From contig CP006868.1 in the NCBI GenBank assembly GCA_025340205.1, positions 450,001 through 482,000 on the forward strand: a stretch of DNA of 32,000 bases. Direction: 5' to 3'. The translations under genes were made by a program, and so were the position numbers. This document shows positions 1-32,000 of this stretch, piece after piece (within the stretch, counting starts at the first letter, position 1; each line of letters starts with the position of its first letter). The notes beneath the pieces are model-generated. The model was not told the DNA's origin, searched no databases, and was given only the letters and a program-made list of their open reading frames with translations. The DNA is from Ignicoccus pacificus DSM 13166 (lineage in GTDB: Archaea > Thermoproteota > Thermoprotei_A > Sulfolobales > Ignicoccaceae).

Positions 1-421
1 CATACTCGGGATCCACTACTGCCAAGTAGGCTTCATCACCAATTATCTCAACCATTAGGACCTTCTCGGGATTGCTCAAGTCCACCTTAGCGTTGACGGT
101 GTCTAGAACCACGGAGCCGAGCTCGGCGTTGACTTGGACCGAGGTGAAGGGGTGCTTCCCCCTCCTTACCGTCCTCACAGCGAACCTCTTCCCCTCAAGC
201 TCCTTCGCCAACTCCCTAGCAGCTTCCCTTAGCTCCTCCAAGTCCGCCTTTGTACAAACTTGAGCCACCATCCCCCTTATTACCTCTGGCATCTCCAAGG
301 CTTTCCTCAACGCCTCCTGAGGATCCTTACAGTTCCTCAATAGCACCAGTCCTTGGAATCCCATAGGAGCTCCTATTACCTCGCACTCTACCTCCAAGTT
401 GTTCGCTACGTACTTCTCCAT
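1..421 (-). CDS. THUMP-domain protein; the 3' end runs off the window and it is absent from the supplied ORF track
   Basis: I translated the minus strand by hand from the ATG at the complement of 419-421. It gives 140 stop-free codons: MEKYVANNLEVECEVIGAPMGF...GKRFAVRTVRRGKHPFTSVQVNAELGSVVLDTVNAKVDLSNPEKVLMVEIIGDEAYLAVVDPEY. The pattern R-x-G-x-H-x-F-[ST] ... VDL-x-x-P-[ED] is the THUMP signature. Confidence 0.6.
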   Translation of the reverse strand, partial: MEKYVANNLEVECEVIGAPMGFQGLVLLRNCKDPQEALRKALEMPEVIRGMVAQVCTKADLEELREAARELAKELEGKRFAVRTVRRGKHPFTSVQVNAELGSVVLDTVNAKVDLSNPEKVLMVEIIGDEAYLAVVDPEY

Positions 422-496
422 CCCCAGCTCGGTTTTCAGTATGACCGCCTTGCACAACCTTTAACTCCCGGCTCTCCTCAAGGGGGTAGTGAAAAC

Positions 497-1654
497 TTGA
501 GGATAGTGCCCCTGGAGGAGATAGCGGCGAGAGCTTTAAACAACGTGGTCAAGGGAAGAAGCCTCAAGAGCTACTTGGAAAGAGAGTATAGAAGACTGGG
601 AATACCGGACAGAGCTAGGCCGGTGTTGGTCGGCCTAGTATCGAACGTGGCTAGGAGGTGGATGGTCCTCTCTTATCTGCTCGAGGAGGAGAGGGAGAGG
701 CCTCCTAAGGGCTTCTCCAAGTGGCTCAAGCTGGTAATAGCCTACCAAGCCGTCTTCAGGAAGGTGCCCTATGAGAAGCTGAAGGTGAAGGCTGAGAAAG
801 AGTGGTACGAAGAGATGCTGAAGGTGGAGCCGGAGGATCTGGAGAGGGAGTTCGGACCTAGGGTGTTTAGAAGCGTTCCCAAGTGGGCGTGGAGGGAGAT
901 AGCGAAGGTAGCTGAGCCGATAGCCTTTGTAGACTCCTTGGACTTTAGGGAACACTTCTGGATAAGGGTGAGAGATCCGAAGGTAATCAAGAGGTTAAAG
1001 GAGCTGCGATTGGAGCTGGAGGAGAGCGAGCTCCCGGACGTCTTCAAGGCAAAGGGCCCAATGAGGGTCCTCATAACTACTAAGCTCCACCCCAAGAAGG
1101 TAATAATAATGGAGAAGGCCTCCGCGTGGATAGCTCACTTGACCGAGGGAAAGGTATTAGACCTAACCTCAGCCCCGGGAGGGAAGGCCTTACACGCTCA
1201 AGATCTGGGAAGGATTGTAGTAGCCAACGACATAGACCCGAAGAGGTTTGCCTTCAGGGAGATAGAGAGGGTGGCGGGAGACGCTAGAAGGGGTCCCTTC
1301 AGGAGGGCCTTTGACACGGTAATCCTAGACCCGGACTGCACCGGAATAGGTAGGTTGCACTCGCCCGAAAGCAGGCTGTGGTTGGCTATGACGAGTAAGG
1401 AAAAGATGGCGGAGTACCAAAGGGAGCTCATAAGGGCTTCAATCAAGTACTTGAAGAAGGGAGGAAGGTTGATCTACAGCACTTGTACCATAACCTACGA
1501 GGAAAATGAAGGTCATGAAAAGTTAATGAATGAATTAGGTTTGAGAGCCGTAGAGGTGGAGGTGGCCTCCCCGGGGTTCAAGAGAGGTTGGAGGAGGTTC
1601 TTGCCGAACGTCCACGGGACCATAGGCTTTACTTTGACTGTTCATGAGTTTTGA
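497..1654 (+). CDS. NOL1/NOP2/Sun-family RNA cytosine-C5 methyltransferase
   Basis: Motifs seen: SAM-binding DLTSAPGGKA, catalytic ILDPDCTGIG and YSTCT, and a NusB-like N-terminus (EEIAARALNNVVKG). The track start at 353 overlaps the divergent THUMP gene, so I moved the start to the in-frame TTG at 497. The GTG at 506 is also possible. Confidence 0.85.
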   Translation: MRIVPLEEIAARALNNVVKGRSLKSYLEREYRRLGIPDRARPVLVGLVSNVARRWMVLSYLLEEERERPPKGFSKWLKLVIAYQAVFRKVPYEKLKVKAEKEWYEEMLKVEPEDLEREFGPRVFRSVPKWAWREIAKVAEPIAFVDSLDFREHFWIRVRDPKVIKRLKELRLELEESELPDVFKAKGPMRVLITTKLHPKKVIIMEKASAWIAHLTEGKVLDLTSAPGGKALHAQDLGRIVVANDIDPKRFAFREIERVAGDARRGPFRRAFDTVILDPDCTGIGRLHSPESRLWLAMTSKEKMAEYQRELIRASIKYLKKGGRLIYSTCTITYEENEGHEKLMNELGLRAVEVEVASPGFKRGWRRFLPNVHGTIGFTLTVHEF

Positions 1655-1863
1655 GATTATTCTTCTTAATGATTATCTATATTCTCATATTAGGTTCCTT
1701 TTCGAAGATATGAGGTAGTGTACATATAGTATCACCACTCAATAGAGTTTTCCTGGGGATACTATGGAGAAGGTCTATTTCATTCCCTTCGAGAACCCTC
1801 CCATAGAGTGGGGAGACAGCTGGATGGGCGCGGCCGCTTGAAGGTCCGGTTGATTCGTTAAGC

Positions 1864-2202
1864 TCAGACCTCTCCCAAGCTCAGCTTTATCTTATCTTTG
1901 ATCTTTCCATAGAACCACATGTCCTTAGGCCTGACCACGTGGAGGTCTATTGGATAGTCCAAGGGAAGGCCGTAGGAGAAGGCCTTATCCACTATCCTCA
2001 AGGTTAACTTCCTCACCTCCTTGTCGCCCAGATCTTTATCTATTACCACCATTATGTCAAGATCGCTCGCAGCCGTAAATTTTCCCTTCGCCACTCCTCC
2101 GAACAAGTAGACTTCAGCGTCGCCCAACTCCTCTTTAATTGCCTTTAATACCGGCTTAACGTACTTTCTCCAGTTCTTTAAGTACTGGTACTGTTCGTAC
2201 AT
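1864..2202 (-). CDS. Minimal nucleotidyltransferase (MNT), partner of the upstream HEPN protein
   Basis: GGVAKGKFTAASDLDIMVV matches the G-[SG]-x(9-10)-D-x-D pol-beta-type nucleotidyltransferase motif. The protein is 112 aa and lies 4 nt downstream of the HEPN ORF on the same strand. Confidence 0.85.
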   Translation of the reverse strand: MYEQYQYLKNWRKYVKPVLKAIKEELGDAEVYLFGGVAKGKFTAASDLDIMVVIDKDLGDKEVRKLTLRIVDKAFSYGLPLDYPIDLHVVRPKDMWFYGKIKDKIKLSLGEV

Positions 2203-2206
2203 GTAG

Positions 2207-2668
2207 CTATACGTTCTGCACCACCTCCTGGATCAAGTTAATTATCTCTTCAGCCAGCTTGATTGGCTCCTCGGCTTCTTCAGCCTCAAAGGCTCTGGGG
2301 CCGTATCTCCCTTCCTTGTAGGCCTCCTCTAACGCATAGAGCTCATATCTCCTCTCACTTATGAACTTCAAGATCTTGCTCTTTTCCCCTTCCGGAAGGC
2401 CTTTCGCTAGAGACCCCAAGAGCCTCCTTATCTCGTGAGTCCTTGAGTCGATACCGTAAAGCTGGATCAAGGCCGACTTAACGAAAAGCTGAGCCGCTTG
2501 CTCTGCAAAGAAGGCCGCGAGGTCTGGTTCCTCGCTCAACACCCTCTTGGCCTCATGCAGAAACGCGAGGGCCCTCTTCCTTAGGAGTTCCACGTACTCT
2601 CCACTCAAGGTATCCCGTGATAGTGTACAAGAGGAGGGATTAGAAGAAAAGTCTTCAGAGCTCCACAT
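2207..2668 (-). CDS. HEPN-domain protein (HEPN-MNT module)
   Basis: It has an all-helical profile, the R-T-H-E-I-x-x-L core (HEPN RxxxH-type motif region) and a C-terminal EGRY motif. The start is uncertain: the ATG at 2668 overlaps the 3' end of the nucleoside phosphorylase gene, and the TTG at 2608 or GTG at 2593 are alternatives. Confidence 0.75.
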   Translation of the reverse strand: MWSSEDFSSNPSSCTLSRDTLSGEYVELLRKRALAFLHEAKRVLSEEPDLAAFFAEQAAQLFVKSALIQLYGIDSRTHEIRRLLGSLAKGLPEGEKSKILKFISERRYELYALEEAYKEGRYGPRAFEAEEAEEPIKLAEEIINLIQEVVQNV

Positions 2669-3377
2669 CCACCAAGGCCTCTAACACGGCCTTAGTTGCT
2701 TTCTCCATAGCTGGGGCTAGCTGCTCGTGATGGAGAAGGTCCTTCTTCTTGGGGTCCACCAAGCTGTCTGCCATTACTACCAGAGCCCCAGTTCTGAAGC
2801 CCCTCATCCATCCCAAGGCGAACAGGGTAGCACATTCCATCTCTACCGCAACTATTCCCCTCTTGGTCCAGAACTCCACGAAGTCAGGACTCTCAGCATA
2901 GAAGGCGTCGTTGCTGACCACGGGTCCGTAGTGTATTGGCAAGCCTACCTCCTTGGCCTTCTCATATAGCTTGGTCGTTATCCAGGGGTCGGGGGAAGTG
3001 GGGAGGCAAGTGTTTGGGGAGTAAACTCCCAGAACTCCTCCGCAGTAGTAGGCAGCGCCGGTCACCACTAATCCGTGACCTACGTCTATCTCCTTCTTCA
3101 TGCTTCCAGCGGTTCCAAGCCTTACCATGGCCTTTGCTCCAAGCATTCTCAGCTCCTCAAAGACTATTGCCGCAGAAGGACCTCCTATTCCGTGGACGGC
3201 GACGCTGACGGGAACTCCCTTGTACTTGCCAGTGAATACCAAGAGCTCCCTGTTGCTGCTCACCAGCTTGGAGTCTTCGAGCATTTGGGCAACCATCTTC
3301 GCTCTGGCTGGATCTCCAACCACCACTACTCTTTCCGCCACCTCTCCGGGCTTGGCTGTCAAGTGCTGAGGCTTCAT
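2655..3377 (-). CDS. Nucleoside phosphorylase of the PNP/UDP family 1 (uridine / purine / MTA-phosphorylase-I type)
   Basis: Motifs seen: VVVVGDPARA, HGIGGPSAAI, RLGTAGS and VEMECATLF, all typical of the hexameric DeoD/Udp fold. Confidence 0.85.
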   Translation of the reverse strand: MKPQHLTAKPGEVAERVVVVGDPARAKMVAQMLEDSKLVSSNRELLVFTGKYKGVPVSVAVHGIGGPSAAIVFEELRMLGAKAMVRLGTAGSMKKEIDVGHGLVVTGAAYYCGGVLGVYSPNTCLPTSPDPWITTKLYEKAKEVGLPIHYGPVVSNDAFYAESPDFVEFWTKRGIVAVEMECATLFALGWMRGFRTGALVVMADSLVDPKKKDLLHHEQLAPAMEKATKAVLEALVDVEL

Positions 3378-3442
3378 GATCTCGCCAAGTGAGCCCCTCA
3401 GAGGCGATAATTAAGAGCTACCGGAGACAGAGTACTCCGTAA

Positions 3443-3787
3443 GTGATACCTTATTATCCTGCAGGAGTCAACAGACAGGGGAAGGAACTCTTGTTCGTGG
3501 TCCTCTTCACCTCCGATTACTGTCCGACTTGTGAGGAAGTGGAGAAGGTCTGGGAGATCTTCAAGAGGATGTACAGAGACGAGCTAGTATTCCTCGAGTT
3601 CAAGCTTGCCAACGATACCAAGAAGACCTTCAAGGCACTAGGAGTGAGCTGGGTTCCTACGGTAGTGTTCTATGACGAAGAAGAAAGGGAGCTGAGGAGG
3701 GTGGAGGGCTCCTTTACCTTAAGCGAGCTCGAAAAGGGCCTCAGAGCAGCTCTTCGTCGTAGAAGAGCGTGTCTTCAAGCGAGTTGA
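3443..3787 (+). CDS. Thioredoxin-fold protein (CPTC redox motif)
   Basis: FVVLFTSDYCPTCEEVEKVW followed by WVPTVVFY fits the thioredoxin beta-alpha-beta layout with a cis-Pro loop. The 3' end overlaps the convergent taw3-like gene by 47 nt. Confidence 0.55.
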   Translation: MIPYYPAGVNRQGKELLFVVLFTSDYCPTCEEVEKVWEIFKRMYRDELVFLEFKLANDTKKTFKALGVSWVPTVVFYDEEERELRRVEGSFTLSELEKGLRAALRRRRACLQAS

Positions 3788-4352
3788 TTATTCCCTCGTC
3801 TTCCAGCAAGCCCACAAACCTCACCAGCTTCAGCTTCCCGTTTAGTAAGAAGCGGTTGGCATGGCTTACGACCTTAGCTATAGTGTGACCGTTCTCCCTT
3901 CCGCTCAAGGGGTACTGGATGTTGTCGCTTCCCCTTACTATTACTCTGTAACAGCAGTTGGAGGGCTGTATCCCAGAGTACTTGAATCCAGCTGTCTTAG
4001 CTAAAGAAACTAGCTTCATAGCTAAGTCTATATCCTTAACTCCTATGTCTAGGAGAGGATGACTCGCCTTTATCCAGAGCCACTGACACCTCTTACCGTC
4101 TAAAGCCTTGAAGACGTCGTAGACGCTTATGGGACTGTGGGAGGTAAGCAAGTGCTCGGTGCCCCTCTTATCCTCGGGATTCTTGCCGTTGCATCCTATA
4201 GTTATCCTGCCCGCGCAGGATGAGGTAGTGAATAGGTTCTCATTCTCATTGAGGGCTAGTAATAAGTCAATCAGTTCTTCGTCCACCAACCCCTTTTCCA
4301 TATCCGATCTTAATTTGAGAAGGCTGTTTGCCCGAGCGGCCTCCCAACACAT
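3741..4352 (-). CDS. taw3: tRNA wyosine-derivative methyltransferase, Taw3/TYW3 family
   Basis: KGLVDEELIDLLLALNENENLFTTSSCAGRI is the TYW3 signature (KG-x-VD ... TTSSC-x-GR). Confidence 0.7.
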   Translation of the reverse strand: MCWEAARANSLLKLRSDMEKGLVDEELIDLLLALNENENLFTTSSCAGRITIGCNGKNPEDKRGTEHLLTSHSPISVYDVFKALDGKRCQWLWIKASHPLLDIGVKDIDLAMKLVSLAKTAGFKYSGIQPSNCCYRVIVRGSDNIQYPLSGRENGHTIAKVVSHANRFLLNGKLKLVRFVGLLEDEGIINSLEDTLFYDEELL

Positions 4353-4493
4353 CCCGAAACACCGTTCCTCAAACTAAGCAGTAGTTAAAGGTTGGAGGCA
4401 AGAAACTTAAAGAGAATTAAGGGAAAGAAAATAGGATATAAGAAGGGTGTTCAAGGAGGCCTTTTTCAAACCTCACTTCCCTCCGGAGGGGCG

Positions 4494-5201
4494 GTGTGGA
4501 AGACGTACGTGGTGCTTGCCGGAGGAGAGAGCAAGAGGTTCGGGAAGGATAAGCTCATAGCCTTAGTAGATGGGAGAAGGGTAATAGATAGGGTGTTAGA
4601 TGAGATAGGCGAGGATCACGTGCTCCTAACGGTCAGCGAGGAGAGGTGCAAGCTATACGGAGCCAAGAGGTGCTTGTACGATAACGGAAGGGGGCCAGCG
4701 GAGGCGCTCCTAGCGCTTGATGGTTCCTTCACATCCCTTTCCGGAGACCTACCTTGGATAAAGAGAGAGGTATTGGAAAGGCTGGAGGCCTTCAGGAGGT
4801 ACTTCGGGGCTCAAGTAGCTGTCCCGTTACACGGAAAGGGATTCCTCGAATCCTTGATGATAAGCGTTGAGGATATCAATCCTATAAAGAGGAGATTAAA
4901 GGAGAGGGAAATACCTAGAACCTTGAGGGTAACTGACATAATAAGGATCTCGGAAAAGGTCGTCTTCGTGGGATCGAAGTTCCTCAGCAGGGATCCCAGA
5001 GTCTTTGCCCATGTGAACACTCAGGAGGACCTCAAGATAGGAGCTCCCAAGGAGCCATTAGGGGAAAGGATAGTGGAACTTGAACTAGACTTTCATCCTT
5101 GTGAAGATCCATTAAGAGAGGTTGAACTCTATAGGAGGTACGGTCTCAAGCAGATGGAGCTCCACGCGCTTAAGGACTTGAGGATTTGCAAGGGAAGCTA
5201 G
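4494..5201 (+). CDS. MobA-like NTP-transferase (molybdenum cofactor guanylyl/cytidylyl-transferase-like)
   Basis: VVLAGGESKRFGKDKL matches the MobA LAGG-x-S-x-R-[FM]-G-x-DK motif. I moved the start from 4392 to the in-frame GTG at 4494, which has GGAGGGG 4-10 nt upstream. Confidence 0.55.
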   Translation: MWKTYVVLAGGESKRFGKDKLIALVDGRRVIDRVLDEIGEDHVLLTVSEERCKLYGAKRCLYDNGRGPAEALLALDGSFTSLSGDLPWIKREVLERLEAFRRYFGAQVAVPLHGKGFLESLMISVEDINPIKRRLKEREIPRTLRVTDIIRISEKVVFVGSKFLSRDPRVFAHVNTQEDLKIGAPKEPLGERIVELELDFHPCEDPLREVELYRRYGLKQMELHALKDLRICKGS

Positions 5202-5269
5202 CTTTCACGCTAATTTCGCCCAACTCTCTCGCATAAATACAATCTCCCCATCTTATTGGAGGGATAAAA

Positions 5270-5803
5270 TTGGCCTTCCTGGTCGACAAGACCTTAGAGA
5301 TTGCATATGATTTTGCAAGAGAGAAGTTCGGAGAGCTGATAAACAAGATCCAAAGTGGAAAACCTTTGACTAGCGAAGAAGCGAACTTCCTATTGCTCTT
5401 CATTGTTTTGAACGAGGTCAGATTGAGATATGACGAACTCTCAAGGCAGATTCAATTGAACAGAGAGATGATAAAGGAGACTGAGGAAAGACTAAGGAAC
5501 GAGATCAAAGCAACGGAGGAAAGATTGAACGAGAAGATCGAAGAGACCAAGAGAGATCTCGAGAAGAAGATCGAGTTAACCAACAAAAGGATAGACGATC
5601 TAAGAGAGGACTTCAACAAGAGGTTCGAGAGCTTGGAGCATAGAGTTTACGAGCTCGAGAAAGATGTGGAGGAACTCAAAGTGGCGGTTGCTAGGTTGGA
5701 TAGAGACGTGCAAGAGGTAAAGGAGGACGTAAAGGAGATAAAGAGCATGATGAACTTATTGCTAATGCATTTAGCGGGAATAAAGGTAGAGAAGGAGAAG
5801 TGA
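5270..5803 (+). CDS. Coiled-coil protein of unknown function
   Basis: TTG start. It has heptad-rich E/K/R/L composition and an internal 11-aa repeat (ETEERLRNEIK / ATEERLNEKIE). A T5 run follows the stop codon directly. Confidence 0.5.
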   Translation: MAFLVDKTLEIAYDFAREKFGELINKIQSGKPLTSEEANFLLLFIVLNEVRLRYDELSRQIQLNREMIKETEERLRNEIKATEERLNEKIEETKRDLEKKIELTNKRIDDLREDFNKRFESLEHRVYELEKDVEELKVAVARLDRDVQEVKEDVKEIKSMMNLLLMHLAGIKVEKEK

Positions 5804-5845
5804 TTTTTCAACCTTGGTCTTAGAAGTGTCTATTCCAGCTCTCCC

Positions 5846-6583
5846 CTAGTCATTTATCCATTTCTTTACCTTCACCTTGAACCCCATTTCCTTGAACGCC
5901 TTCTCCCACTCCTTAACCTCCTCCTCCGGCATGTTCCCCTTGTAGCAATGTTCGGAGCACCAAGCCTTATCCCTAGGATCCGTTAGGGGCTCAGTAACCA
6001 ATGGATTGACCACTATAACTACCTTCTCCCTATCGAAGGGCTCCACCAACTTCTTTATTTCGCCTATATACCTTATGGTTAATCCCTTTGCTACCGGAAT
6101 CCTAAGCTCCACAGGCTTCTTGCTCTGAGCGAGCTTGTTCAAGCACTTCTTGAAGTTGTTGAAAAAGATCCTCGCATTTCCATTAACCCCGTAGAGGGGT
6201 TCGAAGGGCATCTTGATGTCAGTAGCTACGTGATCGGCTAAATCGATAAGCTCCAGCGATTGGGGAATTGTGCAGTTGGTGTTCAGGGAGAACTCCACTC
6301 CCTCCTCCTTCGAGACCTTAGCTAGAGTTCTAACCAAGTTGGGCTGAAGAGCTGGCTCTCCTCCGGTCAGGTGAAGGTAATCCACGAAGTCCTTAGCATC
6401 CCTCAGCTCCTCCCTGAACTTCTCCAAAGGTATCTCGAAGCACCCTTGCCACTCCGCAACCTTCCAGTTGTGACAGAAGGGGCACTTCAAGTTGCAGCCG
6501 CAGGCCCAAGTTGTAAAGGTGATCCTCCCGACTACATCAACCAAGGAGAAAGGCTTCCATCCAGCTATGAGCATTCGGTCCAC
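5846..6583 (-). CDS. Radical-SAM activating enzyme (anaerobic ribonucleotide reductase / PFL activase-like)
   Basis: CGCNLKCPFCHNW is a CxxxCxxC cluster in the NrdG-type C-N-L-x-C-x-x-C-H-N context. LTGGEPAL is the SAM-binding GGE motif. Confidence 0.75.
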   Translation of the reverse strand: MDRMLIAGWKPFSLVDVVGRITFTTWACGCNLKCPFCHNWKVAEWQGCFEIPLEKFREELRDAKDFVDYLHLTGGEPALQPNLVRTLAKVSKEEGVEFSLNTNCTIPQSLELIDLADHVATDIKMPFEPLYGVNGNARIFFNNFKKCLNKLAQSKKPVELRIPVAKGLTIRYIGEIKKLVEPFDREKVVIVVNPLVTEPLTDPRDKAWCSEHCYKGNMPEEEVKEWEKAFKEMGFKVKVKKWIND

Positions 6584-6720
6584 CTAATCCCCTTCTAGGT
6601 ATAGGAAGGGTTTAAACGGGGAGGGAGTAATCTGGAGGTATAGCGCAGAAGCGAGATTAAGTGAGAGTTTATTGTATAACATATATTACAGATGCCGTAT
6701 TACATAGTTGAGGGGTTTCC

Positions 6721-6969
6721 TTGAGTGTAGTTGTGAGTTTCAGAATAGATAAGGAATTAAAAGAGAAGATGGATAAGTTTAAGTACATAAACTGGAGTGA
6801 GGTAGTTAGAAGAGCAATATACGAAACAATAAAGAAGGAAGAAGAAAAAATGAAGGAGAAGGATAGATCCAAAATCTCCTATGCTGTCCTCAAGATATCA
6901 GCGTTGAGGAGAAGGGCTGAGGGTTGGAATTCCGTGGAGGAGATAAGGAAATGGAGAGAAAGGTTGTAG
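6721..6969 (+). CDS. VapB-type antitoxin (ribbon-helix-helix-like)
   Basis: The protein is 82 aa. VVVSFRIDKELKEKMDKF...WSEVVRRAIYETI fits a strand-helix-helix layout. It overlaps the start of the PIN gene. Confidence 0.65.
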   Translation: MSVVVSFRIDKELKEKMDKFKYINWSEVVRRAIYETIKKEEEKMKEKDRSKISYAVLKISALRRRAEGWNSVEEIRKWRERL

Positions 6970-7376
6970 TCGATGCATCTGTAGTAGTAAAATGGTTCAT
7001 TGAAGAAGAATATAGCGAGCAAGCGTTGAAACTCCTCGACGCCTACAAGGAAGGTCTATTGGATTTAGTAGCTCCCTCCCTCTTACCCTATGAAGTTCTC
7101 AACGCGTTAAAGTATTCAAATGTCTTCGGTGAGGATGAGTTGAAAGAAGTAGCCATTGTGCTCGAAAGCCTCCAGATAACTACCTTTGAACTAAGGAGCG
7201 ATCACGCTCGGAGGAGTTTAGAAATTGCAATGAGGAAGGGAGTGACCGTGTATGATGCCTCCTACGTCGCTCTAGCAGAACTAGAGAACGCTGCCTTCTA
7301 TACGGCTGACGAGAAACTCCTAAGAAAGGTTAAGGATTTAGATTTCGTGAAGCACATAAGGGATTTTGATATCTAG
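6951..7376 (+). CDS. vapC: PIN-domain ribonuclease toxin VapC
   Basis: MERKVVVDASVVVKW carries the first acidic residue, and VYDASYVALAE and FYTADEKL are also present. I chose the start at the ATG at 6951, which is in frame within track ORF 6924-7376. Confidence 0.85.
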   Translation: MERKVVVDASVVVKWFIEEEYSEQALKLLDAYKEGLLDLVAPSLLPYEVLNALKYSNVFGEDELKEVAIVLESLQITTFELRSDHARRSLEIAMRKGVTVYDASYVALAELENAAFYTADEKLLRKVKDLDFVKHIRDFDI

Positions 7377-8680
7377 AGCTTTCTCTTGTCTATTACCCTC
7401 TTCGCCTTTCCTCCCTCTATTCTAGGTATCTCTCCGGGGTCCACGACCTTTACCCTCGGAGTTATTATCAAAGTCTCCCTTAGGGAGTATTCAAGCTCCT
7501 TCGCCAGCTGCTCCTTTGACTTTTCGTCAAGCTTCTCCTTGCTTTCGACTATTACGTACATCCTGTCCAAGTTTCCTTCCCTTTCTACGACTATTTGATA
7601 CTGATGATTCACCTTAGGGTTGGAAAGCAAGACCACTTCCACCGCAGAGGGGAAGACGTTCACTCCGTTTATTATGAGCATATCATCCGCCCTTCCCTTT
7701 ATCCTTGCTATCTTCCTCATAGTTCTTCCACATTCACAAGTCTTGGTATCGTAGATGAAGGTGATGTCGTTAGTCCAGTACCTCAGCAAGGGCATGGCTT
7801 CATGGGTTAGTGGAGTTACTACCAGCACTCCCTCCTCCTCAGGCTCCACGGGCTCGCCCGTCTTGGGATCGACCACCTCAACCAAGTAGTGGTCCTCCCA
7901 CACGTGGAGGCCGTCGTGGTAATGGCACTCCATAGCGGTTCCGGGGCCGTAAAGCTCGCTCATTCCGTAGATGTCGTAGGAGTCCATGTTCCAAAGCTCG
8001 TTTATCCTCTTCCTCAGCTCATCGCTCCACATCTCGGCTCCGAATACCCCAGTCCTAACCTTGGTGTCCTTAGCCGGGTCAACCCCCATCTCCAAGGCCA
8101 CTTCAGCTAGCCTCAGCGCGTAGTTGGGAACGGCAGCGAGCACGGTAGCTCCCAAGTCCTTGATCATCCTTACGTGCCTCTGCGTGAATCCCGTTCCAGC
8201 TGGAACTACCATGGCTCCTATCCTTTGACCACCGTAATGGAAGCCCAGGCCTCCGGTGAACCAGTGATAGCCCAGAGCCACGTACAAGATGTCGTCCTTG
8301 GTTATACCAGCAGCAGCGAAGCTCCTGGCCATAAGTTCGCTCCAATTATCGATGTCCTTCTTGGTGTAGCCTACGACGGTCGGCTTTCCGGTAGTTCCGC
8401 TGGAGGCATGGATCTCTATGATCTCGCTTAGGGGTACGGCGAACATTCCGTAAGGATACTCCTTCCTCAAGTCATCTTTCATCGTGAAAGGTATCTTCCT
8501 TATGTCGTCCAGGCTCTTTATATCATCCGGCTTAACTCCGGCCTCGTCCAGCTTCCTCCTATACAAGGGGACATTTTCGTATGCATGCCTAACGGTCTGC
8601 CTGAGCCTCTTGAGCTGGAGCTCCTCTATCTCCTTTCGAGGAGCCTTCTCTATTGGGTGTAAGATGTAGGGCTTACCCAT
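7373..8680 (-). CDS. paaK: Phenylacetate-CoA ligase
   Basis: It has the PaaK-type N-terminus (ELQLKRLRQTVRHAYENVPLYRRKLDEAG), the AMP-binding SSGTTGKPT motif, and a length of 435 aa. Confidence 0.9.
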   Translation of the reverse strand: MGKPYILHPIEKAPRKEIEELQLKRLRQTVRHAYENVPLYRRKLDEAGVKPDDIKSLDDIRKIPFTMKDDLRKEYPYGMFAVPLSEIIEIHASSGTTGKPTVVGYTKKDIDNWSELMARSFAAAGITKDDILYVALGYHWFTGGLGFHYGGQRIGAMVVPAGTGFTQRHVRMIKDLGATVLAAVPNYALRLAEVALEMGVDPAKDTKVRTGVFGAEMWSDELRKRINELWNMDSYDIYGMSELYGPGTAMECHYHDGLHVWEDHYLVEVVDPKTGEPVEPEEEGVLVVTPLTHEAMPLLRYWTNDITFIYDTKTCECGRTMRKIARIKGRADDMLIINGVNVFPSAVEVVLLSNPKVNHQYQIVVEREGNLDRMYVIVESKEKLDEKSKEQLAKELEYSLRETLIITPRVKVVDPGEIPRIEGGKAKRVIDKRKL

Positions 8681-8686
8681 TTGTGC

Positions 8687-10063
8687 TCACCTCTTCAAGT
8701 AGTAAACTATTACGAAAGCCAGAGCGGATAGAAAAATGGTTATCCCAAAGCTCAAGTCTGGATAAGGCAAGGGGGACTTGAAGGCCCTTGAGAGGCCGTA
8801 GGCTAGGGCCACCAGCGCTCCTACCACTGAGCTAGCGATTATGGCATCTCTGTTCCCCTTTCCTATTACCGTCGCCACGACCGGAACTAGGAAGGCTCCT
8901 GCTGTCAAGGTCCAGCCGGTCTTGAAGATCGTGGTAACCGCTCCCGCCAGCTCCTTCGGAAGGGTTAGGGTTAGAACCGCAATTACGGCTGCCGCTACCA
9001 TGCTCAGAAAGCTCAGAACCCTCAATACCTTGGTGTCCTTGATGTCAAACATGTCGTAGCCTATAGCGCTACCAACGGTTAGGGAGATCGAGTCAGCTGT
9101 GCTCATTGCAGCTGCCAGGACAGCGGCGCTGAAGACTGCCGCCCCAACGGTTCCCATGAGCTGCTGGGCTAGGAGGGGGATCGCCTTAATCGGGTTTATG
9201 GGCTTCTGGAGGAGTTGGGCGGCAGCTAAACCGCTCAAGAAGCTGCTGTAGGTTACTATGAATGCGAATGCAGTAGCTATGGCGGTAGACCTCTTCACTA
9301 TCCTGGGGTTCTTAGCTGTATAGAACCTGTTGATGAGCTGGGGAAGTCCCCAGACGGCTATGCTAGTGAGCAAAGCCAGGTCAAAGATCAGCCTTAGGTT
9401 GATCTTCGATGGAGGGACGAAGGGTTTAGAGGCGTCTAAAGCAGTGATGCCTCCCACCTTGGAGGTCGCTAAGATAACGAGCGCCAGCACACCGGTAGCC
9501 ATTATTATTCCTTGAATGGCGTCAGTCCAAACAACGCTGTACATACCTCCTAGAGCTACGTAAATTGCCATAACGAGTGCAATTATGAAAGCAGCCGTAG
9601 CTAAGTCCAGCTTGAAAACAGTTCCAACCATGGCGGCGGCTCCGCTTATGACGGTGGCGGCGTAGAGGGTTAATCCAACGGCCGTCACGAAGCCCAAGAG
9701 CCTCTGAAGGCCCTTGTTGTTGTAGGCCTTGGCAAATAGCTCTGGAACCGTTAGCGCATCGAACTTCTCGCTCAAAGCATTTATCTTTCTTCCAATGAAA
9801 ATAAACGTTACCAACGCTCCCAAGACTACGTTGAACACGGGGATGAGGAGGCTGGAGGAACCCCAGAGGAAGGCCCACATACCTCCAACGACTATGACCA
9901 CGCTGGAGAAGTACGTGGCTCCGAAGGTGAAGGCGAGCAACCATTCGCCTATTTCCCTGTTGGCCACTAGGAATCCTTTAATCGTATCAGCCTTTGCCTT
10001 GAATATGAATCCTATAAACAAAGTTAAAGCTAGGTAAGCTATCAAAACGCCCTCGGCTATCAC
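8687..10063 (-). CDS. Sodium:solute symporter (SSS) family transporter
   Basis: The protein is 458 aa with about 12-13 hydrophobic segments and SSS-like motifs (GGMYSVVWTDAIQG). It lies directly upstream of paaK on the same strand. Confidence 0.85.
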   Translation of the reverse strand: MIAEGVLIAYLALTLFIGFIFKAKADTIKGFLVANREIGEWLLAFTFGATYFSSVVIVVGGMWAFLWGSSSLLIPVFNVVLGALVTFIFIGRKINALSEKFDALTVPELFAKAYNNKGLQRLLGFVTAVGLTLYAATVISGAAAMVGTVFKLDLATAAFIIALVMAIYVALGGMYSVVWTDAIQGIIMATGVLALVILATSKVGGITALDASKPFVPPSKINLRLIFDLALLTSIAVWGLPQLINRFYTAKNPRIVKRSTAIATAFAFIVTYSSFLSGLAAAQLLQKPINPIKAIPLLAQQLMGTVGAAVFSAAVLAAAMSTADSISLTVGSAIGYDMFDIKDTKVLRVLSFLSMVAAAVIAVLTLTLPKELAGAVTTIFKTGWTLTAGAFLVPVVATVIGKGNRDAIIASSVVGALVALAYGLSRAFKSPLPYPDLSFGITIFLSALAFVIVYYLKR

Positions 10064-10167
10064 TCGCCCTCACCCTCCTCCTTCAAGCTGTACCATATCG
10101 CGACAGCAAGGGCACCTACTCCCACTCCGAGGGCCAGCAATACCACTCTTACCCACCTAAGGCCCAC
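10060..10167 (-). CDS. Unannotated 35-aa single-pass membrane peptide, a possible small subunit of the symporter
   Basis: Hand translation gives (GTG)MGLRWVRVVLLALGVGVGALAVAIWYSLKEEGEGE. Its TGA overlaps the GTG start of the symporter as GTGA. An A/T box (caaataaaag on the minus strand) sits about 23 nt upstream of the GTG, which fits a leaderless first gene. Confidence 0.35.
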   Translation of the reverse strand: MGLRWVRVVLLALGVGVGALAVAIWYSLKEEGEGE

Positions 10168-10233
10168 AACATTTAAGGGGCTTTTATTTGTTGACTCTCA
10201 AGATTGTCAAGAATGCCATGGCAGAAAAAGAAC

Positions 10234-11403
10234 TCAGCCCCTCTCCAGAGGGATCTTTTCTACAGTGACGGACTCCAAGTAGTCCCAATCTATGTCAAAC
10301 ATTAAGCCGGGAGAATCCCTCAGCTCCACGAATCCGCACTTTATGTCAAAGGGATCCTTCGCTAAGGACCTCTCATAGAACTGCTGATCTGGTGAGAAGT
10401 CGGAGGGCTCCAGGGGTCCCTTTACCGCTGATGCGACTACCATGTTCAAGCTCCTCCCTATGACTGTTTCGAGCAAACCTCCTATGAAGACTGGGATGTT
10501 GTGGTCCACCGCTATATCGAGCACTTGAAGGCTCGCAGTGAGGCCTCCCAGCCTGGGAGGCTTCACGTTTATTGAGAGCAGCGACCCGAACTCCTCGTTT
10601 AACATAGCTACCTCCAACGCCCTTCTAGGCGTGTCAACGCTCTCGTCGAGCACCACCTCTATTCCCTCTTCCGAGGAGAGCTTGGCTGAACTCACCAAGT
10701 CGCCGGGAGGGTAGGGTTGTTCTATTGCATCAGCGTAAGCGGCTACGTCGGAGAGCTGCTCCCTGTGGGACTCCCTTACCGGGTCATAGGCCCCGTTGGC
10801 ATCTGCCAAGAGTTGGACTCCGGGGAACTCGTGCCTGAGGGCCTTGAGGGGCTCCACGTCCCACCCGGGCTTTATCTTAACCTTGAGTCTCCTGGCCCCC
10901 CAGTTCAACGCCTCCTCAGCACAAGATATCAGTTCATCGAGGTCTTCGGTTATTCCAATGCTCTCCTGCACCGGCAGCTTGTAAGGCCTTCCGCCAACCG
11001 CTTCAACCAAGCTCTTGTTATTTAAGCAAGAGAGGAGCGTGAGGATAGAGTACTCTATCATGGTCTTCGCCATTTGGTTACCTCTATAGGAGTTCAGCTT
11101 TGAAAGGAGTTCCTTCACGTTTTGTGACATAAACAAGTGCTCCTTCATCTTCTTGGTGAACTCAACCACGCTCTCCACGAACTCTCCGGAGTACAGAGGA
11201 TAGGGGTCAACCGGGGCCTCTCCTGCTCCTATGCAATCGCCGCTCCTGGAAATGAGGAACACCCTTACTCCGTAGAACTCACCGAAGCTCGTGCGGAAGG
11301 CTCTCTTTATCGGTATCTTAGCTATTACTAACTCATAGCTCACGTCCTCTGGAATTGACCACGTAAGGTAATCCAAAGCCCATCTCCAAGGAAGGCTATG
11401 CAA
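10234..11403 (-). CDS. Enolase-superfamily enzyme, MR/MLE subgroup (o-succinylbenzoate synthase / N-acylamino-acid racemase-like)
   Basis: Catalytic signatures are present in order: LKVKIKPG (KxK), LLADANGAY (DxN), AIEQP and VLDES. The true start may be the GTG at 11343. Confidence 0.8.
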   Translation of the reverse strand: MHSLPWRWALDYLTWSIPEDVSYELVIAKIPIKRAFRTSFGEFYGVRVFLISRSGDCIGAGEAPVDPYPLYSGEFVESVVEFTKKMKEHLFMSQNVKELLSKLNSYRGNQMAKTMIEYSILTLLSCLNNKSLVEAVGGRPYKLPVQESIGITEDLDELISCAEEALNWGARRLKVKIKPGWDVEPLKALRHEFPGVQLLADANGAYDPVRESHREQLSDVAAYADAIEQPYPPGDLVSSAKLSSEEGIEVVLDESVDTPRRALEVAMLNEEFGSLLSINVKPPRLGGLTASLQVLDIAVDHNIPVFIGGLLETVIGRSLNMVVASAVKGPLEPSDFSPDQQFYERSLAKDPFDIKCGFVELRDSPGLMFDIDWDYLESVTVEKIPLERG

Positions 11404-11446
11404 TAACTCTAAATTGGGTTCCCCTTCACGGATGCGGTGAGTTCAA

Positions 11447-11872
11447 GTGAGGTTGATAATGATAAGGTATGATCCCGAGGAAGGAGCGCAGAGGTTCGTC
11501 ATAGACAACGAGCTGGAGAAAGTAGTTAGAGAGAAGGCGGCTCATGTAATAAAGGAAGAATGGAATCCCGAGAGCGGAGAGTTCAGCGTAATGATGGACT
11601 ACTTCGAGTACGAATATCCTCTCCCCTTGAAGAAGGAGCAGTATGAGCTCTTCAAGAACTTCAACATGAGAAAGGAAGGGAAGGTAGTGGTGGTCAGAGT
11701 TCCCTACTTCGTGATAATGTTCCCCAAGTATCCCTACGAGGGAGCTCCCGTGGTAGTGTACTTGATCACCCCATTCTTCGAGGACAGAGTAGATGAGCTC
11801 ATGGAGTTCGCTAAGCAAGTGTCCTCCGGGATAAACGAGATGCCGGAGGAGTCAGAGGGCCAGCTGGAGTAA
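11447..11872 (+). CDS. Hypothetical protein
   Basis: A long ORF with host-like codon usage and no recognisable motif. The ATG at 11459 is an alternative start. Confidence 0.45.
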   Translation: MRLIMIRYDPEEGAQRFVIDNELEKVVREKAAHVIKEEWNPESGEFSVMMDYFEYEYPLPLKKEQYELFKNFNMRKEGKVVVVRVPYFVIMFPKYPYEGAPVVVYLITPFFEDRVDELMEFAKQVSSGINEMPEESEGQLE

Positions 11873-12721
11873 CCTCTTTCTACCGATAAGGAGGAGCTTT
11901 CCTCCCCTCCACAGGATCCTCTGAAGCTTCCCGTCCCACTCCACTTTGTATTCCTCGAGGACCTTCAGACTCTCCACGTCTACTAACCTTATCCTCAACT
12001 TATCCCCTTCCGGCTCCGCGCTTATCATGTCGCAGTTGGGGCCCAAGGTGACCCTCGAGCCTCTGGGAAGGGTTATCTTAACCGGCCTCTTCAGGTTCCC
12101 CTCCACGTTGTAAAGCCTCACGTCAGTGAGCAAGTCCTCTTCCTTTAGGGTTACCGTGAAGAAGGGATAGCAGCTGCTCACGTCTGTTATTTCCTTATCA
12201 TAGAGTATCTTGTTGATCACCATTGGATCCAAGCCATTGGTGATGAGCCAGCCCTCTATGTCAATTACGTTTAGGGAGTTCCCGGAAGGGGCTAGGAGGA
12301 ACACGTCGCAGATCTCTATCTTCCCGCTCACCCTTCCCACGAACCTCCTCGGGAGGGGCATCACTGTGCCGAGCTCATCGATGAGTAGGCACCCGTCCCC
12401 GCAGGCGATTACTCCTAGCTCGTAGTCTCGAAAGTAAGGATACCTCCTTAGGTCTTGGATCACTATCTCATCGACTAATTTCCCTTGACCACTATACTTT
12501 TCGATGCTATCAAGAACATTCCCCATACCTAAAGTGTTGGAGAAGGGAAGGTAATTAGTGGAAATGTAGAAGTTATCCCTTTCCATGAAGAGTATCTCGC
12601 CTGTAGACTCGATGAGACCTCCGCCTTCCTCAGTAACTACCCCCACCAAGCCGCTAGGGTGGAGGTCCACGTCCTTTATCGCCTTTGAGAATTCCCTTCT
12701 CCAGATTTCCAGCGCTTTCAA
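11852..12721 (-). CDS. Hypothetical protein, probably beta-rich
   Basis: A 289-aa ORF with no motif I recognise. It overlaps the convergent previous ORF by 21 nt. Confidence 0.45.
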   Translation of the reverse strand: MKALEIWRREFSKAIKDVDLHPSGLVGVVTEEGGGLIESTGEILFMERDNFYISTNYLPFSNTLGMGNVLDSIEKYSGQGKLVDEIVIQDLRRYPYFRDYELGVIACGDGCLLIDELGTVMPLPRRFVGRVSGKIEICDVFLLAPSGNSLNVIDIEGWLITNGLDPMVINKILYDKEITDVSSCYPFFTVTLKEEDLLTDVRLYNVEGNLKRPVKITLPRGSRVTLGPNCDMISAEPEGDKLRIRLVDVESLKVLEEYKVEWDGKLQRILWRGGKLLLIGRKRLLQLAL

Positions 12722-12776
12722 CCTAAGGATCGAGGAGAGCGAGGTGATTAAATGTGGAAAGGGGTAGAAAAAAGCG

Positions 12777-13385
12777 TTAGCCGGTTACGGTTACGGTAGT
12801 GGTGACGGTCACAGTCACGGTCTTGGTGACGGTCACGGTGGTGGGAGCGCAAGCTCCGGCGGTGGTGGTAGTGCTGGTGCTGGTCTGCATGACGGCGGGC
12901 TGGATGGTGATTATCTTGCTGGCGTACCAGTCGCCCATGGGGCTTCCGTCACCGTTGGCGGCGATGACAGCGATGTTGAAGGTCACCGGGACGGGCTTCT
13001 TGGGAGCGATCCACTCGAAGGTCCACTCCCTCTTTAGAGAGCCCTCCTTGGTGTGGGTGATTATGGGCTTGCCGGTCATCATGTCAGTGCTTATGAAGGT
13101 GTCCTTGGGGTCGATGACCTTTAGCTTACCAGCGCTGACGCTCACAGCGAATCCGCCGCAGGCAACTCCACCGGTGCAGTCGGGACCCTTGGTTATCTCG
13201 ATGGTTATCTTGTAAGCCTTGCCGGGGACGTACTCCTTAGGTAGGCCGATTACCTTGAACTGGGCAGGGTGCTGAGCGGCGCCCATGTGGCACTGGGTAC
13301 AGGTTAGGGTGGGAGCTCCGTTGCTCATGGCGAAGACGGTAGCGGCGAGGATCACTGCTAAGAGAACGCCCTTAAAGGCCTTCAT
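12777..13385 (-). CDS. Secreted mono-heme c-type cytochrome-like protein with a beta-sandwich domain and a (Thr-Val)n tail
   Basis: I chose the ATG at 13385, which has GAGGTGA upstream. The signal peptide is MKAFKGVLLAVILAATVFAMSNG. There is a single CxxCH motif (CTQCHMG). The C-terminus is QTSTSTTTT...TVTVTKTVTVTVTTTVTVTG, encoded by a 6-nt periodic ACN-GTN repeat at 12780-12850. Confidence 0.6.
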   Translation of the reverse strand: MKAFKGVLLAVILAATVFAMSNGAPTLTCTQCHMGAAQHPAQFKVIGLPKEYVPGKAYKITIEITKGPDCTGGVACGGFAVSVSAGKLKVIDPKDTFISTDMMTGKPIITHTKEGSLKREWTFEWIAPKKPVPVTFNIAVIAANGDGSPMGDWYASKIITIQPAVMQTSTSTTTTAGACAPTTVTVTKTVTVTVTTTVTVTG

Positions 13386-13593
13386 ACCTTTCACCTCGGG
13401 CTCTCTCCCGGTGCACAATTTATTACTTTTGGTGCAAAGGATCATAATAGCACATCCATTGGGCATTTATTGAAAGCTATTCGAACGATCAAGGTCTTTC
13501 GTCTAGGTGAAGGAATAAGCACTTAAGTTTACGGCCGTTAAAGATCGTATTAGTGTAATAACTGCTCCTCCTCCAAGAGCTGGGTTACTGAGG

Positions 13594-14112
13594 TTGGACG
13601 CCTTATTCGATGCCATACGAAGGGAGCTGGAGATAGGGGACCTGGTGAGCTTGAGCGCCTCTCAGTGGGAGGAGATCGTTTCATCGTACAGAAAGTTCGC
13701 TACTAGGTGCTCCGAGTCCACTCTGAGGGACGCTTGCATCAGGAGGCTTGAAAGGTACAAGGACTTGTTTAAGCAACTCTTCAAGCTGAGGGTCTACAAG
13801 GCCTTGGACAGAGAAGGAGTGAGCGAAGACTCCATAGACTCCCCACTGCTGAGGCTTATCTTGAAGCTAGTAGAGGACTACGTCTCTACTCTTGACGAAG
13901 TGATAGCAGATGAGAGGGGGAAGGTGTATGCTATAATAAAAAGAAGAATACAGGTTGGAAAAGTCGTATTAGAACCGGGAGAGCTTGTACTTATGGATCT
14001 GATGGAAGCCATTGCACTAAGCTCCTTCGGCTACGTTGAATTACTAAGACTCCCTTCGGAGACCTCGAAGGGGTACTCTTGGATGAGGGCGGAAAGGGTT
14101 CACACGGAGTAG
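13594..14112 (+). CDS. Hypothetical protein with a weak resemblance to archaeal GINS subunits (speculative)
   Basis: TTG start. The N-terminal half is helical and ends in LFKLRVYKAL, followed by a small beta-rich C-terminal domain. This is a resemblance only, with no diagnostic motif. Confidence 0.4.
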   Translation: MDALFDAIRRELEIGDLVSLSASQWEEIVSSYRKFATRCSESTLRDACIRRLERYKDLFKQLFKLRVYKALDREGVSEDSIDSPLLRLILKLVEDYVSTLDEVIADERGKVYAIIKRRIQVGKVVLEPGELVLMDLMEAIALSSFGYVELLRLPSETSKGYSWMRAERVHTE

Positions 14113-14115
14113 ATC

Positions 14116-14253
14116 TCACCACAAGCACTCGTCCTCTGGAGAACATCCACACCTTTCGTTGCAGTAATCCACAGGGCTGTAGCCTTCGGGAACTCCCTCG
14201 CCGAGGTAGGCTATGCCTTGAACGCACCTCTTCAAGCACTCACAGTCGCACAC
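14116..14253 (-). CDS. Candidate Cys-rich mini-protein (45 aa from the GTG), preceded in frame by ATG, 15 further codons and a TAG
   Basis: Hand translation gives (GTG)CDCECLKRCVQGIAYLGEGVPEGYSPVDYCNERCGCSPEDECLW-TGA, with 8 Cys. Upstream in the same frame, the ATG at 14311-14313 has GGAGG 6 nt before it and reads MNPLVKRLEGKAGWEG, then TAG at 14263-14265. Confidence 0.25.
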   Translation of the reverse strand: MCDCECLKRCVQGIAYLGEGVPEGYSPVDYCNERCGCSPEDECLW

Positions 14254-14335
14254 GTCCAGCCCCTATCCTTCCCACCCAGCTTTCCCCTCTAAGCGCTTTA
14301 CCAAGGGATTCATTTCGCCCTCCTGAACTAAACGC

Positions 14336-14345
14336 TTAATAAAAA
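14336..14345. promoter_or_regulatory. A/T box (ttaataaaaa), a possible bidirectional TATA element for thiC (+) and the Cys-rich mini-ORF (-)
   Basis: It is the only strong A/T box in the 14113-14376 spacer. It lies 32-41 nt upstream of the thiC ATG and about 25-30 nt upstream of the minus-strand ATG at 14313. Confidence 0.35.
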
Positions 14346-14376
14346 TGCCTAGCGGTACAGAAACAGGTTCACCTCC

Positions 14377-15672
14377 ATGGGAACGATATTTGAGGACGCC
14401 AGAAGGGGGATAATTACAGAGGAGATGAAGAAAATAGCAGAGGTTGAGGGCGTAGAGCCGGAGTTCGTCAGAAGGGGGTTGGCGGCTGGAAGAATCGTGC
14501 TCCTAAGGAACGTTAAGAGGGCCGAAAAGCTCAAGGTAGTAGCAGTAGGAGAGGGCATGCTAACCAAGGTGAACGCAAACATAGGAACCAGCAACACCTT
14601 GATAGACCTGGATATGGAGGTTGAGAAGGCTAGAATAGCAAAGAAGTACGGAGCGGATACGGTAATGGATCTCTCTACAGGAGGAAACTTGGACGTGATA
14701 AGGAGGAAGATCATGGAAGCGGCCGAACCCCTTCCCTTGGGCACCGTTCCTATATACCAAGCCTTCATGGACGTTGCAAACAGGAAGGGAGCAGGAATAC
14801 ACATGACGGAGGATGACATCCTAAACACTATAGAAAAGCAATTGAAAGACGGAGTTGACTTCATGACCCTCCACGCTGCTCTAACAAAGGAATTGGCGGA
14901 GAAGGCGGTGAAGAGCAACAGGGCGGAGCCCATAGTGAGCAGGGGAGGCTCGATCATAGCCGCTTGGATGCTGGAGCATGACAAGGAAAACCCCTTGCTG
15001 AGCAACTTCGACTACGTCTTGGAGCTGTTCAAGGAGTACGACGCAGTCATAAGCTTGGGGGACAGCCTCAGGCCCGGCGCCCTCGAAGACGCTCACGATG
15101 AATATCACTTGAGCGAGCTCATGGTGAATGCCAGGTTGGTAAAGAGGGCTAGGGAAGCGGGAGTTCAGGTTATGCTTGAAGGTCCCGGACACGTTCCTTT
15201 GGATAGAGTGGTAGCTGACGTCAGACTTGCTAAAAGGCTCACCGAAGGGGCTCCTTACTACATCCTAGGACCCTTAGTAACTGACCTAGCCGCTGGCTAC
15301 GACCACATAGCGGGAGCGATAGGAGGTGCCTTAGCAGCTGCCCACGGGGCCGACTTTCTGTGCTACGTAACTCCAGCTGAACACTTGAACTTACCAAATC
15401 CAGAGCAAGTTAGAGAAGGCGTAATAGCTTTCAGGATAGCCGCTCACGCAGCGGACATAGTGAAGTACCCGGATAGGGCAATGAAAAAGGACATAGAAAT
15501 GGGAAGGTGTAGGGGAAGGCTCGACTGGGAGTGCATGATAAACTTAGCCTTGGATCCAGACAAGGCGAGAGAGATAAGGGACCAATACGGACCCACTCCC
15601 TTGAAGAGCTGCAACATGTGCGGGAGCCTCTGCGTCTTCCTCCTCTTGGACAAGTGGAGGAAGAAGGACTAA
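14377..15672 (+). CDS. thiC: Phosphomethylpyrimidine synthase ThiC
   Basis: ThiC-like along its full length: VMDLSTGG, PIYQA, DFMTLHA, SRGGS, LGDSLRPG, EGPGHVP, LVTDLAAGYDHI, YVTPAEHL and the C-terminal C-x2-C-x4-C (CNMCGSLC). Confidence 0.95.
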   Translation: MGTIFEDARRGIITEEMKKIAEVEGVEPEFVRRGLAAGRIVLLRNVKRAEKLKVVAVGEGMLTKVNANIGTSNTLIDLDMEVEKARIAKKYGADTVMDLSTGGNLDVIRRKIMEAAEPLPLGTVPIYQAFMDVANRKGAGIHMTEDDILNTIEKQLKDGVDFMTLHAALTKELAEKAVKSNRAEPIVSRGGSIIAAWMLEHDKENPLLSNFDYVLELFKEYDAVISLGDSLRPGALEDAHDEYHLSELMVNARLVKRAREAGVQVMLEGPGHVPLDRVVADVRLAKRLTEGAPYYILGPLVTDLAAGYDHIAGAIGGALAAAHGADFLCYVTPAEHLNLPNPEQVREGVIAFRIAAHAADIVKYPDRAMKKDIEMGRCRGRLDWECMINLALDPDKAREIRDQYGPTPLKSCNMCGSLCVFLLLDKWRKKD

Positions 15673-16184
15673 AGCTCCTTTAAGTACTCCAAAGCCTCCT
15701 CGTAAGCCTCTTCCCTAGCCTCCCTTCTAACGATTATCTTCTTGCAGTTCCTCAACATCTCTAGGAATTCCCTATCCCTCAACCTTAAATGATGAACTAC
15801 TATGAAGGGCCTTCCGGAACGTAGGACCTTCAGAAATTCCTTCCTCACTTCATCTAGCTTCAACTCCATTGGCCCTATCTCGTCTATCACGTAGAAGTCA
15901 CAGTCCCCGGAAAAGGCCTCCTTTACCAGCTCGACCACTTGGGGGCATACCCTGTACCTCCCTACTCTGGGACCATTGCATCCCTCAACCTTTGCCAACC
16001 ACTCCTCCTTCCCGCTCCTAATATCAACCATCTTGAACCCTATTCTTCTTCCACGTACTCTGACGTCGGGACAAGTCACTCCGCACACTTTGTATCCCCT
16101 TCTCTTCAGCTCTTCGACTAACTTCATTGCCAAGGTGCTTTTCCCCGCTCCCGGCTCGCCGGTTATCGCTATGCAGAACGTCAA
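15669..16184 (-). CDS. THEP1-type nucleoside-triphosphatase
   Basis: Walker A is ITGEPGAGKSTL and Walker B is VIDEIGPMEL. The size is about 170 aa, and the start is TTG. Confidence 0.8.
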   Translation of the reverse strand: MTFCIAITGEPGAGKSTLAMKLVEELKRRGYKVCGVTCPDVRVRGRRIGFKMVDIRSGKEEWLAKVEGCNGPRVGRYRVCPQVVELVKEAFSGDCDFYVIDEIGPMELKLDEVRKEFLKVLRSGRPFIVVHHLRLRDREFLEMLRNCKKIIVRREAREEAYEEALEYLKEL

Positions 16185-16245
16185 ACTTCTTCCCCTCTGA
16201 TCTGATCACGAGGAATTTATTTTCGTTAAAGCCTCTTAATTTTCA

Positions 16246-16323
16246 TTGCAAGTTGTAACAACTTGCAATAACTCTACTGGAGCTTACAACAATATTTATA
16301 ATATATTGTTGCAACTTACAACA
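16246..16323. promoter_or_regulatory. Operator-like palindromes around the TATA box of the PadR-family gene
   Basis: There is a 23-nt palindrome TTGCAAGTTGT-A-ACAACTTGCAA at 16246-16268. A 9-bp inverted repeat, CAACAATAT-n7-ATATTGTTG (16287-16311), brackets the tttataa box. CTTACAACA is directly repeated at 16283-16291 and 16315-16323. Confidence 0.55.
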
Positions 16324-16336
16324 CGAGAGGTGAGAT

Positions 16337-16837
16337 GTGGTGTTCGGTCCCCCTGCTACCACCTTAGGTCTCATAGAGCCAAACTTCATTGAGGAAATCG
16401 AAAATCAAGCTAGGGAGTTCCTGGACTTGATCATACTCAATGCAATCAAAGAGGGGAAGGATCAAGCCATGAGCATATACGACCAAATAAGATCTTGCGG
16501 CATTCCCATGAACATGAGCACATTCTACGCTACCTTGAGGGAGCTCGAGAGGGAGGGACTGGTAAGGTCAGAGGGAGCTAGGAACAAGAGGTATTACATA
16601 ACAGAGAAGGGAGAGAAGTACTTGGAGGAGAACGCCCAACGGCTCGAGAGAGTTAAGGAGGTAACGAGGAAGCTCAGAGTGGCGAAGGCAATAGGAATAC
16701 CAATGATGATGGCTACCCTCAAGGAGTTACTGAACAACTTGGACAAGTTGAGTCCAGAGGATAGGGCGGAGATAATGGAAGCTCTGGGAACTGCCTCGAT
16801 AGCAGTCAAGAAGGTCTTGGCGAAATACGTCGAGTAA
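16337..16837 (+). CDS. PadR-family winged-helix transcriptional regulator
   Basis: STFYATLRELEREGLVRSEGARNKRYYITEKGEKYLEE is the PadR recognition helix plus wing. The GTG start has GAGGTGA 4 nt upstream. Confidence 0.8.
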   Translation: MVFGPPATTLGLIEPNFIEEIENQAREFLDLIILNAIKEGKDQAMSIYDQIRSCGIPMNMSTFYATLRELEREGLVRSEGARNKRYYITEKGEKYLEENAQRLERVKEVTRKLRVAKAIGIPMMMATLKELLNNLDKLSPEDRAEIMEALGTASIAVKKVLAKYVE

Positions 16838-16881
16838 GTTCGCCACTTAAGCTCCAATCCCTTTTCTTTCTGGGAGTTCGG

Positions 16882-17475
16882 TTGGAGCTGCTAGGTCTCG
16901 GAGCGTGGGTCTTAACGTTCATCCTATCCTCCTTGCTAGCATCAATTGTAGAGCAGAGGTTCTCCCCCTTCGTGTTGCAAGCCTCCCTCTTGATCCTCTC
17001 AGTCTTTTCGATCTACTTATTGAAACTAAGGGTTCCCCTCCTCAAAAGTCCTCTAGGACTTCTCCTAGCCTTTATCTCTGTACCTATCATGATTACGTTC
17101 TATACAACTGTAGGAAGGCGCCTCGAAGACTACGAGCTCGAGTTCTTGCCCTCTTCTCCCCTTCCCAAGTACTTTCTGCTCCTCCTTCTAGCCCCCATGG
17201 CAGAGGAGGCGAGCTTCAGAGGTCTGCTGGAATGGAGCTTGAGCTTTCCTATTTCTATAATTTTGCCGGCGCTGGCATTCGGCCTAGTTCACATAATGCC
17301 CTATGGCAAGGCTCCTCGAAGGTCTAAGGCAGTCGCCCTTTCGATAATAACCGTCTTGGGATTCCTCTTCTCCCTTCTCTCGTGGTATTATGGCTTGGTC
17401 TCCGCGATGCTCTCTCATTCTATGACAAATGCCGTAAGCTTGATTGAGGAGAGGAGAACAAGAAAAAGCACTTAG
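16882..17475 (+). CDS. CPBP (CAAX/Abi-type) intramembrane metalloprotease
   Basis: It has multiple transmembrane segments with the three CPBP motifs in order: EEASFRG, FGLVH and HSMTN. Confidence 0.8.
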   Translation: MELLGLGAWVLTFILSSLLASIVEQRFSPFVLQASLLILSVFSIYLLKLRVPLLKSPLGLLLAFISVPIMITFYTTVGRRLEDYELEFLPSSPLPKYFLLLLLAPMAEEASFRGLLEWSLSFPISIILPALAFGLVHIMPYGKAPRRSKAVALSIITVLGFLFSLLSWYYGLVSAMLSHSMTNAVSLIEERRTRKST

Positions 17476-18698
17476 AGCTCCACGTACCTCCTCAAGTTCC
17501 TCCTATAAGCAAAGACTCCCAAGGCGAAGAGGACTGTGGATGCTAAGAGGAGCTTGACAAAAGGAACCAGTTCCTCGGCTCCCCTTCCTAGCACCAGCAC
17601 CCCTCTGATGATGTCTATTCCCCACGTGGGCGGGAAGACTTCAGCTAACGTCTTGAAGTAGCTCGGCAGCATCTCCTTCGGAATCCATATACCAGCCGTG
17701 AAGGTGAAGAGGAGGCCTAGCATCACTCCCAAGTTGGACGCTCCCTTAGCGGTCTTACTAACCAGCGAGAGGAGGAACCCCATGCTTATTGTTGATATTC
17801 CGACCAGCACTAAGGAAACCAAGGCTATCCAGTCATAAGGGTTGAAGGGGTTCCAGAGGACTCTGGCTCCCATCGCCAAGCCGCTGAGGACGACTGCAAC
17901 GGCGGAGATGCCAAGTATGGTCAAGCCTCCCAGGAGCTTCCCCAGCAAGAGCTCCCCTTCCGAAACTGGGGAGGTCAGTATCCTATCCAACGTCTTCTTC
18001 TCCTTTTCGATAACAACGGCTGTAGCTCCGATGATGAGTCCCGTGTAGAGGAAGCTCATCCCTATTGCTCCCCAGACGAGCCATCCCAATATGCTGGCCC
18101 TTTGAGCCAAGGTGGTGGGCGTCATCCTCTTCATGGTAACGTTTAGCGGCTCTATCAGACCTTTCATGAACTTCATCACGAACTCATTGCTTCCTATGTA
18201 CTTTATCACATATTCCAACTTTCTCTTCGCGATTTCCTTTGAGAAGTAGTAGAGGAATGACCTAACGCTCTCCTCGTGAAGCTGTACCGAGAGGGAAGAT
18301 CCTCCGCTTACGTAGACCGTTAGCCTAGCCGTCCCGGAAGTCAAGTTACGGTAAAATCCCTTAGGGATGACTATCCCCGCTCCTATCTTCGCCTTCTTCA
18401 AGTCATTAACTAACTTTTCCATACTATTGTACCTAATTACTTTAAATAGTTTAGTTCCATTGTACTTCGCTTTTTCCATAGCTTTTATGATCAACGTACC
18501 GTTTGGGTCATGGCTGAGAACACCCACCCTCACCGTAACCGGCTTCCCGCTGGTGGAGGGGAGGAAGACGTTGGCCGTTATGAACAATAACATTATGGGC
18601 CAAACTATTACCCAGAAGACGTCGCTCTTGTCTCTGGCAAACGTCCATAAGCTGTACTTTACGAATGCCCTTATCCTCCTAGCCTTCATGCACCTCAC
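17472..18698 (-). CDS. ABC-2 type exporter permease
   Basis: One N-terminal transmembrane segment, a large extracytoplasmic loop, then 5 C-terminal transmembrane segments. It overlaps the upstream ATPase gene by about 20 nt. Confidence 0.8.
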   Translation of the reverse strand: MRCMKARRIRAFVKYSLWTFARDKSDVFWVIVWPIMLLFITANVFLPSTSGKPVTVRVGVLSHDPNGTLIIKAMEKAKYNGTKLFKVIRYNSMEKLVNDLKKAKIGAGIVIPKGFYRNLTSGTARLTVYVSGGSSLSVQLHEESVRSFLYYFSKEIAKRKLEYVIKYIGSNEFVMKFMKGLIEPLNVTMKRMTPTTLAQRASILGWLVWGAIGMSFLYTGLIIGATAVVIEKEKKTLDRILTSPVSEGELLLGKLLGGLTILGISAVAVVLSGLAMGARVLWNPFNPYDWIALVSLVLVGISTISMGFLLSLVSKTAKGASNLGVMLGLLFTFTAGIWIPKEMLPSYFKTLAEVFPPTWGIDIIRGVLVLGRGAEELVPFVKLLLASTVLFALGVFAYRRNLRRYVEL

Positions 18699-19578
18699 CC
18701 ACGAGCTTTATGAAGACATCTTCCAAGGAGGGTTTCTTTACTTCCAAAGACTTCAACTTGATTCCTCTAGAGTACAGTTCGTTTACGACAGTTGGAACCC
18801 TCTCGTCGGGGCTTTCTACGAGAAACCTTACCCTCTTACCTTTTGCTATGCATCCCATCTCTTCACATAGCTTTCTAGTATCGATTTCCTCCTCCACTTC
18901 AACTTCAATAGCTCCACGAGGAAGAAGTCTTCTCAGCTCCTCCGGGCTTCCCTCCGCCACTACTTTCCCTTTATAGATTATATAGACCCTATCCGAGTAC
19001 CTCTCCGCCTCCTCCACGTAGTGAGTGGCGAAGAGCACTCCTTTTCCTTCCTCCTTGTACTCGTTCACGAGTCTCCAGAAGTCCCTCCTCACAGAGGGGT
19101 CTAAGGCAACCGTGGGCTCGTCCAATATGAGGAGTCTTGGATCGTGGACCATTGCTATTGTGAGGGTGAGGGCCTTCTTCATCCCTCCGGAGTACTTCTC
19201 CACGGGGTCCTTCAAAGGAAGCGAAATGCCTAGCTCTTCCAGCGTTTCCTTAACTACCCTTAATGCTTTTGAACAGGGTATGGAATAGAGCTCGGAGAAG
19301 AAGCAGACGTTCTGCCTTCCGCTCAGCTCCTCCCTAAGGCCTCCCTCTTGAGGGACGTAACCGAAGAGCTCCCTCGCCTCCCTAGGATCCTTTCCCTCTA
19401 TTTCCACCCTTCCCTTTGTAGGTAAGTAGATCCCTGTTATCACCTTCAGCAACGTGCTCTTGCCGGAACCGTTGGGACCCAAGAGGGATACGGCCTCCCC
19501 CTCTCCTACTTTAAGGCTTATTCCCTTGAGGACCTCGATCCCTGACAAGCTCTTCCAAAGGTTATCTACGACGAGCAA
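18679..19578 (-). CDS. ABC transporter ATP-binding protein
   Basis: Walker A is GPNGSGKST, the signature is YSGGMKK and Walker B is LLILDEPT. The start is TTG. Confidence 0.9.
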   Translation of the reverse strand: MLVVDNLWKSLSGIEVLKGISLKVGEGEAVSLLGPNGSGKSTLLKVITGIYLPTKGRVEIEGKDPREARELFGYVPQEGGLREELSGRQNVCFFSELYSIPCSKALRVVKETLEELGISLPLKDPVEKYSGGMKKALTLTIAMVHDPRLLILDEPTVALDPSVRRDFWRLVNEYKEEGKGVLFATHYVEEAERYSDRVYIIYKGKVVAEGSPEELRRLLPRGAIEVEVEEEIDTRKLCEEMGCIAKGKRVRFLVESPDERVPTVVNELYSRGIKLKSLEVKKPSLEDVFIKLVGEVHEG

Positions 19579-19795
19579 GCTCGGGTCCCGAGAGCCCTCC
19601 TAAGGGACGAAAATTAAGGTATGTAATCGTTCCGGTTTCCCGGAGCTCGTACGTACCCTCTAGATCAATTGCTGATGTCACGGCATCCAATTAGTATTAC
19701 TTAAGCTGAACGTTAAGGGCAAACTTCAAAGGTGTTCGAGCATTCGAGGGCTACTTTCTTCTACCTCCTTCTCCAAACTCATTACGCAAAGGTAG

Positions 19796-21382
19796 ATGAA
19801 AATGAGGAAGGGCACACTACTAACCTACGTCGGCCTCGTCACCTTCTTGCTCGGAACAAGCATAATACTGACGTTCGTAATACCGGCTCAGCTGTACTTC
19901 CTCGCCCCGGGAGCTGAGGACGCTTGGAAGTACGTTAAGGTAAAGGGTATTCTCATTTCCAATCATACGGAAGTTTTTATGAAATATAACATAACTAAGT
20001 ACGAAGGCTCCAAGACTTGCATTCAGTGTCACAAGAAGGAGACCAAGGACTTCGTGCACTCGATCCATTACAAGATGTGGAACTACGTAAATGACATAGT
20101 AGGTAAGCCTAGGGTGAAGGTTGGAAGCAGAGTGCTCTACAACGACTTCTGTGGTGCCATATTCTGGAATATGACCAAGCCAATAAATTTCATTGGTAAA
20201 ACTGTTCTCAAGAATGTTCCGAATGACATGGAAAAATTAAAGGGAAGGGTCGTCTCGACCGGCTGTTCCGCTTGCCACGGCTCCAGCTTAGGCAAGGTTC
20301 CAAATATAGAGCCGAACGGCAAGGACCTCGAAAACGTCGACTGCTTGGTCTGCCATTCTCTCAAATACAGAGGAGGACCCCTTGGAGTAGCGAAGGGCTA
20401 CAGGAAGCTCGTCAAGACTGAGGACGGCTGGAGATACGTCCCTGACATCTCGATAAAGGACGCCGCGTTGATATTGGCTAAGCCCGGGAAGGACTCTTGC
20501 TTGGCCTGCCACGCCTACTCAGGAGGAGGTCCCGGCTTCAAGAGGCCCAACTTAACCCCCGATCTGATGGGGAACGTGTCGGAGCACTTCGACGTCCACA
20601 TGGCTAGGGGTCTTCACTGCGTGGACTGCCATCCTTTCGAGGACCACAAGGTGGCCACCAAGGCCGTGGATACCTTTGCCAGGGAAGGAAAGGCGAAGAG
20701 CTGCGTCGATTGTCATCCTCATAGGCACAGAGCTCCCATCGTCGGATTCTTTATCGAGAGATTCCATAAAAGGGTGAGCTGCCAAGCTTGCCACATCCCC
20801 TACATAGCTCATGGTAAGTACCCAACTGACGTTAAGAGGGATTGGAGGAAAGCGGAGTTCAACTACGAGCTGAAGAGGTGGGAACCTGAGATAGAGCTGA
20901 AGAGAGACGTCGTTCCGACCTACGCTTGGTGGGACGGACGGGATAGGATCGTCTACCCCGACAAGGTTACTGGAAACGAGATAATCTTTGCCAAGCCAGT
21001 CAAAGGAAAGAATGCCAAGATCTATCCCTTTAAGGTCCACATATCATATGTTCCAATCGATAAGGAAAAAGGCGTACCAATACCCATCAAGGTTGGGATA
21101 GTTTTCAGCACGGGAAACGTCACCCTAGCGATAAAGAAAGGAGCTGAGATAGCGGGCTTGAATTACACCGGTAACTTCATCAAGGTAGTTAGATACATGA
21201 GCGTGGATCACGGAGTGGTTCCAGCTAAGGAGGCCCTCAAGTGCACGGACTGCCACAGTCCTTGGACTAGGATGCCTCTGAAAGAGCTGGGCTATGGTCC
21301 TCTTCCAGAAATCGCTTATTACGGCGCTCCTCTGCTCGTCCTAGCTGGCTTGGCGCTAACTCTGTTCTCAATATTGTCCTAA
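19796..21382 (+). CDS. Membrane-anchored octaheme c-type cytochrome
   Basis: Eight CxxCH motifs: CIQCH, CSACH, CLVCH, CLACH, CVDCH, CVDCH, CQACH and CTDCH. There is an N-terminal transmembrane/signal-anchor segment (LLTYVGLVTFLLGTSIILTFVI) and a C-terminal transmembrane segment (APLLVLAGLALTLFSIL). Confidence 0.85.
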   Translation: MKMRKGTLLTYVGLVTFLLGTSIILTFVIPAQLYFLAPGAEDAWKYVKVKGILISNHTEVFMKYNITKYEGSKTCIQCHKKETKDFVHSIHYKMWNYVNDIVGKPRVKVGSRVLYNDFCGAIFWNMTKPINFIGKTVLKNVPNDMEKLKGRVVSTGCSACHGSSLGKVPNIEPNGKDLENVDCLVCHSLKYRGGPLGVAKGYRKLVKTEDGWRYVPDISIKDAALILAKPGKDSCLACHAYSGGGPGFKRPNLTPDLMGNVSEHFDVHMARGLHCVDCHPFEDHKVATKAVDTFAREGKAKSCVDCHPHRHRAPIVGFFIERFHKRVSCQACHIPYIAHGKYPTDVKRDWRKAEFNYELKRWEPEIELKRDVVPTYAWWDGRDRIVYPDKVTGNEIIFAKPVKGKNAKIYPFKVHISYVPIDKEKGVPIPIKVGIVFSTGNVTLAIKKGAEIAGLNYTGNFIKVVRYMSVDHGVVPAKEALKCTDCHSPWTRMPLKELGYGPLPEIAYYGAPLLVLAGLALTLFSILS

Positions 21383-21385
21383 TTT

Positions 21386-21862
21386 TTATGAACAACTTTG
21401 TACCATTCCCATGTACCAGTTCAAGTTTCCTGCCTTCGCTCCCATTGTAACGAACACGTTTAGCGTGACGTTGCTTCCAGCCTTCGGTACCTGACAGTAG
21501 TAGGGGAACCTTACATGATAGACGGTGCTTCCGTTTAAGATTACCGCTATAGTCGGGGCGCTCTCTATTACCGTTCCGCTAACGGTCCTTGGCTGTCTGA
21601 CCGTGTAAACGTAGTTCACTACTGGCCTCGTGTAGTGACACTGGGTGCAGAAGGGGTCTCCGATCGGGCGAGCGCTTGGAGTATTCTGAGTAGTAACAGC
21701 AGTACAATTGCCAGGATAGCAATAGGGATGAGCAGTTGGAGGATTAACCATAGGAGTCCCACGAAAGGGAGCTGAGCCATAGCTCGGACAAGGCCTTCCC
21801 CACCAAGCTAGGGAGAGCGAGGCCAAGGCTAAGAGGAGTACGAGGGTAAGGGACCTCCTCAC
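21386..21862 (-). CDS. Secreted protein with a single CTQCH heme-c motif
   Basis: The signal peptide is MRRSLTLVLLLALASLSLAWW, and the CxxCH motif is in DPFCTQCHY. It converges on the octaheme gene with a 3-nt gap. Confidence 0.55.
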   Translation of the reverse strand: MRRSLTLVLLLALASLSLAWWGRPCPSYGSAPFRGTPMVNPPTAHPYCYPGNCTAVTTQNTPSARPIGDPFCTQCHYTRPVVNYVYTVRQPRTVSGTVIESAPTIAVILNGSTVYHVRFPYYCQVPKAGSNVTLNVFVTMGAKAGNLNWYMGMVQSCS

Positions 21863-21923
21863 GTTTTCACCGATCGTTCAGCCTCGAGGATTTAAAAGAG
21901 AGGAGCTCACGATTTGTCTGTTT

Positions 21924-22232
21924 CTATTCACGGTACAGAAGTTCGTAGTGTCTCACCTTCTCCGGAAACTCGAGTAGGAAGTCCTCGTCTTCCGGATAGT
22001 ACTTGGTCTTTTCATAGTCCTCGCCGGCGAACACCTTAATAGAGTCTATGTCCTGCCATAGGGTTATTATCATAAATTTGACTGCGTTTCCTTCCTCCCT
22101 CTTCAATATATAGACTCCTAAGTTGCCCGGAACGGACTTGTAATCTGGAACAGCCCTTTCTATTAAGAACTTACCGTATTCGTCCGCTTTCTCCTTAGGT
22201 ACCCTTCCCTCCCAAATCCTAACGACTACCAT
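21924..22232 (-). CDS. ABM/Dabb-fold (antibiotic-biosynthesis-monooxygenase-like) small protein
   Basis: MVVVRIWEGRV...YILKREEGNAVKFMIITLWQDIDSIKVFAG fits a ferredoxin-like ABM pattern. I preferred the ATG at 22232, which has an A/T box about 25 nt upstream, over the TTG at 22310. Confidence 0.65.
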   Translation of the reverse strand: MVVVRIWEGRVPKEKADEYGKFLIERAVPDYKSVPGNLGVYILKREEGNAVKFMIITLWQDIDSIKVFAGEDYEKTKYYPEDEDFLLEFPEKVRHYELLYRE

Positions 22233-22407
22233 ACCTCTCAGCTCGTTGTATGCTAAATAATCGAACAATAAAGGCCCAGATTCCCTCAACTCTCCCACAA
22301 GGTAACGCAAGTATTCCTAATTCTGAAGTCCTCCAAATTCTCGAAGTAAGTTTGGTTAACCTAATGTCGATAAACTGATCTTTCGGTCTGCCTAACGGGT
22401 TGGTAAA

Positions 22408-23358
22408 GTGAAGTTTCTGCAAGAAAGGATGATGGAAATCTTGCTGATTGAAGCTGTACTGTTCACCGCCTTGGGTTCCTTCGTTTCCTTCAAGCCTCTC
22501 AAGCCCACGGTTCCCTTTGCTGTATTCTTTATGATATTACAGCCGATGATGGTAATGAACTTCAAAGCGTTCTTCGAGGAGTGGCACAGGAAGGCGAAGC
22601 TTATCTTGCTGATATTGATACTTTACTCCGTTGCCTTTCCGCTGCTAACTTGGGCCTTCGCGTCAGCCTGGTTTAAGGTCTCAGTGAGCTTGGTAGCGGT
22701 AGGAGCCGTTCTGACCGCCTTAGCTCCAGTAGCCATGCCCGCCCCCACGTTCGTGAGCGCCCTAGGAGGAGATGTGGAACTCAGCGTCGCTAGCATTATA
22801 GTAACATTCTTAGCCTCATTAGTTGTAATGCCTACGTGGGCCTACCTGATACTTCATAAGACGGTCAACGTTCCCATAGGGATGCTTGTAAAAGCCATAG
22901 CTGAATACATAATACTACCCTTGATCGTGGGCCAGATCTTAAGGTACGTTACTTTAAGGTCTGGAAGCTTCGAGAAGGTGAACAAGGTTCTCCTAGACGT
23001 TAGCTTGCTCGCGATGTACTACTTAATAGCGACGATATTCGGAAGCGCTTCCCACGCGATAACGTCCCTAGGGCTTGCGATAGCGTTCTTCATGGTAATG
23101 GTTTACGTTTACTACTCTATAAGGTTTGGCATGACCTATGGGATAGGGAAGGCCCTAGGCCTCAACTGGAAGGAGCTGATAGCTTTGGTTTATGCCGCTT
23201 CGGTAAACGGCGCTCTGGGAATGGCCGTCTCCTTGGGAGCCTACGGACCGGAGGCAGCGGCTGGAGCTGTCCTCGCTGGGCCTCTGGGAGTGTTAGTGAT
23301 AATGATATTGCTAGTTAAGTTCTTCAAGAAGAAGTCACTTGGTAAGGGTGGCGGTTAA
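22408..23358 (+). CDS. Bile-acid:sodium symporter (BASS/SBF)-family transporter
   Basis: About 9-10 transmembrane segments. MPAPTFVSALGGDVELSVASIIVTFLASLVVMP matches the SBF P-x-S-x(3-5)-GD-x-x-LS core. The start could be the ATG at 22429. Confidence 0.65.
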   Translation: MKFLQERMMEILLIEAVLFTALGSFVSFKPLKPTVPFAVFFMILQPMMVMNFKAFFEEWHRKAKLILLILILYSVAFPLLTWAFASAWFKVSVSLVAVGAVLTALAPVAMPAPTFVSALGGDVELSVASIIVTFLASLVVMPTWAYLILHKTVNVPIGMLVKAIAEYIILPLIVGQILRYVTLRSGSFEKVNKVLLDVSLLAMYYLIATIFGSASHAITSLGLAIAFFMVMVYVYYSIRFGMTYGIGKALGLNWKELIALVYAASVNGALGMAVSLGAYGPEAAAGAVLAGPLGVLVIMILLVKFFKKKSLGKGGG

Positions 23359-23850
23359 GGAGACGCTGACCCTTAGCGTTAGAGATGGAGGGGAGGGAAG
23401 CCTCGTGGTAGTTAAGGAAAGCGGGGACTGGACATATGAGAGGTTTATCTCTTCTATCTCAATTCTGGTATAGTTAAGCTCCTCGCCTATGATCTTTACC
23501 TTTCTTAAGGCATCCCTTATTGCCTCTCTTAAGGCCTTCTCGTAGGCCATCTCCAAGCTCTTTCTCGAAGGCTCAAAGGTCACTCTTTCAATCGTGCATC
23601 CGGAGAACCCTATTAGCTTCAGCGCCCTTCCGAGCTTCTTTATGGGTACCTTTATCAGTAAGGAGTAGGTAGAGAGATAGGAGGAGCTCCTTTCATCGTA
23701 CCAAGAGTTGAAGCCGGTAAGATATATCGTAGCGTTTCCTATTACTTTGGTCAAAGCATTAACCTTAGCTCTGGCCATCTCCTCCGAAATGACTGGAGTC
23801 GAGGCCTTTGCTGAGCAAGAGATTGAAAAGGAGGCTATTTCAGGCTTCAT
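23335..23850 (-). CDS. SIMPL (DUF541)-like exported protein; the N-terminus is probably mis-delimited
   Basis: The SIMPL-like start of the domain, KVHVIGVGTVSMKPEIASFSI, and a hydrophobic signal-like segment, IIKHVLFLLLLSLVALSL, lie in frame upstream of the first ATG/GTG/TTG (up to 23937). See the corresponding finding. Confidence 0.5.
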   Translation of the reverse strand: MKPEIASFSISCSAKASTPVISEEMARAKVNALTKVIGNATIYLTGFNSWYDERSSSYLSTYSLLIKVPIKKLGRALKLIGFSGCTIERVTFEPSRKSLEMAYEKALREAIRDALRKVKIIGEELNYTRIEIEEINLSYVQSPLSLTTTRLPSPPSLTLRVSVSLTATLTK

Positions 23851-24010
23851 GGAAACGGTTCCAACTCCTATTACGTGAACTTTCAGCGAGAGTGCTACTA
23901 AGGAAAGAAGAAGGAGAAATAGGACGTGCTTGATGATCCCTCACCCTATGTGAGTGCACATCAATTGCTAAAGAGTAAGCTCCATAACCTAAGATCCTCA
24001 TCTAAAGCAA

Positions 24011-24020
24011 AATTTATTAA
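24011..24020 (+). promoter_or_regulatory. Candidate TATA box of the tRNA-Gly gene
   Basis: aatttattaa is centred about 41 nt upstream of tRNA position 1. This would give a short leader that RNase P removes. Confidence 0.4.
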
Positions 24021-24056
24021 CTAAGGTAGGGTGGTGGAGATCGGAGGGTCCGAGGA

Positions 24057-24135
24057 GCGGCGGTCGTCTAGCCTGGACTAGGACGCCGGCCTGCCACGCC
24101 GGAGATCCCGGGTTCAAATCCCGGCCGCCGCACCA
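24057..24135 (+). tRNA. tRNA-Gly (anticodon GCC), with CCA encoded
   Basis: I folded the cloverleaf by hand. Acceptor stem is GCGGCGG/CCGCCGC and D stem is GUCU/GGAC. Anticodon stem is CCGGC/GCCGG with loop CUGCCAC. Variable loop is AGAUC and T arm is CCGGG-UUCAAAU-CCCGG. Discriminator is A, followed by CCA. Confidence 0.92.
24075..24135 (+). repeat. attL: a 61-bp direct repeat that is the 3' three-quarters of the functional tRNA-Gly
   Basis: ggactaggacgccggcctgccacgccggagatcccgggttcaaatcccggccgccgcacca is identical to 31927-31987. Confidence 0.9.
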
Positions 24136-24271
24136 ATTACCTTCTTCTAGCCTCTCCCATGTCGAGCATCTCGAGGAGGGGCACGCTCTAGCGGTTGACT
24201 GTTCGAAAACAAGAAGCTCTCGAAGTTCTTCCCTCGAACCCTCCATCAGTTGCACGGATCATATCAACCCC

Positions 24272-25555
24272 ATGCAACTGAAGTTAGTAAGCGAACTTAA
24301 TGCTTGGGTCAGAGTCAAGCTAATCCGTTCAGCTCTCGAACACTTTACAGTGGAAGAACTCTCAAAGGCCCTGGGCAAGAGCAAGAGCACTATCTACCGC
24401 TACTCCAAAGGAGATGTAATCCCAAGCGAGGAAGTCGTAGCGAAGGTCTTGGCGTTGCTCTCTGTTGACGTAGCCTTCGCTTCAGTGGGCAAGGAAGTCC
24501 TCAAGGCCTACGGCTTGCTCGACCACGAAGGCAAGCCGAGGCTCGTACCCATGCTAGCTATCCTGAGCGTTGCCTTGGGAGATCCTCTCCTCAGGAAGTT
24601 AGTCCTCGAGTGGGTTTCAAGAGCTTTAGGCAACGAGGTGACTGAGCTCAAGCCCGAACCGGCTTTGCTCATGAAGTGGGAAGACGTCTTCGAGGCCTAC
24701 CTCAAAGAGCGTAAGGGCATAAGTGAGGAGCAAATCGCTTACTACCGCTCGCTCTTTGAAAGGTTCTTCGAGGGCAAGGCGTTAACCGAAGAGTTCGTGG
24801 AAGAAGCCTCGAAGTTCCCAGGGTGGGCGAGGGTCGTCTTTAGGCACTACTTGAACTGGTTGTTACTCGAGCGGAGGGTTGACAGCGAGTTCGTAAGCTG
24901 GGCCTTGAAGAAGATTCCTACGAGGGGCTACAAGGTAAGCGTGAAGGTCCATGAGATAAGCTTTGAGGAGGTCACGAAGACCCTGACTGTGCTTAAACAA
25001 GAGAACGAAGAGATCTATTGGCTCTATCGCCTCCTCCTCGAGAGCGGGCTCAGGCTAGCCCACGCCTTGGAGTTAATCGCTTCATGGAATCCCACCGAGA
25101 AGGTCTTCGTGGAACCCTTGGGCAAGGTTGAGGAGAGGTGCAAGTGCTTTGAAACGCACTGCCGCTGCTGGCTGGGGATCAAGAGGGGCAAGAAGTCCGC
25201 GCTCTGGGCTTTCATGAGCAAGGAGACCTTTGAGGTGCTGAACGAGATAGCTCCGACCAAGCTCTCGAGACACTGCGTGAGCAAGAAGGCGAAGGCTCTG
25301 GAAATCCTTGAGCCCTCGAAGCTTCGCAAGTTCTCCGAGCAATACATGAAGGAGGCGTTCGCCAAGAAGGCACAAGAGCTGGGCGAGCACCCTGAGGTCA
25401 TAATGCAGTTCGTGCAGGGGAGGACCGGCGAGCTGAAGGTCTCTCATTTGTACTACGACAACTTACTGAGGAAGACCGATTTCGTTTACCCGAGCTGGTT
25501 GGAGTTCTTGGGAGATGTGCGCTTTGGTCCTTTGGAGAGAGGACTCGTGGGATAG
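24272..25555 (+). CDS. int: Archaeal-type tyrosine recombinase / integrase
   Basis: It lies 136 nt from the att repeat and has an N-terminal HTH (SKSTIYRYSKGD). The C-terminal catalytic-like series is ESGLRLAHAL (Arg I), SKLRKFSEQY (xxR box), QGRTGE (Arg in place of His/Trp, as in archaeal integrases) and SHLYY (Tyr nucleophile). Confidence 0.75.
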   Translation: MQLKLVSELNAWVRVKLIRSALEHFTVEELSKALGKSKSTIYRYSKGDVIPSEEVVAKVLALLSVDVAFASVGKEVLKAYGLLDHEGKPRLVPMLAILSVALGDPLLRKLVLEWVSRALGNEVTELKPEPALLMKWEDVFEAYLKERKGISEEQIAYYRSLFERFFEGKALTEEFVEEASKFPGWARVVFRHYLNWLLLERRVDSEFVSWALKKIPTRGYKVSVKVHEISFEEVTKTLTVLKQENEEIYWLYRLLLESGLRLAHALELIASWNPTEKVFVEPLGKVEERCKCFETHCRCWLGIKRGKKSALWAFMSKETFEVLNEIAPTKLSRHCVSKKAKALEILEPSKLRKFSEQYMKEAFAKKAQELGEHPEVIMQFVQGRTGELKVSHLYYDNLLRKTDFVYPSWLEFLGDVRFGPLERGLVG

Positions 25556-25566
25556 GTGTTGTCTTG

Positions 25567-25606
25567 GGACCAGGGGCCCCCGCCTCTCGGACCAGGGGCC
25601 CCCGCC
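25567..25606. repeat. Two tandem copies of GGACCAGGGGCCCCCGCC with a 22-nt period, just downstream of int
   Basis: Identical 18-mers lie at 25567-25584 and 25589-25606. Each contains the GGGGCCCC palindrome. Confidence 0.8.
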
Positions 25607-25660
25607 CGTTCCATGATAACATAGTATACTGGGGTTATTAAGTTTTTGTCAACTACAGTG

Positions 25661-26653
25661 TTATTGAAGTATGCTATCACAATTAAGATATATCTTATTG
25701 CTCCCTGGCTTTCTACACAACTTGGGATCACTGGAATACGTAAGTAACTTACAATTGAACTCCAACTTATCAAACCACAGCTTCACCGACTCCTTAATCT
25801 CCTGAGACACCCATCTACCTATTAAGATCCTCCTAAGCGAATACCCAACCAAATCGGCTAACTGTATCAACGGGTTGAGTTGAGATTCGTGTAACTGAAA
25901 GGTAATTATTTTAGAGTAATCAACCCTATTGGATGTCGTAGTTATTTCATCCTCCCCAAAGGACACTAAGAGAGCAGTTATCTTTGCATAGAGACTGGAT
26001 GGAAGGACGTGAGCGTCTTTATCTATCCACAGAATAACTTCTGAATTATCATGTGCTGTAACGAATCCCACAATGCGTTTTAAAAGCTCTGATAAGACAT
26101 AGCCTTTAGCGATTGGTATTATGTTAAATTCAAGTAGCTCCGGTATCTTAACTATGATGTCTAGCTCGTCACTCCTTCTAGAATGTAGGTAATCTTGAAG
26201 AGCATCAATGAGGAGGTATTGCGTTCTGATCTTTAAACATTCCGTGTTTGTTGCTACGAAAGCGTATGTCCATTTAGTGTCAGCGCTTAGTCTGATGTGC
26301 TCCCTGAGTACATCTAACACCTTAGAGAAGACTTGTTCAATAACGTCATGGGGCACATTAAGATCTCTAAGTGCATTGAACAGGAAACGTCCCTTTACCT
26401 CAAAAGGGATGTCGCTTCTCTTCTTGTCTCTCATACGTTTTAGTACATCCTCGACAGATTTGTTCAGCTGTAGTTCTTGAAAAGCTTGAGAGAGAAGTTC
26501 CTTCCAGTACTCTTTGGAAACCAGCTTGTATGTGTCATTGTAGATGTCAAGCGGTACTATAAGCGCGCCCATAGCGAATATTGATTCATGACTGGTTATT
26601 GGTATATTCTCTTCTACATTGCCGGTTTCGTCAATACCCGCGGCGAATAACAT
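25661..26653 (-). CDS. DUF3800-like protein, carried as low-GC cargo within the element
   Basis: The N-terminus MLFAAGIDETGN matches the h-D-E-[ST]-G hallmark at the start of DUF3800 proteins. GGTGGGG sits 6 nt upstream of the ATG. The region is about 38-40% GC by my line counts, against roughly 50-60% in flanking lines. Confidence 0.5.
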   Translation of the reverse strand: MLFAAGIDETGNVEENIPITSHESIFAMGALIVPLDIYNDTYKLVSKEYWKELLSQAFQELQLNKSVEDVLKRMRDKKRSDIPFEVKGRFLFNALRDLNVPHDVIEQVFSKVLDVLREHIRLSADTKWTYAFVATNTECLKIRTQYLLIDALQDYLHSRRSDELDIIVKIPELLEFNIIPIAKGYVLSELLKRIVGFVTAHDNSEVILWIDKDAHVLPSSLYAKITALLVSFGEDEITTTSNRVDYSKIITFQLHESQLNPLIQLADLVGYSLRRILIGRWVSQEIKESVKLWFDKLEFNCKLLTYSSDPKLCRKPGSNKIYLNCDSILQ

Positions 26654-26699
26654 ATATTCCCCACCAATTGTCCTCTTGTCTACCCGTGTTTAACTTTTG

Positions 26700-27002
26700 T
26701 TAGAAGACTTTGTTACTTAGTGAATCCGACCTCCACGAGGCTCTACGGGTCTTCGCCCTCCTCACCTCCCTCAGCACCTCGTGGAGTTTCTTGGCGACTT
26801 CTTGATCACACTCGAAGAGTAAGGCCATTGCAAGCGTTATTTCCAAGTTGTTGAGTCTGTAGCGAGATCTCAAGATAGCGAGCAAGCCTTCGAACTTCGA
26901 GTGGGCGTTGATGCGGGAGGCGGAAAGGGGAAGGCCCAGGTAGTGGAGGGCTTGTTGCTTGAAGTTCCCGAGACAAGTGTGTACTTGTGCTGGGCTGTCC
27001 AC
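26700..27002 (-). CDS. Hypothetical protein of the element
   Basis: A 100-aa ORF upstream of, and co-oriented with, the DUF3800-like gene. No motif recognised, and several overlapping alternative-frame ORFs make the call uncertain. Confidence 0.35.
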   Translation of the reverse strand: MDSPAQVHTCLGNFKQQALHYLGLPLSASRINAHSKFEGLLAILRSRYRLNNLEITLAMALLFECDQEVAKKLHEVLREVRRAKTRRASWRSDSLSNKVF

Positions 27003-27121
27003 CTTCGCTCACCGTTGCTCCGGAGGGTACCTCGTGTGCACCCGAAAGGAGGGCTCGCGGCGGAGCGCTTGTTCGTGTGGGGAAAGGCCCGGTGGTAGGG
27101 CAAGGCCGAAATCGTTCGGAT

Positions 27122-27136
27122 CCCCCCCCCCCCCCC
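27122..27136. repeat. C15 homopolymer (G15 on the minus strand)
   Basis: I counted 15 consecutive C residues directly, in non-coding DNA of the element. Confidence 0.95.
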
Positions 27137-27185
27137 GTTTAAGGACTTAAGGGGGTTTGTGTTTCACCAATTGATGGTCCCAGCT

Positions 27186-27399
27186 GGCCCAGAGGCCCAG
27201 CGCTTCTGGGGGATACCCGGGGCGAGTGAGAAAAACTGCGAGGGGGCCTCGGGGAAACCACTGGGCCTCTGGGCCCTCGTTTACCATCACATATTTACTT
27301 GGTGATTATGGTTTCACCAATGATCTGAAATCCAAATCACTAAGGTCTCCGCCGTCAAGGGCCCAGAAGGCCCAGCGGGGCCCAGTTGGGAGCTGGGCC
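27186..27399. repeat. GGCCCAG iteron-like array with 5 direct and 3 inverted copies, including a perfect 15-bp inverted repeat
   Basis: GGCCCAG occurs at 27186, 27194, 27360, 27369 and 27379. CTGGGCC occurs at 27261, 27269 and 27393. ggcccagaggcccag (27186-27200) is the exact reverse complement of 27261-27275, with a 60-nt spacer. Confidence 0.85.
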
Positions 27400-27531
27400 C
27401 TGAACGGCAGCGGTGTTACGGTATCGAACTTAAAGGTACATCTCTAATCACTCCCCTCTCGATTTACGGAAGGGAGAGGGAACGACTAGCGAGTGGTCCT
27501 GTTGGGCCCTCAGGAGGCTGAGAAGTTTGTT

Positions 27532-30453
27532 TCAGTTTAGTAATTCAGCGAGTTCTTCCGCCCCAACTTCCTCTTCCTTTAGCTTCAGCGAAATTATGAA
27601 GAGCGAGGTTGGTTCCAGATCGAGTTTGACTTTGTAACCTTTTTTAATGCTTCCGCAAAGCTTCACCTTACTCCTCTGCTCCCTCCTCTTCTTCAGTGCT
27701 CCCAACTCCTCCAACCACCTCGTAACGCTCAGCAACGCCACATTCTCTCCGTATCTCTTCCTTATCCAGTTGTTCACCTCCTCGAAGAAGTTCTTGTTTG
27801 CGAATAAGCAAACGTCGTTACCCTCCACGAACATTACCGCTCCGTTCTCTTCAAACGCAACGCAAGAGGGCGGATAGCCTTGAATTCCAGTAGGCCAATC
27901 GAGGGCCTCCTTGTCGTAAACGTAGAGCTCTAACTCCTTGATCTCCTTGTCCAACACCCTCCTTATGAACGAGTAGAACGCTTGTCTGTAGTCGAAGCTC
28001 TCCCTCCCGACGGCGCTCTCCGTCAGCCCCTCGAAATCTGGCTTGGGGAACGGCTCTAGTCCATACTCCTCATAGAGTTCCCTCCAAGCCTGGTAGCCTA
28101 GCTCAAGAAGTTCCAGTACCTTCCTCCTCCTCGGGAGCCCCTTGAGTTCCCTCTTCCTCTCTTCAAAGAGCTTTGCGAACTTCTCGAGGACCTTCAGGCC
28201 AACAGTCTTTACCGCCTTGATCCTCTCAAGGTCCATCGAGTCCGGGGTGAAACCCCTCGCCTTCTCAACATCTATCCCGTATTCAGCGCTCAAGTAGAGC
28301 CTCACGAACTTATCCTCCGAGTCCAGCCCTATCCTCAACCCCTCGTTGGCTGTCATCACTACGCCTCTCAAGTTAAGGTAGACTCCTTGGACCGTCGGTC
28401 CGCTTTTCTCTGCCATTACCACGTTGGTGGCTGCTCTGTGGAGCTCTTTCAAAGCCCTCTCGTCCATGTTGTGGGCCTCATCAAGAACCAGCAAGAGCTT
28501 GGCTTGGGCTAAAGCCTTCTGAGTCTCGTACTCGGTCCTTGGTAGAGCTGCGTCGGGCTCGACGTTGTTGAGTAAGGCCAAGAACTCCGCTATGGTGCTC
28601 TTACCTCCTCCCCTCTTACCCTCGATCACCAAGTGAGGGAGATAGCTCAGCTCCTTGCGGATTTCGTAAGCTAAGGCCAGAGCGGGGTAGAAGCTCAGAG
28701 CGAAGGCGGGAACCTCGTGGTCCTTGTAGCCCTCAACGAACCTCCTAACGACCTCAAGCCCCAGCTCGATATCTCCTTCGAGCTCAGGCTCCCACTTGTG
28801 AACGAACCTCCACCTCGGCCTGTAACCAGTCTCCCTCGCCAGCAGTAGTTTCCCTTCAACGAGCCAAGGTCCTACTGCGTACCAAGTCTCGACCTCCTCC
28901 TCAGCCATTTCCTCTATCAAACGTTTGAAGGCTTCCTTGTCGTCCAGGAAACTGAGCTGTTTGAGGTTGTTCGCTACGTCCTCTAGTGTCCCAACGAGTT
29001 CCAGCTCCTTGCCTTTGACCTCAAGTCTGACCGAGTAGTAGAGGCCCAAGTTTAGCGGGAGACCCTCGGGGAGTATCTTGATCAGTTTGACCTCCTTGGG
29101 GATAGCGCTTGTTATCAACCTAGCCTCGCCTTGGTTGTTGATGACGTAAACTCCTTCCCTCCCAGTCGTTACACTGCGCACAGCTTTGCCTTGTCTCCTC
29201 CTGAGCCAAGCGACCCCGGAGCCCCTCGCAATTCCCAAGATCCTCTTTATCGTATTGAGGACCTCTCCGACTTGCTTAGCGGCCTCTTCATCATCCAGTC
29301 CGTCCTCCTTCTTTATTTTGAGTAATTCCTCCCTCAGGCACTTGAGCCCGCAAAGGTTTACCCCTTGCCTCTTTTCATAGTGGTAGTCCACTTGGTAGAG
29401 TCTCTCGCTCTTCTCCTCATCGTCCTCAGCCAAGAGTTCGATTACCCTTCTGGCGCTCTCCTTCTCTATCCCGGCTTTTATCATGACTCCGAGCAAGTCC
29501 TTGACTATCTCGTGTCTGTGGCCAGGCTTGTAGAATGGCTTGACAATTTGCACCAACTCGAGAATCCTCGTGTTATCGAGACGTCTTAAAGGCTGGTGGC
29601 GACCCTTGACCGCGATGCCGTTCTTCGACCCCCTAATCGTATCGAGCGGAGGTAAGACCTCCTCGATGACGCTGGTGCTCACCGGTAGCGCTCCGTCCTT
29701 GATCCAGAACGTTGGTTTGGGCCACTCGTACTTCCAGTTGATCGTTCCGATGAGCCTCATGACCCTCGCCGGGTCCTTGATCCTCTCGTCGGCCGGGAGG
29801 CCGAACTCCTTCCCGAGCGCGATGAAGCGCTCCTGGTACTTCCTCCAATCGTTGGGCTTCACCGGATTGAGCAACGTAACGTAGAGGTGGAACCCTCCTC
29901 CACTGAAGGCGAAGTTGAAGTCTATGTCATTCTCCTCGAGGAACGCTAGAAACTCCGCTAGCTTCTCTAGGCTCTCTTCTTCAAACTTACCCTTGTAGTC
30001 TAGGTCGAGCACTAGGACGTTGAACTCTTTGACGTCCTCATTCGAGTGCCTCTTGTTGTAGGAGACCCAAGCTCTGAGCCTCTCATTGAGCTCGAAGTCA
30101 TTATCTTTCAGCTCCTCGAGCTTCACTATCCCAAGTGCCACGTAGGTCTCAGCGTTACCCAAGGCCTCAAGGAAGTCTCTATCCTCCAAGAGCTTTAGCA
30201 GATCACCCTTCCGCTCGAAGGCTAACGTTAGCGAGCCCCTCTCCTCCTTCTGCCAAATGATAACAGGCTTGTCCTCGTTCCCCGTTATCAGCCTCAAGTG
30301 TTCAACGATCTCGCTGGTCCTAACCTTGGGTTCTTCCCTAGTAGCCCGCTCGAGGGCTTCCTTGAGCCCCTTTGTCCAAACGTTAACTTTTTCAGGACCA
30401 TTGGACCCTTCGTTATCGGGTAGCTGCGAGGGGGAGGTGACTACGGCCGTCAT
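27532..30453 (-). CDS. Replication protein: an N-terminal AEP prim-pol domain fused to a C-terminal P-loop (SF3/D5-like) helicase
   Basis: AEP motifs: I is VLVLDLDYK, II is SGGGFHLYV and III is DPARVMRLIGTINWK. Walker A is GKRGGGKST and Walker B is LLVLDEAHN. I chose the ATG at 30453 (MTAVVTSPS...), which overlaps the upstream ORF stop as ATGA, rather than the track start at 30567. Confidence 0.85.
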   Translation of the reverse strand: MTAVVTSPSQLPDNEGSNGPEKVNVWTKGLKEALERATREEPKVRTSEIVEHLRLITGNEDKPVIIWQKEERGSLTLAFERKGDLLKLLEDRDFLEALGNAETYVALGIVKLEELKDNDFELNERLRAWVSYNKRHSNEDVKEFNVLVLDLDYKGKFEEESLEKLAEFLAFLEENDIDFNFAFSGGGFHLYVTLLNPVKPNDWRKYQERFIALGKEFGLPADERIKDPARVMRLIGTINWKYEWPKPTFWIKDGALPVSTSVIEEVLPPLDTIRGSKNGIAVKGRHQPLRRLDNTRILELVQIVKPFYKPGHRHEIVKDLLGVMIKAGIEKESARRVIELLAEDDEEKSERLYQVDYHYEKRQGVNLCGLKCLREELLKIKKEDGLDDEEAAKQVGEVLNTIKRILGIARGSGVAWLRRRQGKAVRSVTTGREGVYVINNQGEARLITSAIPKEVKLIKILPEGLPLNLGLYYSVRLEVKGKELELVGTLEDVANNLKQLSFLDDKEAFKRLIEEMAEEEVETWYAVGPWLVEGKLLLARETGYRPRWRFVHKWEPELEGDIELGLEVVRRFVEGYKDHEVPAFALSFYPALALAYEIRKELSYLPHLVIEGKRGGGKSTIAEFLALLNNVEPDAALPRTEYETQKALAQAKLLLVLDEAHNMDERALKELHRAATNVVMAEKSGPTVQGVYLNLRGVVMTANEGLRIGLDSEDKFVRLYLSAEYGIDVEKARGFTPDSMDLERIKAVKTVGLKVLEKFAKLFEERKRELKGLPRRRKVLELLELGYQAWRELYEEYGLEPFPKPDFEGLTESAVGRESFDYRQAFYSFIRRVLDKEIKELELYVYDKEALDWPTGIQGYPPSCVAFEENGAVMFVEGNDVCLFANKNFFEEVNNWIRKRYGENVALLSVTRWLEELGALKKRREQRSKVKLCGSIKKGYKVKLDLEPTSLFIISLKLKEEEVGAEELAELLN

Positions 30454-30656
30454 TGGTCCACCACCTCCTCTCCCTCCTTCAAGCTTCCGCACATCGCCTC
30501 GTACAACAGGAGAGCCCTCGTCACGACCTCGTTGTCCGCATGGCCGTGGAAGACGTAACCTTCGCACATCTCCCTCGCCATCTCCTCTGCTTCCTTCCTG
30601 AGCTCGGAACCAAGGTCCTTGAGGACTTCCTCGATACGTTGCTCGATCTCCTTCAT
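30450..30656 (-). CDS. Hypothetical small protein (68 aa) of the element operon
   Basis: It has 4-nt overlaps with both neighbouring ORFs, and is acidic and helical. Confidence 0.5.
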   Translation of the reverse strand: MKEIEQRIEEVLKDLGSELRKEAEEMAREMCEGYVFHGHADNEVVTRALLLYEAMCGSLKEGEEVVDQ

Positions 30657-30979
30657 TGCTTACACCTCCTCACAGCTCTCTTTAAGGCCTCCTTGGTGAG
30701 CGGAGTTTGAGGAAGCTCCTCGCCTTTGCAGATCCTTTCTACGAGCCTCTCGATCTCTAGCTCGTTCACCACCACTTCGGGCTCATAGCCCAAGCGCTTC
30801 AACTCCTTGTCGACGAGCCTCTCGAGAGTCTCCCTGAGGCTTTGGTCGTAAACCGTTGCGAGGAAGCAGAGCTTAGCGTGGAGCCCCTCGCTCGCTGGCA
30901 GAGTCTTAGGCTTTCCATTTATTACCTGGTACTTTGCCACAGTGGTGGCCGCGAGGTCGCGGAGCGCGGCTTTTCTCAC
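30653..30979 (-). CDS. Small protein, possibly a ribbon-helix-helix DNA-binding protein
   Basis: KTLPASEGLHAKLCFLATVYDQSLRETLERLVDKEL resembles a strand-helix-helix layout. It overlaps both neighbours by 4 nt. Confidence 0.4.
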   Translation of the reverse strand: MRKAALRDLAATTVAKYQVINGKPKTLPASEGLHAKLCFLATVYDQSLRETLERLVDKELKRLGYEPEVVVNELEIERLVERICKGEELPQTPLTKEALKRAVRRCKQ

Positions 30980-31398
30980 TGCGCCTCACCCCCAACCCTC
31001 TTGATTATCTCTTCTGCCTCCTTCAGCATCTTACACTTACTGAGCTTCTCGAGTAGGGCCTTGAGCTCGTCCTCGTGCTTCCTCATTATCTCCAGCAAGG
31101 CCTTAGTTATCGCCACGTTCGGTAGTCTGTGCTCTTTCCTCAGCTCGATTACCGCCTCTGCGAAGTCTCTCGCCACCTTGAGCTTGGTGAATTCCTTCTC
31201 TTCAAAAAAGCTCGAGAACTTCTCGCAGCTTTCTTGTTTTCCGGTCTTCACAGTTCCACCCGTATCTACCTGGGGTACCAGTGGTTGCTCATGGTGAGTC
31301 GAATCTTGCATCTCATTTCCCCTCACCCAACGTAGGGTACCTAGTCCGTTGCGCACGCTCCCTCCCGTATCCCCCAAGGGTACCAACCGCTCTGCCAT
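30976..31398 (-). CDS. Hypothetical protein, with its C-terminal half paralogous to ORF 31434-31787
   Basis: I preferred the ATG at 31398, which has GGTGAGGGAG 5 nt upstream. The track start (GTG at 31440) and the ATG at 31311 are alternatives. The 5' part lies in a tandem duplication. Confidence 0.5.
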   Translation of the reverse strand: MAERLVPLGDTGGSVRNGLGTLRWVRGNEMQDSTHHEQPLVPQVDTGGTVKTGKQESCEKFSSFFEEKEFTKLKVARDFAEAVIELRKEHRLPNVAITKALLEIMRKHEDELKALLEKLSKCKMLKEAEEIIKRVGGEAQ

Positions 31399-31430
31399 GG
31401 TTACTCCCTCACCCTTACCGAGGGTACCAT
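31240..31430. repeat. Imperfect tandem duplication (units of about 65-85 nt) with GGGTACC cores
   Basis: Unit 31259-31341 (cccgtatctacctggggtacca...cctcacccaacgtagggtacc) aligns with unit 31364-31428 (cccgtatcccccaagggtacca...cctcacccttaccgagggtacc). Each unit carries a GGTGAGGG SD-like box followed by an ATG on the minus strand. Confidence 0.7.
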
Positions 31431-31433
31431 TGC

Positions 31434-31787
31434 TCACCACTTCATCCTCGCCAAGCGACTATCCCACTTGTACACTTCTTTCGCCCTCAGCTTCTTGCAG
31501 AATCTGATGTCCTCGATGGTCTTCCTGAACTCCTCCTCGTGCCTCTTCAGGACGTAGTAAGCGGCCATAGTTACTGTGTGGTTCGTCGTGTTCAGCTCCT
31601 TCCTTAGCCTCAGCACCAGCAAGGCGAACCAGCTTGAAACGGTGAGCCTCGACTTGATTTCGAGCAAGTGGTCCTCCTCTTCGATGTCCTTGCACCTAGG
31701 GTGCTTCTGCCACTCGTACTCCTCCACAAGCATCCCCGCCCAGAGCTGGGGTACCAGTGCGCTAGCGGTGAAACGGAGTAGTCGCAT
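31434..31787 (-). CDS. Hypothetical protein, first gene of the element's leftward operon and paralog of ORF 30976-31398
   Basis: An ungapped hand alignment of RLRKELNTTNHTVTMAAYYVLKRHEEEFRKTIEDIRFCKKLRAKEVYK with ELRKEHRLPNVAITKALLEIMRKHEDELKALLEKLSKCKMLKEAEEIIK gives about one third identity. Confidence 0.5.
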   Translation of the reverse strand: MRLLRFTASALVPQLWAGMLVEEYEWQKHPRCKDIEEEDHLLEIKSRLTVSSWFALLVLRLRKELNTTNHTVTMAAYYVLKRHEEEFRKTIEDIRFCKKLRAKEVYKWDSRLARMKW

Positions 31788-31926
31788 TTTGATGGCGAGT
31801 ACTGGGACGAAAGGTCTGCCTAGCAGAGAAATTGGTTAGACCTTCGAAGGAAGCGGGCATAACGGTGAAACGGAAAGCTTCAGCTGGGAGCTCGCTTGAG
31901 TAAGAGGAGGAAAAGGAACTCGAGGG

Positions 31927-31987
31927 GGACTAGGACGCCGGCCTGCCACGCCGGAGATCCCGGGTTCAAATCCCGGCCGCCGCACCA
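31927..31987 (+). repeat. attR: the displaced 3' fragment of tRNA-Gly (61 nt)
   Basis: It is identical to 24075-24135. The upstream sequence (aaaggaactcgaggg) cannot form the acceptor or D arms, so this is not a second tRNA gene. Confidence 0.9.
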
Positions 31988-32000
31988 TTCTTCCTAATTA

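Follow-up and report, generated by a model that had tools for sequence, protein, structure and literature searches.

Two convergent genes

Two genes of Ignicoccus pacificus DSM 13166 face each other in the stretch of DNA that was analysed, a window of 32 kb. IPA_02710, on the plus strand at 19796..21382, starts with ATG and codes for an octaheme cytochrome c of the OTR family, 528 residues long; IPA_02715, on the minus strand at 21386..21862, starts with GTG and codes for a secreted protein of 158 residues. Both ORFs correspond to the NCBI gene calls of these names with 100% identity and coverage. As the original prediction had it, the genes are convergent and lie 3 nt apart, their stop codons reading TAA-TTT-TTA, and this orientation implies that they are transcribed separately. 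The gene of the 158-residue protein has its own TATA-like element, TTTTAAAT, some 30 nt before its GTG start codon, together with a GGTGA ribosome-binding site.

The larger protein has exactly eight CxxCH motifs, at residues 75, 157, 183, 235, 275, 303, 329 and 483, all encoded on the plus strand. The heme 1 motif, CIQCH (20018..20032), is conserved across the family. That of heme 2, presumed to be the catalytic heme, is CSACH (residues 157-161; 20264..20278) and aligns to C74-H78 of the OTR structure 1SP3. Motif scan and family alignment then give CLVCH for heme 3 (20342..20356), CLACH for heme 4 (20498..20512), CVDCH for both heme 5 (20618..20632) and heme 6 (20702..20716) and CQACH for heme 7 (20780..20794), while CTDCH, for heme 8 (21242..21256), lies inside the PF11783 domain. 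These motifs are 97-100% conserved in 120 homologs, which excludes that they arose by chance, and they take up 16 of the 17 cysteines of the protein. ORF, motif and hydropathy checks all agree with what had been announced for this gene: a 528-residue frame, eight CxxCH motifs and a hydrophobic helix at each terminus.

Assignment to the OTR family

TIGR04315 matched the octaheme protein over model positions 17-440 of 440 (1.8e-62), with a score of 211.8 bits that stays under the NCBI curated cut-off of 375, the full model being matched nonetheless. PF11783 (Cytochrome_cB), the beta-rich C-terminal domain typical of OTR, was matched over its cut-off (1.6e-19) by residues 364-488 (20885..21259, plus strand), and the AF2 model (pLDDT 90.5) has beta strands at residues 344-422 and 461-469. 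In the PDB, the sequence search retrieved 1SP3 only (6e-30, at a threshold of E<=0.01; 24% identity), and 1SP3 was again the sole significant match of a profile search (4.5e-51, at E<=0.1). Foldseek, queried with the AF2 model, likewise gave 1SP3 as its only significant match (E 2.3e-23, TMt 0.71), the runner-up being MccA (E 0.06, TM 0.17). OTR homologs numbered at least 600.

The other multiheme families fared poorly. Solved members of HAO, IhOCC, NrfA, ONR and MccA gave no significant match by PDB sequence, profile or Foldseek. The NrfH/NapC/CymA model (TIGR03153) reached 33 bits where its cut-off stands at 134, and that of the MtrA/DmsE decahemes (TIGR03508) 27.5 bits against 192, each over a short internal stretch only. 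The original prediction had suggested comparing a predicted structure with the octaheme families, and had set its own reading against a clear assignment to a well-characterised one. That comparison matches OTR (1SP3) and no other octaheme family, and the assignment essentially follows, OTR being the sole match of HMM, sequence and fold alike, with the reservation that the TIGR04315 score falls below its cut-off.

A clade of vent thermophiles with a hydrophobic helix at each end

IPA_02710 is an ortholog of Igni_1130, with which it shares 63% identity; the protein of I. islandicus is likewise 63% identical and that of H. butylicus (Hbut_0194) 54%, with a coverage of 91-96%. Kletzin et al. (2015; PMC4429474) placed Igni_1130 and Hbut_0194 in their 'Cluster 05 OTR'. 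The octaheme protein is a further member of this archaeal OTR-like group catalogued in 2015, not an orphan with an odd topology. Multiheme cytochromes, which had been thought rare in Crenarchaeota, have on the contrary an established place in Desulfurococcales, with four in I. hospitalis, three of which were purified; Igni_1130 was predicted and stands outside those three. The subclade to which the protein belongs is made of hydrothermal-vent thermophiles, archaea and bacteria together, and it has gained a C-terminal anchor. It counts at least 59 cluster representatives, among them proteins of Ignicoccus, Hyperthermus, Oceanithermus and Desulfurobacterium, and the eight motifs are present in 59 of its 61 members.

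Kyte-Doolittle windows above 1.6 are found in two places only, aa 6-37 and aa 506-528. The first (19811..19906, plus strand), where the AF2 model places helices 4-27 and 29-36, would be a signal anchor or an uncleaved signal peptide. The second belongs to a predicted transmembrane helix, aa 503-528 (21302..21379, plus strand; AF2 helix 503-527), which is shared by 58 of the 61 clade members versus 5 of 57 other OTR homologs, so that this topology is the norm of the clade. The double anchor had been described as atypical, yet helices at both ends are the rule here, and they were tabulated in 2015 both for Igni_1130 (i5-27o499-521i; SignalP-negative, with i5-27o from TMHMM) and for Hbut_0194 (i7-29o513-535i), in a survey where many archaeal cytochromes c have C-terminal anchors (Kletzin et al., 2015; PMC4429474). 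A basic tail follows the C-terminal helix in nearly all homologs; IPA_02710 lacks it.

A small exported protein with a single CTQCH motif

The product of IPA_02715 is laid out as a signal sequence, a disordered Pro-rich linker, the CTQCH motif (aa 72-76; 21635..21649, minus strand) and an OB-fold beta-barrel. The signal sequence and the single motif had both been pointed out previously, and the motif proves to be conserved in homologs, being present in 13 of the 13 family sequences that cover the region. His116 (21515..21517, minus strand) occupies an invariant alignment column and is a candidate sixth heme ligand; C123, W149 and C157 are invariant alongside it. One homolog, P0133, has a duplicated domain with a second motif, CSSCH. 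When the sequence of the protein was shuffled, a single CxxCH turned up in 0.5% of the shuffles (a chance probability of 0.005). The family is tiny, with four close homologs and, in a collection of 1.8 billion proteins, 10 cluster representatives, and the protein found no match in Pfam (E<=1), in NCBIfam or in the PDB, whether by sequence or by profile. The AF2 model is confident (pLDDT >90) for the beta domain, residues 84-154, and of low confidence in the motif region; what Foldseek returned was weak and of a generic OB-fold kind, the RuvA N-domain and Rpb7 for instance (E ~2e-3).

The heme chaperone CcmE was considered as an identity for this protein and set aside: PF03100 does not match, CcmE is outside the top 50 fold matches, and the H/CxxxY motif is missing, the protein reading HVRFPY and ending in QSCS.

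We hold that the 158-residue protein is plausibly a small monoheme cytochrome, and a candidate new one. The strongest competitor, a minority reading that nevertheless keeps a substantial share of the probability, is that its CxxCH is no heme site at all, and that we are dealing with an OB-fold protein whose cysteines serve for disulfides or metal, the motif resembling a heme site by coincidence. The protein indeed has seven cysteines, its OB barrel is no known cytochrome c fold, no cytochrome family of Pfam, NCBIfam or the PDB is matched, and the surroundings of the motif are precisely what is modelled with low confidence. Yet the whole of C-x-x-C-H, including the histidine, is kept in all the homologs that cover the region and in the duplicated domain, and the invariant H116 is available as a sixth ligand. 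The protein, moreover, is exported, its lineage is one in which c-type cytochromes are made, and beta-rich monoheme candidates with a reeler domain have been proposed before, again in Ignicoccus.

The heme 2 site

In OTR, heme 2 is the catalytic heme, and Lys56 is its axial ligand. Coming back to the octaheme protein, an alignment without gaps, for which the NDFC motif served as anchor and GK[KR] sequences as bridge, places Ser111-Arg112 (20126..20131, plus strand) in the columns of Lys56 and Lys57. The Lys56 column holds Gly or Ser in the 61 clade members, and an invariant Lys in 58 other homologs. According to a neighbour-joining tree, Lys56 was lost once, at the base of this clade, while the adjacent residue changed from K to R or back on at least 9 occasions. 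The rest of the site is kept. Cys119 (20150..20152, plus strand), the sole cysteine outside the motifs, is the equivalent of the active-site Cys64 of 1SP3 and, as is the heme-2 motif CSACH, it is 100% conserved; Cys64 and the heme-2 motif are features given for the catalytic site in the MmcA/OTR paper. Lys249 (20540..20542, plus strand), equivalent to Lys153 in 1SP3, is invariant across the family.

The distal histidines H57, H91, H268, H284, H324, H415 and H472 are 97-100% conserved. All the motifs, the distal histidines, C119 and K249 align to 1SP3 with the exception of H57, which is unmatched in a 1SP3 sequence rebuilt from the HMMER alignment as residues 13-70 and 73-430, with 1-12 and 71-72 missing. 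Seven such histidines are enough for seven bis-His electron-transfer hemes and, there being eight hemes, they leave heme 2 with no sixth ligand. A scan for differential conservation showed no clade-specific His, Met or Lys that might replace Lys56. H88 and K139 were tried as substitutes and rejected: they are enriched in the lysine-less clade and present in lysine-containing sequences as well. Because Lys56 has disappeared from most of the subclade, heme 2 is probably ligated, to judge from the alignments, by the histidine of its own CxxCH, and the missing lysine entails that its chemistry may differ from that of OTR, or be lost.

In a rival reading, the protein is a pure electron conduit: heme 2, after the disappearance of Lys56, would have become an ordinary electron-transfer heme, and the anchored protein would wire membrane complexes or compartments together, a role already suggested for MmcA; in Ignicoccus, it would have to span the intermembrane space. 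MmcA does provide the precedent of an OTR relative turned conduit, the whole clade has Ser or Gly in place of Lys56, the protein is anchored at one or both ends, and its gene has neither a conserved partner nor neighbours related to a substrate. MmcA, however, is jointly deprived of the heme-2 motif, of the lysine and of the cysteine, whereas the motif, Cys119 and Lys249 are here 100% conserved. The count of conserved distal histidines, which falls one short of the hemes, and the failure of the clade to gain a His, Met or Lys of its own that would close the heme-2 site, also speak against a mere wire, and we consider this alternative unlikely.

Gene neighbourhood and cytochrome c maturation

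Synteny was explored by clustering the ORFs of 25 related loci with those of the window, and by scanning 20 immediate neighbours against Pfam; an alignment-based search for related loci returned no Ignicoccus or Hyperthermus genomes. Across the 25 loci, neighbours are mostly housekeeping genes (a tRNA synthetase domain, Mrp/ParA, MFS, radical SAM, UvrA and proA/proB among others), and none of these loci displays a recurrent redox partner such as a cytochrome b, NrfD, a hydrogenase or a molybdoenzyme. The only relevant recurrent neighbours are ccm genes, CcmC-, CcmF- and CcdA-like, at five MAG loci. The octaheme gene stands alone.

Covalent attachment of heme needs a cytochrome c maturation system encoded in the same genome. 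No ccm gene was found within the 32-kb window, and a CcmF query, taken from one of the related loci (L028), retrieved no Ignicoccus protein among its best 120 matches, the top 8000 word-sharing candidates having been scored, an outcome that does not speak for absence. CcmB, C, E and F are present in I. hospitalis, a species that does produce multiheme cytochromes. An ABC ATPase gene of the window (18679-19578) fell into a cluster seemingly shared with other loci; its product is a 299-residue protein of the DrrA type, accompanied by an ABC-2 permease and distinct from CcmAB, and the resemblance is that of ABC proteins in general.

As for the small protein, its gene is unrelated to the octaheme gene, and their adjacency is coincidental. 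The original prediction had raised a functional pairing of the two; such a pairing is unsupported, because the small protein is never beside an OTR gene elsewhere: none of the 25 other loci has a homolog of it next to the gene of the OTR clade, and its own homologs sit in three other contexts (L001, L003 and L004/L005), none of which contains an OTR gene. The convergent neighbour in H. butylicus, 175 residues long, was inspected as a possible homolog and is unrelated, with no CxxCH. That the two proteins form a redox pair kept together, the small one acting as donor, acceptor or shuttle, is thus very improbable in our eyes: it would fit the 3 nt between the genes, the export of both products, their conserved CxxCH motifs and the fact that the OTR of Shewanella is fed by a small soluble cytochrome, but it conflicts with separate transcription, with the absence of adjacency at all these loci and with the size of the families, some 10 representatives for the small one against at least 600 OTR homologs.

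Proposed function and its significance

With a probability of about three in four, we propose that IPA_02710 codes for an octaheme c-type cytochrome of the OTR family, exported by the Sec route and tethered to the membrane, that its gene stands by itself, and that heme 2 is a candidate reductase site. Electrons would enter from a donor in the membrane and pass through the chain of bis-His hemes as far as heme 2 which, devoid of a conserved distal histidine, might reduce a small compound of sulfur or nitrogen on the side of the membrane that faces away from the cytoplasm. Candidate substrates would be tetrathionate or the S-S bonds of polysulfide-type compounds, nitrite and hydroxylamine. The enzyme would be tethered to the membrane by its C-terminal helix, perhaps also by the N-terminal one if this stays uncleaved, and having an anchor of its own may replace the separate cytochrome b or the soluble shuttles of bacterial OTRs. 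In evolutionary terms, the subclade would first have gained its C-terminal anchor, and most of its members, Ignicoccus included, would later have lost Lys56, in a single event. To our knowledge, H2/S0 respiration is the only kind described for Ignicoccus, which makes any physiological substrate a guess.

A more daring proposal is that the OTR clade of vent thermophiles is a functionally distinct subfamily, and that the 158-residue protein founds a new class of OB-fold monoheme c-type cytochromes. We find this doubtful, and put it forward as a speculation. If the first part were true, a lysine-ligated catalytic heme would have been swapped for one with histidine or some other ligation and fused to a membrane anchor, giving a self-tethered reductase with a substrate range unlike that of the Shewanella enzyme. 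The lysine that made the 'novel heme ligation' of OTR is absent clade-wide while the rest of the active site is kept, which amounts to a natural experiment on the proximal ligand; the debate on the Lys/His ligand in NrfA is a parallel case. If the second part were true, there would be an undescribed class of cytochromes c restricted to hyperthermophilic vent archaea. The combination of an exported CxxCH with an OB fold, in a tiny orphan family, may indeed be a new cytochrome c architecture. Only measurements of activity, of expression and of localisation, in the inner membrane or the outer one, would let either lead alter our picture of Ignicoccus energy metabolism.

Comparison with known proteins

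The 158-residue protein resembles Igni_0579 and Igni_1052, putative monoheme cytochromes with a reeler domain (cluster 38 of Kletzin et al.), in being a small, exported, beta-rich Ignicoccus protein with a single CxxCH. It differs from them by its OB barrel, where they have a reeler beta-sandwich, by the absence of detectable sequence similarity, and by the place of the motif, which comes after a long Pro-rich linker instead of directly after the signal peptide. A likely ortholog of Igni_0579/Igni_1052 is present elsewhere in the window, at 12777-13466 on the minus strand, with an identical CTQCH.

The octaheme protein shares with IhOCC (Igni_0955), HAO, NrfA, ONR and MccA its multiheme nature, these enzymes having one catalytic heme with an open site. 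Nothing significant relates it to them in sequence, and its similarity to them in fold is negligible (TM 0.17 for MccA). IhOCC itself comes from the genus Ignicoccus, and OTR is a structural outlier to the HAO/IhOCC/NrfA group. MmcA of Methanosarcina acetivorans, a heptaheme conduit derived from OTR, is similarly an archaeal OTR relative without the lysine ligand; unlike IPA_02710, which retains both, it no longer has the heme-2 motif or the cysteine of the active site.

The reference remains the OTR of Shewanella oneidensis (SO_4144, PDB 1SP3), reportedly the work of Mowat et al. in 2004 and Atkinson et al. in 2007. IPA_02710 shares with it the fold, the eight heme motifs, Cys64, Lys153 and the PF11783 domain, and has seven conserved distal histidines, H57 lying outside the recovered 1SP3 sequence. 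It departs from it by the change of Lys56 to Ser111, by some 30 extra residues inserted between Cys119 and heme 2, and by a TIGR04315 score that misses the cut-off. The Shewanella protein, moreover, is soluble and periplasmic, whereas IPA_02710 is predicted to be membrane-anchored. Tetrathionate, nitrite and hydroxylamine are substrates of the former, activities known for the Shewanella enzyme only, and its electron donor is the small soluble cytochrome STC.

Closest of all are Igni_1130 and Hbut_0194. The C-terminal helix of IPA_02710 lacks their basic tail, and I. pacificus was absent from the 2015 survey; the three proteins otherwise have eight CxxCH motifs at equivalent positions and the same predicted in-out-in topology, and IPA_02710 shares with Igni_1130 a GSR motif at the very position of the lysine ligand.

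An octaheme cytochrome of the tetrathionate reductase family

The gene IPA_02710 (window positions 19796-21382, plus strand) codes for an octaheme cytochrome c of 528 aa and its convergent neighbour IPA_02715 (21386-21862, minus strand) for a CTQCH protein of 158 aa. Both open reading frames match the NCBI gene calls of Ignicoccus pacificus DSM 13166 at 100%, and 3 nt separate their stop codons (TAA-TTT-TTA). In the large protein CxxCH occurs eight times (residues 75, 157, 183, 235, 275, 303, 329 and 483), and only one of its 17 cysteines lies elsewhere. Its hydropathy peaks are restricted to aa 6-37 and 506-528, and an AlphaFold2 model made from 37 homologs (mean pLDDT 90.5, pTM 0.88) has helices at 4-36 and 503-527. 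The small protein combines a hydrophobic N-terminal segment with a single CTQCH. ORF calls, motif counts, terminal hydrophobic segments and stop spacing are all as the original prediction had them.

Every line of evidence assigns IPA_02710 to the family of octaheme tetrathionate reductase (OTR). It matches NCBIfam TIGR04315 ('tetrathionate reductase family octaheme c-type cytochrome') at 1.8e-62 over positions 17-440 of the 440 in the model, with a score of 211.8 bits, below the curated cut-off of 375; the beta-rich domain at the C-terminus of such proteins, Pfam PF11783, is matched above its cut-off. The Shewanella oneidensis OTR structure, 1SP3, is its sole match among all PDB sequences (6e-30 with the single sequence, 4.5e-51 with the profile of its thermophile OTR-like clade), and Foldseek retrieves the same structure with the model (E 2.3e-23, target-normalised TM 0.71, 24% identity) and nothing else significant, MccA coming second at E 0.06 and TM 0.17. 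As only 1SP3 was matched significantly by sequence, profile or fold, the HAO/IhOCC, NrfA/ONR, MccA, NrfH and MtrA-type families are excluded, in agreement with published work in which OTR stands structurally apart from the other multiheme enzymes (PMC9250108).

Membrane anchors and distribution

Archaeal cytochromes c have been surveyed by Kletzin et al. (2015; PMC4429474), in whose supplementary table 'Cluster 05 OTR' includes Igni_1130 (526 aa) and Hbut_0194 (539 aa), with eight CxxCH each. IPA_02710 is 63% identical to the printed sequence of the former and 54% identical to the latter; it adds a further species to a group already known and published, the membrane-anchored OTR-like octaheme cytochromes of Desulfurococcales. 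Anchors at both termini had been taken as an atypical topology. Helices at both ends, the N-terminal one a putative anchor, are the norm in this ortholog group, judging by the published TMHMM topologies (i5-27o499-521i for Igni_1130, i7-29o513-535i for Hbut_0194, both SignalP-negative) and by the remark of the same authors that C-terminal membrane anchors recur in many of the cytochrome c candidates of archaea. In the set of the 120 best homologs, the hydrophobic helix at the C-terminus is found in 58 of 61 clade members, mostly with basic residues after it, against only 5 of the 57 remaining OTR homologs, many of which have ten CxxCH. A basic tail after this helix is expected for the cytoplasmic side, and nearly all homologs have one (RKK, RRR or similar). 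IPA_02710 ends right at the helix (LTLFSILS, then stop; 21302-21382, plus strand), and the missing tail is its only unusual topology trait. An oligo-T run, TAATTTTTA, lies 3' of the stop codon.

Clade members, all hydrothermal, come from Desulfurococcales and other Thermoproteota, from Thermaceae (Oceanithermus) and from Desulfurobacterium; this mixture of archaea and bacteria in one clade suggests lateral spread among vent thermophiles.

A probable catalytic heme without the OTR lysine

Three hallmarks define the catalytic site of OTR: the second heme motif, a conserved lysine that takes the place of histidine as ligand of this heme, and a cysteine close by (bioRxiv 10.1101/2023.04.20.537704). 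When the 120 homologs are aligned with 1SP3, its sequence reconstructed from the PDB-search alignment, the eight motifs, seven non-motif histidines (H57, H91, H268, H284, H324, H415 and H472 of IPA_02710), Cys119 and Lys249 are 97-100% conserved, the last two corresponding to Cys64 and Lys153 of 1SP3. The seven histidines are enough for seven bis-His hemes. The ligand lysine is another matter. Where 1SP3 reads G-K56-K57-x5-N-F-C64, IPA_02710 has G-S111-R112, with identical spacing to its NDFC motif, and so differs from a strict OTR in the lysine ligand to heme 2. Non-thermophile homologs have G-K-[LMI] with the spacing of 1SP3, and six basal thermophile sequences have G-K-[KR]; in the 61 clade members the column of Lys56 is Gly or Ser, followed by K (32), R (28) or A (1). 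A neighbour-joining tree places a single loss of the lysine at the base of a clade of 59 taxa, after which the adjacent basic residue changed from K to R or back no fewer than nine times; by this pattern of substitution it behaves as a charge-conserving residue, not a metal ligand. A conservation comparison of lysine-less with other homologs found no clade-specific replacement for Lys56.

Since the clade retains the heme-2 motif with Cys119 and Lys249, and there is no eighth distal histidine, heme 2 probably stays a five-coordinate catalytic heme, its ligand probably being the histidine in its own motif. The protein would most likely be OTR-like, a heme wire feeding heme 2, which would reduce a small sulfur or nitrogen compound outside the cytoplasm. 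The clade-wide loss of the ligand lysine goes beyond the literature that we searched.

The small CxxCH protein

IPA_02715 has no relatives in Pfam, NCBIfam or the PDB. Its close homologs are three, all metagenomic, and a profile search with its family against 1.84 billion representatives yielded only ten proteins at E<=0.001. In a 14-sequence alignment CxxCH is present in every sequence covering that region (in shuffles of IPA_02715 it arises in 0.5%), and the invariant positions are G96, V98, Y115, H116, C123, W149 and C157; one member, P0133, has two tandem domains, the second with its own CSSCH. A local duplication is also seen, a paralog (L003, 1796-2263, plus strand) lying about 1 kb from family member P0126 on the same contig. 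In the AlphaFold2 model a signal helix leads into a Pro-rich, disordered linker (aa 20-66), which is followed by the motif and a confident five-stranded barrel (aa 84-154), for which fold searches gave weak and generic OB-fold matches only. IPA_02715 may plausibly be a secreted monoheme cytochrome in which His76 and His116 would ligate the heme and C123 and C157 would form a disulfide. It is not CcmE: both a PF03100 match and the H/CxxxY motif are absent. This orphan CxxCH/OB-fold family, too, lies beyond the literature searched.

A functional pairing of the two proteins had been proposed from adjacency. It is unsupported, because small-family homologs never have an OTR gene beside them on the contigs examined (their neighbours are peptidase M24, GHMP kinase or glycosyltransferase genes), the OTR-clade loci examined in H. 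butylicus and MAGs have no small-protein homolog, and IPA_02715 comes with a TATA-like box and a ribosome-binding site of its own.

On the same strand, 61 nt upstream of IPA_02715, lies a gene for a 128-aa ABM-domain protein (PF03992; 21924-22310, minus strand); on the homolog contigs the small gene is at the contig end or has another upstream gene. Heme-degrading and heme-binding proteins of the IsdG type have this ABM fold.

Other features of the window

A third candidate c-type cytochrome is encoded at 12777-13466 (minus strand, likely true start 13385). Its signal peptide leads directly to TCTQCH, of which IPA_02715 shares the pentapeptide CTQCH; a Reeler domain follows (PF02014, above cut-off with 27.4 bits), and the C-terminal tail is rich in Thr and Val. 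The protein would appear to be the I. pacificus equivalent of Igni_0579/Igni_1052, reeler-fold putative monoheme cytochromes (Kletzin et al., 2015).

At tRNA-Gly(GCC) (24057-24135) an element of about 7.85 kb is integrated (24057-31987); the 3' part of this tRNA gene recurs as a perfect 61-nt direct repeat (24075-24135 and 31927-31987, attL and attR). Between the repeats are genes for an archaeal phage-type integrase with HTH domain (24272-25555), a DUF3800 protein (25661-26653) and a DUF5906 protein of 1011 aa (27532-30567), with several small ORFs without family; GC content rises up to 0.55 at 28-32 kb. Toxin-antitoxin-like genes encode an adjacent nucleotidyltransferase (112 aa) and HEPN protein (153 aa; 1864-2668, minus strand) and, separately, a PIN-domain protein (150 aa; 6924-7376, plus strand).

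Genomic context and comparison with known systems

Upstream of IPA_02710 and divergent from it lies an ABC-2 exporter (17472-19578), and further out are a CAAX protease and a PadR regulator; downstream come IPA_02715 and genes for the ABM-domain protein, a transporter of the SBF family and a SIMPL protein. Neither ccm nor redox partner genes occur anywhere in the 32-kb window. Among the 120 best hits of a CcmF query there is no Ignicoccus entry, which does not speak for absence from I. pacificus. I. hospitalis possesses CcmB, C, E and F, and its multiheme cytochromes are demonstrably made.

In H. butylicus and 24 MAG loci the immediate neighbours of the clade gene are mostly unrelated housekeeping genes. 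The sole relevant recurrent neighbourhood, directly beside the gene in five archaeal MAG loci (L011, L012, L014, L019 and L028; Desulfurococcales, Acidilobaceae and Thermodiscus), consists of genes for two proteins with a PF01578 match, one CcmC-like (341 aa) and the other CcmF-like and unusually long (about 950 aa), and for a CcdA/DsbD-like membrane protein fused to thioredoxin. It fits a c-type cytochrome and is silent on the substrate. In one Thermoproteota MAG, and in no other locus seen, a protoglobin gene lies upstream on the opposite strand (L007, 6544-7125, minus strand).

Bacterial OTR genes are reported to adjoin a gene for cytochrome b or a hydrogenase, and the soluble cytochrome STC is the electron source of the Shewanella enzyme; the built-in anchor of IPA_02710 may stand in for partners of these kinds.

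Follow-up and report, generated by a model that had tools for sequence, protein, structure and literature searches.

The 32,000-nt stretch of the Ignicoccus pacificus genome analyzed here (the window) carries, with a probability that we put at roughly three in four, an integrated plasmid-like mobile element with an SSV-type integrase and its own primase-helicase. As an earlier note on this DNA had proposed, the element sits in a tRNA-Gly(GCC) gene and is flanked by the duplicated 3' part of that gene. It is apparently the first described for Ignicoccus, and its kind, the archaeal integrating plasmid, is already known. The features are collected in Table 1; L001 and similar handles designate related loci.

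Results

ARAGORN calls a single tRNA in the whole window, tRNA-Gly(GCC), whose last 61 nt recur with 100% identity at a spacing of 7,852, and a 30-nt piece of this core finds only two sites in the window, both of them the repeats, even when 3 mismatches are allowed (0 of 100 shuffles matched). The right-hand copy is not a tRNA gene: ARAGORN makes no call there, Rfam scores it at 29.6 bits over 59 nt, against a gathering score of 29 and 61.9 bits for the real gene, and its 5' context, GGAAAAGGAACTCGAGGG, lacks the 5' strands of the acceptor and of the D-arm. The mismatch-free repeat and the incapacity of the second copy to complete a cloverleaf, both described in the earlier note, are thus borne out, and the copy is not the independent, complete tRNA gene for which that note had allowed. 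Exact copies of the 58-nt 3' part of tRNA-Gly(GCC) are present in 14 further contigs from archaeal MAGs. With one att copy, the excised circle would measure 7,852 bp. At the right end, 31771-31987 is 91.7% identical to L001, and both cores of L018 are preceded by similar sequence. Since the window stops 13 nt past the right repeat, the right flank is invisible, and a tandem array may lie in the flank beyond.

Table 1. Features of the element and of its borders (window coordinates)
Feature	Position	Strand	Evidence
tRNA-Gly(GCC), complete; 5' part host DNA, 3' 61 nt = attL core	24057..24135	+	ARAGORN; Rfam RF00005, 61.9 bits
attL core, left repeat copy, 61 nt	24075..24135	+	100% identity; chance matches absent in shuffles
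int leader, 136 nt, open in int frame	24136..24271	+	Frame comparison with relatives
Tyrosine integrase, 427 aa as annotated (IPA_02740)	24272..25555	+	Pfam, PDB and PHROG matches
DUF3800 cargo protein, 330 aa, GC about 0.40	25661..26653	-	Pfam PF12686, 1.9e-08
ORF100, conserved backbone gene	26700..27002	-	89% aa identity to L001; no Pfam or PHROGs match
Conserved block of ~130 nt upstream of ORF100	27003..27136	-	Within stretch shared with L001; no Rfam match
Iteron-like region, candidate replication origin	27161..27410	.	CTGGGCC cluster, repeats
Replicase, 973 aa (IPA_02755)	27532..30453	-	100% identical to IPA_02755
orf68, stop overlapping rep start (ATGA)	30450..30656	-	80% aa identity in L001; no family match
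orf108, small operon gene	30653..30979	-	86% aa identity in L001; no family match
orf154, orf117 paralog, conserved backbone gene	30976..31440	-	80% aa identity in L001
orf117, first gene of rep operon	31434..31787	-	91% aa identity in L001
Element right end: divergent control region between rep operon and proposed episomal int start	31788..31926	.	Conserved in L001 and both L018 junctions
Proposed int(N): in-frame TTG, basic peptide, att core; 33 aa	31896..31997	+	TTG conserved in frame
attR core, right repeat copy = displaced original tRNA 3' end	31927..31987	+	Repeat identity, Rfam, shuffles

NCBI annotates both the integrase and the replicase as 'hypothetical protein'. The former combines an N-terminal Xre-type HTH (HTH_3, 2.6e-07) with an SSV-type catalytic domain (PF16795, 2.4e-20, 73.5 bits); it also matches the PHROG 5127 integrase and, at profile level only, the SSV1 integrase structures 3uxu/3vcf/4dks (1e-05, over about 40 residues). 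Eight homologs were found among 5.8 billion proteins. The families that one review lists with PF16795 are exclusively of the SSV type, in which the gene is split (PMC8371274).

The stretch between the att core and the annotated integrase start keeps its length of 136 nt in all relatives but one (116 nt), and exactly 46 codons separate the core end from a conserved ATG/GTG in five of six relatives. The int frame is open through leader and core in all six of these diverged relatives, the other two frames being closed in five of them. The reconstructed circle, like each of the five relatives compared with it, keeps the frame open across both, and in the circle it leads back to a TTG in frame at 31896. 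A conserved in-frame TTG is reached at the element's other end in each of the four junctions where the element side is visible (conserved in L001, L018, and L019), and gene callers have independently made ORFs of 486 and 490 aa through the core. By shuffling, the probability of an open leader frame is 0.06-0.19 per relative; the product over the six is 3e-6 assuming independence, and a realistic value is about 1e-3 to 1e-4. Overall, the 46 leader codons show no codon-position or third-position bias, and the leader may therefore be untranslated spacer. Its last ~8 codons are conserved with synonymous changes, the residues directly upstream of 24272 (S-C/R-T/M-D/E-H-I-S/N) among them, and neither the window nor L018 has a start codon between these residues and the core. 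The equivalent of 24272 itself is an ATG or GTG in all six relatives. Upstream of the core, the SKRRKRNSRGTR peptide of the proposed int(N) differs between the window and L001 by 3 synonymous changes and 1 R>K; in the integrated state, its frame meets a TAA three codons (9 nt) past the core.

Because the int frame is open across att to the TTG, integration most likely cuts a 76-codon N-terminal extension off int and leaves the 33-codon int(N) at attR, and the annotated 427-aa protein is most likely the int(C) of a longer episomal ORF of roughly 503 aa. At attL, int(C) retains every recognizable domain and the conserved internal ATG/GTG. The layout is probably SSV-type, with integration splitting an int gene that would start at the TTG.

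In the replicase, AEP primase accounts for one third of the protein, and the other two thirds are homologous to the RepA protein of pIT3, a plasmid of the pRN family (residues 289-901 against 257-876, 32% identity, BLASTP 1e-86). Its AEP primase-polymerase domain (~100-290; motifs DxD, SGGGFH, and DPARVMRLIGTIN) is joined to a PriCT-like helical domain and a P-loop helicase (GKRGGGKS, LVLDEA). Pfam PF09250 does not match the AEP domain, and the AEP part (about 1-290) is common only to L001, L002, and a few others; in the replicase family, Pfam Prim-Pol is present in 8 of 27 members and the family profile matches the PrimPol AEP domain 6zp9 (1e-06). The AF2 model (pLDDT 83.3) gives Foldseek matches to the Cch and SaPI Rep helicases, ASFV PrimPol, RepB', NrS-1, and MPXV E5, as well as to the S-2L PrimPol AEP (TMt 0.75). 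The integrase beside the tRNA, the prim-pol/helicase replicase, and the small co-oriented ORFs of the earlier note, four in number, are confirmed; the start of the replicase gene has to be moved from 30567 to 30453, and the intact gene suggests that the element may be self-replicating.

Within the rep operon, orf154 is 31% identical to orf117 and has 55% aa identity to L018 over residues 56-154. The AF2 model of orf117 is a two-helix hairpin of low confidence (pLDDT 68), which leaves a ribbon-helix-helix fold unconfirmed; orf117 is a possible DNA-binding regulator. CopG and PlrA, the pRN-family partner genes, were detected neither by Pfam and PHROGs nor by the L018 comparison or the orf117 model. 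Directly 3' of rep, eight CTGGGCC motifs in both orientations are paired 8-10 nt apart (8 of the 12 matches in the window fall within 27186-27399), together with two GTTTCACCAAT repeats spaced by 150 nt and with inverted and direct repeats. The equivalent place holds another clustered motif in L001 (GCTACC, 12 of 19 in 6980-7405) and in L018 (CGCAAC, 8 of 9 in 5541-5931); all three elements thus carry clustered short motifs of their own directly 3' of rep, and the CTGGGCC cluster is a candidate replication origin.

The earlier note rightly saw a repeat-rich region here, in the repeat cluster, and wrongly took it for noncoding: it contains the conserved ORF100. This ORF shows 16 synonymous versus 8 nonsynonymous codon differences to L001, a pattern of substitution that indicates purifying selection; the ORF at the matching position in L018, 103 aa long, has 41-43% aa identity to it. 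The upstream block, which ends in a 15-G run on the - strand (27122-27136) and belongs to a stretch 88.6% identical to L001 (26761-27136, 377 aligned nt), is probably the ORF100 control region.

Between int and ORF100 lies the one low-GC cargo gene that had been noticed before, at 0.40 against 0.52-0.57 for the backbone. Its product carries an N-terminal IDETG and a C-terminal QLAD motif; for DUF3800 proteins, an RNase H-like nature and a link with retron type VII and Cas12a2 loci have been reported (PMC7736814, PMC10910872). The gene is absent from L001 and L018, where other cargo fills the slot, which in relatives holds a restriction-modification set, an NTPase, or an ATPase pair. From these exchangeable contents, the cargo probably consists of defense or competition genes.

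Among the relatives, the sister element L001, 12,378 bp long and bounded by a perfect 62-nt repeat, occupies the same tRNA-Gly(GCC) in another MAG; its backbone is 78-92% identical in nucleotides to that of the window element, its cargo is different, and its left flank is unrelated, while two host genes of the two organisms are only 70-75% identical. Gene order is unchanged in L018, where tRNA-Gly(CCC) 3' parts form the boundaries and the junctions have an attP layout. An attP-like junction in L019 carries the 3' part of tRNA-Arg(TCG), the int of L006 (76% identical) adjoins tRNA-Ser(GGA), and in L005 a lone int, possibly a remnant, adjoins tRNA-Gly and is followed by an amidohydrolase gene. 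Cargo and replicase modules are exchanged between close relatives. No empty attB was found in a syntenic relative, the neighboring SBF gene not lying beside tRNA-Gly in two related MAGs, and the 12 unoccupied tRNA-Gly loci found all belong to nonsyntenic genomes. JGI metagenomes and IMG/VR yielded neither a circular attP junction or episomal form nor any relative, PLSDB and INPHARED no BLAST match to the element DNA or the integrase, and the searched literature no paper on integrated elements of Ignicoccus, in keeping with the uncatalogued lineage that the earlier note had suspected.

Discussion

We propose a life cycle built on the anatomy of the element and on the known behavior of its family. 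In the circular form, attP would match the final 61 nt of tRNA-Gly(GCC) exactly, and the int frame would run from the TTG in the right end, across attP and a 46-codon linker, to the HTH, core-binding, and catalytic domains. The tyrosine integrase would recombine attP with the chromosomal tRNA gene, rebuilding an intact tRNA at attL and leaving the displaced tRNA 3' end at attR. With such a frame, integration would leave int(N), made up of the promoter, start codon, and 33 codons, at attR and int(C) at attL. In contrast to classical 'suicidal' cases, int(C) retains all recognizable domains and the conserved in-frame ATG/GTG, and a working 427-aa enzyme could still be made from it, e.g., by read-through from the tRNA promoter. 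The episome would replicate via the 973-aa primase-helicase acting on the CTGGGCC cluster just downstream of its gene, and the int-ORF100 slot would take up exchangeable cargo, here the DUF3800 RNase H-like protein.

The earlier note had placed the element in the pNOB8-type mode with an intact int: attP would lie outside int, the 427-aa gene from 24272 would be complete whether integrated or free, and the frame would be open across att only incidentally. This reading agrees with an ATG/GTG conserved at exactly that position in every relative, with all recognizable integrase domains lying downstream of it, with a leader evolving without codon-position bias, and with the NCBI annotation; TTG is a weak start, and the conserved ATG/GTG would suit an integrase with a constant start at this codon equally well. 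We nevertheless hold it to be doubtful and probably wrong, given a PF16795 catalytic domain where pNOB8-like integrases have the PF00589 type, the SSV1 structure matches, a frame open through leader and core in all relatives while the other two are mostly closed (5/6), synonymously conserved residues before 24272 that no start codon separates from the core in the window or L018, and the conserved TTG and basic peptide upstream of the core.

The preferred reading, an integrated plasmid with a split int, has also to be weighed against a fixed, immobile remnant, i.e., domesticated or decaying DNA with the scars of an old integration. The search for an empty site and a circular junction came back empty, a split int may need a helper for excision (PMC8371274), and the lone int of L005 would fit such decay; yet the 61-nt repeats are perfect, the backbone ORFs are all intact, the differences from L001 in ORF100, int, and the small ORFs are for the most part synonymous, the backbone is closer between the two hosts than their host genes are, and modules are swapped among close relatives, which makes a remnant unlikely. 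It is improbable that the element is a provirus, or a satellite that a helper virus packages: integrases of this SSV-type family are typical of fuselloviruses, Pfam and PHROGs assign no function to five small ORFs, and 7.85 kb is close to the sizes of pSSVi and pSSVx, which are satellites packaged by a helper virus in Sulfolobus, but PHROGs gave no structural, packaging, or capsid match (capsid, packaging, and conjugation genes had gone unrecognized before as well), the small proteins are not visibly hydrophobic, unlike fusellovirus capsid proteins, IMG/VR holds no relative, INPHARED gave no tblastn match to int, and the searched literature knows no virus of Ignicoccus. In the review, pSSVi figures only as an integrated plasmid that responds to SSV2 (PMC8371274).

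The replicase recalls ORF904 of pRN1 and RepA of pIT3 in coupling a primase-polymerase to a helicase, the PriCT-1-like, helicase, and C-terminal parts aligning to pIT3 RepA, and in its place at the end of a small-gene operon with a candidate origin just downstream; the pRN1 origin likewise lies just downstream of the replicase gene. It departs from that family in its AEP catalytic domain, which is not of the pRN/Pfam Prim-Pol type, in the undetected CopG and PlrA homologs, and in being part of an integrative element. Compared by description, from a review (PMC8371274) and general background, the element resembles pXQ1 of Saccharolobus solfataricus P2 and pSSVi: all are small (about 6-8 kb), lie in a tRNA gene with a duplicated 3' part, and have an SSV-type (PF16795) integrase ORF spanning attP and their own replication protein, with no virion or conjugation genes. 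Both are treated as integrated elements with partitioned integrases (PMC8371274). Unlike them, the window element has an Ignicoccus host (Desulfurococcales, not Sulfolobales), an integrase with an N-terminal Xre-type HTH and no tblastn match to plasmid or virus records, an int(N) of only 33 codons, and an int(C) with all domains and a conserved internal start.

Complete-looking as the integrase ORF adjoining attL is, a trait shared with pNOB8-type (type II) integrases, its catalytic domain and the frame continuing across att in all relatives set it apart from them. With the fusellovirus integrases of SSV1/SSV2 and the 'suicidal' integrases of pTN3 and pT26-2 (the latter two from Thermococcales), it shares PF16795, a tRNA 3' target, and an attP inside an extended ORF; the similarity is at profile level only, the window protein has an additional HTH_3, and it would lose an apparently unconstrained extension where theirs lose a functional N-terminal multimerization domain.

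Boundaries of the element and its tRNA target

The only tRNA gene that ARAGORN found in the 32-kb window is a tRNA-Gly(GCC) at 24057-24135 on the + strand, and the direct-repeat search of the window returned one long repeat, in which the 61 nt at 24075-24135 recur at 31927-31987 with 100% identity and a spacing of 7852. A 30-nt piece of this core has these two sites only, even with 3 mismatches tolerated, and 0 of 100 shuffles gave a match. Altogether, these searches agree with the earlier note, which had described the tRNA gene with its perfect 61-nt repeat, and the spacing gives the 7,852-bp excised circle that it had calculated. The right copy (attR) begins within the D-loop and is immediately preceded by GGAAAAGGAACTCGAGGG, which cannot provide the 5' strands of the acceptor and the D-arm, so that this copy is not a complete tRNA. 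Its lack of a cloverleaf had already been noticed from the sequence; Rfam gives it 29.6 bits over 59 nt versus 61.9 bits for the true tRNA-Gly gene, and ARAGORN did not call it as a tRNA in the window scan, that is, the contrary case of a complete right-hand tRNA was not seen. The use of the duplicated 3' part of a tRNA gene as target is a feature of SSV-type integration.

The replicase and the integrase of the element (see the table) are 100% identical to IPA_02755 and IPA_02740 of Ignicoccus pacificus DSM 13166, each annotated as 'hypothetical protein' in the 1.685-Mb record. As the window stops 13 nt past the right copy, the right flank is out of sight. These 13 nt (31988-32000, TTCTTCCTAATTA) are similar to the starts of the int leaders of relatives, e.g., gTTCTTAATTCCTAAC in L018, a contig from a related metagenome-derived genome (MAG), and a second element or a remnant could lie beyond attR, outside the window.

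Features of the integrated element and replicases compared with its own
Feature	Coordinates	Strand	Remarks
Integrase (int)	24272-25555	+	427 aa; Xre-type HTH then PF16795
DUF3800 protein (cargo)	25661-26653	-	330 aa
ORF100	26700-27002	-	conserved; 89% aa identity to L001 ORF
Conserved 130-nt block	27003-27136		run of 15 G; upstream of ORF100
Repeat region	27161-27410		CTGGGCC cluster
Replicase (rep)	27532-30453	-	973 aa; compared
orf68, orf108, orf154, orf117	30450-31787	-	stops and starts overlap
Proposed int(N)	31896-31997		33 codons, at attR
L001 replicase	4209-7040		compared
L018 replicase	5931-8639		compared
L003 replicase	1849-4698		compared
L020 (pIT3) replicase	2220-4967		compared

Integrase and mode of integration

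In Pfam, the integrase combines an HTH_3 domain (2.6e-07) with the catalytic domain Phage_integr_3 (PF16795; 73.5 bits for a cut-off of 27, E 2.4e-20) and has no match to PF00589, the domain expected of the pNOB8 type. It also matches PHROG 5127 and the catalytic structures of the SSV1 integrase (3uxu/3vcf/4dks, E 1e-05), with which its ESGxRL and QGR...HxY boxes align. The PF16795 catalytic domain is that of the SSV type, and the window element thus has two SSV-type defining features, this domain and the tRNA target. The families listed with PF16795 in a review of archaeal tyrosine recombinases (SSV, pTN3-like, and pT26-2-like) are all 'suicidal', with attP within the gene (PMC8371274).

We rebuilt the circular junction by joining 31987 to 24136. 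In this circle, the int frame has no stop in the 85 codons that precede the ATG at 24272, and it runs through the leader (the 136 nt between the core and this ATG) and the whole core into the right end, i.e., the element DNA just before the attR core. The core reads AGDPGFKSRPPHQ in the int frame, and an in-frame TTG at 31896 is followed by SKRRKRNSRGTR. The frame is likewise open through leader and core in five relatives, namely the sister element L001 (junction rebuilt), L018 and the vent-metagenome locus L019 (natural junctions), and L005 and L006, two loci with an integrase beside a tRNA gene (attL sides). The element side is visible at four junctions (window, L001, L018, and L019), each of which has an in-frame TTG, and gene callers independently gave integrases of 490 aa (L018) and 486 aa (L019) running through the core. 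Among the six leaders, five are 136 nt long, all are open in the int frame, and five are closed in both other frames. The probability of an open frame per leader is 0.06-0.19 by shuffling; with no more than 53-70% identity between the leaders, the joint probability is low, 3e-6 under independence and an estimated 1e-3 to 1e-4 when relatedness is considered. The leader ends in ~8 conserved codons, S-C/R-T/M-D/E-H-I-S/N, in which synonymous changes occur (GAT/GAC, CAT/CAC, ATC/ATT), and no start codon occurs from this motif back to the core in the window and in L018. Upstream of the core, the basic peptides of the window element and L001 differ by 3 synonymous changes and one R>K. The leader of L006 is 116 nt instead of 136, with the frame shifted in the T-arm of the tRNA (GSNP versus GFKSR) and still open.

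We propose, with a probability of about 60%, that int in the circle is an ORF of ~503 aa spanning attP, and that integration leaves a 33-codon int(N) and an int(C) with all recognisable domains and a usable internal start. For pTN3-like integrases, the same sort of in-frame start and a possible tRNA-promoter read-through are described (PMC8371274). The 33-codon ORF at attR and the 427-aa ORF at attL match this int(N)/int(C) pattern; as int(C) keeps all domains, the split of the gene may have no functional effect. The earlier note had assigned the element to the pNOB8-type mode, in which an intact int would be complete at 24272 and attP would lie outside the gene. An ATG or GTG is indeed kept at the position of 24272 in the six loci, most of the leader lacks a third-position bias (e.g., 19, 11, and 21 differences by codon position, compared with 6, 5, and 15 over the initial 46 codons of int itself), and the proposed TTG is a weak start, all of which speak for a gene beginning at 24272. 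Nevertheless, that assignment is at odds with a catalytic domain that belongs to PF16795 and not to PF00589, and with a frame that runs on across att in every locus compared while the other two are mostly closed. Comparison of these sequences favours a location of attP inside the ORF, with partition of the gene in the window element.

Beyond the layout of int, we put forward a broader and distinctly more speculative model, which is less likely than not to hold: an uncatalogued Desulfurococcales family of integrative plasmids, in which an SSV-type integrase escaped 'suicide' as a two-isoform switch, together with a modular replicase and iterons particular to each element. In this model, attP of an HTH-fused SSV-type integrase gene would have shifted as far 5' as possible, so that integration would cost the gene no more than its promoter, its start codon, and a dispensable extension. 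Thanks to the conserved internal ATG or GTG, the integrated copy would still yield a complete enzyme via read-through from the tRNA. Two isoforms under two promoters could then represent a built-in switch setting the direction of recombination, and the replicase would be assembled from interchangeable AEP and helicase modules, with an iteron set particular to each element.

Replicase and candidate origin

The ATG of rep at 30453, which is also the start used by NCBI, shares the sequence ATGA with the stop of orf68. In Pfam, the replicase gave only a DUF5906/AAA signal below threshold, and PF09250 had no match. By eye, its N-terminal third carries the AEP motifs VLVLDLD, SGGGFHLY, and DPARVMRLIGTIN. 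HMMER, run exhaustively over 1.84 billion representatives, returned 349 relatives at E<=1e-3, with 20 reaching E<=1e-30. When 27 of the relatives were aligned, both Asp residues and the Gly in the AEP motifs proved near-invariant, and 8 of the 27 carry the Pfam Prim-Pol domain. A single-sequence phmmer search against the PDB gave no significant match, and we therefore turned to a profile of the family and a model of the structure. The profile matches the PrimPol AEP structure 6zp9 (1e-06) and P-loop clamp-loader ATPases. The AlphaFold2 model (mean pLDDT 83.3) has among its best PDB matches the self-loading helicases Cch (SCCmec) and Rep (SaPIbov1), the ASFV primase-helicase, the AEP domain of the cyanophage S-2L PrimPol (TM-score 0.75 on the target), RepB', PriRep1, the NrS-1 C-terminal region, and MPXV E5.

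In PLSDB and INPHARED, the replicase matches only pIT3 and pKEF9, together with a 123-aa stretch of SMV2. By BLASTP, residues 289-901 align with residues 257-876 of RepA of plasmid pIT3 (L020; pRN family) at 32% identity (1e-86), and the AEP domains of the two proteins have no BLAST similarity. Compared with the L001 replicase, residues 1-290 are 64-80% identical and the remaining ~680 residues are unrelated. L001 and L018 have the other helicase type in common, and the Pfam-type Prim-Pol is found in L018, pIT3, and the related locus L003. This sharing of domains resolves into two AEP types (A and B) and two helicase types (X and Y) in all four combinations, A+X in the window, A+Y in L001, B+Y in L018, and B+X in L003 and pIT3, with a sharp breakpoint near residue 290. 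Shuffling of modules is thus plain in these replicases.

In three elements, copies of a short motif are clustered, in both orientations, within the ~400 nt immediately 3' of rep, and each element has a motif of its own. Of the 12 CTGGGCC heptamers in the window, 8 fall within 27186-27399; they occur in either orientation and form pairs spaced by 8-10 nt. The motif of L001 is GCTACC (12 of 19 copies in the cluster; 0 of 200 shuffles reached 19) and that of L018 is CGCAAC (8 of 9 copies in the cluster). Such element-specific iterons, beside a replicase with an element-specific DNA-handling part, would fit a candidate origin. The pRN1 origin likewise lies just downstream of the replicase gene.

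Cargo and small genes

The DUF3800 gene has a GC content of ~0.40 versus 0.52-0.57 for the backbone. Its product carries IDETG and QLAD motifs, matching the DE and QxxD motifs described for the DUF3800 family; an RNase H-like fold is predicted for this family, and links to type VII retrons and to a Cas12a2 branch are reported (PMC7736814, PMC10910872). The protein matched no PADLOC model, and a putative role in defence is suggested by these literature associations.

The region between this gene and rep had been described as non-coding, which is partly incorrect, as ORF100 lies inside it and differs from its L001 counterpart mostly by synonymous changes (16 synonymous and 8 nonsynonymous codon differences; 6, 6, and 20 by codon position, mostly third). 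A counterpart that is 41-43% identical occupies the same position in L018. The idea of a structured RNA in the conserved block was dropped, as no Rfam match was found in 26654-27531 and most of the block is coding (ORF100). At the edge of the block upstream of ORF100, 27122-27136 is a run of 15 C on the + strand (15 G on the ORF100 strand); L001 also has such a homopolymer run, of 16-17 G, and slippage there is conceivable.

The four small genes upstream of rep are 80-91% identical in L001 and have no Pfam or PHROGs family match. orf154 and orf117 are paralogs, and a relative of orf154 in L018 is 55% identical. A ribbon-helix-helix reading of orf117 and orf154, made by eye, was abandoned, as the AlphaFold2 model of orf117 is a low-confidence helical hairpin (pLDDT 68). 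The scan for sigma-70 promoters and terminators was set aside as uninformative in an archaeon.

Related elements

L001, on a 13.2-kb contig of MAG GCA_054016855.1, is a 12,378-bp element that occupies the same tRNA-Gly(GCC), has a 62-nt repeat free of mismatches, and follows the gene order of the window (small ORFs, rep, noncoding region with ORF100, and int). Its DNA identity to the window is 78% for tRNA, leader, and int, 88.6% for ORF100 and its upstream block, 85.5% for the small ORFs and the 5' part of rep, and 91.7% for the right end; upstream of the tRNA, the two sequences are unrelated. Two host genes compared between the window and this MAG share 70-75% DNA identity, which is suggestive of elements closer to each other than their hosts. 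L001 has two cargo insertions that are not in the window. One, beside attR (792-2715), encodes an AAA_15 ATPase whose best PADLOC models are PDC-M47A, PD-T4-4_A, AriA, and GajA, with a 149-aa partner weakly similar to PDC-M29B. The other (8109-11387), in the slot of the DUF3800 gene, encodes a 1092-aa protein with a faint STAND-NTPase (nSTAND3) signal. By these similarities, the L001 cargo looks defence-like.

L018 (contig JBPMCF010000022.1 of the same MAG, 10.5 kb, 1-10499) comprises int, cargo, an ORF100-like gene, noncoding DNA, rep, and small ORFs. Its cargo (1671-4972) looks like a restriction-modification set: it encodes a DNA methylase and a 260-aa protein whose EcoO109I restriction-endonuclease signal is weak, together with an HhH-GPD glycosylase and a MazE-like antitoxin. 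The contig is bounded by two 3' parts of tRNA-Gly(CCC) (~135-200 and ~10303-10368; T-arm motif at 174 and 10342). Right-end-like sequences, ~80% identical to each other, precede each core, and a different int leader follows the second core. By this arrangement, at least three related elements seem to be arrayed in tandem, and an assembly chimera of coexisting plasmids is the alternative explanation.

In L019, the rep operon, a 3' part of tRNA-Arg(TCG), and int follow each other in attP order. L006 (1-1341) carries an integrase with 76% identity that adjoins tRNA-Ser(GGA) at the contig end. L005 (2111-3573), from a Desulfurococcales MAG, carries one with 65% identity beside tRNA-Gly(GCC), followed within 100 nt by an ORF of 80 aa and an amidohydrolase gene. 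The 5.6-kb contig of L005 has neither rep nor a second att copy, and the locus may have decayed to a remnant. Across the family, tRNA targets, cargo, and replicase modules change, which fits a mobile element rather than a fixed chromosomal region.

Empty site, circular form, and database searches

A scan of 185,579 genomes with the core found 14 contigs with an identical tRNA-Gly 3' part, 12 of them without a related integrase; in other genomes, this tRNA is thus normally unoccupied, and the 14 contigs, all from nonsyntenic MAGs, offer no true empty-site (attB) comparison for the window locus. Orthologs of the left neighbour, the SBF transporter gene, have 82-87% amino acid identity in MAGs GCA_054016855.1 and GCA_054016835.1, the two closest, and are not beside tRNA-Gly in either, so that no syntenic empty site was found by this route. 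Around the SBF gene in L021, a region of a related MAG, toxin-antitoxin pairs of the PIN/RHH and HEPN/nucleotidyltransferase types occur at 5434-6089 and 7648-8311; they are missing from the equivalent region of the window, which indicates that local synteny is poorly conserved. In IMG/VR and JGI metagenomes, the integrase profile found no relatives and the attP/attR junction (right-end motif plus core) had no match. Mobility has indirect support from L001, with its different cargo and unrelated flank at the same tRNA in another organism. BLASTN with the whole element and tblastn with int gave no match in PLSDB (72,556 plasmids) or INPHARED (50,697 phage and virus records), in line with the earlier guess of an uncatalogued lineage.

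Comparison with known systems and significance

By description, the element resembles the tRNA-integrating plasmids pXQ1 and pSSVi of Sulfolobales, which have a pRN-type replicase and an SSV-type integrase, and it also resembles the integration modules of pTN3 and pT26-2 of Thermococcales. Two thirds of the replicase (the helical and helicase parts) are homologous to pIT3 RepA of the pRN family, whereas the AEP domain, supported in the window by motifs, profile, and structure model, differs. The pRN family has a CopG (ORF56) ribbon-helix-helix gene directly upstream of repA; in contrast, the four small ORFs upstream of rep gave no ribbon-helix-helix match in Pfam or PHROGs and no BLAST similarity to the CopG of pIT3. 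The conserved PlrA (ORF80) gene is another pRN-family feature, and tblastn of the small ORFs against pIT3 and pKEF9 DNA, a weak test for PlrA, gave no match. Given that CopG and PlrA were undetected and that the AEP domain is different, we do not file the element as a pRN plasmid.

No paradigm is changed by an element of a type already well known in Sulfolobales and Thermococcales. Its host genus had no mobile elements described in the literature searched, and the element also offers a possibly instructive integrase layout and the shuffling of replicase modules. Ignicoccus is a model hyperthermophile and the host of Nanoarchaeum, for which we know of no genetic tools. That literature describes neither a plasmid nor a virus nor an integrated element of Ignicoccus, and no paper in it links the genus to an integrase-bearing element. 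With its integrase, defined att site, and candidate origin, this small and intact replicon would be a natural base for a shuttle or integration vector. The integrase relatives are 51-82% identical and use four different tRNA targets; such close relatives, with an att core translated in the protein, would make specificity switching and the 'suicidal integrase' paradox directly accessible to study, and this family is a clean natural experiment for SSV-type integrases. The defence-like cargo found beside int (DUF3800, the restriction-modification set, and the ATPase/NTPase) suggests that deep-sea hyperthermophiles acquire immunity genes from one another through such elements.

Ordinary chromosome makes up the first 24 kb on the left, where ThiC, a multihaem cytochrome c, an ABC transporter, and the SBF transporter are encoded. 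In this chromosomal part, 19796-21382 (+) encodes a 528-aa multihaem c-type cytochrome with Cytochrome_cB, Cytochrome_C7, and MtrC/MtrF-like domains, which adjoins an ABC-2 transporter pair.

Follow-up and report, generated by a model that had tools for sequence, protein, structure and literature searches.

A rare, divergent DUF3800 gene with an adjoining conserved hairpin block in a variable slot of an integrated archaeal plasmid-like element

DUF3800 is a widespread protein family without tested function, and no experimental function for any of its members is given in the literature searched. The family is predicted to adopt an RNase H fold and recurs in conflict contexts, namely type VII retrons and Cas12a2/a3 and type VI-F CRISPR loci (PMC7736814, PMC10910872, PMC12669027, PMC13594972, PMC5737381). 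Two motifs have been described for it, an N-terminal D-E pair at the end of the first strand and a C-terminal QxxD (PMC7736814). Eleven structured RNA motifs, as yet unexplained, neighbour DUF3800 genes, and both their side and their orientation relative to the gene vary (PMC5737381). The locus reported here, found in a 32,000-nt stretch of an archaeal genome (hereafter the window), adds an extreme outlier to the family: an archaeal, plasmid-borne, single-gene DUF3800 that contains a large insertion and has a conserved hairpin of its own. As with the DUF3800-associated RNAs, the gene lies on a mobile element and adjoins a conserved structured motif. Unlike the DUF3800 genes of type VII retrons, Cas12a2/a3 and VI-F loci, it has no RT, Cas12, Cas13 or TPR partner: a scan of all ORFs of the element revealed neither reverse transcriptase, cas gene nor TPR protein, and no CRISPR array is present in it. 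The element itself resembles pRN1 and pIT3, cryptic plasmids of the pRN family from Sulfolobales, in that its Rep combines primase-polymerase and P-loop helicase parts. The likeness of Rep to that of pIT3 from Sulfolobales, and a multihaem cytochrome c encoded by the archaeal host, led us to reject Thermococcales as the host group.

The DUF3800 protein and its only relative

The sole intact ORF within the low-GC region of the element encodes a 330-aa protein (25661..26653, minus strand) with the N-terminus MLFAAGIDETGN. As the sequence-only reading had stated, it is a single ORF on the strand opposite to the integrase gene (int; 24272..25555, plus strand), and a GGTGGGG ribosome-binding sequence is present upstream of its ATG, although the spacing is 5 nt rather than the claimed 6. 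Its assignment to DUF3800, proposed from an N-terminal D-E-[ST]-G hallmark, was borne out by Pfam: PF12686 matches the protein at 35.6 bits (E 1.9e-8), above the curated gathering cutoff of 21 bits, with residues 7-275 aligned to positions 4-148 of 149. The protein thus resembles the family over nearly the whole model and in both of its motifs, the hallmark being found as G-I-D8-E9-T-G and the C-terminal QxxD as Q264-L-A-D267. Because residues 7-275 span a model of 149 positions, more than 100 residues, predicted to be helical, are inserted. This insertion, the archaeal host and a single relative in 1.84e9 sequences set it apart from known DUF3800 proteins.

That relative, P0002, was the one real match in an exhaustive phmmer search of 1.84 billion representatives; it carries PF12686 and is 36% identical to the 330-aa protein. 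Word-indexed protein searches retrieved nothing beyond the query and P0002, whether the single sequence or a two-sequence profile was used, and a DUF3800 search of viral contigs gave no further sibling elements. Another phmmer match, P0003, is a saposin-repeat protein and was rejected as spurious. In the alignment with P0002, D8-E9, D211/D213 and Q264-x-x-D267 are all invariant; at 36% identity, such invariant acidic and QxxD residues suggest constraint. At the DNA level the two genes scarcely align. Judged from its sequence, the protein is an intact, very rare and highly divergent DUF3800 member.

An RNase H-like fold is predicted for the protein, an assignment drawn from the family literature. 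AlphaFold2 with a two-sequence alignment gave a low-confidence model (pLDDT 50.6, pTM 0.40), the best Foldseek match of that model in the PDB had an E of 0.58, and a PDB sequence/profile search with the protein was empty. PADLOC-DB 2.0 gave no match to the protein, the only hit (HEase, E 0.035, 11.5 bits) being noise, and searches of NCBIfam and PHROGs yielded nothing significant.

The integrated element and its accessory slot

The gene is nested in a 7.85-kb plasmid-like element that is integrated in tRNA-Gly(GCC) and bordered by perfect 61-nt direct repeats. The left attachment-site repeat (24075-24135, plus strand) is the 3' 61 nt of a complete tRNA-Gly(GCC) gene (24057..24135, plus strand; ARAGORN, and Rfam tRNA at 61.9 bits), and the right one (31927..31987, plus strand) is a 100% identical partial copy of the tRNA 3' end with a weak tRNA match. 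The gene had earlier been described as riding on a plasmid; its place within a mobile element stands, with the amendment that the plasmid is a chromosomally integrated copy. Next to the left repeat, int encodes a 427-aa protein in which an HTH at the N-terminus is combined with an archaeal tyrosine-recombinase domain (Pfam Phage_integr_3 2.4e-20 and HTH_3 2.6e-7; PHROG integrase 6.6e-22), which had no match in the phage collection, and the gene is still intact after integration. Rep (27532..30567, minus strand), of 973 aa from the ATG at 30453 or 1011 aa from a GTG, aligned by tblastn with the 'bifunctional DNA primase/polymerase' of pIT3 (32% identity, E 4e-76), the similarity to pIT3 RepA extending over 61% of its length. 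Rep also has a PHROG primase match and weak DUF5906/AAA matches, and its homologue P0007 carries Pfam Prim-Pol. Upstream of Rep are four small overlapping backbone ORFs (68, 108, 154 and 117 aa; 30450..31787, minus strand), none with a Pfam match. The non-coding region 27003..27531 contains GGCCCAG-type repeats, a 34-nt inverted repeat (27172-27205 / 27256-27289), two copies of GTTTCACCAAT and a C14 run (27124-27137), and is a candidate replication origin. Between it and the DUF3800 gene lies a backbone ORF of 100 aa (26700..27002, minus strand), directly upstream of the cargo gene, co-directional with it and separated from it by 46 nt; it matched no family in Pfam, PADLOC, NCBIfam or PHROGs. 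In its small size, its Phage_integr_3-type tyrosine integrase and its attachment site at a tRNA 3' end, the element is like pRN-family plasmids and their tRNA-integrated derivatives. It differs from them in that no CopG or PlrA homologue was detected in it, that its integrase gene is unbroken by integration and that the C-terminal two-thirds of Rep are not common to the sibling element described below, which shares the N-terminal third.

This sibling, L002, is found in another genome, where it uses an identical attachment site. Its backbone shows 78-92% nucleotide identity, with 85% between 30450..31787 and L002 positions 2888-4212, where four genes are called, and its integrase is 80% identical in amino acid sequence. 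The blastn matches between the two backbones end at 25507 and resume at 26761, a gap that is filled in L002 by 3.4 kb of other DNA. This variable accessory slot (25508..26760) is the only internal part of the int/small-ORF region without an L002 counterpart. Its two neighbours, the small ORF and int, are convergent, with their 3' ends facing the slot, and the cargo unit clips the final codons of both of these backbone genes. In the 100-aa small ORF the last ~20 codons are replaced by the cargo swap; the L002 counterpart (86 aa; 7816-8076) is near-identical up to ...HEVLREVR. The slot of L002 is occupied, at the same position and in the same orientation after the small ORF, by a gene of 35-40% GC for a 1092-aa P-loop NTPase, which matches nSTAND3 weakly (E 0.004, below cutoff) and no PADLOC model. 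That the sibling has a different low-GC gene in exactly this slot supports the cargo interpretation by comparison, and it agrees with the earlier proposal of a secondary acquisition in a cargo slot. The definition of the slot is based on n = 2, that is, one sibling element; an integrase-alignment search of genome and viral contigs gave no more siblings. A direct repeat, TGGAGTT(T)CTTGG, occurs near both slot borders but is junction-asymmetric and lies in conserved coding DNA, and was treated as chance. An invertible segment was ruled out, as no inverted repeats flank the gene.

Composition also marks the cargo, and the DUF3800 gene is compositionally foreign to its surroundings. The G+C content is 40.1% for 25610-26700 and 40.5% for the ORF alone, and this segment is the minimum among all 1091-nt windows of the 32 kb (mean 0.507, sd 0.030, z ~ -3.6), the second lowest being 0.428 at 6651. 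Sliding windows of 500 nt fall to 0.398-0.43 over 25751-26750 as compared with 0.51-0.59 on either side, and the element without the DUF3800 region has a GC of 0.545 against 0.40 inside it. The sequence-only reading had described a low-GC island of about 38% between flanks of 50-60%, with hand counts of 23/60 for each of two lines. The island and its flanks are confirmed, whereas the hand figure is slightly low, the computed value being about 40%; the count is right for 25681-25740, and 22/60 was computed for 26041-26100. Codon usage shows the same discontinuity as the sliding-window GC. The ORF has the lowest GC3 of 33 ORFs (0.435; the other 32, 0.64 +/- 0.06, minimum 0.477) and also the lowest CAI-like index calculated against host ORFs (0.569; host mean 0.710, sd 0.047). 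Compositional discontinuity and presence/absence polymorphism with respect to L002 are therefore both found for this cargo island.

These observations bear on the possibility that the protein performs plasmid housekeeping, as an RNase H-like enzyme that clears away primers or RNA-DNA hybrids produced by the primase-polymerase Rep, or that resolves intermediates of replication or integration. Such a role would suit a predicted member of an RNase H-like family whose gene neighbours a primase-polymerase replicon and an origin-like region rich in repeats. The gene is nevertheless found neither in pIT3 nor in the sibling, whose backbone is the same; it is foreign in composition and codon usage and, unlike a core replication function, has essentially no relatives. 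We consider this explanation highly improbable.

The hairpin block beside the gene

Immediately downstream of int is a GC-rich two-tier hairpin (25566..25619, plus strand) made of two 18-nt direct repeats, GGACCAGGGGCCCCCGCC, at 25567-25584 and 25589-25606, with a minimum free energy of -37.4 kcal/mol (z -3.8). It is 79% identical over 58 nt (E 8e-5) to positions 345-400 of L001, the locus of P0002, and a consensus hairpin is common to both. The block continues in an AT-rich stretch, TTATTAAGTTTTTGTCAACTA (25620..25660, plus strand), which aligns with L001 400-440, contains a T5 run at 25643-25647 and abuts the stop codon of the DUF3800 gene. This conserved block of ~95 nt adjoins both DUF3800 homologues, in opposite relative orientation, and is better conserved than the gene, with 79% nucleotide identity. 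It is absent from L002. Covariance models of Rfam 15, applied with E up to 10 to window positions 23500-32000 and to L001, detected no DUF3800 RNA motif (DUF3800-I to -XI). Scans with two hairpin patterns gave no match to either pattern in viral contigs or in metagenome contigs; three matches in genome contigs (Streptomyces or Polyangiaceae) were judged to be chance in high-GC DNA.

The ~95-nt block, composed of two GGACCAGGGGCCCC repeats and the AT-rich stretch, could work together with the DUF3800 proteins of this lineage, either as a twelfth, and the first archaeal-plasmid, DUF3800-associated structured RNA or as a substrate, DNA or RNA, on which the nuclease acts. We regard this proposal as tentative and rather unlikely. 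The gene-hairpin module is based on n = 2, with one homologue. If the proposal is true, the gene and hairpin form a minimal two-part system which, being small and thermostable, would be suited to studying the role of DUF3800 proteins and of the companion RNAs that have long gone unexplained. A functional pairing would likewise offer a compact system for DUF3800 biochemistry; if the pairing is not functional, the locus is an ordinary case of a mobile element with low-GC cargo.

Transposases and resolvases are among the enzymes with an RNase H fold. The gene and hairpin might be a small selfish mobile cassette, whose enzyme, similar to a DDE transposase or to RuvC, would recognise the hairpin as an end or a site of recombination and carry the cassette from one replicon to another with no benefit to the host element. 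Such a cassette would explain why gene and block are paired in two otherwise unrelated contexts and in either relative orientation, why conservation is far higher in the block than in the gene, and why the slot borders fall inside the two adjacent genes. It is at odds with the single block copy per locus, the lack of terminal inverted repeats or a target-site duplication around the gene, and the failure of the pattern scans to give further copies in any collection. The slot of the sibling, moreover, holds an unrelated gene without the block, which indicates that slot exchange does not need the block. Together these points leave the cassette explanation unlikely.

Another possibility is a toxin-like addiction or abortive module, in which an indiscriminate nuclease would be held in check by an RNA or protein and would stabilise the integrated element by killing cells that lose it. 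The presence of one nuclease-like gene on a mobile element is in keeping with this, the structured conserved block alongside could encode or regulate an antitoxin-like RNA, and in the window its AT-rich part runs antisense into the 3' end of the gene. The block orientation differs between the two loci, however, with which a common antisense mechanism does not fit. There is no antitoxin ORF and no match to a TA family, and the upstream small ORF belongs to the backbone and precedes a different cargo in L002. We find this module quite improbable.

Alternatively, the gene would be an inert passenger, a recent acquisition without current function, and the hairpin only a by-product of transcription or recombination, for example the int terminator. 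The rarity of the gene, its poor adaptation to host codon usage and the presence, downstream of int, of a hairpin with a T5 run after it are all compatible with this. The L001 block, on the other hand, lies in a divergent promoter region and not behind a gene, and a shared terminator role thus fails. Moreover, 330 codons have stayed intact in AT-rich DNA, where stops are frequent, and the family motifs are invariant between homologues only 36% identical. An inert passenger is, in our view, very unlikely.

A possible role in genetic conflict

The explanation that we favor for the whole locus, at about even confidence, is a foreign DUF3800 cargo gene with its hairpin block in a swappable slot, most likely serving the element in genetic conflict. 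The gene would be transcribed together with the backbone small ORF, which the 46-nt gap, the common strand and the gene's own GGTGGGG ribosome-binding site make probable. Its product is probably a nuclease with an RNase H fold that requires metal and uses D8/E9, D211 or D213, and D267, and would be dispensable for plasmid replication or integration. It would most likely cut the nucleic acid of competing viruses or plasmids, or cause abortive growth arrest, and the adjacent hairpin block may be a partner RNA, a DNA site or a regulator.

The sequence-only reading had offered a defence, exclusion or addiction function as speculation, and such a function is still speculative. What makes a role in defence or exclusion plausible is circumstantial, namely the sibling's cargo and the published DUF3800 associations. 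Like the defence and accessory hotspots of integrated elements, the slot has a fixed place between backbone genes and its occupants are AT-rich, unrelated and single. L002 likewise has NTPase-type cargo, including, in a second insertion, an AAA_15/OLD-type (OLD/ABC-type) ATPase that matches PADLOC models (PDC-M47A 8e-18, PD-T4-4_A 1e-16, AriA and GajA), which suggests that these elements collect defence-like cargo. Unlike for established hotspots, two elements are compared here, and neither slot occupant matches a validated defence family. The comparison of the two indicates that small pRN-like integrated plasmids have an exchangeable slot for AT-rich NTPase or nuclease genes.

The integrated element and its variable slot

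The DUF3800-family gene lies within a 7.85-kb integrated element bounded by two identical 61-nt direct repeats (24075-24135 and 31927-31987), each matching the 3′ portion of the tRNA-Gly(GCC) gene, which is complete at 24057-24135. The integrase gene int (24272-25555), whose product has an HTH at its N-terminus and a catalytic Phage_integr_3 domain, is alone on the plus strand, and it stays intact after integration, in contrast with the classic SSV-type split-gene mode. All other genes are on the minus strand, including a small 100-aa ORF (26700-27002), the replication protein Rep of about 1000 aa (27532-30567) and four small overlapping ORFs of the backbone. Because residues 328-939 of Rep share 32% identity (E 4e-76) with the ‘bifunctional DNA primase/polymerase’ of the Saccharolobus plasmid pIT3, and a Rep homologue (P0007) carries Pfam Prim-Pol, we conclude that the element is an integrated pRN-like plasmid; no virion genes were detected in it. 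In the host flank lie genes for ThiC, transporters and a multihaem cytochrome c.

The closest Rep homologue (P0005) is encoded on a 13.2-kb contig, L002 (GCA_054016855.1), where a sibling element occupies the same tRNA-Gly attachment site. Comparison of the two backbones using blastn aligned the att and end (window 31987-31771, L002 476-692; 92% identity), the small ORFs and Rep N-terminus (31777-29644, 2888-5018; 85%), a small ORF (27136-26761, 7681-8057; 89%), and int and the tRNA (25507-24054, 11482-12935; 78%). The stretch that separates the small-ORF and int blocks measures 1.25 kb in the window (25508-26760), made up of the DUF3800 gene and its flanks, versus 3.4 kb in L002, and the swap also takes in the 3′-terminal ~16 codons of int and ~20 codons of the small ORF. 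The L002 slot gene (8109-11387), which has the position and orientation of the DUF3800 gene, immediately after the small ORF, lies in AT-rich DNA (0.35-0.40 G+C versus 0.53-0.59 in the backbone) and encodes a 1092-aa P-loop protein with the Walker-A motif GLQGVGKS. This protein gave a weak nSTAND3 match below the cutoff (E 0.004) and no match to the PADLOC defence-protein models, and is another uncharacterised cargo candidate. Our results show an integrated element with a variable slot. Since a similar backbone carries a different gene there, the secondary acquisition in a cargo slot proposed by the sequence-only reading is supported by presence and absence, besides composition. This slot comparison and the pairing of gene and hairpin described below each concern two loci (n = 2).

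Several other features of the two elements were observed. The 61-nt attachment sequence is identical in both genomes (window 24075-24135 and 31927-31987; L002 476-536 and 12849-12914). The right slot junction (26760/26761) falls inside an inverted repeat at 26731-26786 (CTCCACGAGG ... CCTCGTGGAG) with 19-nt arms of 79% complementarity. About 530 nt of non-coding DNA separates the 100-aa ORF from Rep. GGCCCAG/CTGGGCC repeats are dense in its 27150-27520 part, together with a 34-nt inverted repeat (27172-27205 and 27256-27289) and two copies of GTTTCACCAAT (27161 and 27311), which are candidates for a replication origin or Rep-binding iterons. A C14 run in this non-coding DNA (27124-27137; G14 on the element coding strand) coincides exactly with the edge of the L002-conserved block; it may be a hotspot of recombination or slippage, or a weak assembly point. 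Rep itself is a mosaic: nucleotide identity to L002 is 85% over its N-terminal third and the small ORFs upstream, and because neither its C-terminal two-thirds (the pIT3-like helicase part) nor the adjacent repeat-rich non-coding DNA has a nucleotide match there (window 27137-29643 versus L002 5019-7680), the helicase part and putative origin seem to have been exchanged together. L002 carries a second insertion of lower GC (693-2887) encoding a 149-aa partner ORF and a 501-aa AAA_15/OLD-type ATPase that matches the PADLOC models PDC-M47A (8e-18), PD-T4-4_A (1e-16), AriA and GajA. Nucleotides 1101-1863 of the 149-aa ORF share 75% identity with DNA coding for the Rep N-terminus, yet blastp found no similarity between the proteins, which suggests another reading frame or a chimeric origin.

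Composition and family of the cargo gene

Sliding 500-nt windows revealed a fall in G+C to 0.398-0.43 at 25751-26750, versus 0.51-0.56 in the left flank and 0.59 in the right, in agreement with the break from 50-60% flanks previously estimated by hand; of the two 60-nt counts of 23 then given, that at 25681-25740 is exact and that at 26041-26100 is 22. At 40.1% G+C, the region 25610-26700 ranks lowest when every 1091-nt window across the 32 kb is compared (mean 0.507, sd 0.030; next lowest 0.428), a real dip and the strongest in the window. Its sole ORF (25661..26653, minus strand, start MLFAAGIDETGN) encodes 330 aa on the strand opposite to int, as had been read; the announced SD, GGTGGGG, is present and ends 5 nt, not 6 nt, before the ATG. 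GC3 of the ORF is 0.435 versus 0.64 ± 0.06 in the other 32 ORFs, and the codon-adaptation check suggested earlier gave it the lowest CAI-like index of 33 (0.569 against host ORFs; host mean 0.710, sd 0.047). The gene is intact and compositionally foreign. It probably shares a transcript with the backbone ORF upstream of it. That it is an inert passenger appears quite unlikely. Low-GC accessory genes are common in mobile-element slots.

The protein matches Pfam PF12686 above the cutoff (E 1.9e-8, 35.6 bits, cutoff 21), which bears out the DUF3800 assignment first made from its N-terminus. Since positions 4-148 of the 149-position model are spread over residues 7-275, it contains more than 100 residues beyond those of the domain model. 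A word-indexed protein search returned only the query itself, and exhaustive phmmer against 1.84 billion representatives found one real relative, P0002 (351 aa, 36% identity, E 7e-44), also a PF12686 member; a second match, to a saposin-repeat protein, was spurious. A profile built from both sequences recovered no further relatives, so that the protein is nearly an orphan, one of two such sequences among about 15 billion. The hallmark motifs of the family (PMC7736814), D-E on the N-terminal and QxxD on the C-terminal side, are invariant between the two (D8-E9 and Q264-L-A-D267), as is a W-[IV]-D-x-D motif (D211, D213). We regard the cargo nature of the gene and its DUF3800 membership as highly probable.

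Published modelling assigns DUF3800 an RNase H fold (PMC7736814, PMC10910872, PMC12669027), and the protein is predicted to be, probably, a metal-dependent nuclease of that fold. Our AlphaFold2 model from the two-sequence alignment reached a pLDDT of 50.6, a low confidence at which Foldseek against PDB gave no match below E 0.5; a PDB sequence-profile search was empty. The gene would be dispensable for replication and integration of the element, since the sibling lacks it. We consider a plasmid housekeeping role of RNase H type very improbable. The protein most probably acts in conflict with other mobile elements. Searches of PADLOC, NCBIfam and PHROGs with it gave no significant match; a defence or exclusion role is proposed tentatively, at somewhat less than even odds, and action as an addiction toxin is rather improbable. 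The combined statement of cargo, DUF3800 membership and conflict role stands at an even chance.

The hairpin block beside the gene

The P0002 gene lies on a 1.6-kb contig, L001 (SRR363374), and is AT-richer there too (36% G+C versus 48% in the flank). When L001 is aligned to the window as DNA, the one good match falls outside the gene, in a GC-rich motif (25566-25619 versus 345-400, 79% over 58 nt, E 8e-5), and the likeness runs on into an AT-rich stretch for a total of about 95 nt (window 25566-25660, L001 345-440). The motif comprises two direct repeats, GGACCAGGGGCCCC(CGCC), spaced by 22 nt in the window and 26 nt in L001, and folds as a two-tier hairpin with an outer stem GGGAC/GTTCC and an inner stem GGGGCCCC/GGGGCCCC. 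Minimum free energies for the plus strand as written are −37.4 kcal/mol in the window (z −3.8) and −30.5 in L001 (z −2.2); a single compensatory pair between two sequences provides no evidence of selection on structure. Eleven RNA motifs have been described beside DUF3800 genes, on either side and in either orientation (PMC5737381), and none of the Rfam models for them matched here. Exact-pattern scans for the motif gave 0 hits in viral and metagenome contigs, and three matches in genome contigs, all in high-GC bacteria, were judged to be chance.

Because the block is absent from L002, it travels with DUF3800 rather than with the backbone, and at the level of sequence the comparison shows hairpin block and gene to be co-conserved. 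The hairpin may be a partner or regulator of the protein. Gene and block differ in relative orientation between the two loci: the block follows the 3′ end of the gene in the window and precedes its 5′ end in L001. A self-mobile cassette comprising the gene is an unlikely reading. DUF3800 is an already known, though uncharacterised, family, and what goes beyond routine in this member is its extreme isolation, large insertion, archaeal plasmid setting and conserved hairpin neighbour.

Elsewhere in the window, the second-lowest G+C patch (6650-7376; 0.41-0.43) corresponds to a VapBC-like pair, a PIN-domain ORF (6924-7376; Pfam 1.4e-14, GC3 0.477) and a small upstream ORF (about 6722-6930). A 528-aa multihaem c-type cytochrome with Cytochrome_cB, Cytochrome_C7 and MtrC/F-like domains, a protein type unusual for many hyperthermophilic archaea and a clue to the lineage of the host, is encoded at 19796-21382.

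Follow-up and report, generated by a model that had tools for sequence, protein, structure and literature searches.

The chromosome of Ignicoccus pacificus DSM 13166 carries an integrated element of approximately 7.9 kb, most likely a plasmid of the pRN/pIT3 type, at a tRNA-Gly gene. Its att core is a 61-nt repeat found at 24075-24135 and again at 31927-31987 of the 32,000-nt stretch of DNA analysed here (hereafter, the window). One strand carries all of the genes from 31787 to 25661, and between two of these co-oriented genes lies a gap of 529 bp (27003-27531), which begins at the stop codon of the replicase gene and ends at the small gene IPA_02750 (Table 1). The gap consists of two modules of differing evolutionary behaviour, a rep-proximal one (27172-27531) and a distal one (27003-27171). 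A limited search of the literature yielded no account of integrated plasmids in Ignicoccus, and a pRN/pIT3-type replicon in this genus of the Desulfurococcales apparently represents a new host lineage. Among the products of the element are also several small helical proteins that are uncharacterised. The copy in the chromosome may be inactive.

The replicase of the window is 100% identical to IPA_02755 of Ignicoccus pacificus, for which the ORF finder chose a start further out, extending the frame to 30567. It shares 32% identity with RepA of pIT3 over amino acids 328-939 (tblastn, E 4e-76); at a threshold of E 1e-3 the tblastn search found pIT3 and not pRN1, the replicases being too distant. 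Further matches were to DUF5906 (E 7e-5, under the cut-off of Pfam) and to the DNA polymerase/primase family phrog_695 of PHROGs (E 1.4e-4). The Prim-Pol domain PF09250 is present in the replicases of relatives, and the Walker A and B residues are invariant across the replicase alignment. A PDB sequence search with the replicase gave no match, and because the AlphaFold model of its C-terminal 252 aa (pLDDT 55) was too poor for a fold search, a winged helix in Rep stays a candidate only. A DNA-binding fold of IPA_02750 likewise stays a candidate, its model (pLDDT 54) being too poor for the same purpose. IPA_02750 is 91% identical in amino acid sequence to its counterpart in the related element L001, and the small ORFs had no match in NCBIfam or PHROGs.

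The initial annotation saw no convincing open reading frame in the gap, and we agree: the longest frame, 73 aa on the + strand, has no Pfam match, and L001 lacks a conserved counterpart of the sequence underlying it. In L001 and L003 the gene callers placed no gene in the corresponding gaps, and the region is non-coding in relatives. A coding region was rejected, given the lack of a conserved ORF and a homopolymer whose length differs by non-multiples of three.

Table 1. Features in and around the gap between the replicase gene and IPA_02750 (positions in the window)
Feature	Position	Strand	Remarks
Small gene IPA_02750	26700..27002	-	100 aa, helical; the element has three such paralogues, of weak mutual similarity
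Conserved non-coding upstream region of IPA_02750	27003..27121	-	Three-way alignment
C15 tract	27122..27136	.	G15 on the rep strand
TTGGTGAAAC box	27161..27171	-	First conserved position of the distal module
118-nt imperfect inverted repeat	27172..27289	.	Two GGCCCAG (27186-27200) facing two CTGGGCC (27261-27275), 60-nt spacer
AT-rich spacer	27280..27350	.	57-70% A+T vs 41% for the region (AT profile)
Iteron cluster 1	27351..27408	.	Four GGCCCAG copies (27360, 27369, 27379 +; 27393 -), spacing 9-10 nt
CCCTCTC/GAGAGGG hairpin	27454..27480	.	Element-specific; not conserved in L001
Small hairpin CTCAG-N4-CTGAG	27509..27522	-	10 nt past the rep stop
Replicase gene IPA_02755	27532..30453	-	pIT3 RepA-like; N-terminal primase-polymerase and SF3 helicase

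Repeat arrays next to the replicase gene

Every repeat that the initial annotation had listed was recovered from the sequence in its place. The eight copies of GGCCCAG or its complement CTGGGCC all fall inside 27186-27399, with those outside cluster 1 at 27186 and 27194 on the + strand and at 27261 and 27269 on the - strand. The whole window holds 12 copies and its shuffles 5.8 ± 2.2, which corresponds to approximately 0.04 copies expected in 214 nt against the eight present. A 7-mer count as high as this occurs in only 8 of 1265 sliding windows of 400 nt, and for 7-mers this is the densest such window in the 32 kb. As in iteron-type origins, the copies are clustered beyond chance at a spacing of 8-10 nt, about one helical turn, and the clusters are opposed in orientation, flanking an AT-rich stretch of approximately 70 nt. 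Short-repeat arrays can also serve as operators or partition sites.

The 15-bp inverted repeat is indeed perfect, with 60 nt between its arms, which lie at the centre of a longer repeat of 34 nt (27172-27205 and 27256-27289) with 76% complementarity. Within each arm the heptamers are spaced by 8 nt, and a degenerate third copy lies at 27177-27183. Folded as single-stranded DNA, the 34-nt repeat reaches -31.8 kcal/mol (z = -3.8 relative to shuffles), and the structure as a whole is of the kind that characterises pRN/pIT3-type origins, a large (~100-nt) inverted repeat or stem-loop. The copies of cluster 1 also sit within an inverted repeat, in this case with 16-nt arms (27351-27366 and 27393-27408).

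Between the opposed clusters, the AT-rich spacer takes the place of the AT-rich segment that adjoins the repeats in iteron origins, and we propose it as a DNA-unwinding element. It is bounded by inverted arms 80 nt apart (27263-27277 and 27358-27372), and it contains the inverted repeat TTGGTGA/TCACCAA (27299-27305 and 27314-27320) as well as the second copy (27311-27321) of the 11-mer GTTTCACCAAT, which occurs first at 27161. Closer to rep, the arms of the CCCTCTC...GAGAGGG hairpin lie at 27454-27460 and 27474-27480. The small hairpin next to the rep stop codon has a position similar to that of a putative terminator hairpin in pRN1, which is dispensable there (PMC4234260); a terminator role is only a guess, since the rep strand has no T-run at this hairpin.

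The upstream region of IPA_02750

The distal module is approximately 87-89% identical in two related elements, and the segment from 27136 to 26761 is 88.6% identical to that of L001. In all three related elements the TTGGTGAAAC box stands just before the G tract, the C15 run of the initial annotation, which is the sole homopolymer of at least 8 nt in the window. The length of this tract varies, from 15 in the window to 17 in L001 and 6 in L005, a remnant that lacks Rep. Beyond the tract, the leader of IPA_02750 contains an invariant 25-mer, GCCCTACCACCGGGCCTTTCCCCAC (27077-27101), a Shine-Dalgarno-like GGTGAG motif, and a GGTACCC box (27025-27031) situated 22 nt before the start codon, with positions conserved in three elements. 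A single GGTACCC box precedes each of three paralogous genes by 15-22 nt, and four direct copies on the gene strand form an array at 31273-31428 with a spacing of 43-62 nt, which is conserved in three elements and is retained even in L005. The GGTACCC box probably serves as operator for a conserved regulator of the element. The initial annotation had also suggested a control region, and this description holds for the distal ~170 nt (27003-27171), which form a conserved upstream and leader region of the small gene, but not for the rest of the gap.

Related elements and characterised plasmids

Most relatives carry a short motif of their own arrayed just past rep, irrespective of the gene that lies downstream. 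L001, L003, L008-L011, L013 and L016 each possess their own over-represented 6-9-mer after rep, in 5-12 copies that are mostly spaced by 9-12 nt and arranged in two clusters, and in most of these loci the post-rep array is the most repeat-dense 400 nt. ATGTCCA occurs seven times after rep in L028, the arrays of L014 and L015 are weak, and in the distant L029 the array lies in a different gap between genes. The presence of repeats in homologous elements, which the initial annotation had named as a check on its reading, is therefore borne out. The rep-proximal module of the window cannot be aligned with L001 or L003, and both have analogous opposed arrays and inverted repeats; in L001 the opposed clusters surround a 78-nt AT-rich spacer, as in the window, with dissimilar sequences. 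Conserved sequence flanks the module on the distal side only, and the arrays of several relatives are direct rather than inverted.

The comparison of the window with L001 reveals a modular exchange. Every protein of the element is 78-92% identical between the two, except the replicase past residue ~270, where the sequences become unalignable, and the cargo gene. The iterons differ in step with these two, being GGCCCAG in the window and GGTAGC in L001, while the GGTACCC boxes and the leader are unchanged. Across the 12 loci compared, near-identical replicase C-termini share motifs (L003/L013 and L015/L016). This comparison is not decisive, because L008 and L011 have one common iteron and yet are only 57% identical over the last 220 replicase residues.

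In genome contigs, a single-protein search with the replicase detected no relatives, and an alignment search detected one short contig only, the same as L002. Viral contigs gave no relatives by either alignment and none by a 20-mer of the leader, a DNA search of metagenome contigs with a leader 22-mer had no match, and the region itself matched nothing by blastn in collections of plasmid and phage DNA.

A position immediately downstream of rep is also that of the sole experimentally mapped origin of the pRN/pIT3 family, in pRN1 of Sulfolobus islandicus, the most thoroughly studied archaeal plasmid, where deletion and mutation defined an essential cis element consisting of a stem-loop of approximately 100 nt directly downstream of the replicase gene (PMC4234260, PMC3869888). 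This element is required for replication and functions when moved within the plasmid, and among family members the stem-loop varies in sequence and has conserved sequence on its flanks (Berkner et al. 2014, PMC4234260; Joshua et al. 2013, PMC3869888). In the pRN1 record, TGTCCA occurs just four times, at positions 5087 and 5096 on the + strand and 5166 and 5175 on the - strand, such that two copies 9 nt apart face two inverted copies across 64 nt; the same folding gave z = -5.7 for this stem-loop. The window and pRN1 are thus alike in that the region directly follows a gene for a primase-polymerase/SF3-helicase replicase (orf904 in pRN1) and contains an inverted repeat of ~100 nt with a ~60-nt spacer and two tandem motifs 8-9 nt apart per arm. 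In both, this sequence varies among relatives and has conserved sequence beside it, which in the window lies on the distal side only; a small hairpin comes right after the stop codon, and an unusual G/C homopolymer of 15-17 nt (C17 in pRN1) is found elsewhere in the replicon.

The two also differ in several respects. The motif is GGCCCAG in the window and TGTCCA in pRN1; the window has eight copies in three clusters and an AT-rich spacer, whereas pRN1 has a single 2+2 stem-loop; and the inverted repeat begins ~240 nt past the stop codon in the window but ~54 nt past it in pRN1. In the window the homopolymer is located in the gap separating rep from the small gene, in pRN1 upstream of the copG-like gene, and the host in the present case is a marine archaeon of the Desulfurococcales in which the element is integrated. 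The C17 tract of pRN1 is dispensable for replication (PMC4234260). Moreover, gel-shift and footprinting experiments with pRN1 gave no indication that the replicase binds specifically to the region after its gene, and origin firing could not be demonstrated by 2D gels (PMC4234260). When the stem of pRN1 was mutated, a symmetric change in the opposite arm could rescue it (PMC4234260), and therefore symmetry or structure may outweigh the sequence of the motif.

The closest characterised replicase to that of the window belongs to pIT3 of Saccharolobus solfataricus (NC_005907), in which all seven TGTCCA copies fall 63-230 nt past rep. As in the window, the iterons of pIT3 are clustered after rep (two clusters of 3 and 4-6 copies, with a spacing of 10-11 nt, less than 250 nt past the gene), and a G15 run occurs on the rep strand, further downstream. 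Unlike those of the window, they are all direct except for one degenerate inverted copy, their motif is ATGTCCAT, and the G15 run is followed by nine 13-nt tandem repeats that the window lacks. In pRN2 (NC_002101) we found no G/C run of at least 8 nt, although this plasmid has been published as sharing the pyrimidine stretch.

More distant parallels exist among other initiators. The alpha protein of bacteriophage P4 has a C-terminal winged helix, and its binding to the ori and crr iterons has been demonstrated, whereas iteron binding by the initiator of the present element is a prediction. P4 alpha combines a primase, an SF3 helicase and a DNA-binding domain in one initiator, and short, octamer-scale repeats occur in both orientations at the P4 origin (partly after PMC4234260). 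The P4 primase is of the bacterial Toprim type rather than an archaeo-eukaryotic primase-polymerase, the P4 repeats are unrelated in sequence to those of the window, and P4 requires a second site (crr). In the core origin of the polyomavirus SV40 and in archaeal chromosomal origins with their ORB elements, opposed initiator motifs flank an easily melted AT-rich segment, a layout that directs the head-to-head loading of two hexameric helicases; the SV40 initiator is itself an SF3 helicase. The clusters of the window, with 2-4 copies each and 60-84 nt apart, resemble this layout by analogy of mechanism only, as the proteins and motifs are unrelated.

Probable origin function and competing readings

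From these sequence comparisons, we suggest that the gap is the Rep-specific iteron origin of the integrated pRN/pIT3-type plasmid combined with a control leader of IPA_02750, a reading to which we assign a probability of roughly 0.6. The initial annotation had regarded iteron arrays beside rep as typical of plasmid origins, and the replicase family, the layout of pRN1 and the arrays of relatives all favour this view. Origin function of 27172-27531 is probable, and replication would start there. Because the gap resembles the mapped pRN1 origin, we take it for a clear instance of a feature of a common kind.

How such an origin might operate can be sketched from the model published for pRN1 and from other initiators with an SF3 helicase. 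Perhaps the replicase recognises the GGCCCAG heptamers through its helicase or C-terminal part and forms hexamers, opposed to each other, at the inverted clusters, where it would melt the AT-rich segment or extrude the inverted repeat. The N-terminal primase-polymerase could then lay the first primers, and host replication proteins would take over after priming.

The whole gap might instead serve transcriptional control only, with a terminator for rep, a promoter, operators and leader for IPA_02750, and GGCCCAG copies acting as repressor operators. Such a role would suit a gap between two co-oriented genes, in which the rep strand has a hairpin with a T5 run after it (27251-27229), a TATA-like AT-rich sequence lies at ~27286-27292, and the distal 170 nt are conserved together with IPA_02750 and carry a GGTACCC box, which also precedes two paralogous genes. 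We nevertheless consider it unlikely, as the GGCCCAG module, rather than being conserved along with IPA_02750, swaps with the helicase/C-terminal part of the replicase, the small proteins still being 80-92% identical; relatives have equivalent arrays after rep irrespective of the next gene; and the layout matches a pRN1 element that is genetically required for replication and movable. In addition, a scan for bacterial-type promoters and terminators gave counts not above those of shuffles, terminator-like signals included. Helically phased arrays of short repeats are also typical of plasmid partition sites, and a site for partition or maintenance, similar to a centromere and recognised by one of the element's small proteins as a DNA-binding protein, would be in keeping with its several small helical proteins and with the orf80 region of pRN1, which is dispensable for replication but needed for stable maintenance (PMC4234260). 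This seems quite improbable: Pfam found no ParA/ParM-type motor among ten window proteins (the element genes minus a 68-aa ORF, plus two neighbouring host genes), nor did NCBIfam and PHROGs among the small ORFs and the replicase, and whereas the motif differs between the window and L001, the small proteins are conserved, which speaks against them as its binding partner.

Scarcely more probable, if not slightly less so, is a true origin at another site of the element, such as the array of four direct GGTACCC repeats, with the rep-proximal arrays in some other role. That second array is conserved with its spacing in three elements, and L029 shows that an array may lie away from rep. However, the single GGTACCC boxes before three paralogues fit an operator, the persistence of the array in Rep-less L005 indicates that it is not tied to Rep, and the mapped pRN1 origin is downstream of rep. 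In a further alternative, the inverted repeats encode a structured non-coding RNA, which could act, for example, in antisense or copy control, as the initial annotation had suggested, or as a cis-regulatory leader. The replication operon of pRN1 is known to have counter-transcripts, and the strand does fold better than shuffles (z = -3.3 for the 529 nt and z = -3.8 for the 146-nt core), but the variable part folds well because its iteron copies are inverted, and the conserved leader folds no better than shuffles (z = +0.59). The covariance analysis suggested at the outset, carried out on the leader, found covariation to be essentially absent, with one compensatory pair among 30 and an unfavourable covariation term of +0.46. 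No Rfam family matched at the gathering threshold, and at a permissive setting the matches did not rise above the level of chance (E > 2, best 2). Relatives such as pIT3, L008 and L016 hold purely direct arrays, which an RNA stem would not tolerate, and a structured RNA is accordingly very improbable.

Two other candidates were rejected. Integrase arm sites or attP do not fit an att core that is ~2.9 kb or more away, nor integrases that are 82% identical between the window and L001 while the motifs differ. A CRISPR-like or host repeat does not fit a unit of only 7 nt that is element-specific.

It is tempting to speculate, with rather less confidence, that the stem-loops of pRN1 and pRN2 and the pIT3-like arrays are one type of origin, built from paired clusters of a 6-7-nt motif at 8-11-nt spacing, with specificity residing in the helicase/C-terminal part of the replicase and changing by cassette exchange. 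The motif would then be TGTCCA in pRN1, pIT3 and L028, GGAC[AC]G in pRN2 and GGCCCAG in the window, and the helicase/C-terminal part would swap together with the arrays, with no change in the primase-polymerase domain or in the TTGGTGAAAC box, as between the window and L001. Were this true, it would supply the recognition motif that Berkner et al. (2014) called 'not yet identified', and the window and L001 would constitute a natural specificity-swap pair for testing. Together with TGTCCA in pRN1, pIT3 and L028, this swap predicts what initiators of the ORF904 type recognise. In practical terms, the rep gene, the ~360-bp cis region and the integrase with its tRNA-Gly att site are candidate parts for an Ignicoccus shuttle vector.

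The integrated element and its replicase

The 529-bp non-coding gap at 27003-27531, between a replicase stop and the small gene IPA_02750, may best be read, from sequence comparison, as a pRN/pIT3-type plasmid origin beside the replicase that it serves, with a conserved leader for gene control after it; we put the probability of this reading at about 0.6. The gap lies within an integrated element of ~7.9 kb (about 24075-31987) whose ends are marked by the two copies of a perfect direct repeat of 61 nt, one at 24075-24135, the 3' part of tRNA-Gly(GCC), and the other at 31927-31987. The tRNA-Gly(GCC) site spans 24057-24135, and a weak Rfam tRNA match at 31924-31982 is the att copy. The genes tabulated below share the element with this gap, with the replicase and with several other small ORFs. 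The replicase, IPA_02755 of Ignicoccus pacificus DSM 13166, is a 1011-codon ORF (27532-30567, minus strand; start annotated at 30453). It is assigned to the pRN/pIT3 type because RepA from plasmid pIT3 of Saccharolobus aligns with residues 328-939 at 32% identity (E 4e-76), weak DUF5906/AAA and primase-polymerase matches and conserved Walker motifs are present, and Pfam Prim-Pol is found in its relatives.

Three related elements were found: L001, from an archaeal metagenome-assembled genome (contig of 13 kb) and integrated at tRNA-Gly as in the window; L003, a 6-kb metagenome contig; and L005, a 3-kb contig. Window and L001 proteins are 78-92% identical, all but the cargo gene and the central and C-terminal replicase, and the unalignable parts are the replicase past residue ~270 and 27172-27531. 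The window replicase (27532-30453) is 78% identical to L001 4209-7040 over its first ~270 residues (primase-polymerase), and beyond these it resembles pIT3/L003-type replicases (32-35% identity). Judged by these alignments, it is a mosaic with a recombination boundary at ~29644. L005 1-1350 represents this element type after a natural deletion that removed Rep: a 108-aa ORF is joined at ~1135 to a point midway through the large inverted repeat (window ~27228), and everything distal is retained (one repeat arm, TTGGTGAAAC, leader, small gene).

At the position of the DUF3800 cargo gene, L001 carries a 1092-aa protein of unknown function. L001 also has, within the element, a 501-aa gene (792-2297) with a weak AAA_15 match, a stretch of which shares 75% DNA identity with the primase-polymerase part of the replicase (window 30367-29671); this gene is apparently a second, partial replicase-like copy.

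Repeat arrays beside the replicase

Every repeat feature listed in the initial annotation was recovered from the sequence, including the TTGGTGA/TCACCAA pair, and its judgement that the gap lacks a convincing ORF stands, none of the ORFs there being credible. The eight reported copies of the heptamer GGCCCAG/CTGGGCC all fall within 27186-27399. The whole 32-kb window has 12 on both strands, and its shuffles gave 5.8 +/- 2.2, so that ~0.04 would be expected per 214 nt; when all 32 kb were scanned in 400-nt windows, the gap's 7-mer count was reached in only 8 of 1265. A larger, 76%-complementary repeat of 34 nt, with the perfect 15-bp inverted repeat at its core, folds as single-stranded DNA at -31.8 kcal/mol (z = -3.8). 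The gap divides into a rep-proximal (27172-27531) and a distal module (27003-27171).

Coordinates of features in the window, unless another sequence is named; "from stop" positions are counted along the rep strand from the replicase stop codon
Feature	Position	Remark
Integrase, SSV-type	24272-25555	Phage_integr_3 plus N-terminal HTH_3 domain; intact; adjoins tRNA
Cargo gene, DUF3800 protein	25661-26653 (minus strand)	-
Small gene IPA_02750	26700-27002	
GGTACCC box	27025-27031	22 nt ahead of IPA_02750 GTG start
Other GGTACCC boxes	31273-31428 (four-copy array); 31749-31755	always gene strand
GGTACCC in L001	2910, 3281, 3324, 3386, 7787	
GGTACCC in L005	569-725, 1317	
C15 run	27122-27136	sole homopolymer of at least 8 nt in window
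11-mer pair	27161 and 27311	
TTGGTGAAAC box	27161-27170	true start of distal conserved block (alignment)
GGCCCAG, + strand	27186, 27194, 27360, 27369, 27379	
GGCCCAG, - strand	27261, 27269, 27393	
Perfect 15-bp inverted repeat	27186-27200 / 27261-27275	60 nt between
CCCTCTC/GAGAGGG hairpin	27454-27480	
Heptamers, one inverted, three direct	133-172 from stop	
AT-rich stretch	~181-250 from stop	57-70% A+T vs 41% overall
Two inverted heptamers	257-271 from stop	
GC-rich spacer	after 257-271 from stop	60 nt
Two direct heptamers, one degenerate copy	332-355 from stop	
Small ORFs, first ~270 replicase residues	31777-29644	85% identity to L001 (blastn)
Distal gap, IPA_02750	27136-26761	88.6% identity to L001 (blastn)
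Integrase, tRNA	25507-24054	78% identity to L001 (blastn)

The plan of the rep-proximal module recurs with other motifs. L001 has GCTACC twice, a 78-nt AT-rich spacer, GGTAGC three times and then GCTAC, and L003 and L013 follow the same plan with TACCTA. A metagenome scan gave 19 further loci with relatives of the replicase C-terminal two-thirds, and arrays were compared in those with sufficient sequence downstream of the replicase. Six (L008, L009, L010, L011, L013, L016) each have their own over-represented 6-9-mer in 5-12 copies, arranged as two clusters with a spacing of mostly 9-12 nt; these lie up to ~350 nt past the stop, with the exception of L016 (384-547), and are usually the locus's densest 400 nt for repeats. 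Arrays are weak in L014 and L015, and that of the distant relative L029 sits in a different gap.

In pRN1, a ~100-nt stem-loop just 3' of the replicase gene is needed for replication according to two groups, one of which found it functional after relocation; its sequence varies among family members, with conserved sequence on the flanks (PMC4234260, PMC3869888). All four TGTCCA copies in the pRN1 record lie within the stem arms (5087-5180 region), at 5087 and 5096 on one strand and 5166 and 5175 on the other, with 9-nt spacing and a 64-nt spacer, the same layout as the window's 2+2 GGCCCAG repeat. The pRN2 stem arms (62-157) are two GGAC[AC]G with the same 9-nt spacing, opposite two inverted copies. 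The TGTCCA core is also found in all seven pIT3 iterons, 63-230 nt past rep, and in the ATGTCCA array of a further locus, L028 (6480-6690). Given these shared layouts, what appears as a "stem-loop" in some family members and as "iterons" in others seems to be a single kind of short motif, differently arranged.

The origin reading and its rivals

The comparative evidence lends support to the initial proposal that arrays beside a rep gene mark a plasmid origin; that they serve as a partition site or as integrase arm sites, or that the origin lies elsewhere within the element, is in each case less likely. On the published pRN1 model, and by analogy with SF3-helicase initiators at large, the heptamers would be recognised by the helicase or C-terminal part of the replicase, which would assemble as opposed hexamers upon the inverted clusters and melt the AT-rich segment or extrude the inverted repeat; its N-terminal domain would then prime, and host proteins take over. 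The chief indirect argument for this mechanism is that the replicase C-part and the motif are replaced together, cassette-like. Against this mechanism count the findings that no replicase binding was detected in vitro for pRN1 and that its stem symmetry mattered (PMC4234260), and that L008 and L011 have a common motif despite 57% C-terminal replicase identity.

The control region offered as another option in the initial annotation holds for the distal module, which is read as promoter, operator or leader of IPA_02750; the rep-proximal module is read as origin, and a purely transcription-control role for the gap is less likely. Structured RNA, also proposed, is less likely too: the distal module, taken as RNA, has no folding advantage over its shuffles (z = +0.59), with covariation there essentially absent.

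The distal module, GGTACCC boxes and the G/C tract

Conservation of the distal module across three elements equals that of the adjacent gene, and a TGA in frame 9 nt upstream prevents the module from lengthening that gene's ORF; no TATA-like box was seen by eye in this module. Three small ORFs that are weak paralogues of one another (IPA_02750, ~87 aa and ~99 aa) each have a GGTACCC box 15-22 nt ahead of the start, and box positions are conserved across the window, L001 and L005. The box is constant where the small proteins are constant, while the heptamer instead changes with the replicase; GGTACCC probably serves an element regulator as its operator. The 154-aa ORF at 30976-31440 (minus strand) is probably over-called; the non-coding GGTACCC array makes up the first half of it, and the corresponding gene called in L005 has 87 aa, and the window equivalent would be ~31239/31251-30976.

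The G/C tract measures 15 nt in the window, 17 in L001 (7680-7696) and 6 in L005. With G15 in pIT3 (539-553) and C17 in pRN1 (2034-2050), replicons of the pRN/pIT3 type from Sulfolobales and Ignicoccus repeatedly show a G/C homopolymer of 15-17 nt. The pRN1 tract was described as "highly unusual" and is dispensable for replication (Berkner et al., PMC4234260); the pRN2 record (NC_002101) has no G/C run of at least 8, although the paper attributes the shared stretch to pRN2. Nine tandem 13-mers (GGGGCTAGGGCTA, 554-670) come after G15 in pIT3, and after these, at 728-836, three 33-nt repeats, each with the palindrome TAAGGGGC-GTGA-GCCCCTTA. pRN1 is most repeat-dense at 1826-2226, a 400-nt stretch around the C17 tract and upstream of orf56 that has seven copies of CTAACTC.

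Follow-up and report, generated by a model that had tools for sequence, protein, structure and literature searches.

A fused primase-helicase as the probable replication initiator of an integrated plasmid-like element in a Desulfurococcales-related archaeon

The stretch of archaeal DNA analysed here (32,000 nucleotides, the window) carries a 7.85-kb integrative plasmid-like element in a tRNA-Gly(GCC) gene, and the 973-aa open reading frame described below is most probably the self-contained replication initiator of this element; we put the probability of this reading, the mechanism proposed below included, at about 0.8. The role is assigned because the protein joins an archaeo-eukaryotic primase (AEP) domain to a body homologous to that of the plasmid pIT3 replicase, because this body has the predicted fold of a hexameric helicase, and because the gene lies in an integrase-bearing element bounded by att sites. 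The initial annotation, a replicase fusing a primase to a P-loop helicase, is thereby upheld by AEP profile and fold matches, by pIT3 homology and by the mobile-element context. Replicases of this kind are well known; here the parts are shuffled.

Results

The reading frame of the replicase (Table 1) is uninterrupted over its 973 codons and ends with the stop codon at 27532-27534, and the catalytic and ATPase residues are all intact. The initial annotation had given an ORF of about 970 aa over this interval, to which the minus strand can now be added. [quoted passage not shown] The exact 973-aa protein has no record as a called gene, and this version of the replicase is unannotated.

Table 1. 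Features of the integrated element and of its replicase (window positions; aa, residues of the replicase)
Feature	Position	Strand	Basis
tRNA-Gly(GCC)	24057-24135	plus	ARAGORN
attL, 3' 61 nt of tRNA-Gly(GCC)	24075-24135	plus	ARAGORN; perfect 61-nt direct repeat
Tyrosine integrase, intact, archaeal Phage_integr_3 family, N-terminal HTH	24272-25555	plus	Pfam
Putative replication origin	27172-27400		GGCCCAG iterons, inverted repeat, AT-rich spacer
Replicase gene, 973 aa and stop codon	27532-30453	minus	ORF list
C-terminal helical domain (aa 742-834) and alpha/beta winged-helix-like end (aa 844-973)	27535-28233	minus	AF2, pIT3 collinearity, Cch match
P-loop ATPase core, aa 561-740	28234-28773	minus	Conservation, sub-threshold DUF5906, AF2
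LLVLDEAHN, aa 654-662	28468-28494	minus	
GKRGGGKST, aa 612-620	28594-28620	minus	
Beta-rich N-terminal domain of helicase module, aa 421-540	28834-29193	minus	AF2, Cch alignment
PriCT-1-like helix bundle, aa 289-410	29224-29589	minus	AF2, conservation, sub-threshold PriCT_1
AEP catalytic domain, aa 58-270	29644-30282	minus	Conservation, PDB profile, Foldseek
DPARVMRLIGTIN, aa 227-239	29737-29775	minus	
SGGGFH, aa 184-189	29887-29904	minus	
VLVLDLDYK, aa 146-154	29992-30018	minus	
N-terminal extension, aa 1-57, disordered head and two helices	30283-30453	minus	AF2, alignment
Four small overlapping ORFs (68, 108, 154 and 117 aa) upstream of replicase	30450-31787	minus	ORF list
attR, second copy of tRNA-Gly 3' end, 61 nt	31927-31987	plus	Repeat search, 100% identity

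The N-terminal part of the replicase is a true AEP that does not belong to the "Prim-Pol" family of pRN1 and pIT3. Its active-site residues (D150, D152, H189, D222, R233 and N239) are intact and conserved on alignment, which settles the question of a possible catalytic disruption. Motif I (hhhDhD) reads L-D150-L-D152, where D152 is invariant in 16 homologues and position 150 has D or E in 15 of them and H in the remaining one; motif II (sGxGxH, with the nucleotide-binding histidine) reads S184-G-G-G-F-H189. The third catalytic Asp, motif III, is D222, at a spacing from the RLxGT segment that agrees with PriS alignments, and motif IV (Arg-hydrophobic, with Asn at +6), as defined for the PrimPol-PV1 supergroup and RepB'-like AEPs (Kazlauskas et al. 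2018; PMC5862659), is R233-L...N239. Across the 16-sequence alignment D152, G185, G187, R233 and R313 are invariant, and S184, H189, Y191, D222, R230, G236 and N239 are at least 90% conserved; because of this conservation across homologue alignments the motifs are beyond chance. The strings read initially as AEP motifs in the N-terminal third (DxD, SGGGFH and D...R..RLIGTIN) are thus present with conserved residues, with the correction that the last of them, given as motif III, merges motif III (D222) with motif IV (R233 and N239).

Profile and fold searches also lead to the AEPs. The profile of the N-terminal alignment retrieved 6zp9 (3.7e-10), PriS (5e-8 to 2e-7) and LigD (4e-3) from the PDB with hmmsearch, and the top 19 Foldseek matches of the AF2 model of this part (pLDDT 86) are all AEPs, with 6zp9 at TM 0.72 and RepB' 3h25 at TM 0.68 on target and with a CRISPR-associated PrimPol and LigD among the neighbors. 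The primase structure of pRN1 ranks only 40th in the fold search (E 0.28), PF09250 (Prim-Pol) has no match in the replicase at E<=1, and the GGYhhhPPSxH-type motif III of PF09250 is absent, the motif III/IV segment being RLIGTIN. The domain has no cysteine and therefore no zinc finger. RepB_primase (PF16793) matches 4 of the 16 homologues (best 1.9e-6), one of which, P0012, clears the cut-off with 26.1 against 24.3 bits, and does not match the replicase itself. The nearest relatives of the AEP domain are pXZ1 Rep by sequence and S-2L PrimPol and RSF1010 RepB' by fold. The extension in front of it, modeled as helices 20-39 and 46-57 with pLDDT above 90 from residue 21, is common to the closest relatives only (P0002, P0003, P0018 and P0039 in the homologue alignment).

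Judged by sequence, the body that follows (residues 289-901) and the last two thirds of the pIT3 replicase are homologous. BLASTP aligned it collinearly with residues 257-876 of pIT3 RepA (Saccharolobus solfataricus plasmid, NC_005907.1, 915 aa) at 32% identity over 639 columns (E 1e-86), and the helicase-body profile A6 matches the same protein at 1e-190. The first segment of this pIT3-type body is a bundle of six helices in the AF2 model, spanning residues 294-406, with the motif P-G-H-R313-H...L-G-x-x-x-K326, in which R313 is invariant in 20 sequences. Of 152 proteins searched with local jackhmmer, 122 have it. Matches to PriCT_1 are sub-threshold (E 0.22 in the replicase and 4.7e-4 in one homologue), and an alignment to the PriCT_1 region of P0153 was non-significant (hhalign E 0.055).

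The helicase module begins with a beta-rich domain (strands 426-539, pLDDT about 90) that is found too in stand-alone helicases of 600-670 aa. In the ATPase core (pLDDT 85-98), Walker A is G612-KRGGG-K618-ST, Walker B LLVLD658-E659 and motif C VVMTA-N703, followed by D714-K715; the SF3 motif set, with Walker A, Walker B and the motif C Asn within about 100 residues, is present. G612, G617, K618, N703 and D714 are invariant in the 20-sequence helicase alignment and E659 and K715 at least 90% conserved, so that the Walker A and Walker B strings first noticed in the C-terminal half (GKRGGGKST and LLVLDEAHN) are confirmed. DUF5906 scored 24 bits against the replicase, short of the cut-off of 27.6, and its match to the ATPase core, at E 3.4e-5, is likewise sub-threshold.

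The AF2 model of the helicase body (pLDDT 82) is predicted to fold as a hexameric replicative helicase. With residues 421-973 as the query, the best fold match was Cch (5dgk; E 7e-13, TM 0.45-0.47 over 549-604 columns, identity 12-13%), followed by MCMs and then by PriRep1 (3.5e-5) and MPXV E5 (8e-5), and phage DUF927 primase-helicases matched by fold at E 1e-15 to 1e-11. The 549-604 columns span the 511-519-residue chain of Cch and include the beta-rich domain, and the whole-chain layout of Cch and DUF927 proteins, with an N-terminal domain, an AAA+ core and a C-terminal winged helix, is reproduced in the model at a moderate TM. The predicted fold thus comes nearest to the MCM-like Cch (DUF927) rather than to the helicase of ORF904 from pRN1, which is of D5 type. 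The Pfam DUF927 model had no match at E<=1 in the replicase and none among the matches of family members, and the helicase-body profile searched against the PDB by sequence gave only P-loop noise. As to the helicase class, SF3 or MCM-like, the sequence hints at DUF5906 (SF3) and the fold is nearest to Cch. The end of the tail appears winged-helix-like from the AF2 model and the whole-chain Cch match, with a low-confidence insertion at residues 921-949. The suggestion that the linker and the last 250 or so residues could hold DNA-binding or winged-helix domains therefore holds in outline, as a helix bundle and a winged-helix-like end, and structure prediction per domain with AF2 and Foldseek gave both the AEP and the Cch-like helicase folds.

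An exhaustive search of a representative library found 349 relatives at E<=1e-3. Word-indexed protein searches with the single protein and with the 20-sequence alignment found only two close and three marginal relatives, and these two are the only close relatives among about 15 billion proteins. Relatives sit on contigs of plasmid size (3-7 kb). GTDB genomes, IMG/VR and JGI metagenomes, searched with the protein or the N-terminal alignment, held no close relative and one distant match, in IMG/VR. All matches of the replicase to curated models in Pfam, NCBIfam and PHROGs fell below threshold, phmmer against the PDB gave nothing, and hhalign of the C-terminal part against P0002 and P0003 found nothing significant past the PriCT-like segment.

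The ends of the element are attL and attR, the second of which also gives a partial tRNA match in Rfam. The integrase (PF16795, 2.4e-20; HTH_3, 2.6e-7) has the att site outside its gene and had no tblastn match among phage and plasmid records. The four small ORFs and the replicase lie on the same strand and probably form one operon; Pfam had no match in the small ORFs, and neither the ORF list nor Pfam revealed a second replication gene in the element. Rfam matched only the tRNA and the att copy, leaving a conserved 377-bp block unmatched. The element is integrated in a Desulfurococcales-related archaeon, and a free circular form was not observed. An assignment to Thermococcales elements like pTN2 or pT26-2 was considered and rejected because the host genes include a multihaem cytochrome and a ThiC 90% identical to that of Desulfurococcales MAGs.

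Directly downstream of the replicase gene, eight of the 12 GGCCCAG copies in the window lie within 214 bp (Poisson P about 1e-16): on the plus strand at 27186 and 27194 and on the minus strand at 27261 and 27269, then, past an AT-rich spacer (27280-27340, GC 0.27-0.37), on the plus strand at 27360, 27369 and 27379 and on the minus strand at 27393. An inverted repeat with 34-nt arms (27172-27205 and 27256-27289) is part of the region, the DNA of which is predicted to fold stably (z = -5.2). These eight repeats and the AT-rich stretch are likely the origin, a function we infer by analogy with the origins of pRN1 (PMC4234260) and SaPI (PMC9371898).

A sister element, L001, has a primase part with 78% amino acid identity to that of the replicase. 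At the DNA level identity is 85% up to position 29644 (residue 270), and from there none is found until 27136; the break falls in a low-confidence interdomain linker. Beyond it L001 differs both in its helicase body and in the repeat-rich region that follows, with GGTAGC 12 times behind its helicase. The four small upstream ORFs are 85% identical at the DNA level to those of L001 and come in the same order, the integrases share 78% DNA identity, and the cargo of L001 is defense-like (a STAND-like NTPase and an AAA_15 ATPase). Since the primase is shared while helicase and repeats differ, a swap of a helicase-plus-origin cassette is suggested.

Discussion

Our results point to a replicase that could start replication of the element on its own. 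After excision of the element by its integrase, the C-terminal domain of the replicase would, by analogy, recognize the inverted GGCCCAG iterons, and the protein would then self-assemble into a hexameric ring, melt the AT-rich spacer and translocate 3'->5' with ATP. The tethered AEP domain, aided by the helix bundle, would make a primer, probably from dNTPs, and may extend it. The comparison of the two sister sequences indicates that helix bundle, helicase, tail and adjacent putative origin may move as one specificity cassette and that the AEP domain may be an exchangeable, origin-independent module. A broader proposal, to which we give an even chance, is that the pIT3-type body represents a family of MCM/Cch-like self-loading helicases that has no curated model, occurs widely on small archaeal plasmids and is exchanged with the adjacent iteron origin as one cassette behind interchangeable AEP domains. 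Three primase arrangements were seen in front of this body: the type described here, Prim-Pol, and both in tandem (P0039). If the proposal is true, the element and L001 constitute a natural domain-swap experiment, and origin specificity lies wholly outside the primase domain.

Other roles for a primase-helicase fusion have to be weighed against that of initiator. The AEP-domain neighbors by fold include CRISPR-associated PrimPol and LigD, L001 has defense-like cargo, and a Thermus mobile-element PrimPol is reported to be dispensable for replication of its element (PMC7693054), all of which would suit a protein for repair, damage tolerance or defense, like Thermus ICETh2 Ppol or the CRISPR-associated PrimPols, rather than for replication of the element. 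We consider this improbable, since the gene is the sole replication-type gene of a minimal 7.85-kb element, its primase is fused to an initiator-type helicase body that also occurs in the replicase of pIT3, a 5-kb plasmid, iterons lie directly downstream and the relatives are on plasmid-sized contigs. That the gene is an inactive relic of a decaying, domesticated element is in our judgment very improbable: the rarity of close relatives and the lack of a known free circular form would fit such a fate, but the open frame and intact residues described above, att repeats that are 100% identical over 61 nt and a full-length integrase speak against decay.

The remaining alternative, that the replicase is a genuine orthologue of the pRN1 ORF904 family with Prim-Pol (PF09250) and a D5/P4-type SF3 helicase, is largely refuted, and we attach hardly any probability to it. 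The order of functions and the length are similar, DUF5906, which is also found in ORF904, appears below threshold in the ATPase core, and a review (PMC4538821) terms pIT3 Rep, to which the body is homologous, "highly related" to ORF904. However, PF09250, pRN1_helical, D5_N and Pox_D5 were all unmatched in the replicase in Pfam searches, which left the sub-threshold DUF5906 as the sole match of this set, whereas all five domains (Prim-Pol, pRN1_helical, D5_N, DUF5906 and Pox_D5) were found in ORF904 itself. BLASTP against ORF904 gave one non-significant match of 12 residues (E 0.74), the A6 profile had no match to it at E<=10, the pRN1 primase ranks low in the fold search, and the AEP domain has no zinc stem. 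Of the initial comparison to pRN1 ORF904 the functional layout stands, but the domain families differ, and while profile searches did find the expected AEP relationship, the "SF3/D5-type" label is not established, owing to the domain set, the failure of the A6 profile on ORF904 and the Cch fold match.

To our knowledge, few mobile elements have been described from Desulfurococcales, and the present one adds a complete and apparently intact integrative plasmid, of which the ends are clear and which carries its integrase and replicase together with a candidate origin. The pRN1 layout is here assembled from non-orthologous parts, an AEP of the pXZ1 Rep kind and the helicase body in common with pIT3, for which Pfam and NCBIfam offer no model, and the sister pair offers a concrete case of modular exchange, in which one primase is combined with a different helicase and putative origin. 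The thermostable enzymes, primase-polymerase and helicase, might find use as reagents too. These findings do not overturn current understanding.

The closest known counterpart of the body is pIT3 RepA, which has the same helix bundle, beta domain, ATPase and tail, likewise with no curated model for the body, and is also the single-protein replicase of a small crenarchaeal element, with an AEP domain that has no zinc motif (PMC4538821). It differs in its Prim-Pol (PF09250) N-terminus, which is not alignable with the AEP type found here, and pIT3 is a free 5-kb plasmid with no integrase. The N-terminal part is instead matched by Rep of the Sulfolobus islandicus plasmid pXZ1 (NC_010365.1, 1,077 aa), which has the same AEP type and helix bundle (N-terminal family profile, E 7.6e-37 for residues 39-212 and 5.9e-12 for residues 219-308); pXZ1 also carries an integrase, but the C-terminal body of its Rep is unrelated to the pIT3-type helicase. 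With ORF904 of the S. islandicus plasmid pRN1 the likeness is in architecture only. Both proteins have the layout of AEP primase-polymerase, helix bundle, hexameric helicase and DNA-binding tail, and both genes have a structured origin directly downstream (for pRN1, PMC4234260), putative in our case, but each domain comes from another family and no sequence relationship is detectable beyond the P-loop.

The solved structures nearest to the AEP domain, RSF1010 RepB' (3h20/3h25) and cyanophage S-2L PrimPol (6zp9), share the motif IV Arg with Asn at +6, and in RepB' the catalytic domain is likewise followed by a PriCT-1 helix bundle (PMC5862659). RepB' proper has Gln in motif II (PMC5862659), where the replicase has His189, and the solved chains that matched have no such helicase. 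The self-loading initiator-helicases SCCmec Cch (DUF927) and SaPI Rep are bacterial, and the resemblance is distant in sequence, with DUF927 unmatched here and TM only 0.45 for the Cch fold match. In these systems an AT-rich region directly downstream of rep is flanked by short, oppositely oriented iterons, to which the C-terminal winged helix binds, and the helicases translocate 3'->5' (PMC9371898). This documented mechanism fits the anatomy of the replicase and iterons described here.

Replicase frame and primase domain

The replicase adds a new protein to the known AEP-PriCT-helicase-winged-helix class of archaeal plasmid replicases. It joins an AEP of the pXZ1 Rep type to a pIT3-type, Cch-like helicase body for which there is no curated model. 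The initial annotation had read the gene as a prim-pol fused to a P-loop helicase, and this reading was correct in substance. All five motif strings that it quoted were found (aa 146-154, 184-189, 227-239, 612-620, and 654-662). In the ORF listing, the minus-strand frame is open from a GTG at 30567 (1011 aa); read from the ATG at 30453, it codes for 973 aa and ends with a stop at 27532-27534. [quoted passage not shown]

Profile searches bore out the AEP relationship. A profile of 16 N-terminal homologues (A4) matched the structures of S-2L PrimPol (6zp9; 3.7e-10), archaeal PriS (5e-8 to 2e-7), and LigD polymerase (4e-3), with alignments to these solved AEPs spanning motifs I-III. The active site is complete, with D150, D152, H189, D222, and the motif IV pair of R233 and, at +6, N239; the motif IV arginine is essential in PolpTN2 (Kazlauskas et al., PMC5862659). 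The first cysteine does not occur before residue 368, and the AEP is therefore one without a zinc finger. Judged from the AF2 model of aa 1-420 (pLDDT 86), the predicted fold is closest to S-2L PrimPol (6zp9; TM 0.72 on target) and RepB' (3h20 and 3h25; TM 0.68 for 3h25); the search also returned CRISPR-associated PrimPol and LigD, and the pRN1 primase came at rank 40 (E 0.28). Some N-terminal homologues give hits to Pfam RepB_primase, of which one exceeds the cut-off, but RepB' carries a Gln in motif II (PMC5862659) where the replicase has a His. The closest named bearer of this AEP type is the Rep of the Sulfolobus plasmid pXZ1, since the A4 profile matches it at 7.6e-37. Behind the AEP, aa 289-410 form a six-helix bundle whose G-x-R motif includes the invariant R313; we term the bundle PriCT-like from its weak alignment with the part of a Prim-Pol protein that matches PriCT_1.

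Helicase body

An exhaustive search of the representative protein library gave 349 relatives at E<=1e-3 (20 at E<=1e-30), with P0004 aligning over aa 124-921. A tblastn search against plasmids matched pIT3 of S. solfataricus, and by BLASTP residues 257-876 of its RepA align with aa 289-901 (32% identity; E 1e-86), but the N-terminal domains do not. The four-segment body in the A3 alignment and local domain map is found behind two kinds of AEP, the pRN1/pIT3 Prim-Pol (GNLvViDFD, TGKGyHiY, GGYvvAPPSiHPsG) and the replicase type (vLvlDlDyk, SGgGfHLY, D..kDpaRvmRlpGT.N). The metagenomic P0039 (1156 aa) has both kinds in tandem (replicase type at aa 13-289, Pfam Prim-Pol at aa 285-428) and then the helix bundle and ATPase. 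The beta-ATPase-tail part also occurs by itself, with no primase, in proteins of 600-670 aa (P0017, P0019-P0021, P0023, P0025, P0026, P0029, and P0033), and an ORF that lacks annotation on pKEF9, a conjugative Sulfolobus plasmid (L004 2503-4515), is of this type. R313, G612, G617, K618, N703, and D714 are invariant in the body family, with E659 and K715 conserved at 90% or more. Among these residues, Walker A, Walker B, and a motif-C asparagine lie within a stretch of about 90 residues, and D714-K715 come after it. The body belongs to no curated family; DUF5906 appears only below threshold at the ATPase core, and the body profile gave only P-loop noise against the PDB. That this helicase family is unannotated is of modest interest.

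The AF2 model of aa 421-973, from a 20-sequence alignment (pLDDT 82.3; pTM 0.69), runs from a beta-rich domain through two linker helices, an alpha/beta ATPase core, and a four-helix domain to an alpha/beta end that includes a disordered insertion. Among PDB structures, Foldseek placed SCCmec Cch first (5dgk; E 7e-13; TM 0.45-0.47), followed by many MCMs (about 1e-6 to 1e-4), PriRep1 (3.5e-5), and MPXV E5 (8e-5), and the top viral models were DUF927 primase-helicases of phages together with a Cch-like protein named 'active ring-shaped helicase'. In the literature, Cch bears DUF927 and is similar to SaPI Rep2, a member of the MCM class (SF6); Cch2, PriRep5, and ORF904-like proteins are of the D5_N/Primase_Cterm SF3 type (PMC7581432, PMC9371898). 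The sequence hints at SF3, but the fold is closest to MCM-like Cch, and the helicase may belong to either class.

Integrated element and probable module exchange

The replicase gene lies in a complete 7.85-kb element (24075-31987), bounded by 61-nt repeats and entirely within the window. The perfect att repeats and intact integrase suggest that it is recent or still mobile. That a Desulfurococcales host carries so clean an integrative element is of modest interest.

Features of the element, its putative origin, and the replicase body (aa, replicase residues)
Feature	Position	Strand	Evidence
tRNA-Gly(GCC)	24057-24135		tRNA search
Left att repeat, last 61 nt of tRNA-Gly(GCC)	24075-24135		Repeat search
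Intact archaeal-type tyrosine integrase, N-terminal HTH	24272-25555		Pfam
DUF3800 protein, 330 aa	25661-26653	minus	Pfam
Two iterons	27186, 27194	plus	
Two iterons	27261, 27269	minus	
AT-rich spacer, GC 0.27-0.37 (window 0.51)	27280-27340		
Three iterons	27360, 27369, 27379	plus	
One iteron	27393	minus	
Four small overlapping ORFs (68, 108, 154, 117 aa), 5' of replicase	30450-31787	minus	ORF listing
Right att repeat, perfect 61-nt copy of tRNA-Gly(GCC) end	31927-31987		Repeat search
Helix bundle	aa 286-420		A3 alignment, local domain map
Beta-rich domain	aa 421-560		A3 alignment, local domain map
ATPase	aa 561-740		A3 alignment, local domain map
Tail	aa 741-973		A3 alignment, local domain map

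A word-indexed protein search found two relatives only, P0002 and P0003, which resemble the replicase over its first 355-360 residues only (64% and 55% identity, respectively); P0002 reaches 78% across aa 1-265. P0002 is carried by a 12.4-kb sister element (L001 476-12914; MAG GCA_054016855.1), also inserted in tRNA-Gly(GCC). The two elements have their small ORFs in common, and their integrase genes are 78% identical, but the cargo differs. The four small ORFs kept there had no match in a Pfam search; several look strand-helix-helix by eye, which suggests ribbon-helix-helix regulators comparable to ORF56/CopG of pRN1 and pIT3. The DUF3800 gene, the sole cargo here, gives way to other genes in L001. 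The L001 cargo comprises a 501-aa AAA_15 ATPase and a protein of 1092 aa whose N-terminus weakly resembles a STAND NTPase; it may represent a defence system. An 18-nt GC-rich unit (GGACCAGGGGCCCCCGCC) occurs as two perfect tandem copies, 22 nt apart, in the gap that separates the integrase stop from the DUF3800 gene (25567-25606).

At the DNA level, the two elements are 85% identical from 31777 down to 29644 (aa 270), share no identity between 29644 and 27137, and are 88.6% identical over a 377-bp block (26761-27136) flanked by two non-homologous regions. The breakpoint at aa 270 falls in a low-confidence linker (aa 275-287 in the AF2 model) at the boundary of the AEP domain and helix bundle. 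From the identity pattern and the origin position, the differing block (27137-29643) holds the helix bundle, helicase, and tail together with the presumed origin. We infer that these were swapped together, as expected if initiator specificity and origin exchange as a unit; an intragenic swap of this kind is of modest interest. The 377-bp block opens with 15 consecutive C (27122-27136), a homopolymer that marks one recombination boundary. The block overlaps a small minus-strand ORF (26700-27002; 100 aa), had no match in an Rfam search, and may represent a small, conserved gene for a DNA-binding protein together with its promoter.

The genes left of the element mark the host as a Desulfurococcales-related archaeon. 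They include ThiC, 90% identical to that of two hydrothermal MAGs labelled Thermoproteota and Desulfurococcales, and a 528-aa multihaem cytochrome c with MtrC/MtrF-like domains (19796-21382). Such cytochromes are unusual in archaea, and this one hints at metal respiration.

Comparison with pRN1 and SaPI replicons

ORF904 of pRN1 scores for Prim-Pol, pRN1_helical, D5_N, DUF5906, and Pox_D5, whereas the replicase is below threshold for all five, and its helicase-body profile did not recover ORF904. The ORF904-type likeness given in the initial annotation lies in the architecture and not in the family.

The iteron region just 3' of the replicase gene (GGCCCAG, eight copies in 27172-27400) has eight of the window's 12 copies packed into 214 bp (Poisson P about 1e-16). 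It contains a 34-nt inverted repeat and forms a much more stable fold than shuffled sequence does (z = -5.2). The presumed origin region also has two exact direct copies of an 11-nt sequence (GTTTCACCAAT), one at 27161-27171 and the other, inside the AT-rich spacer, at 27311-27321. The equivalent place in L001 has unrelated sequence with its own motif, GGTAGC (12/19 copies in 6980-7405; fold z = -4.0). For pRN1, a 100-nt stem-loop immediately 3' of orf904 serves as the essential origin (PMC4234260). The winged-helix domain of SaPI Rep binds 6-12 short iterons directly 3' of rep, which flank an AT-rich region in opposite orientation (PMC9371898). By analogy, the iteron region is a candidate origin, its layout matching both the pRN1 and SaPI precedents.
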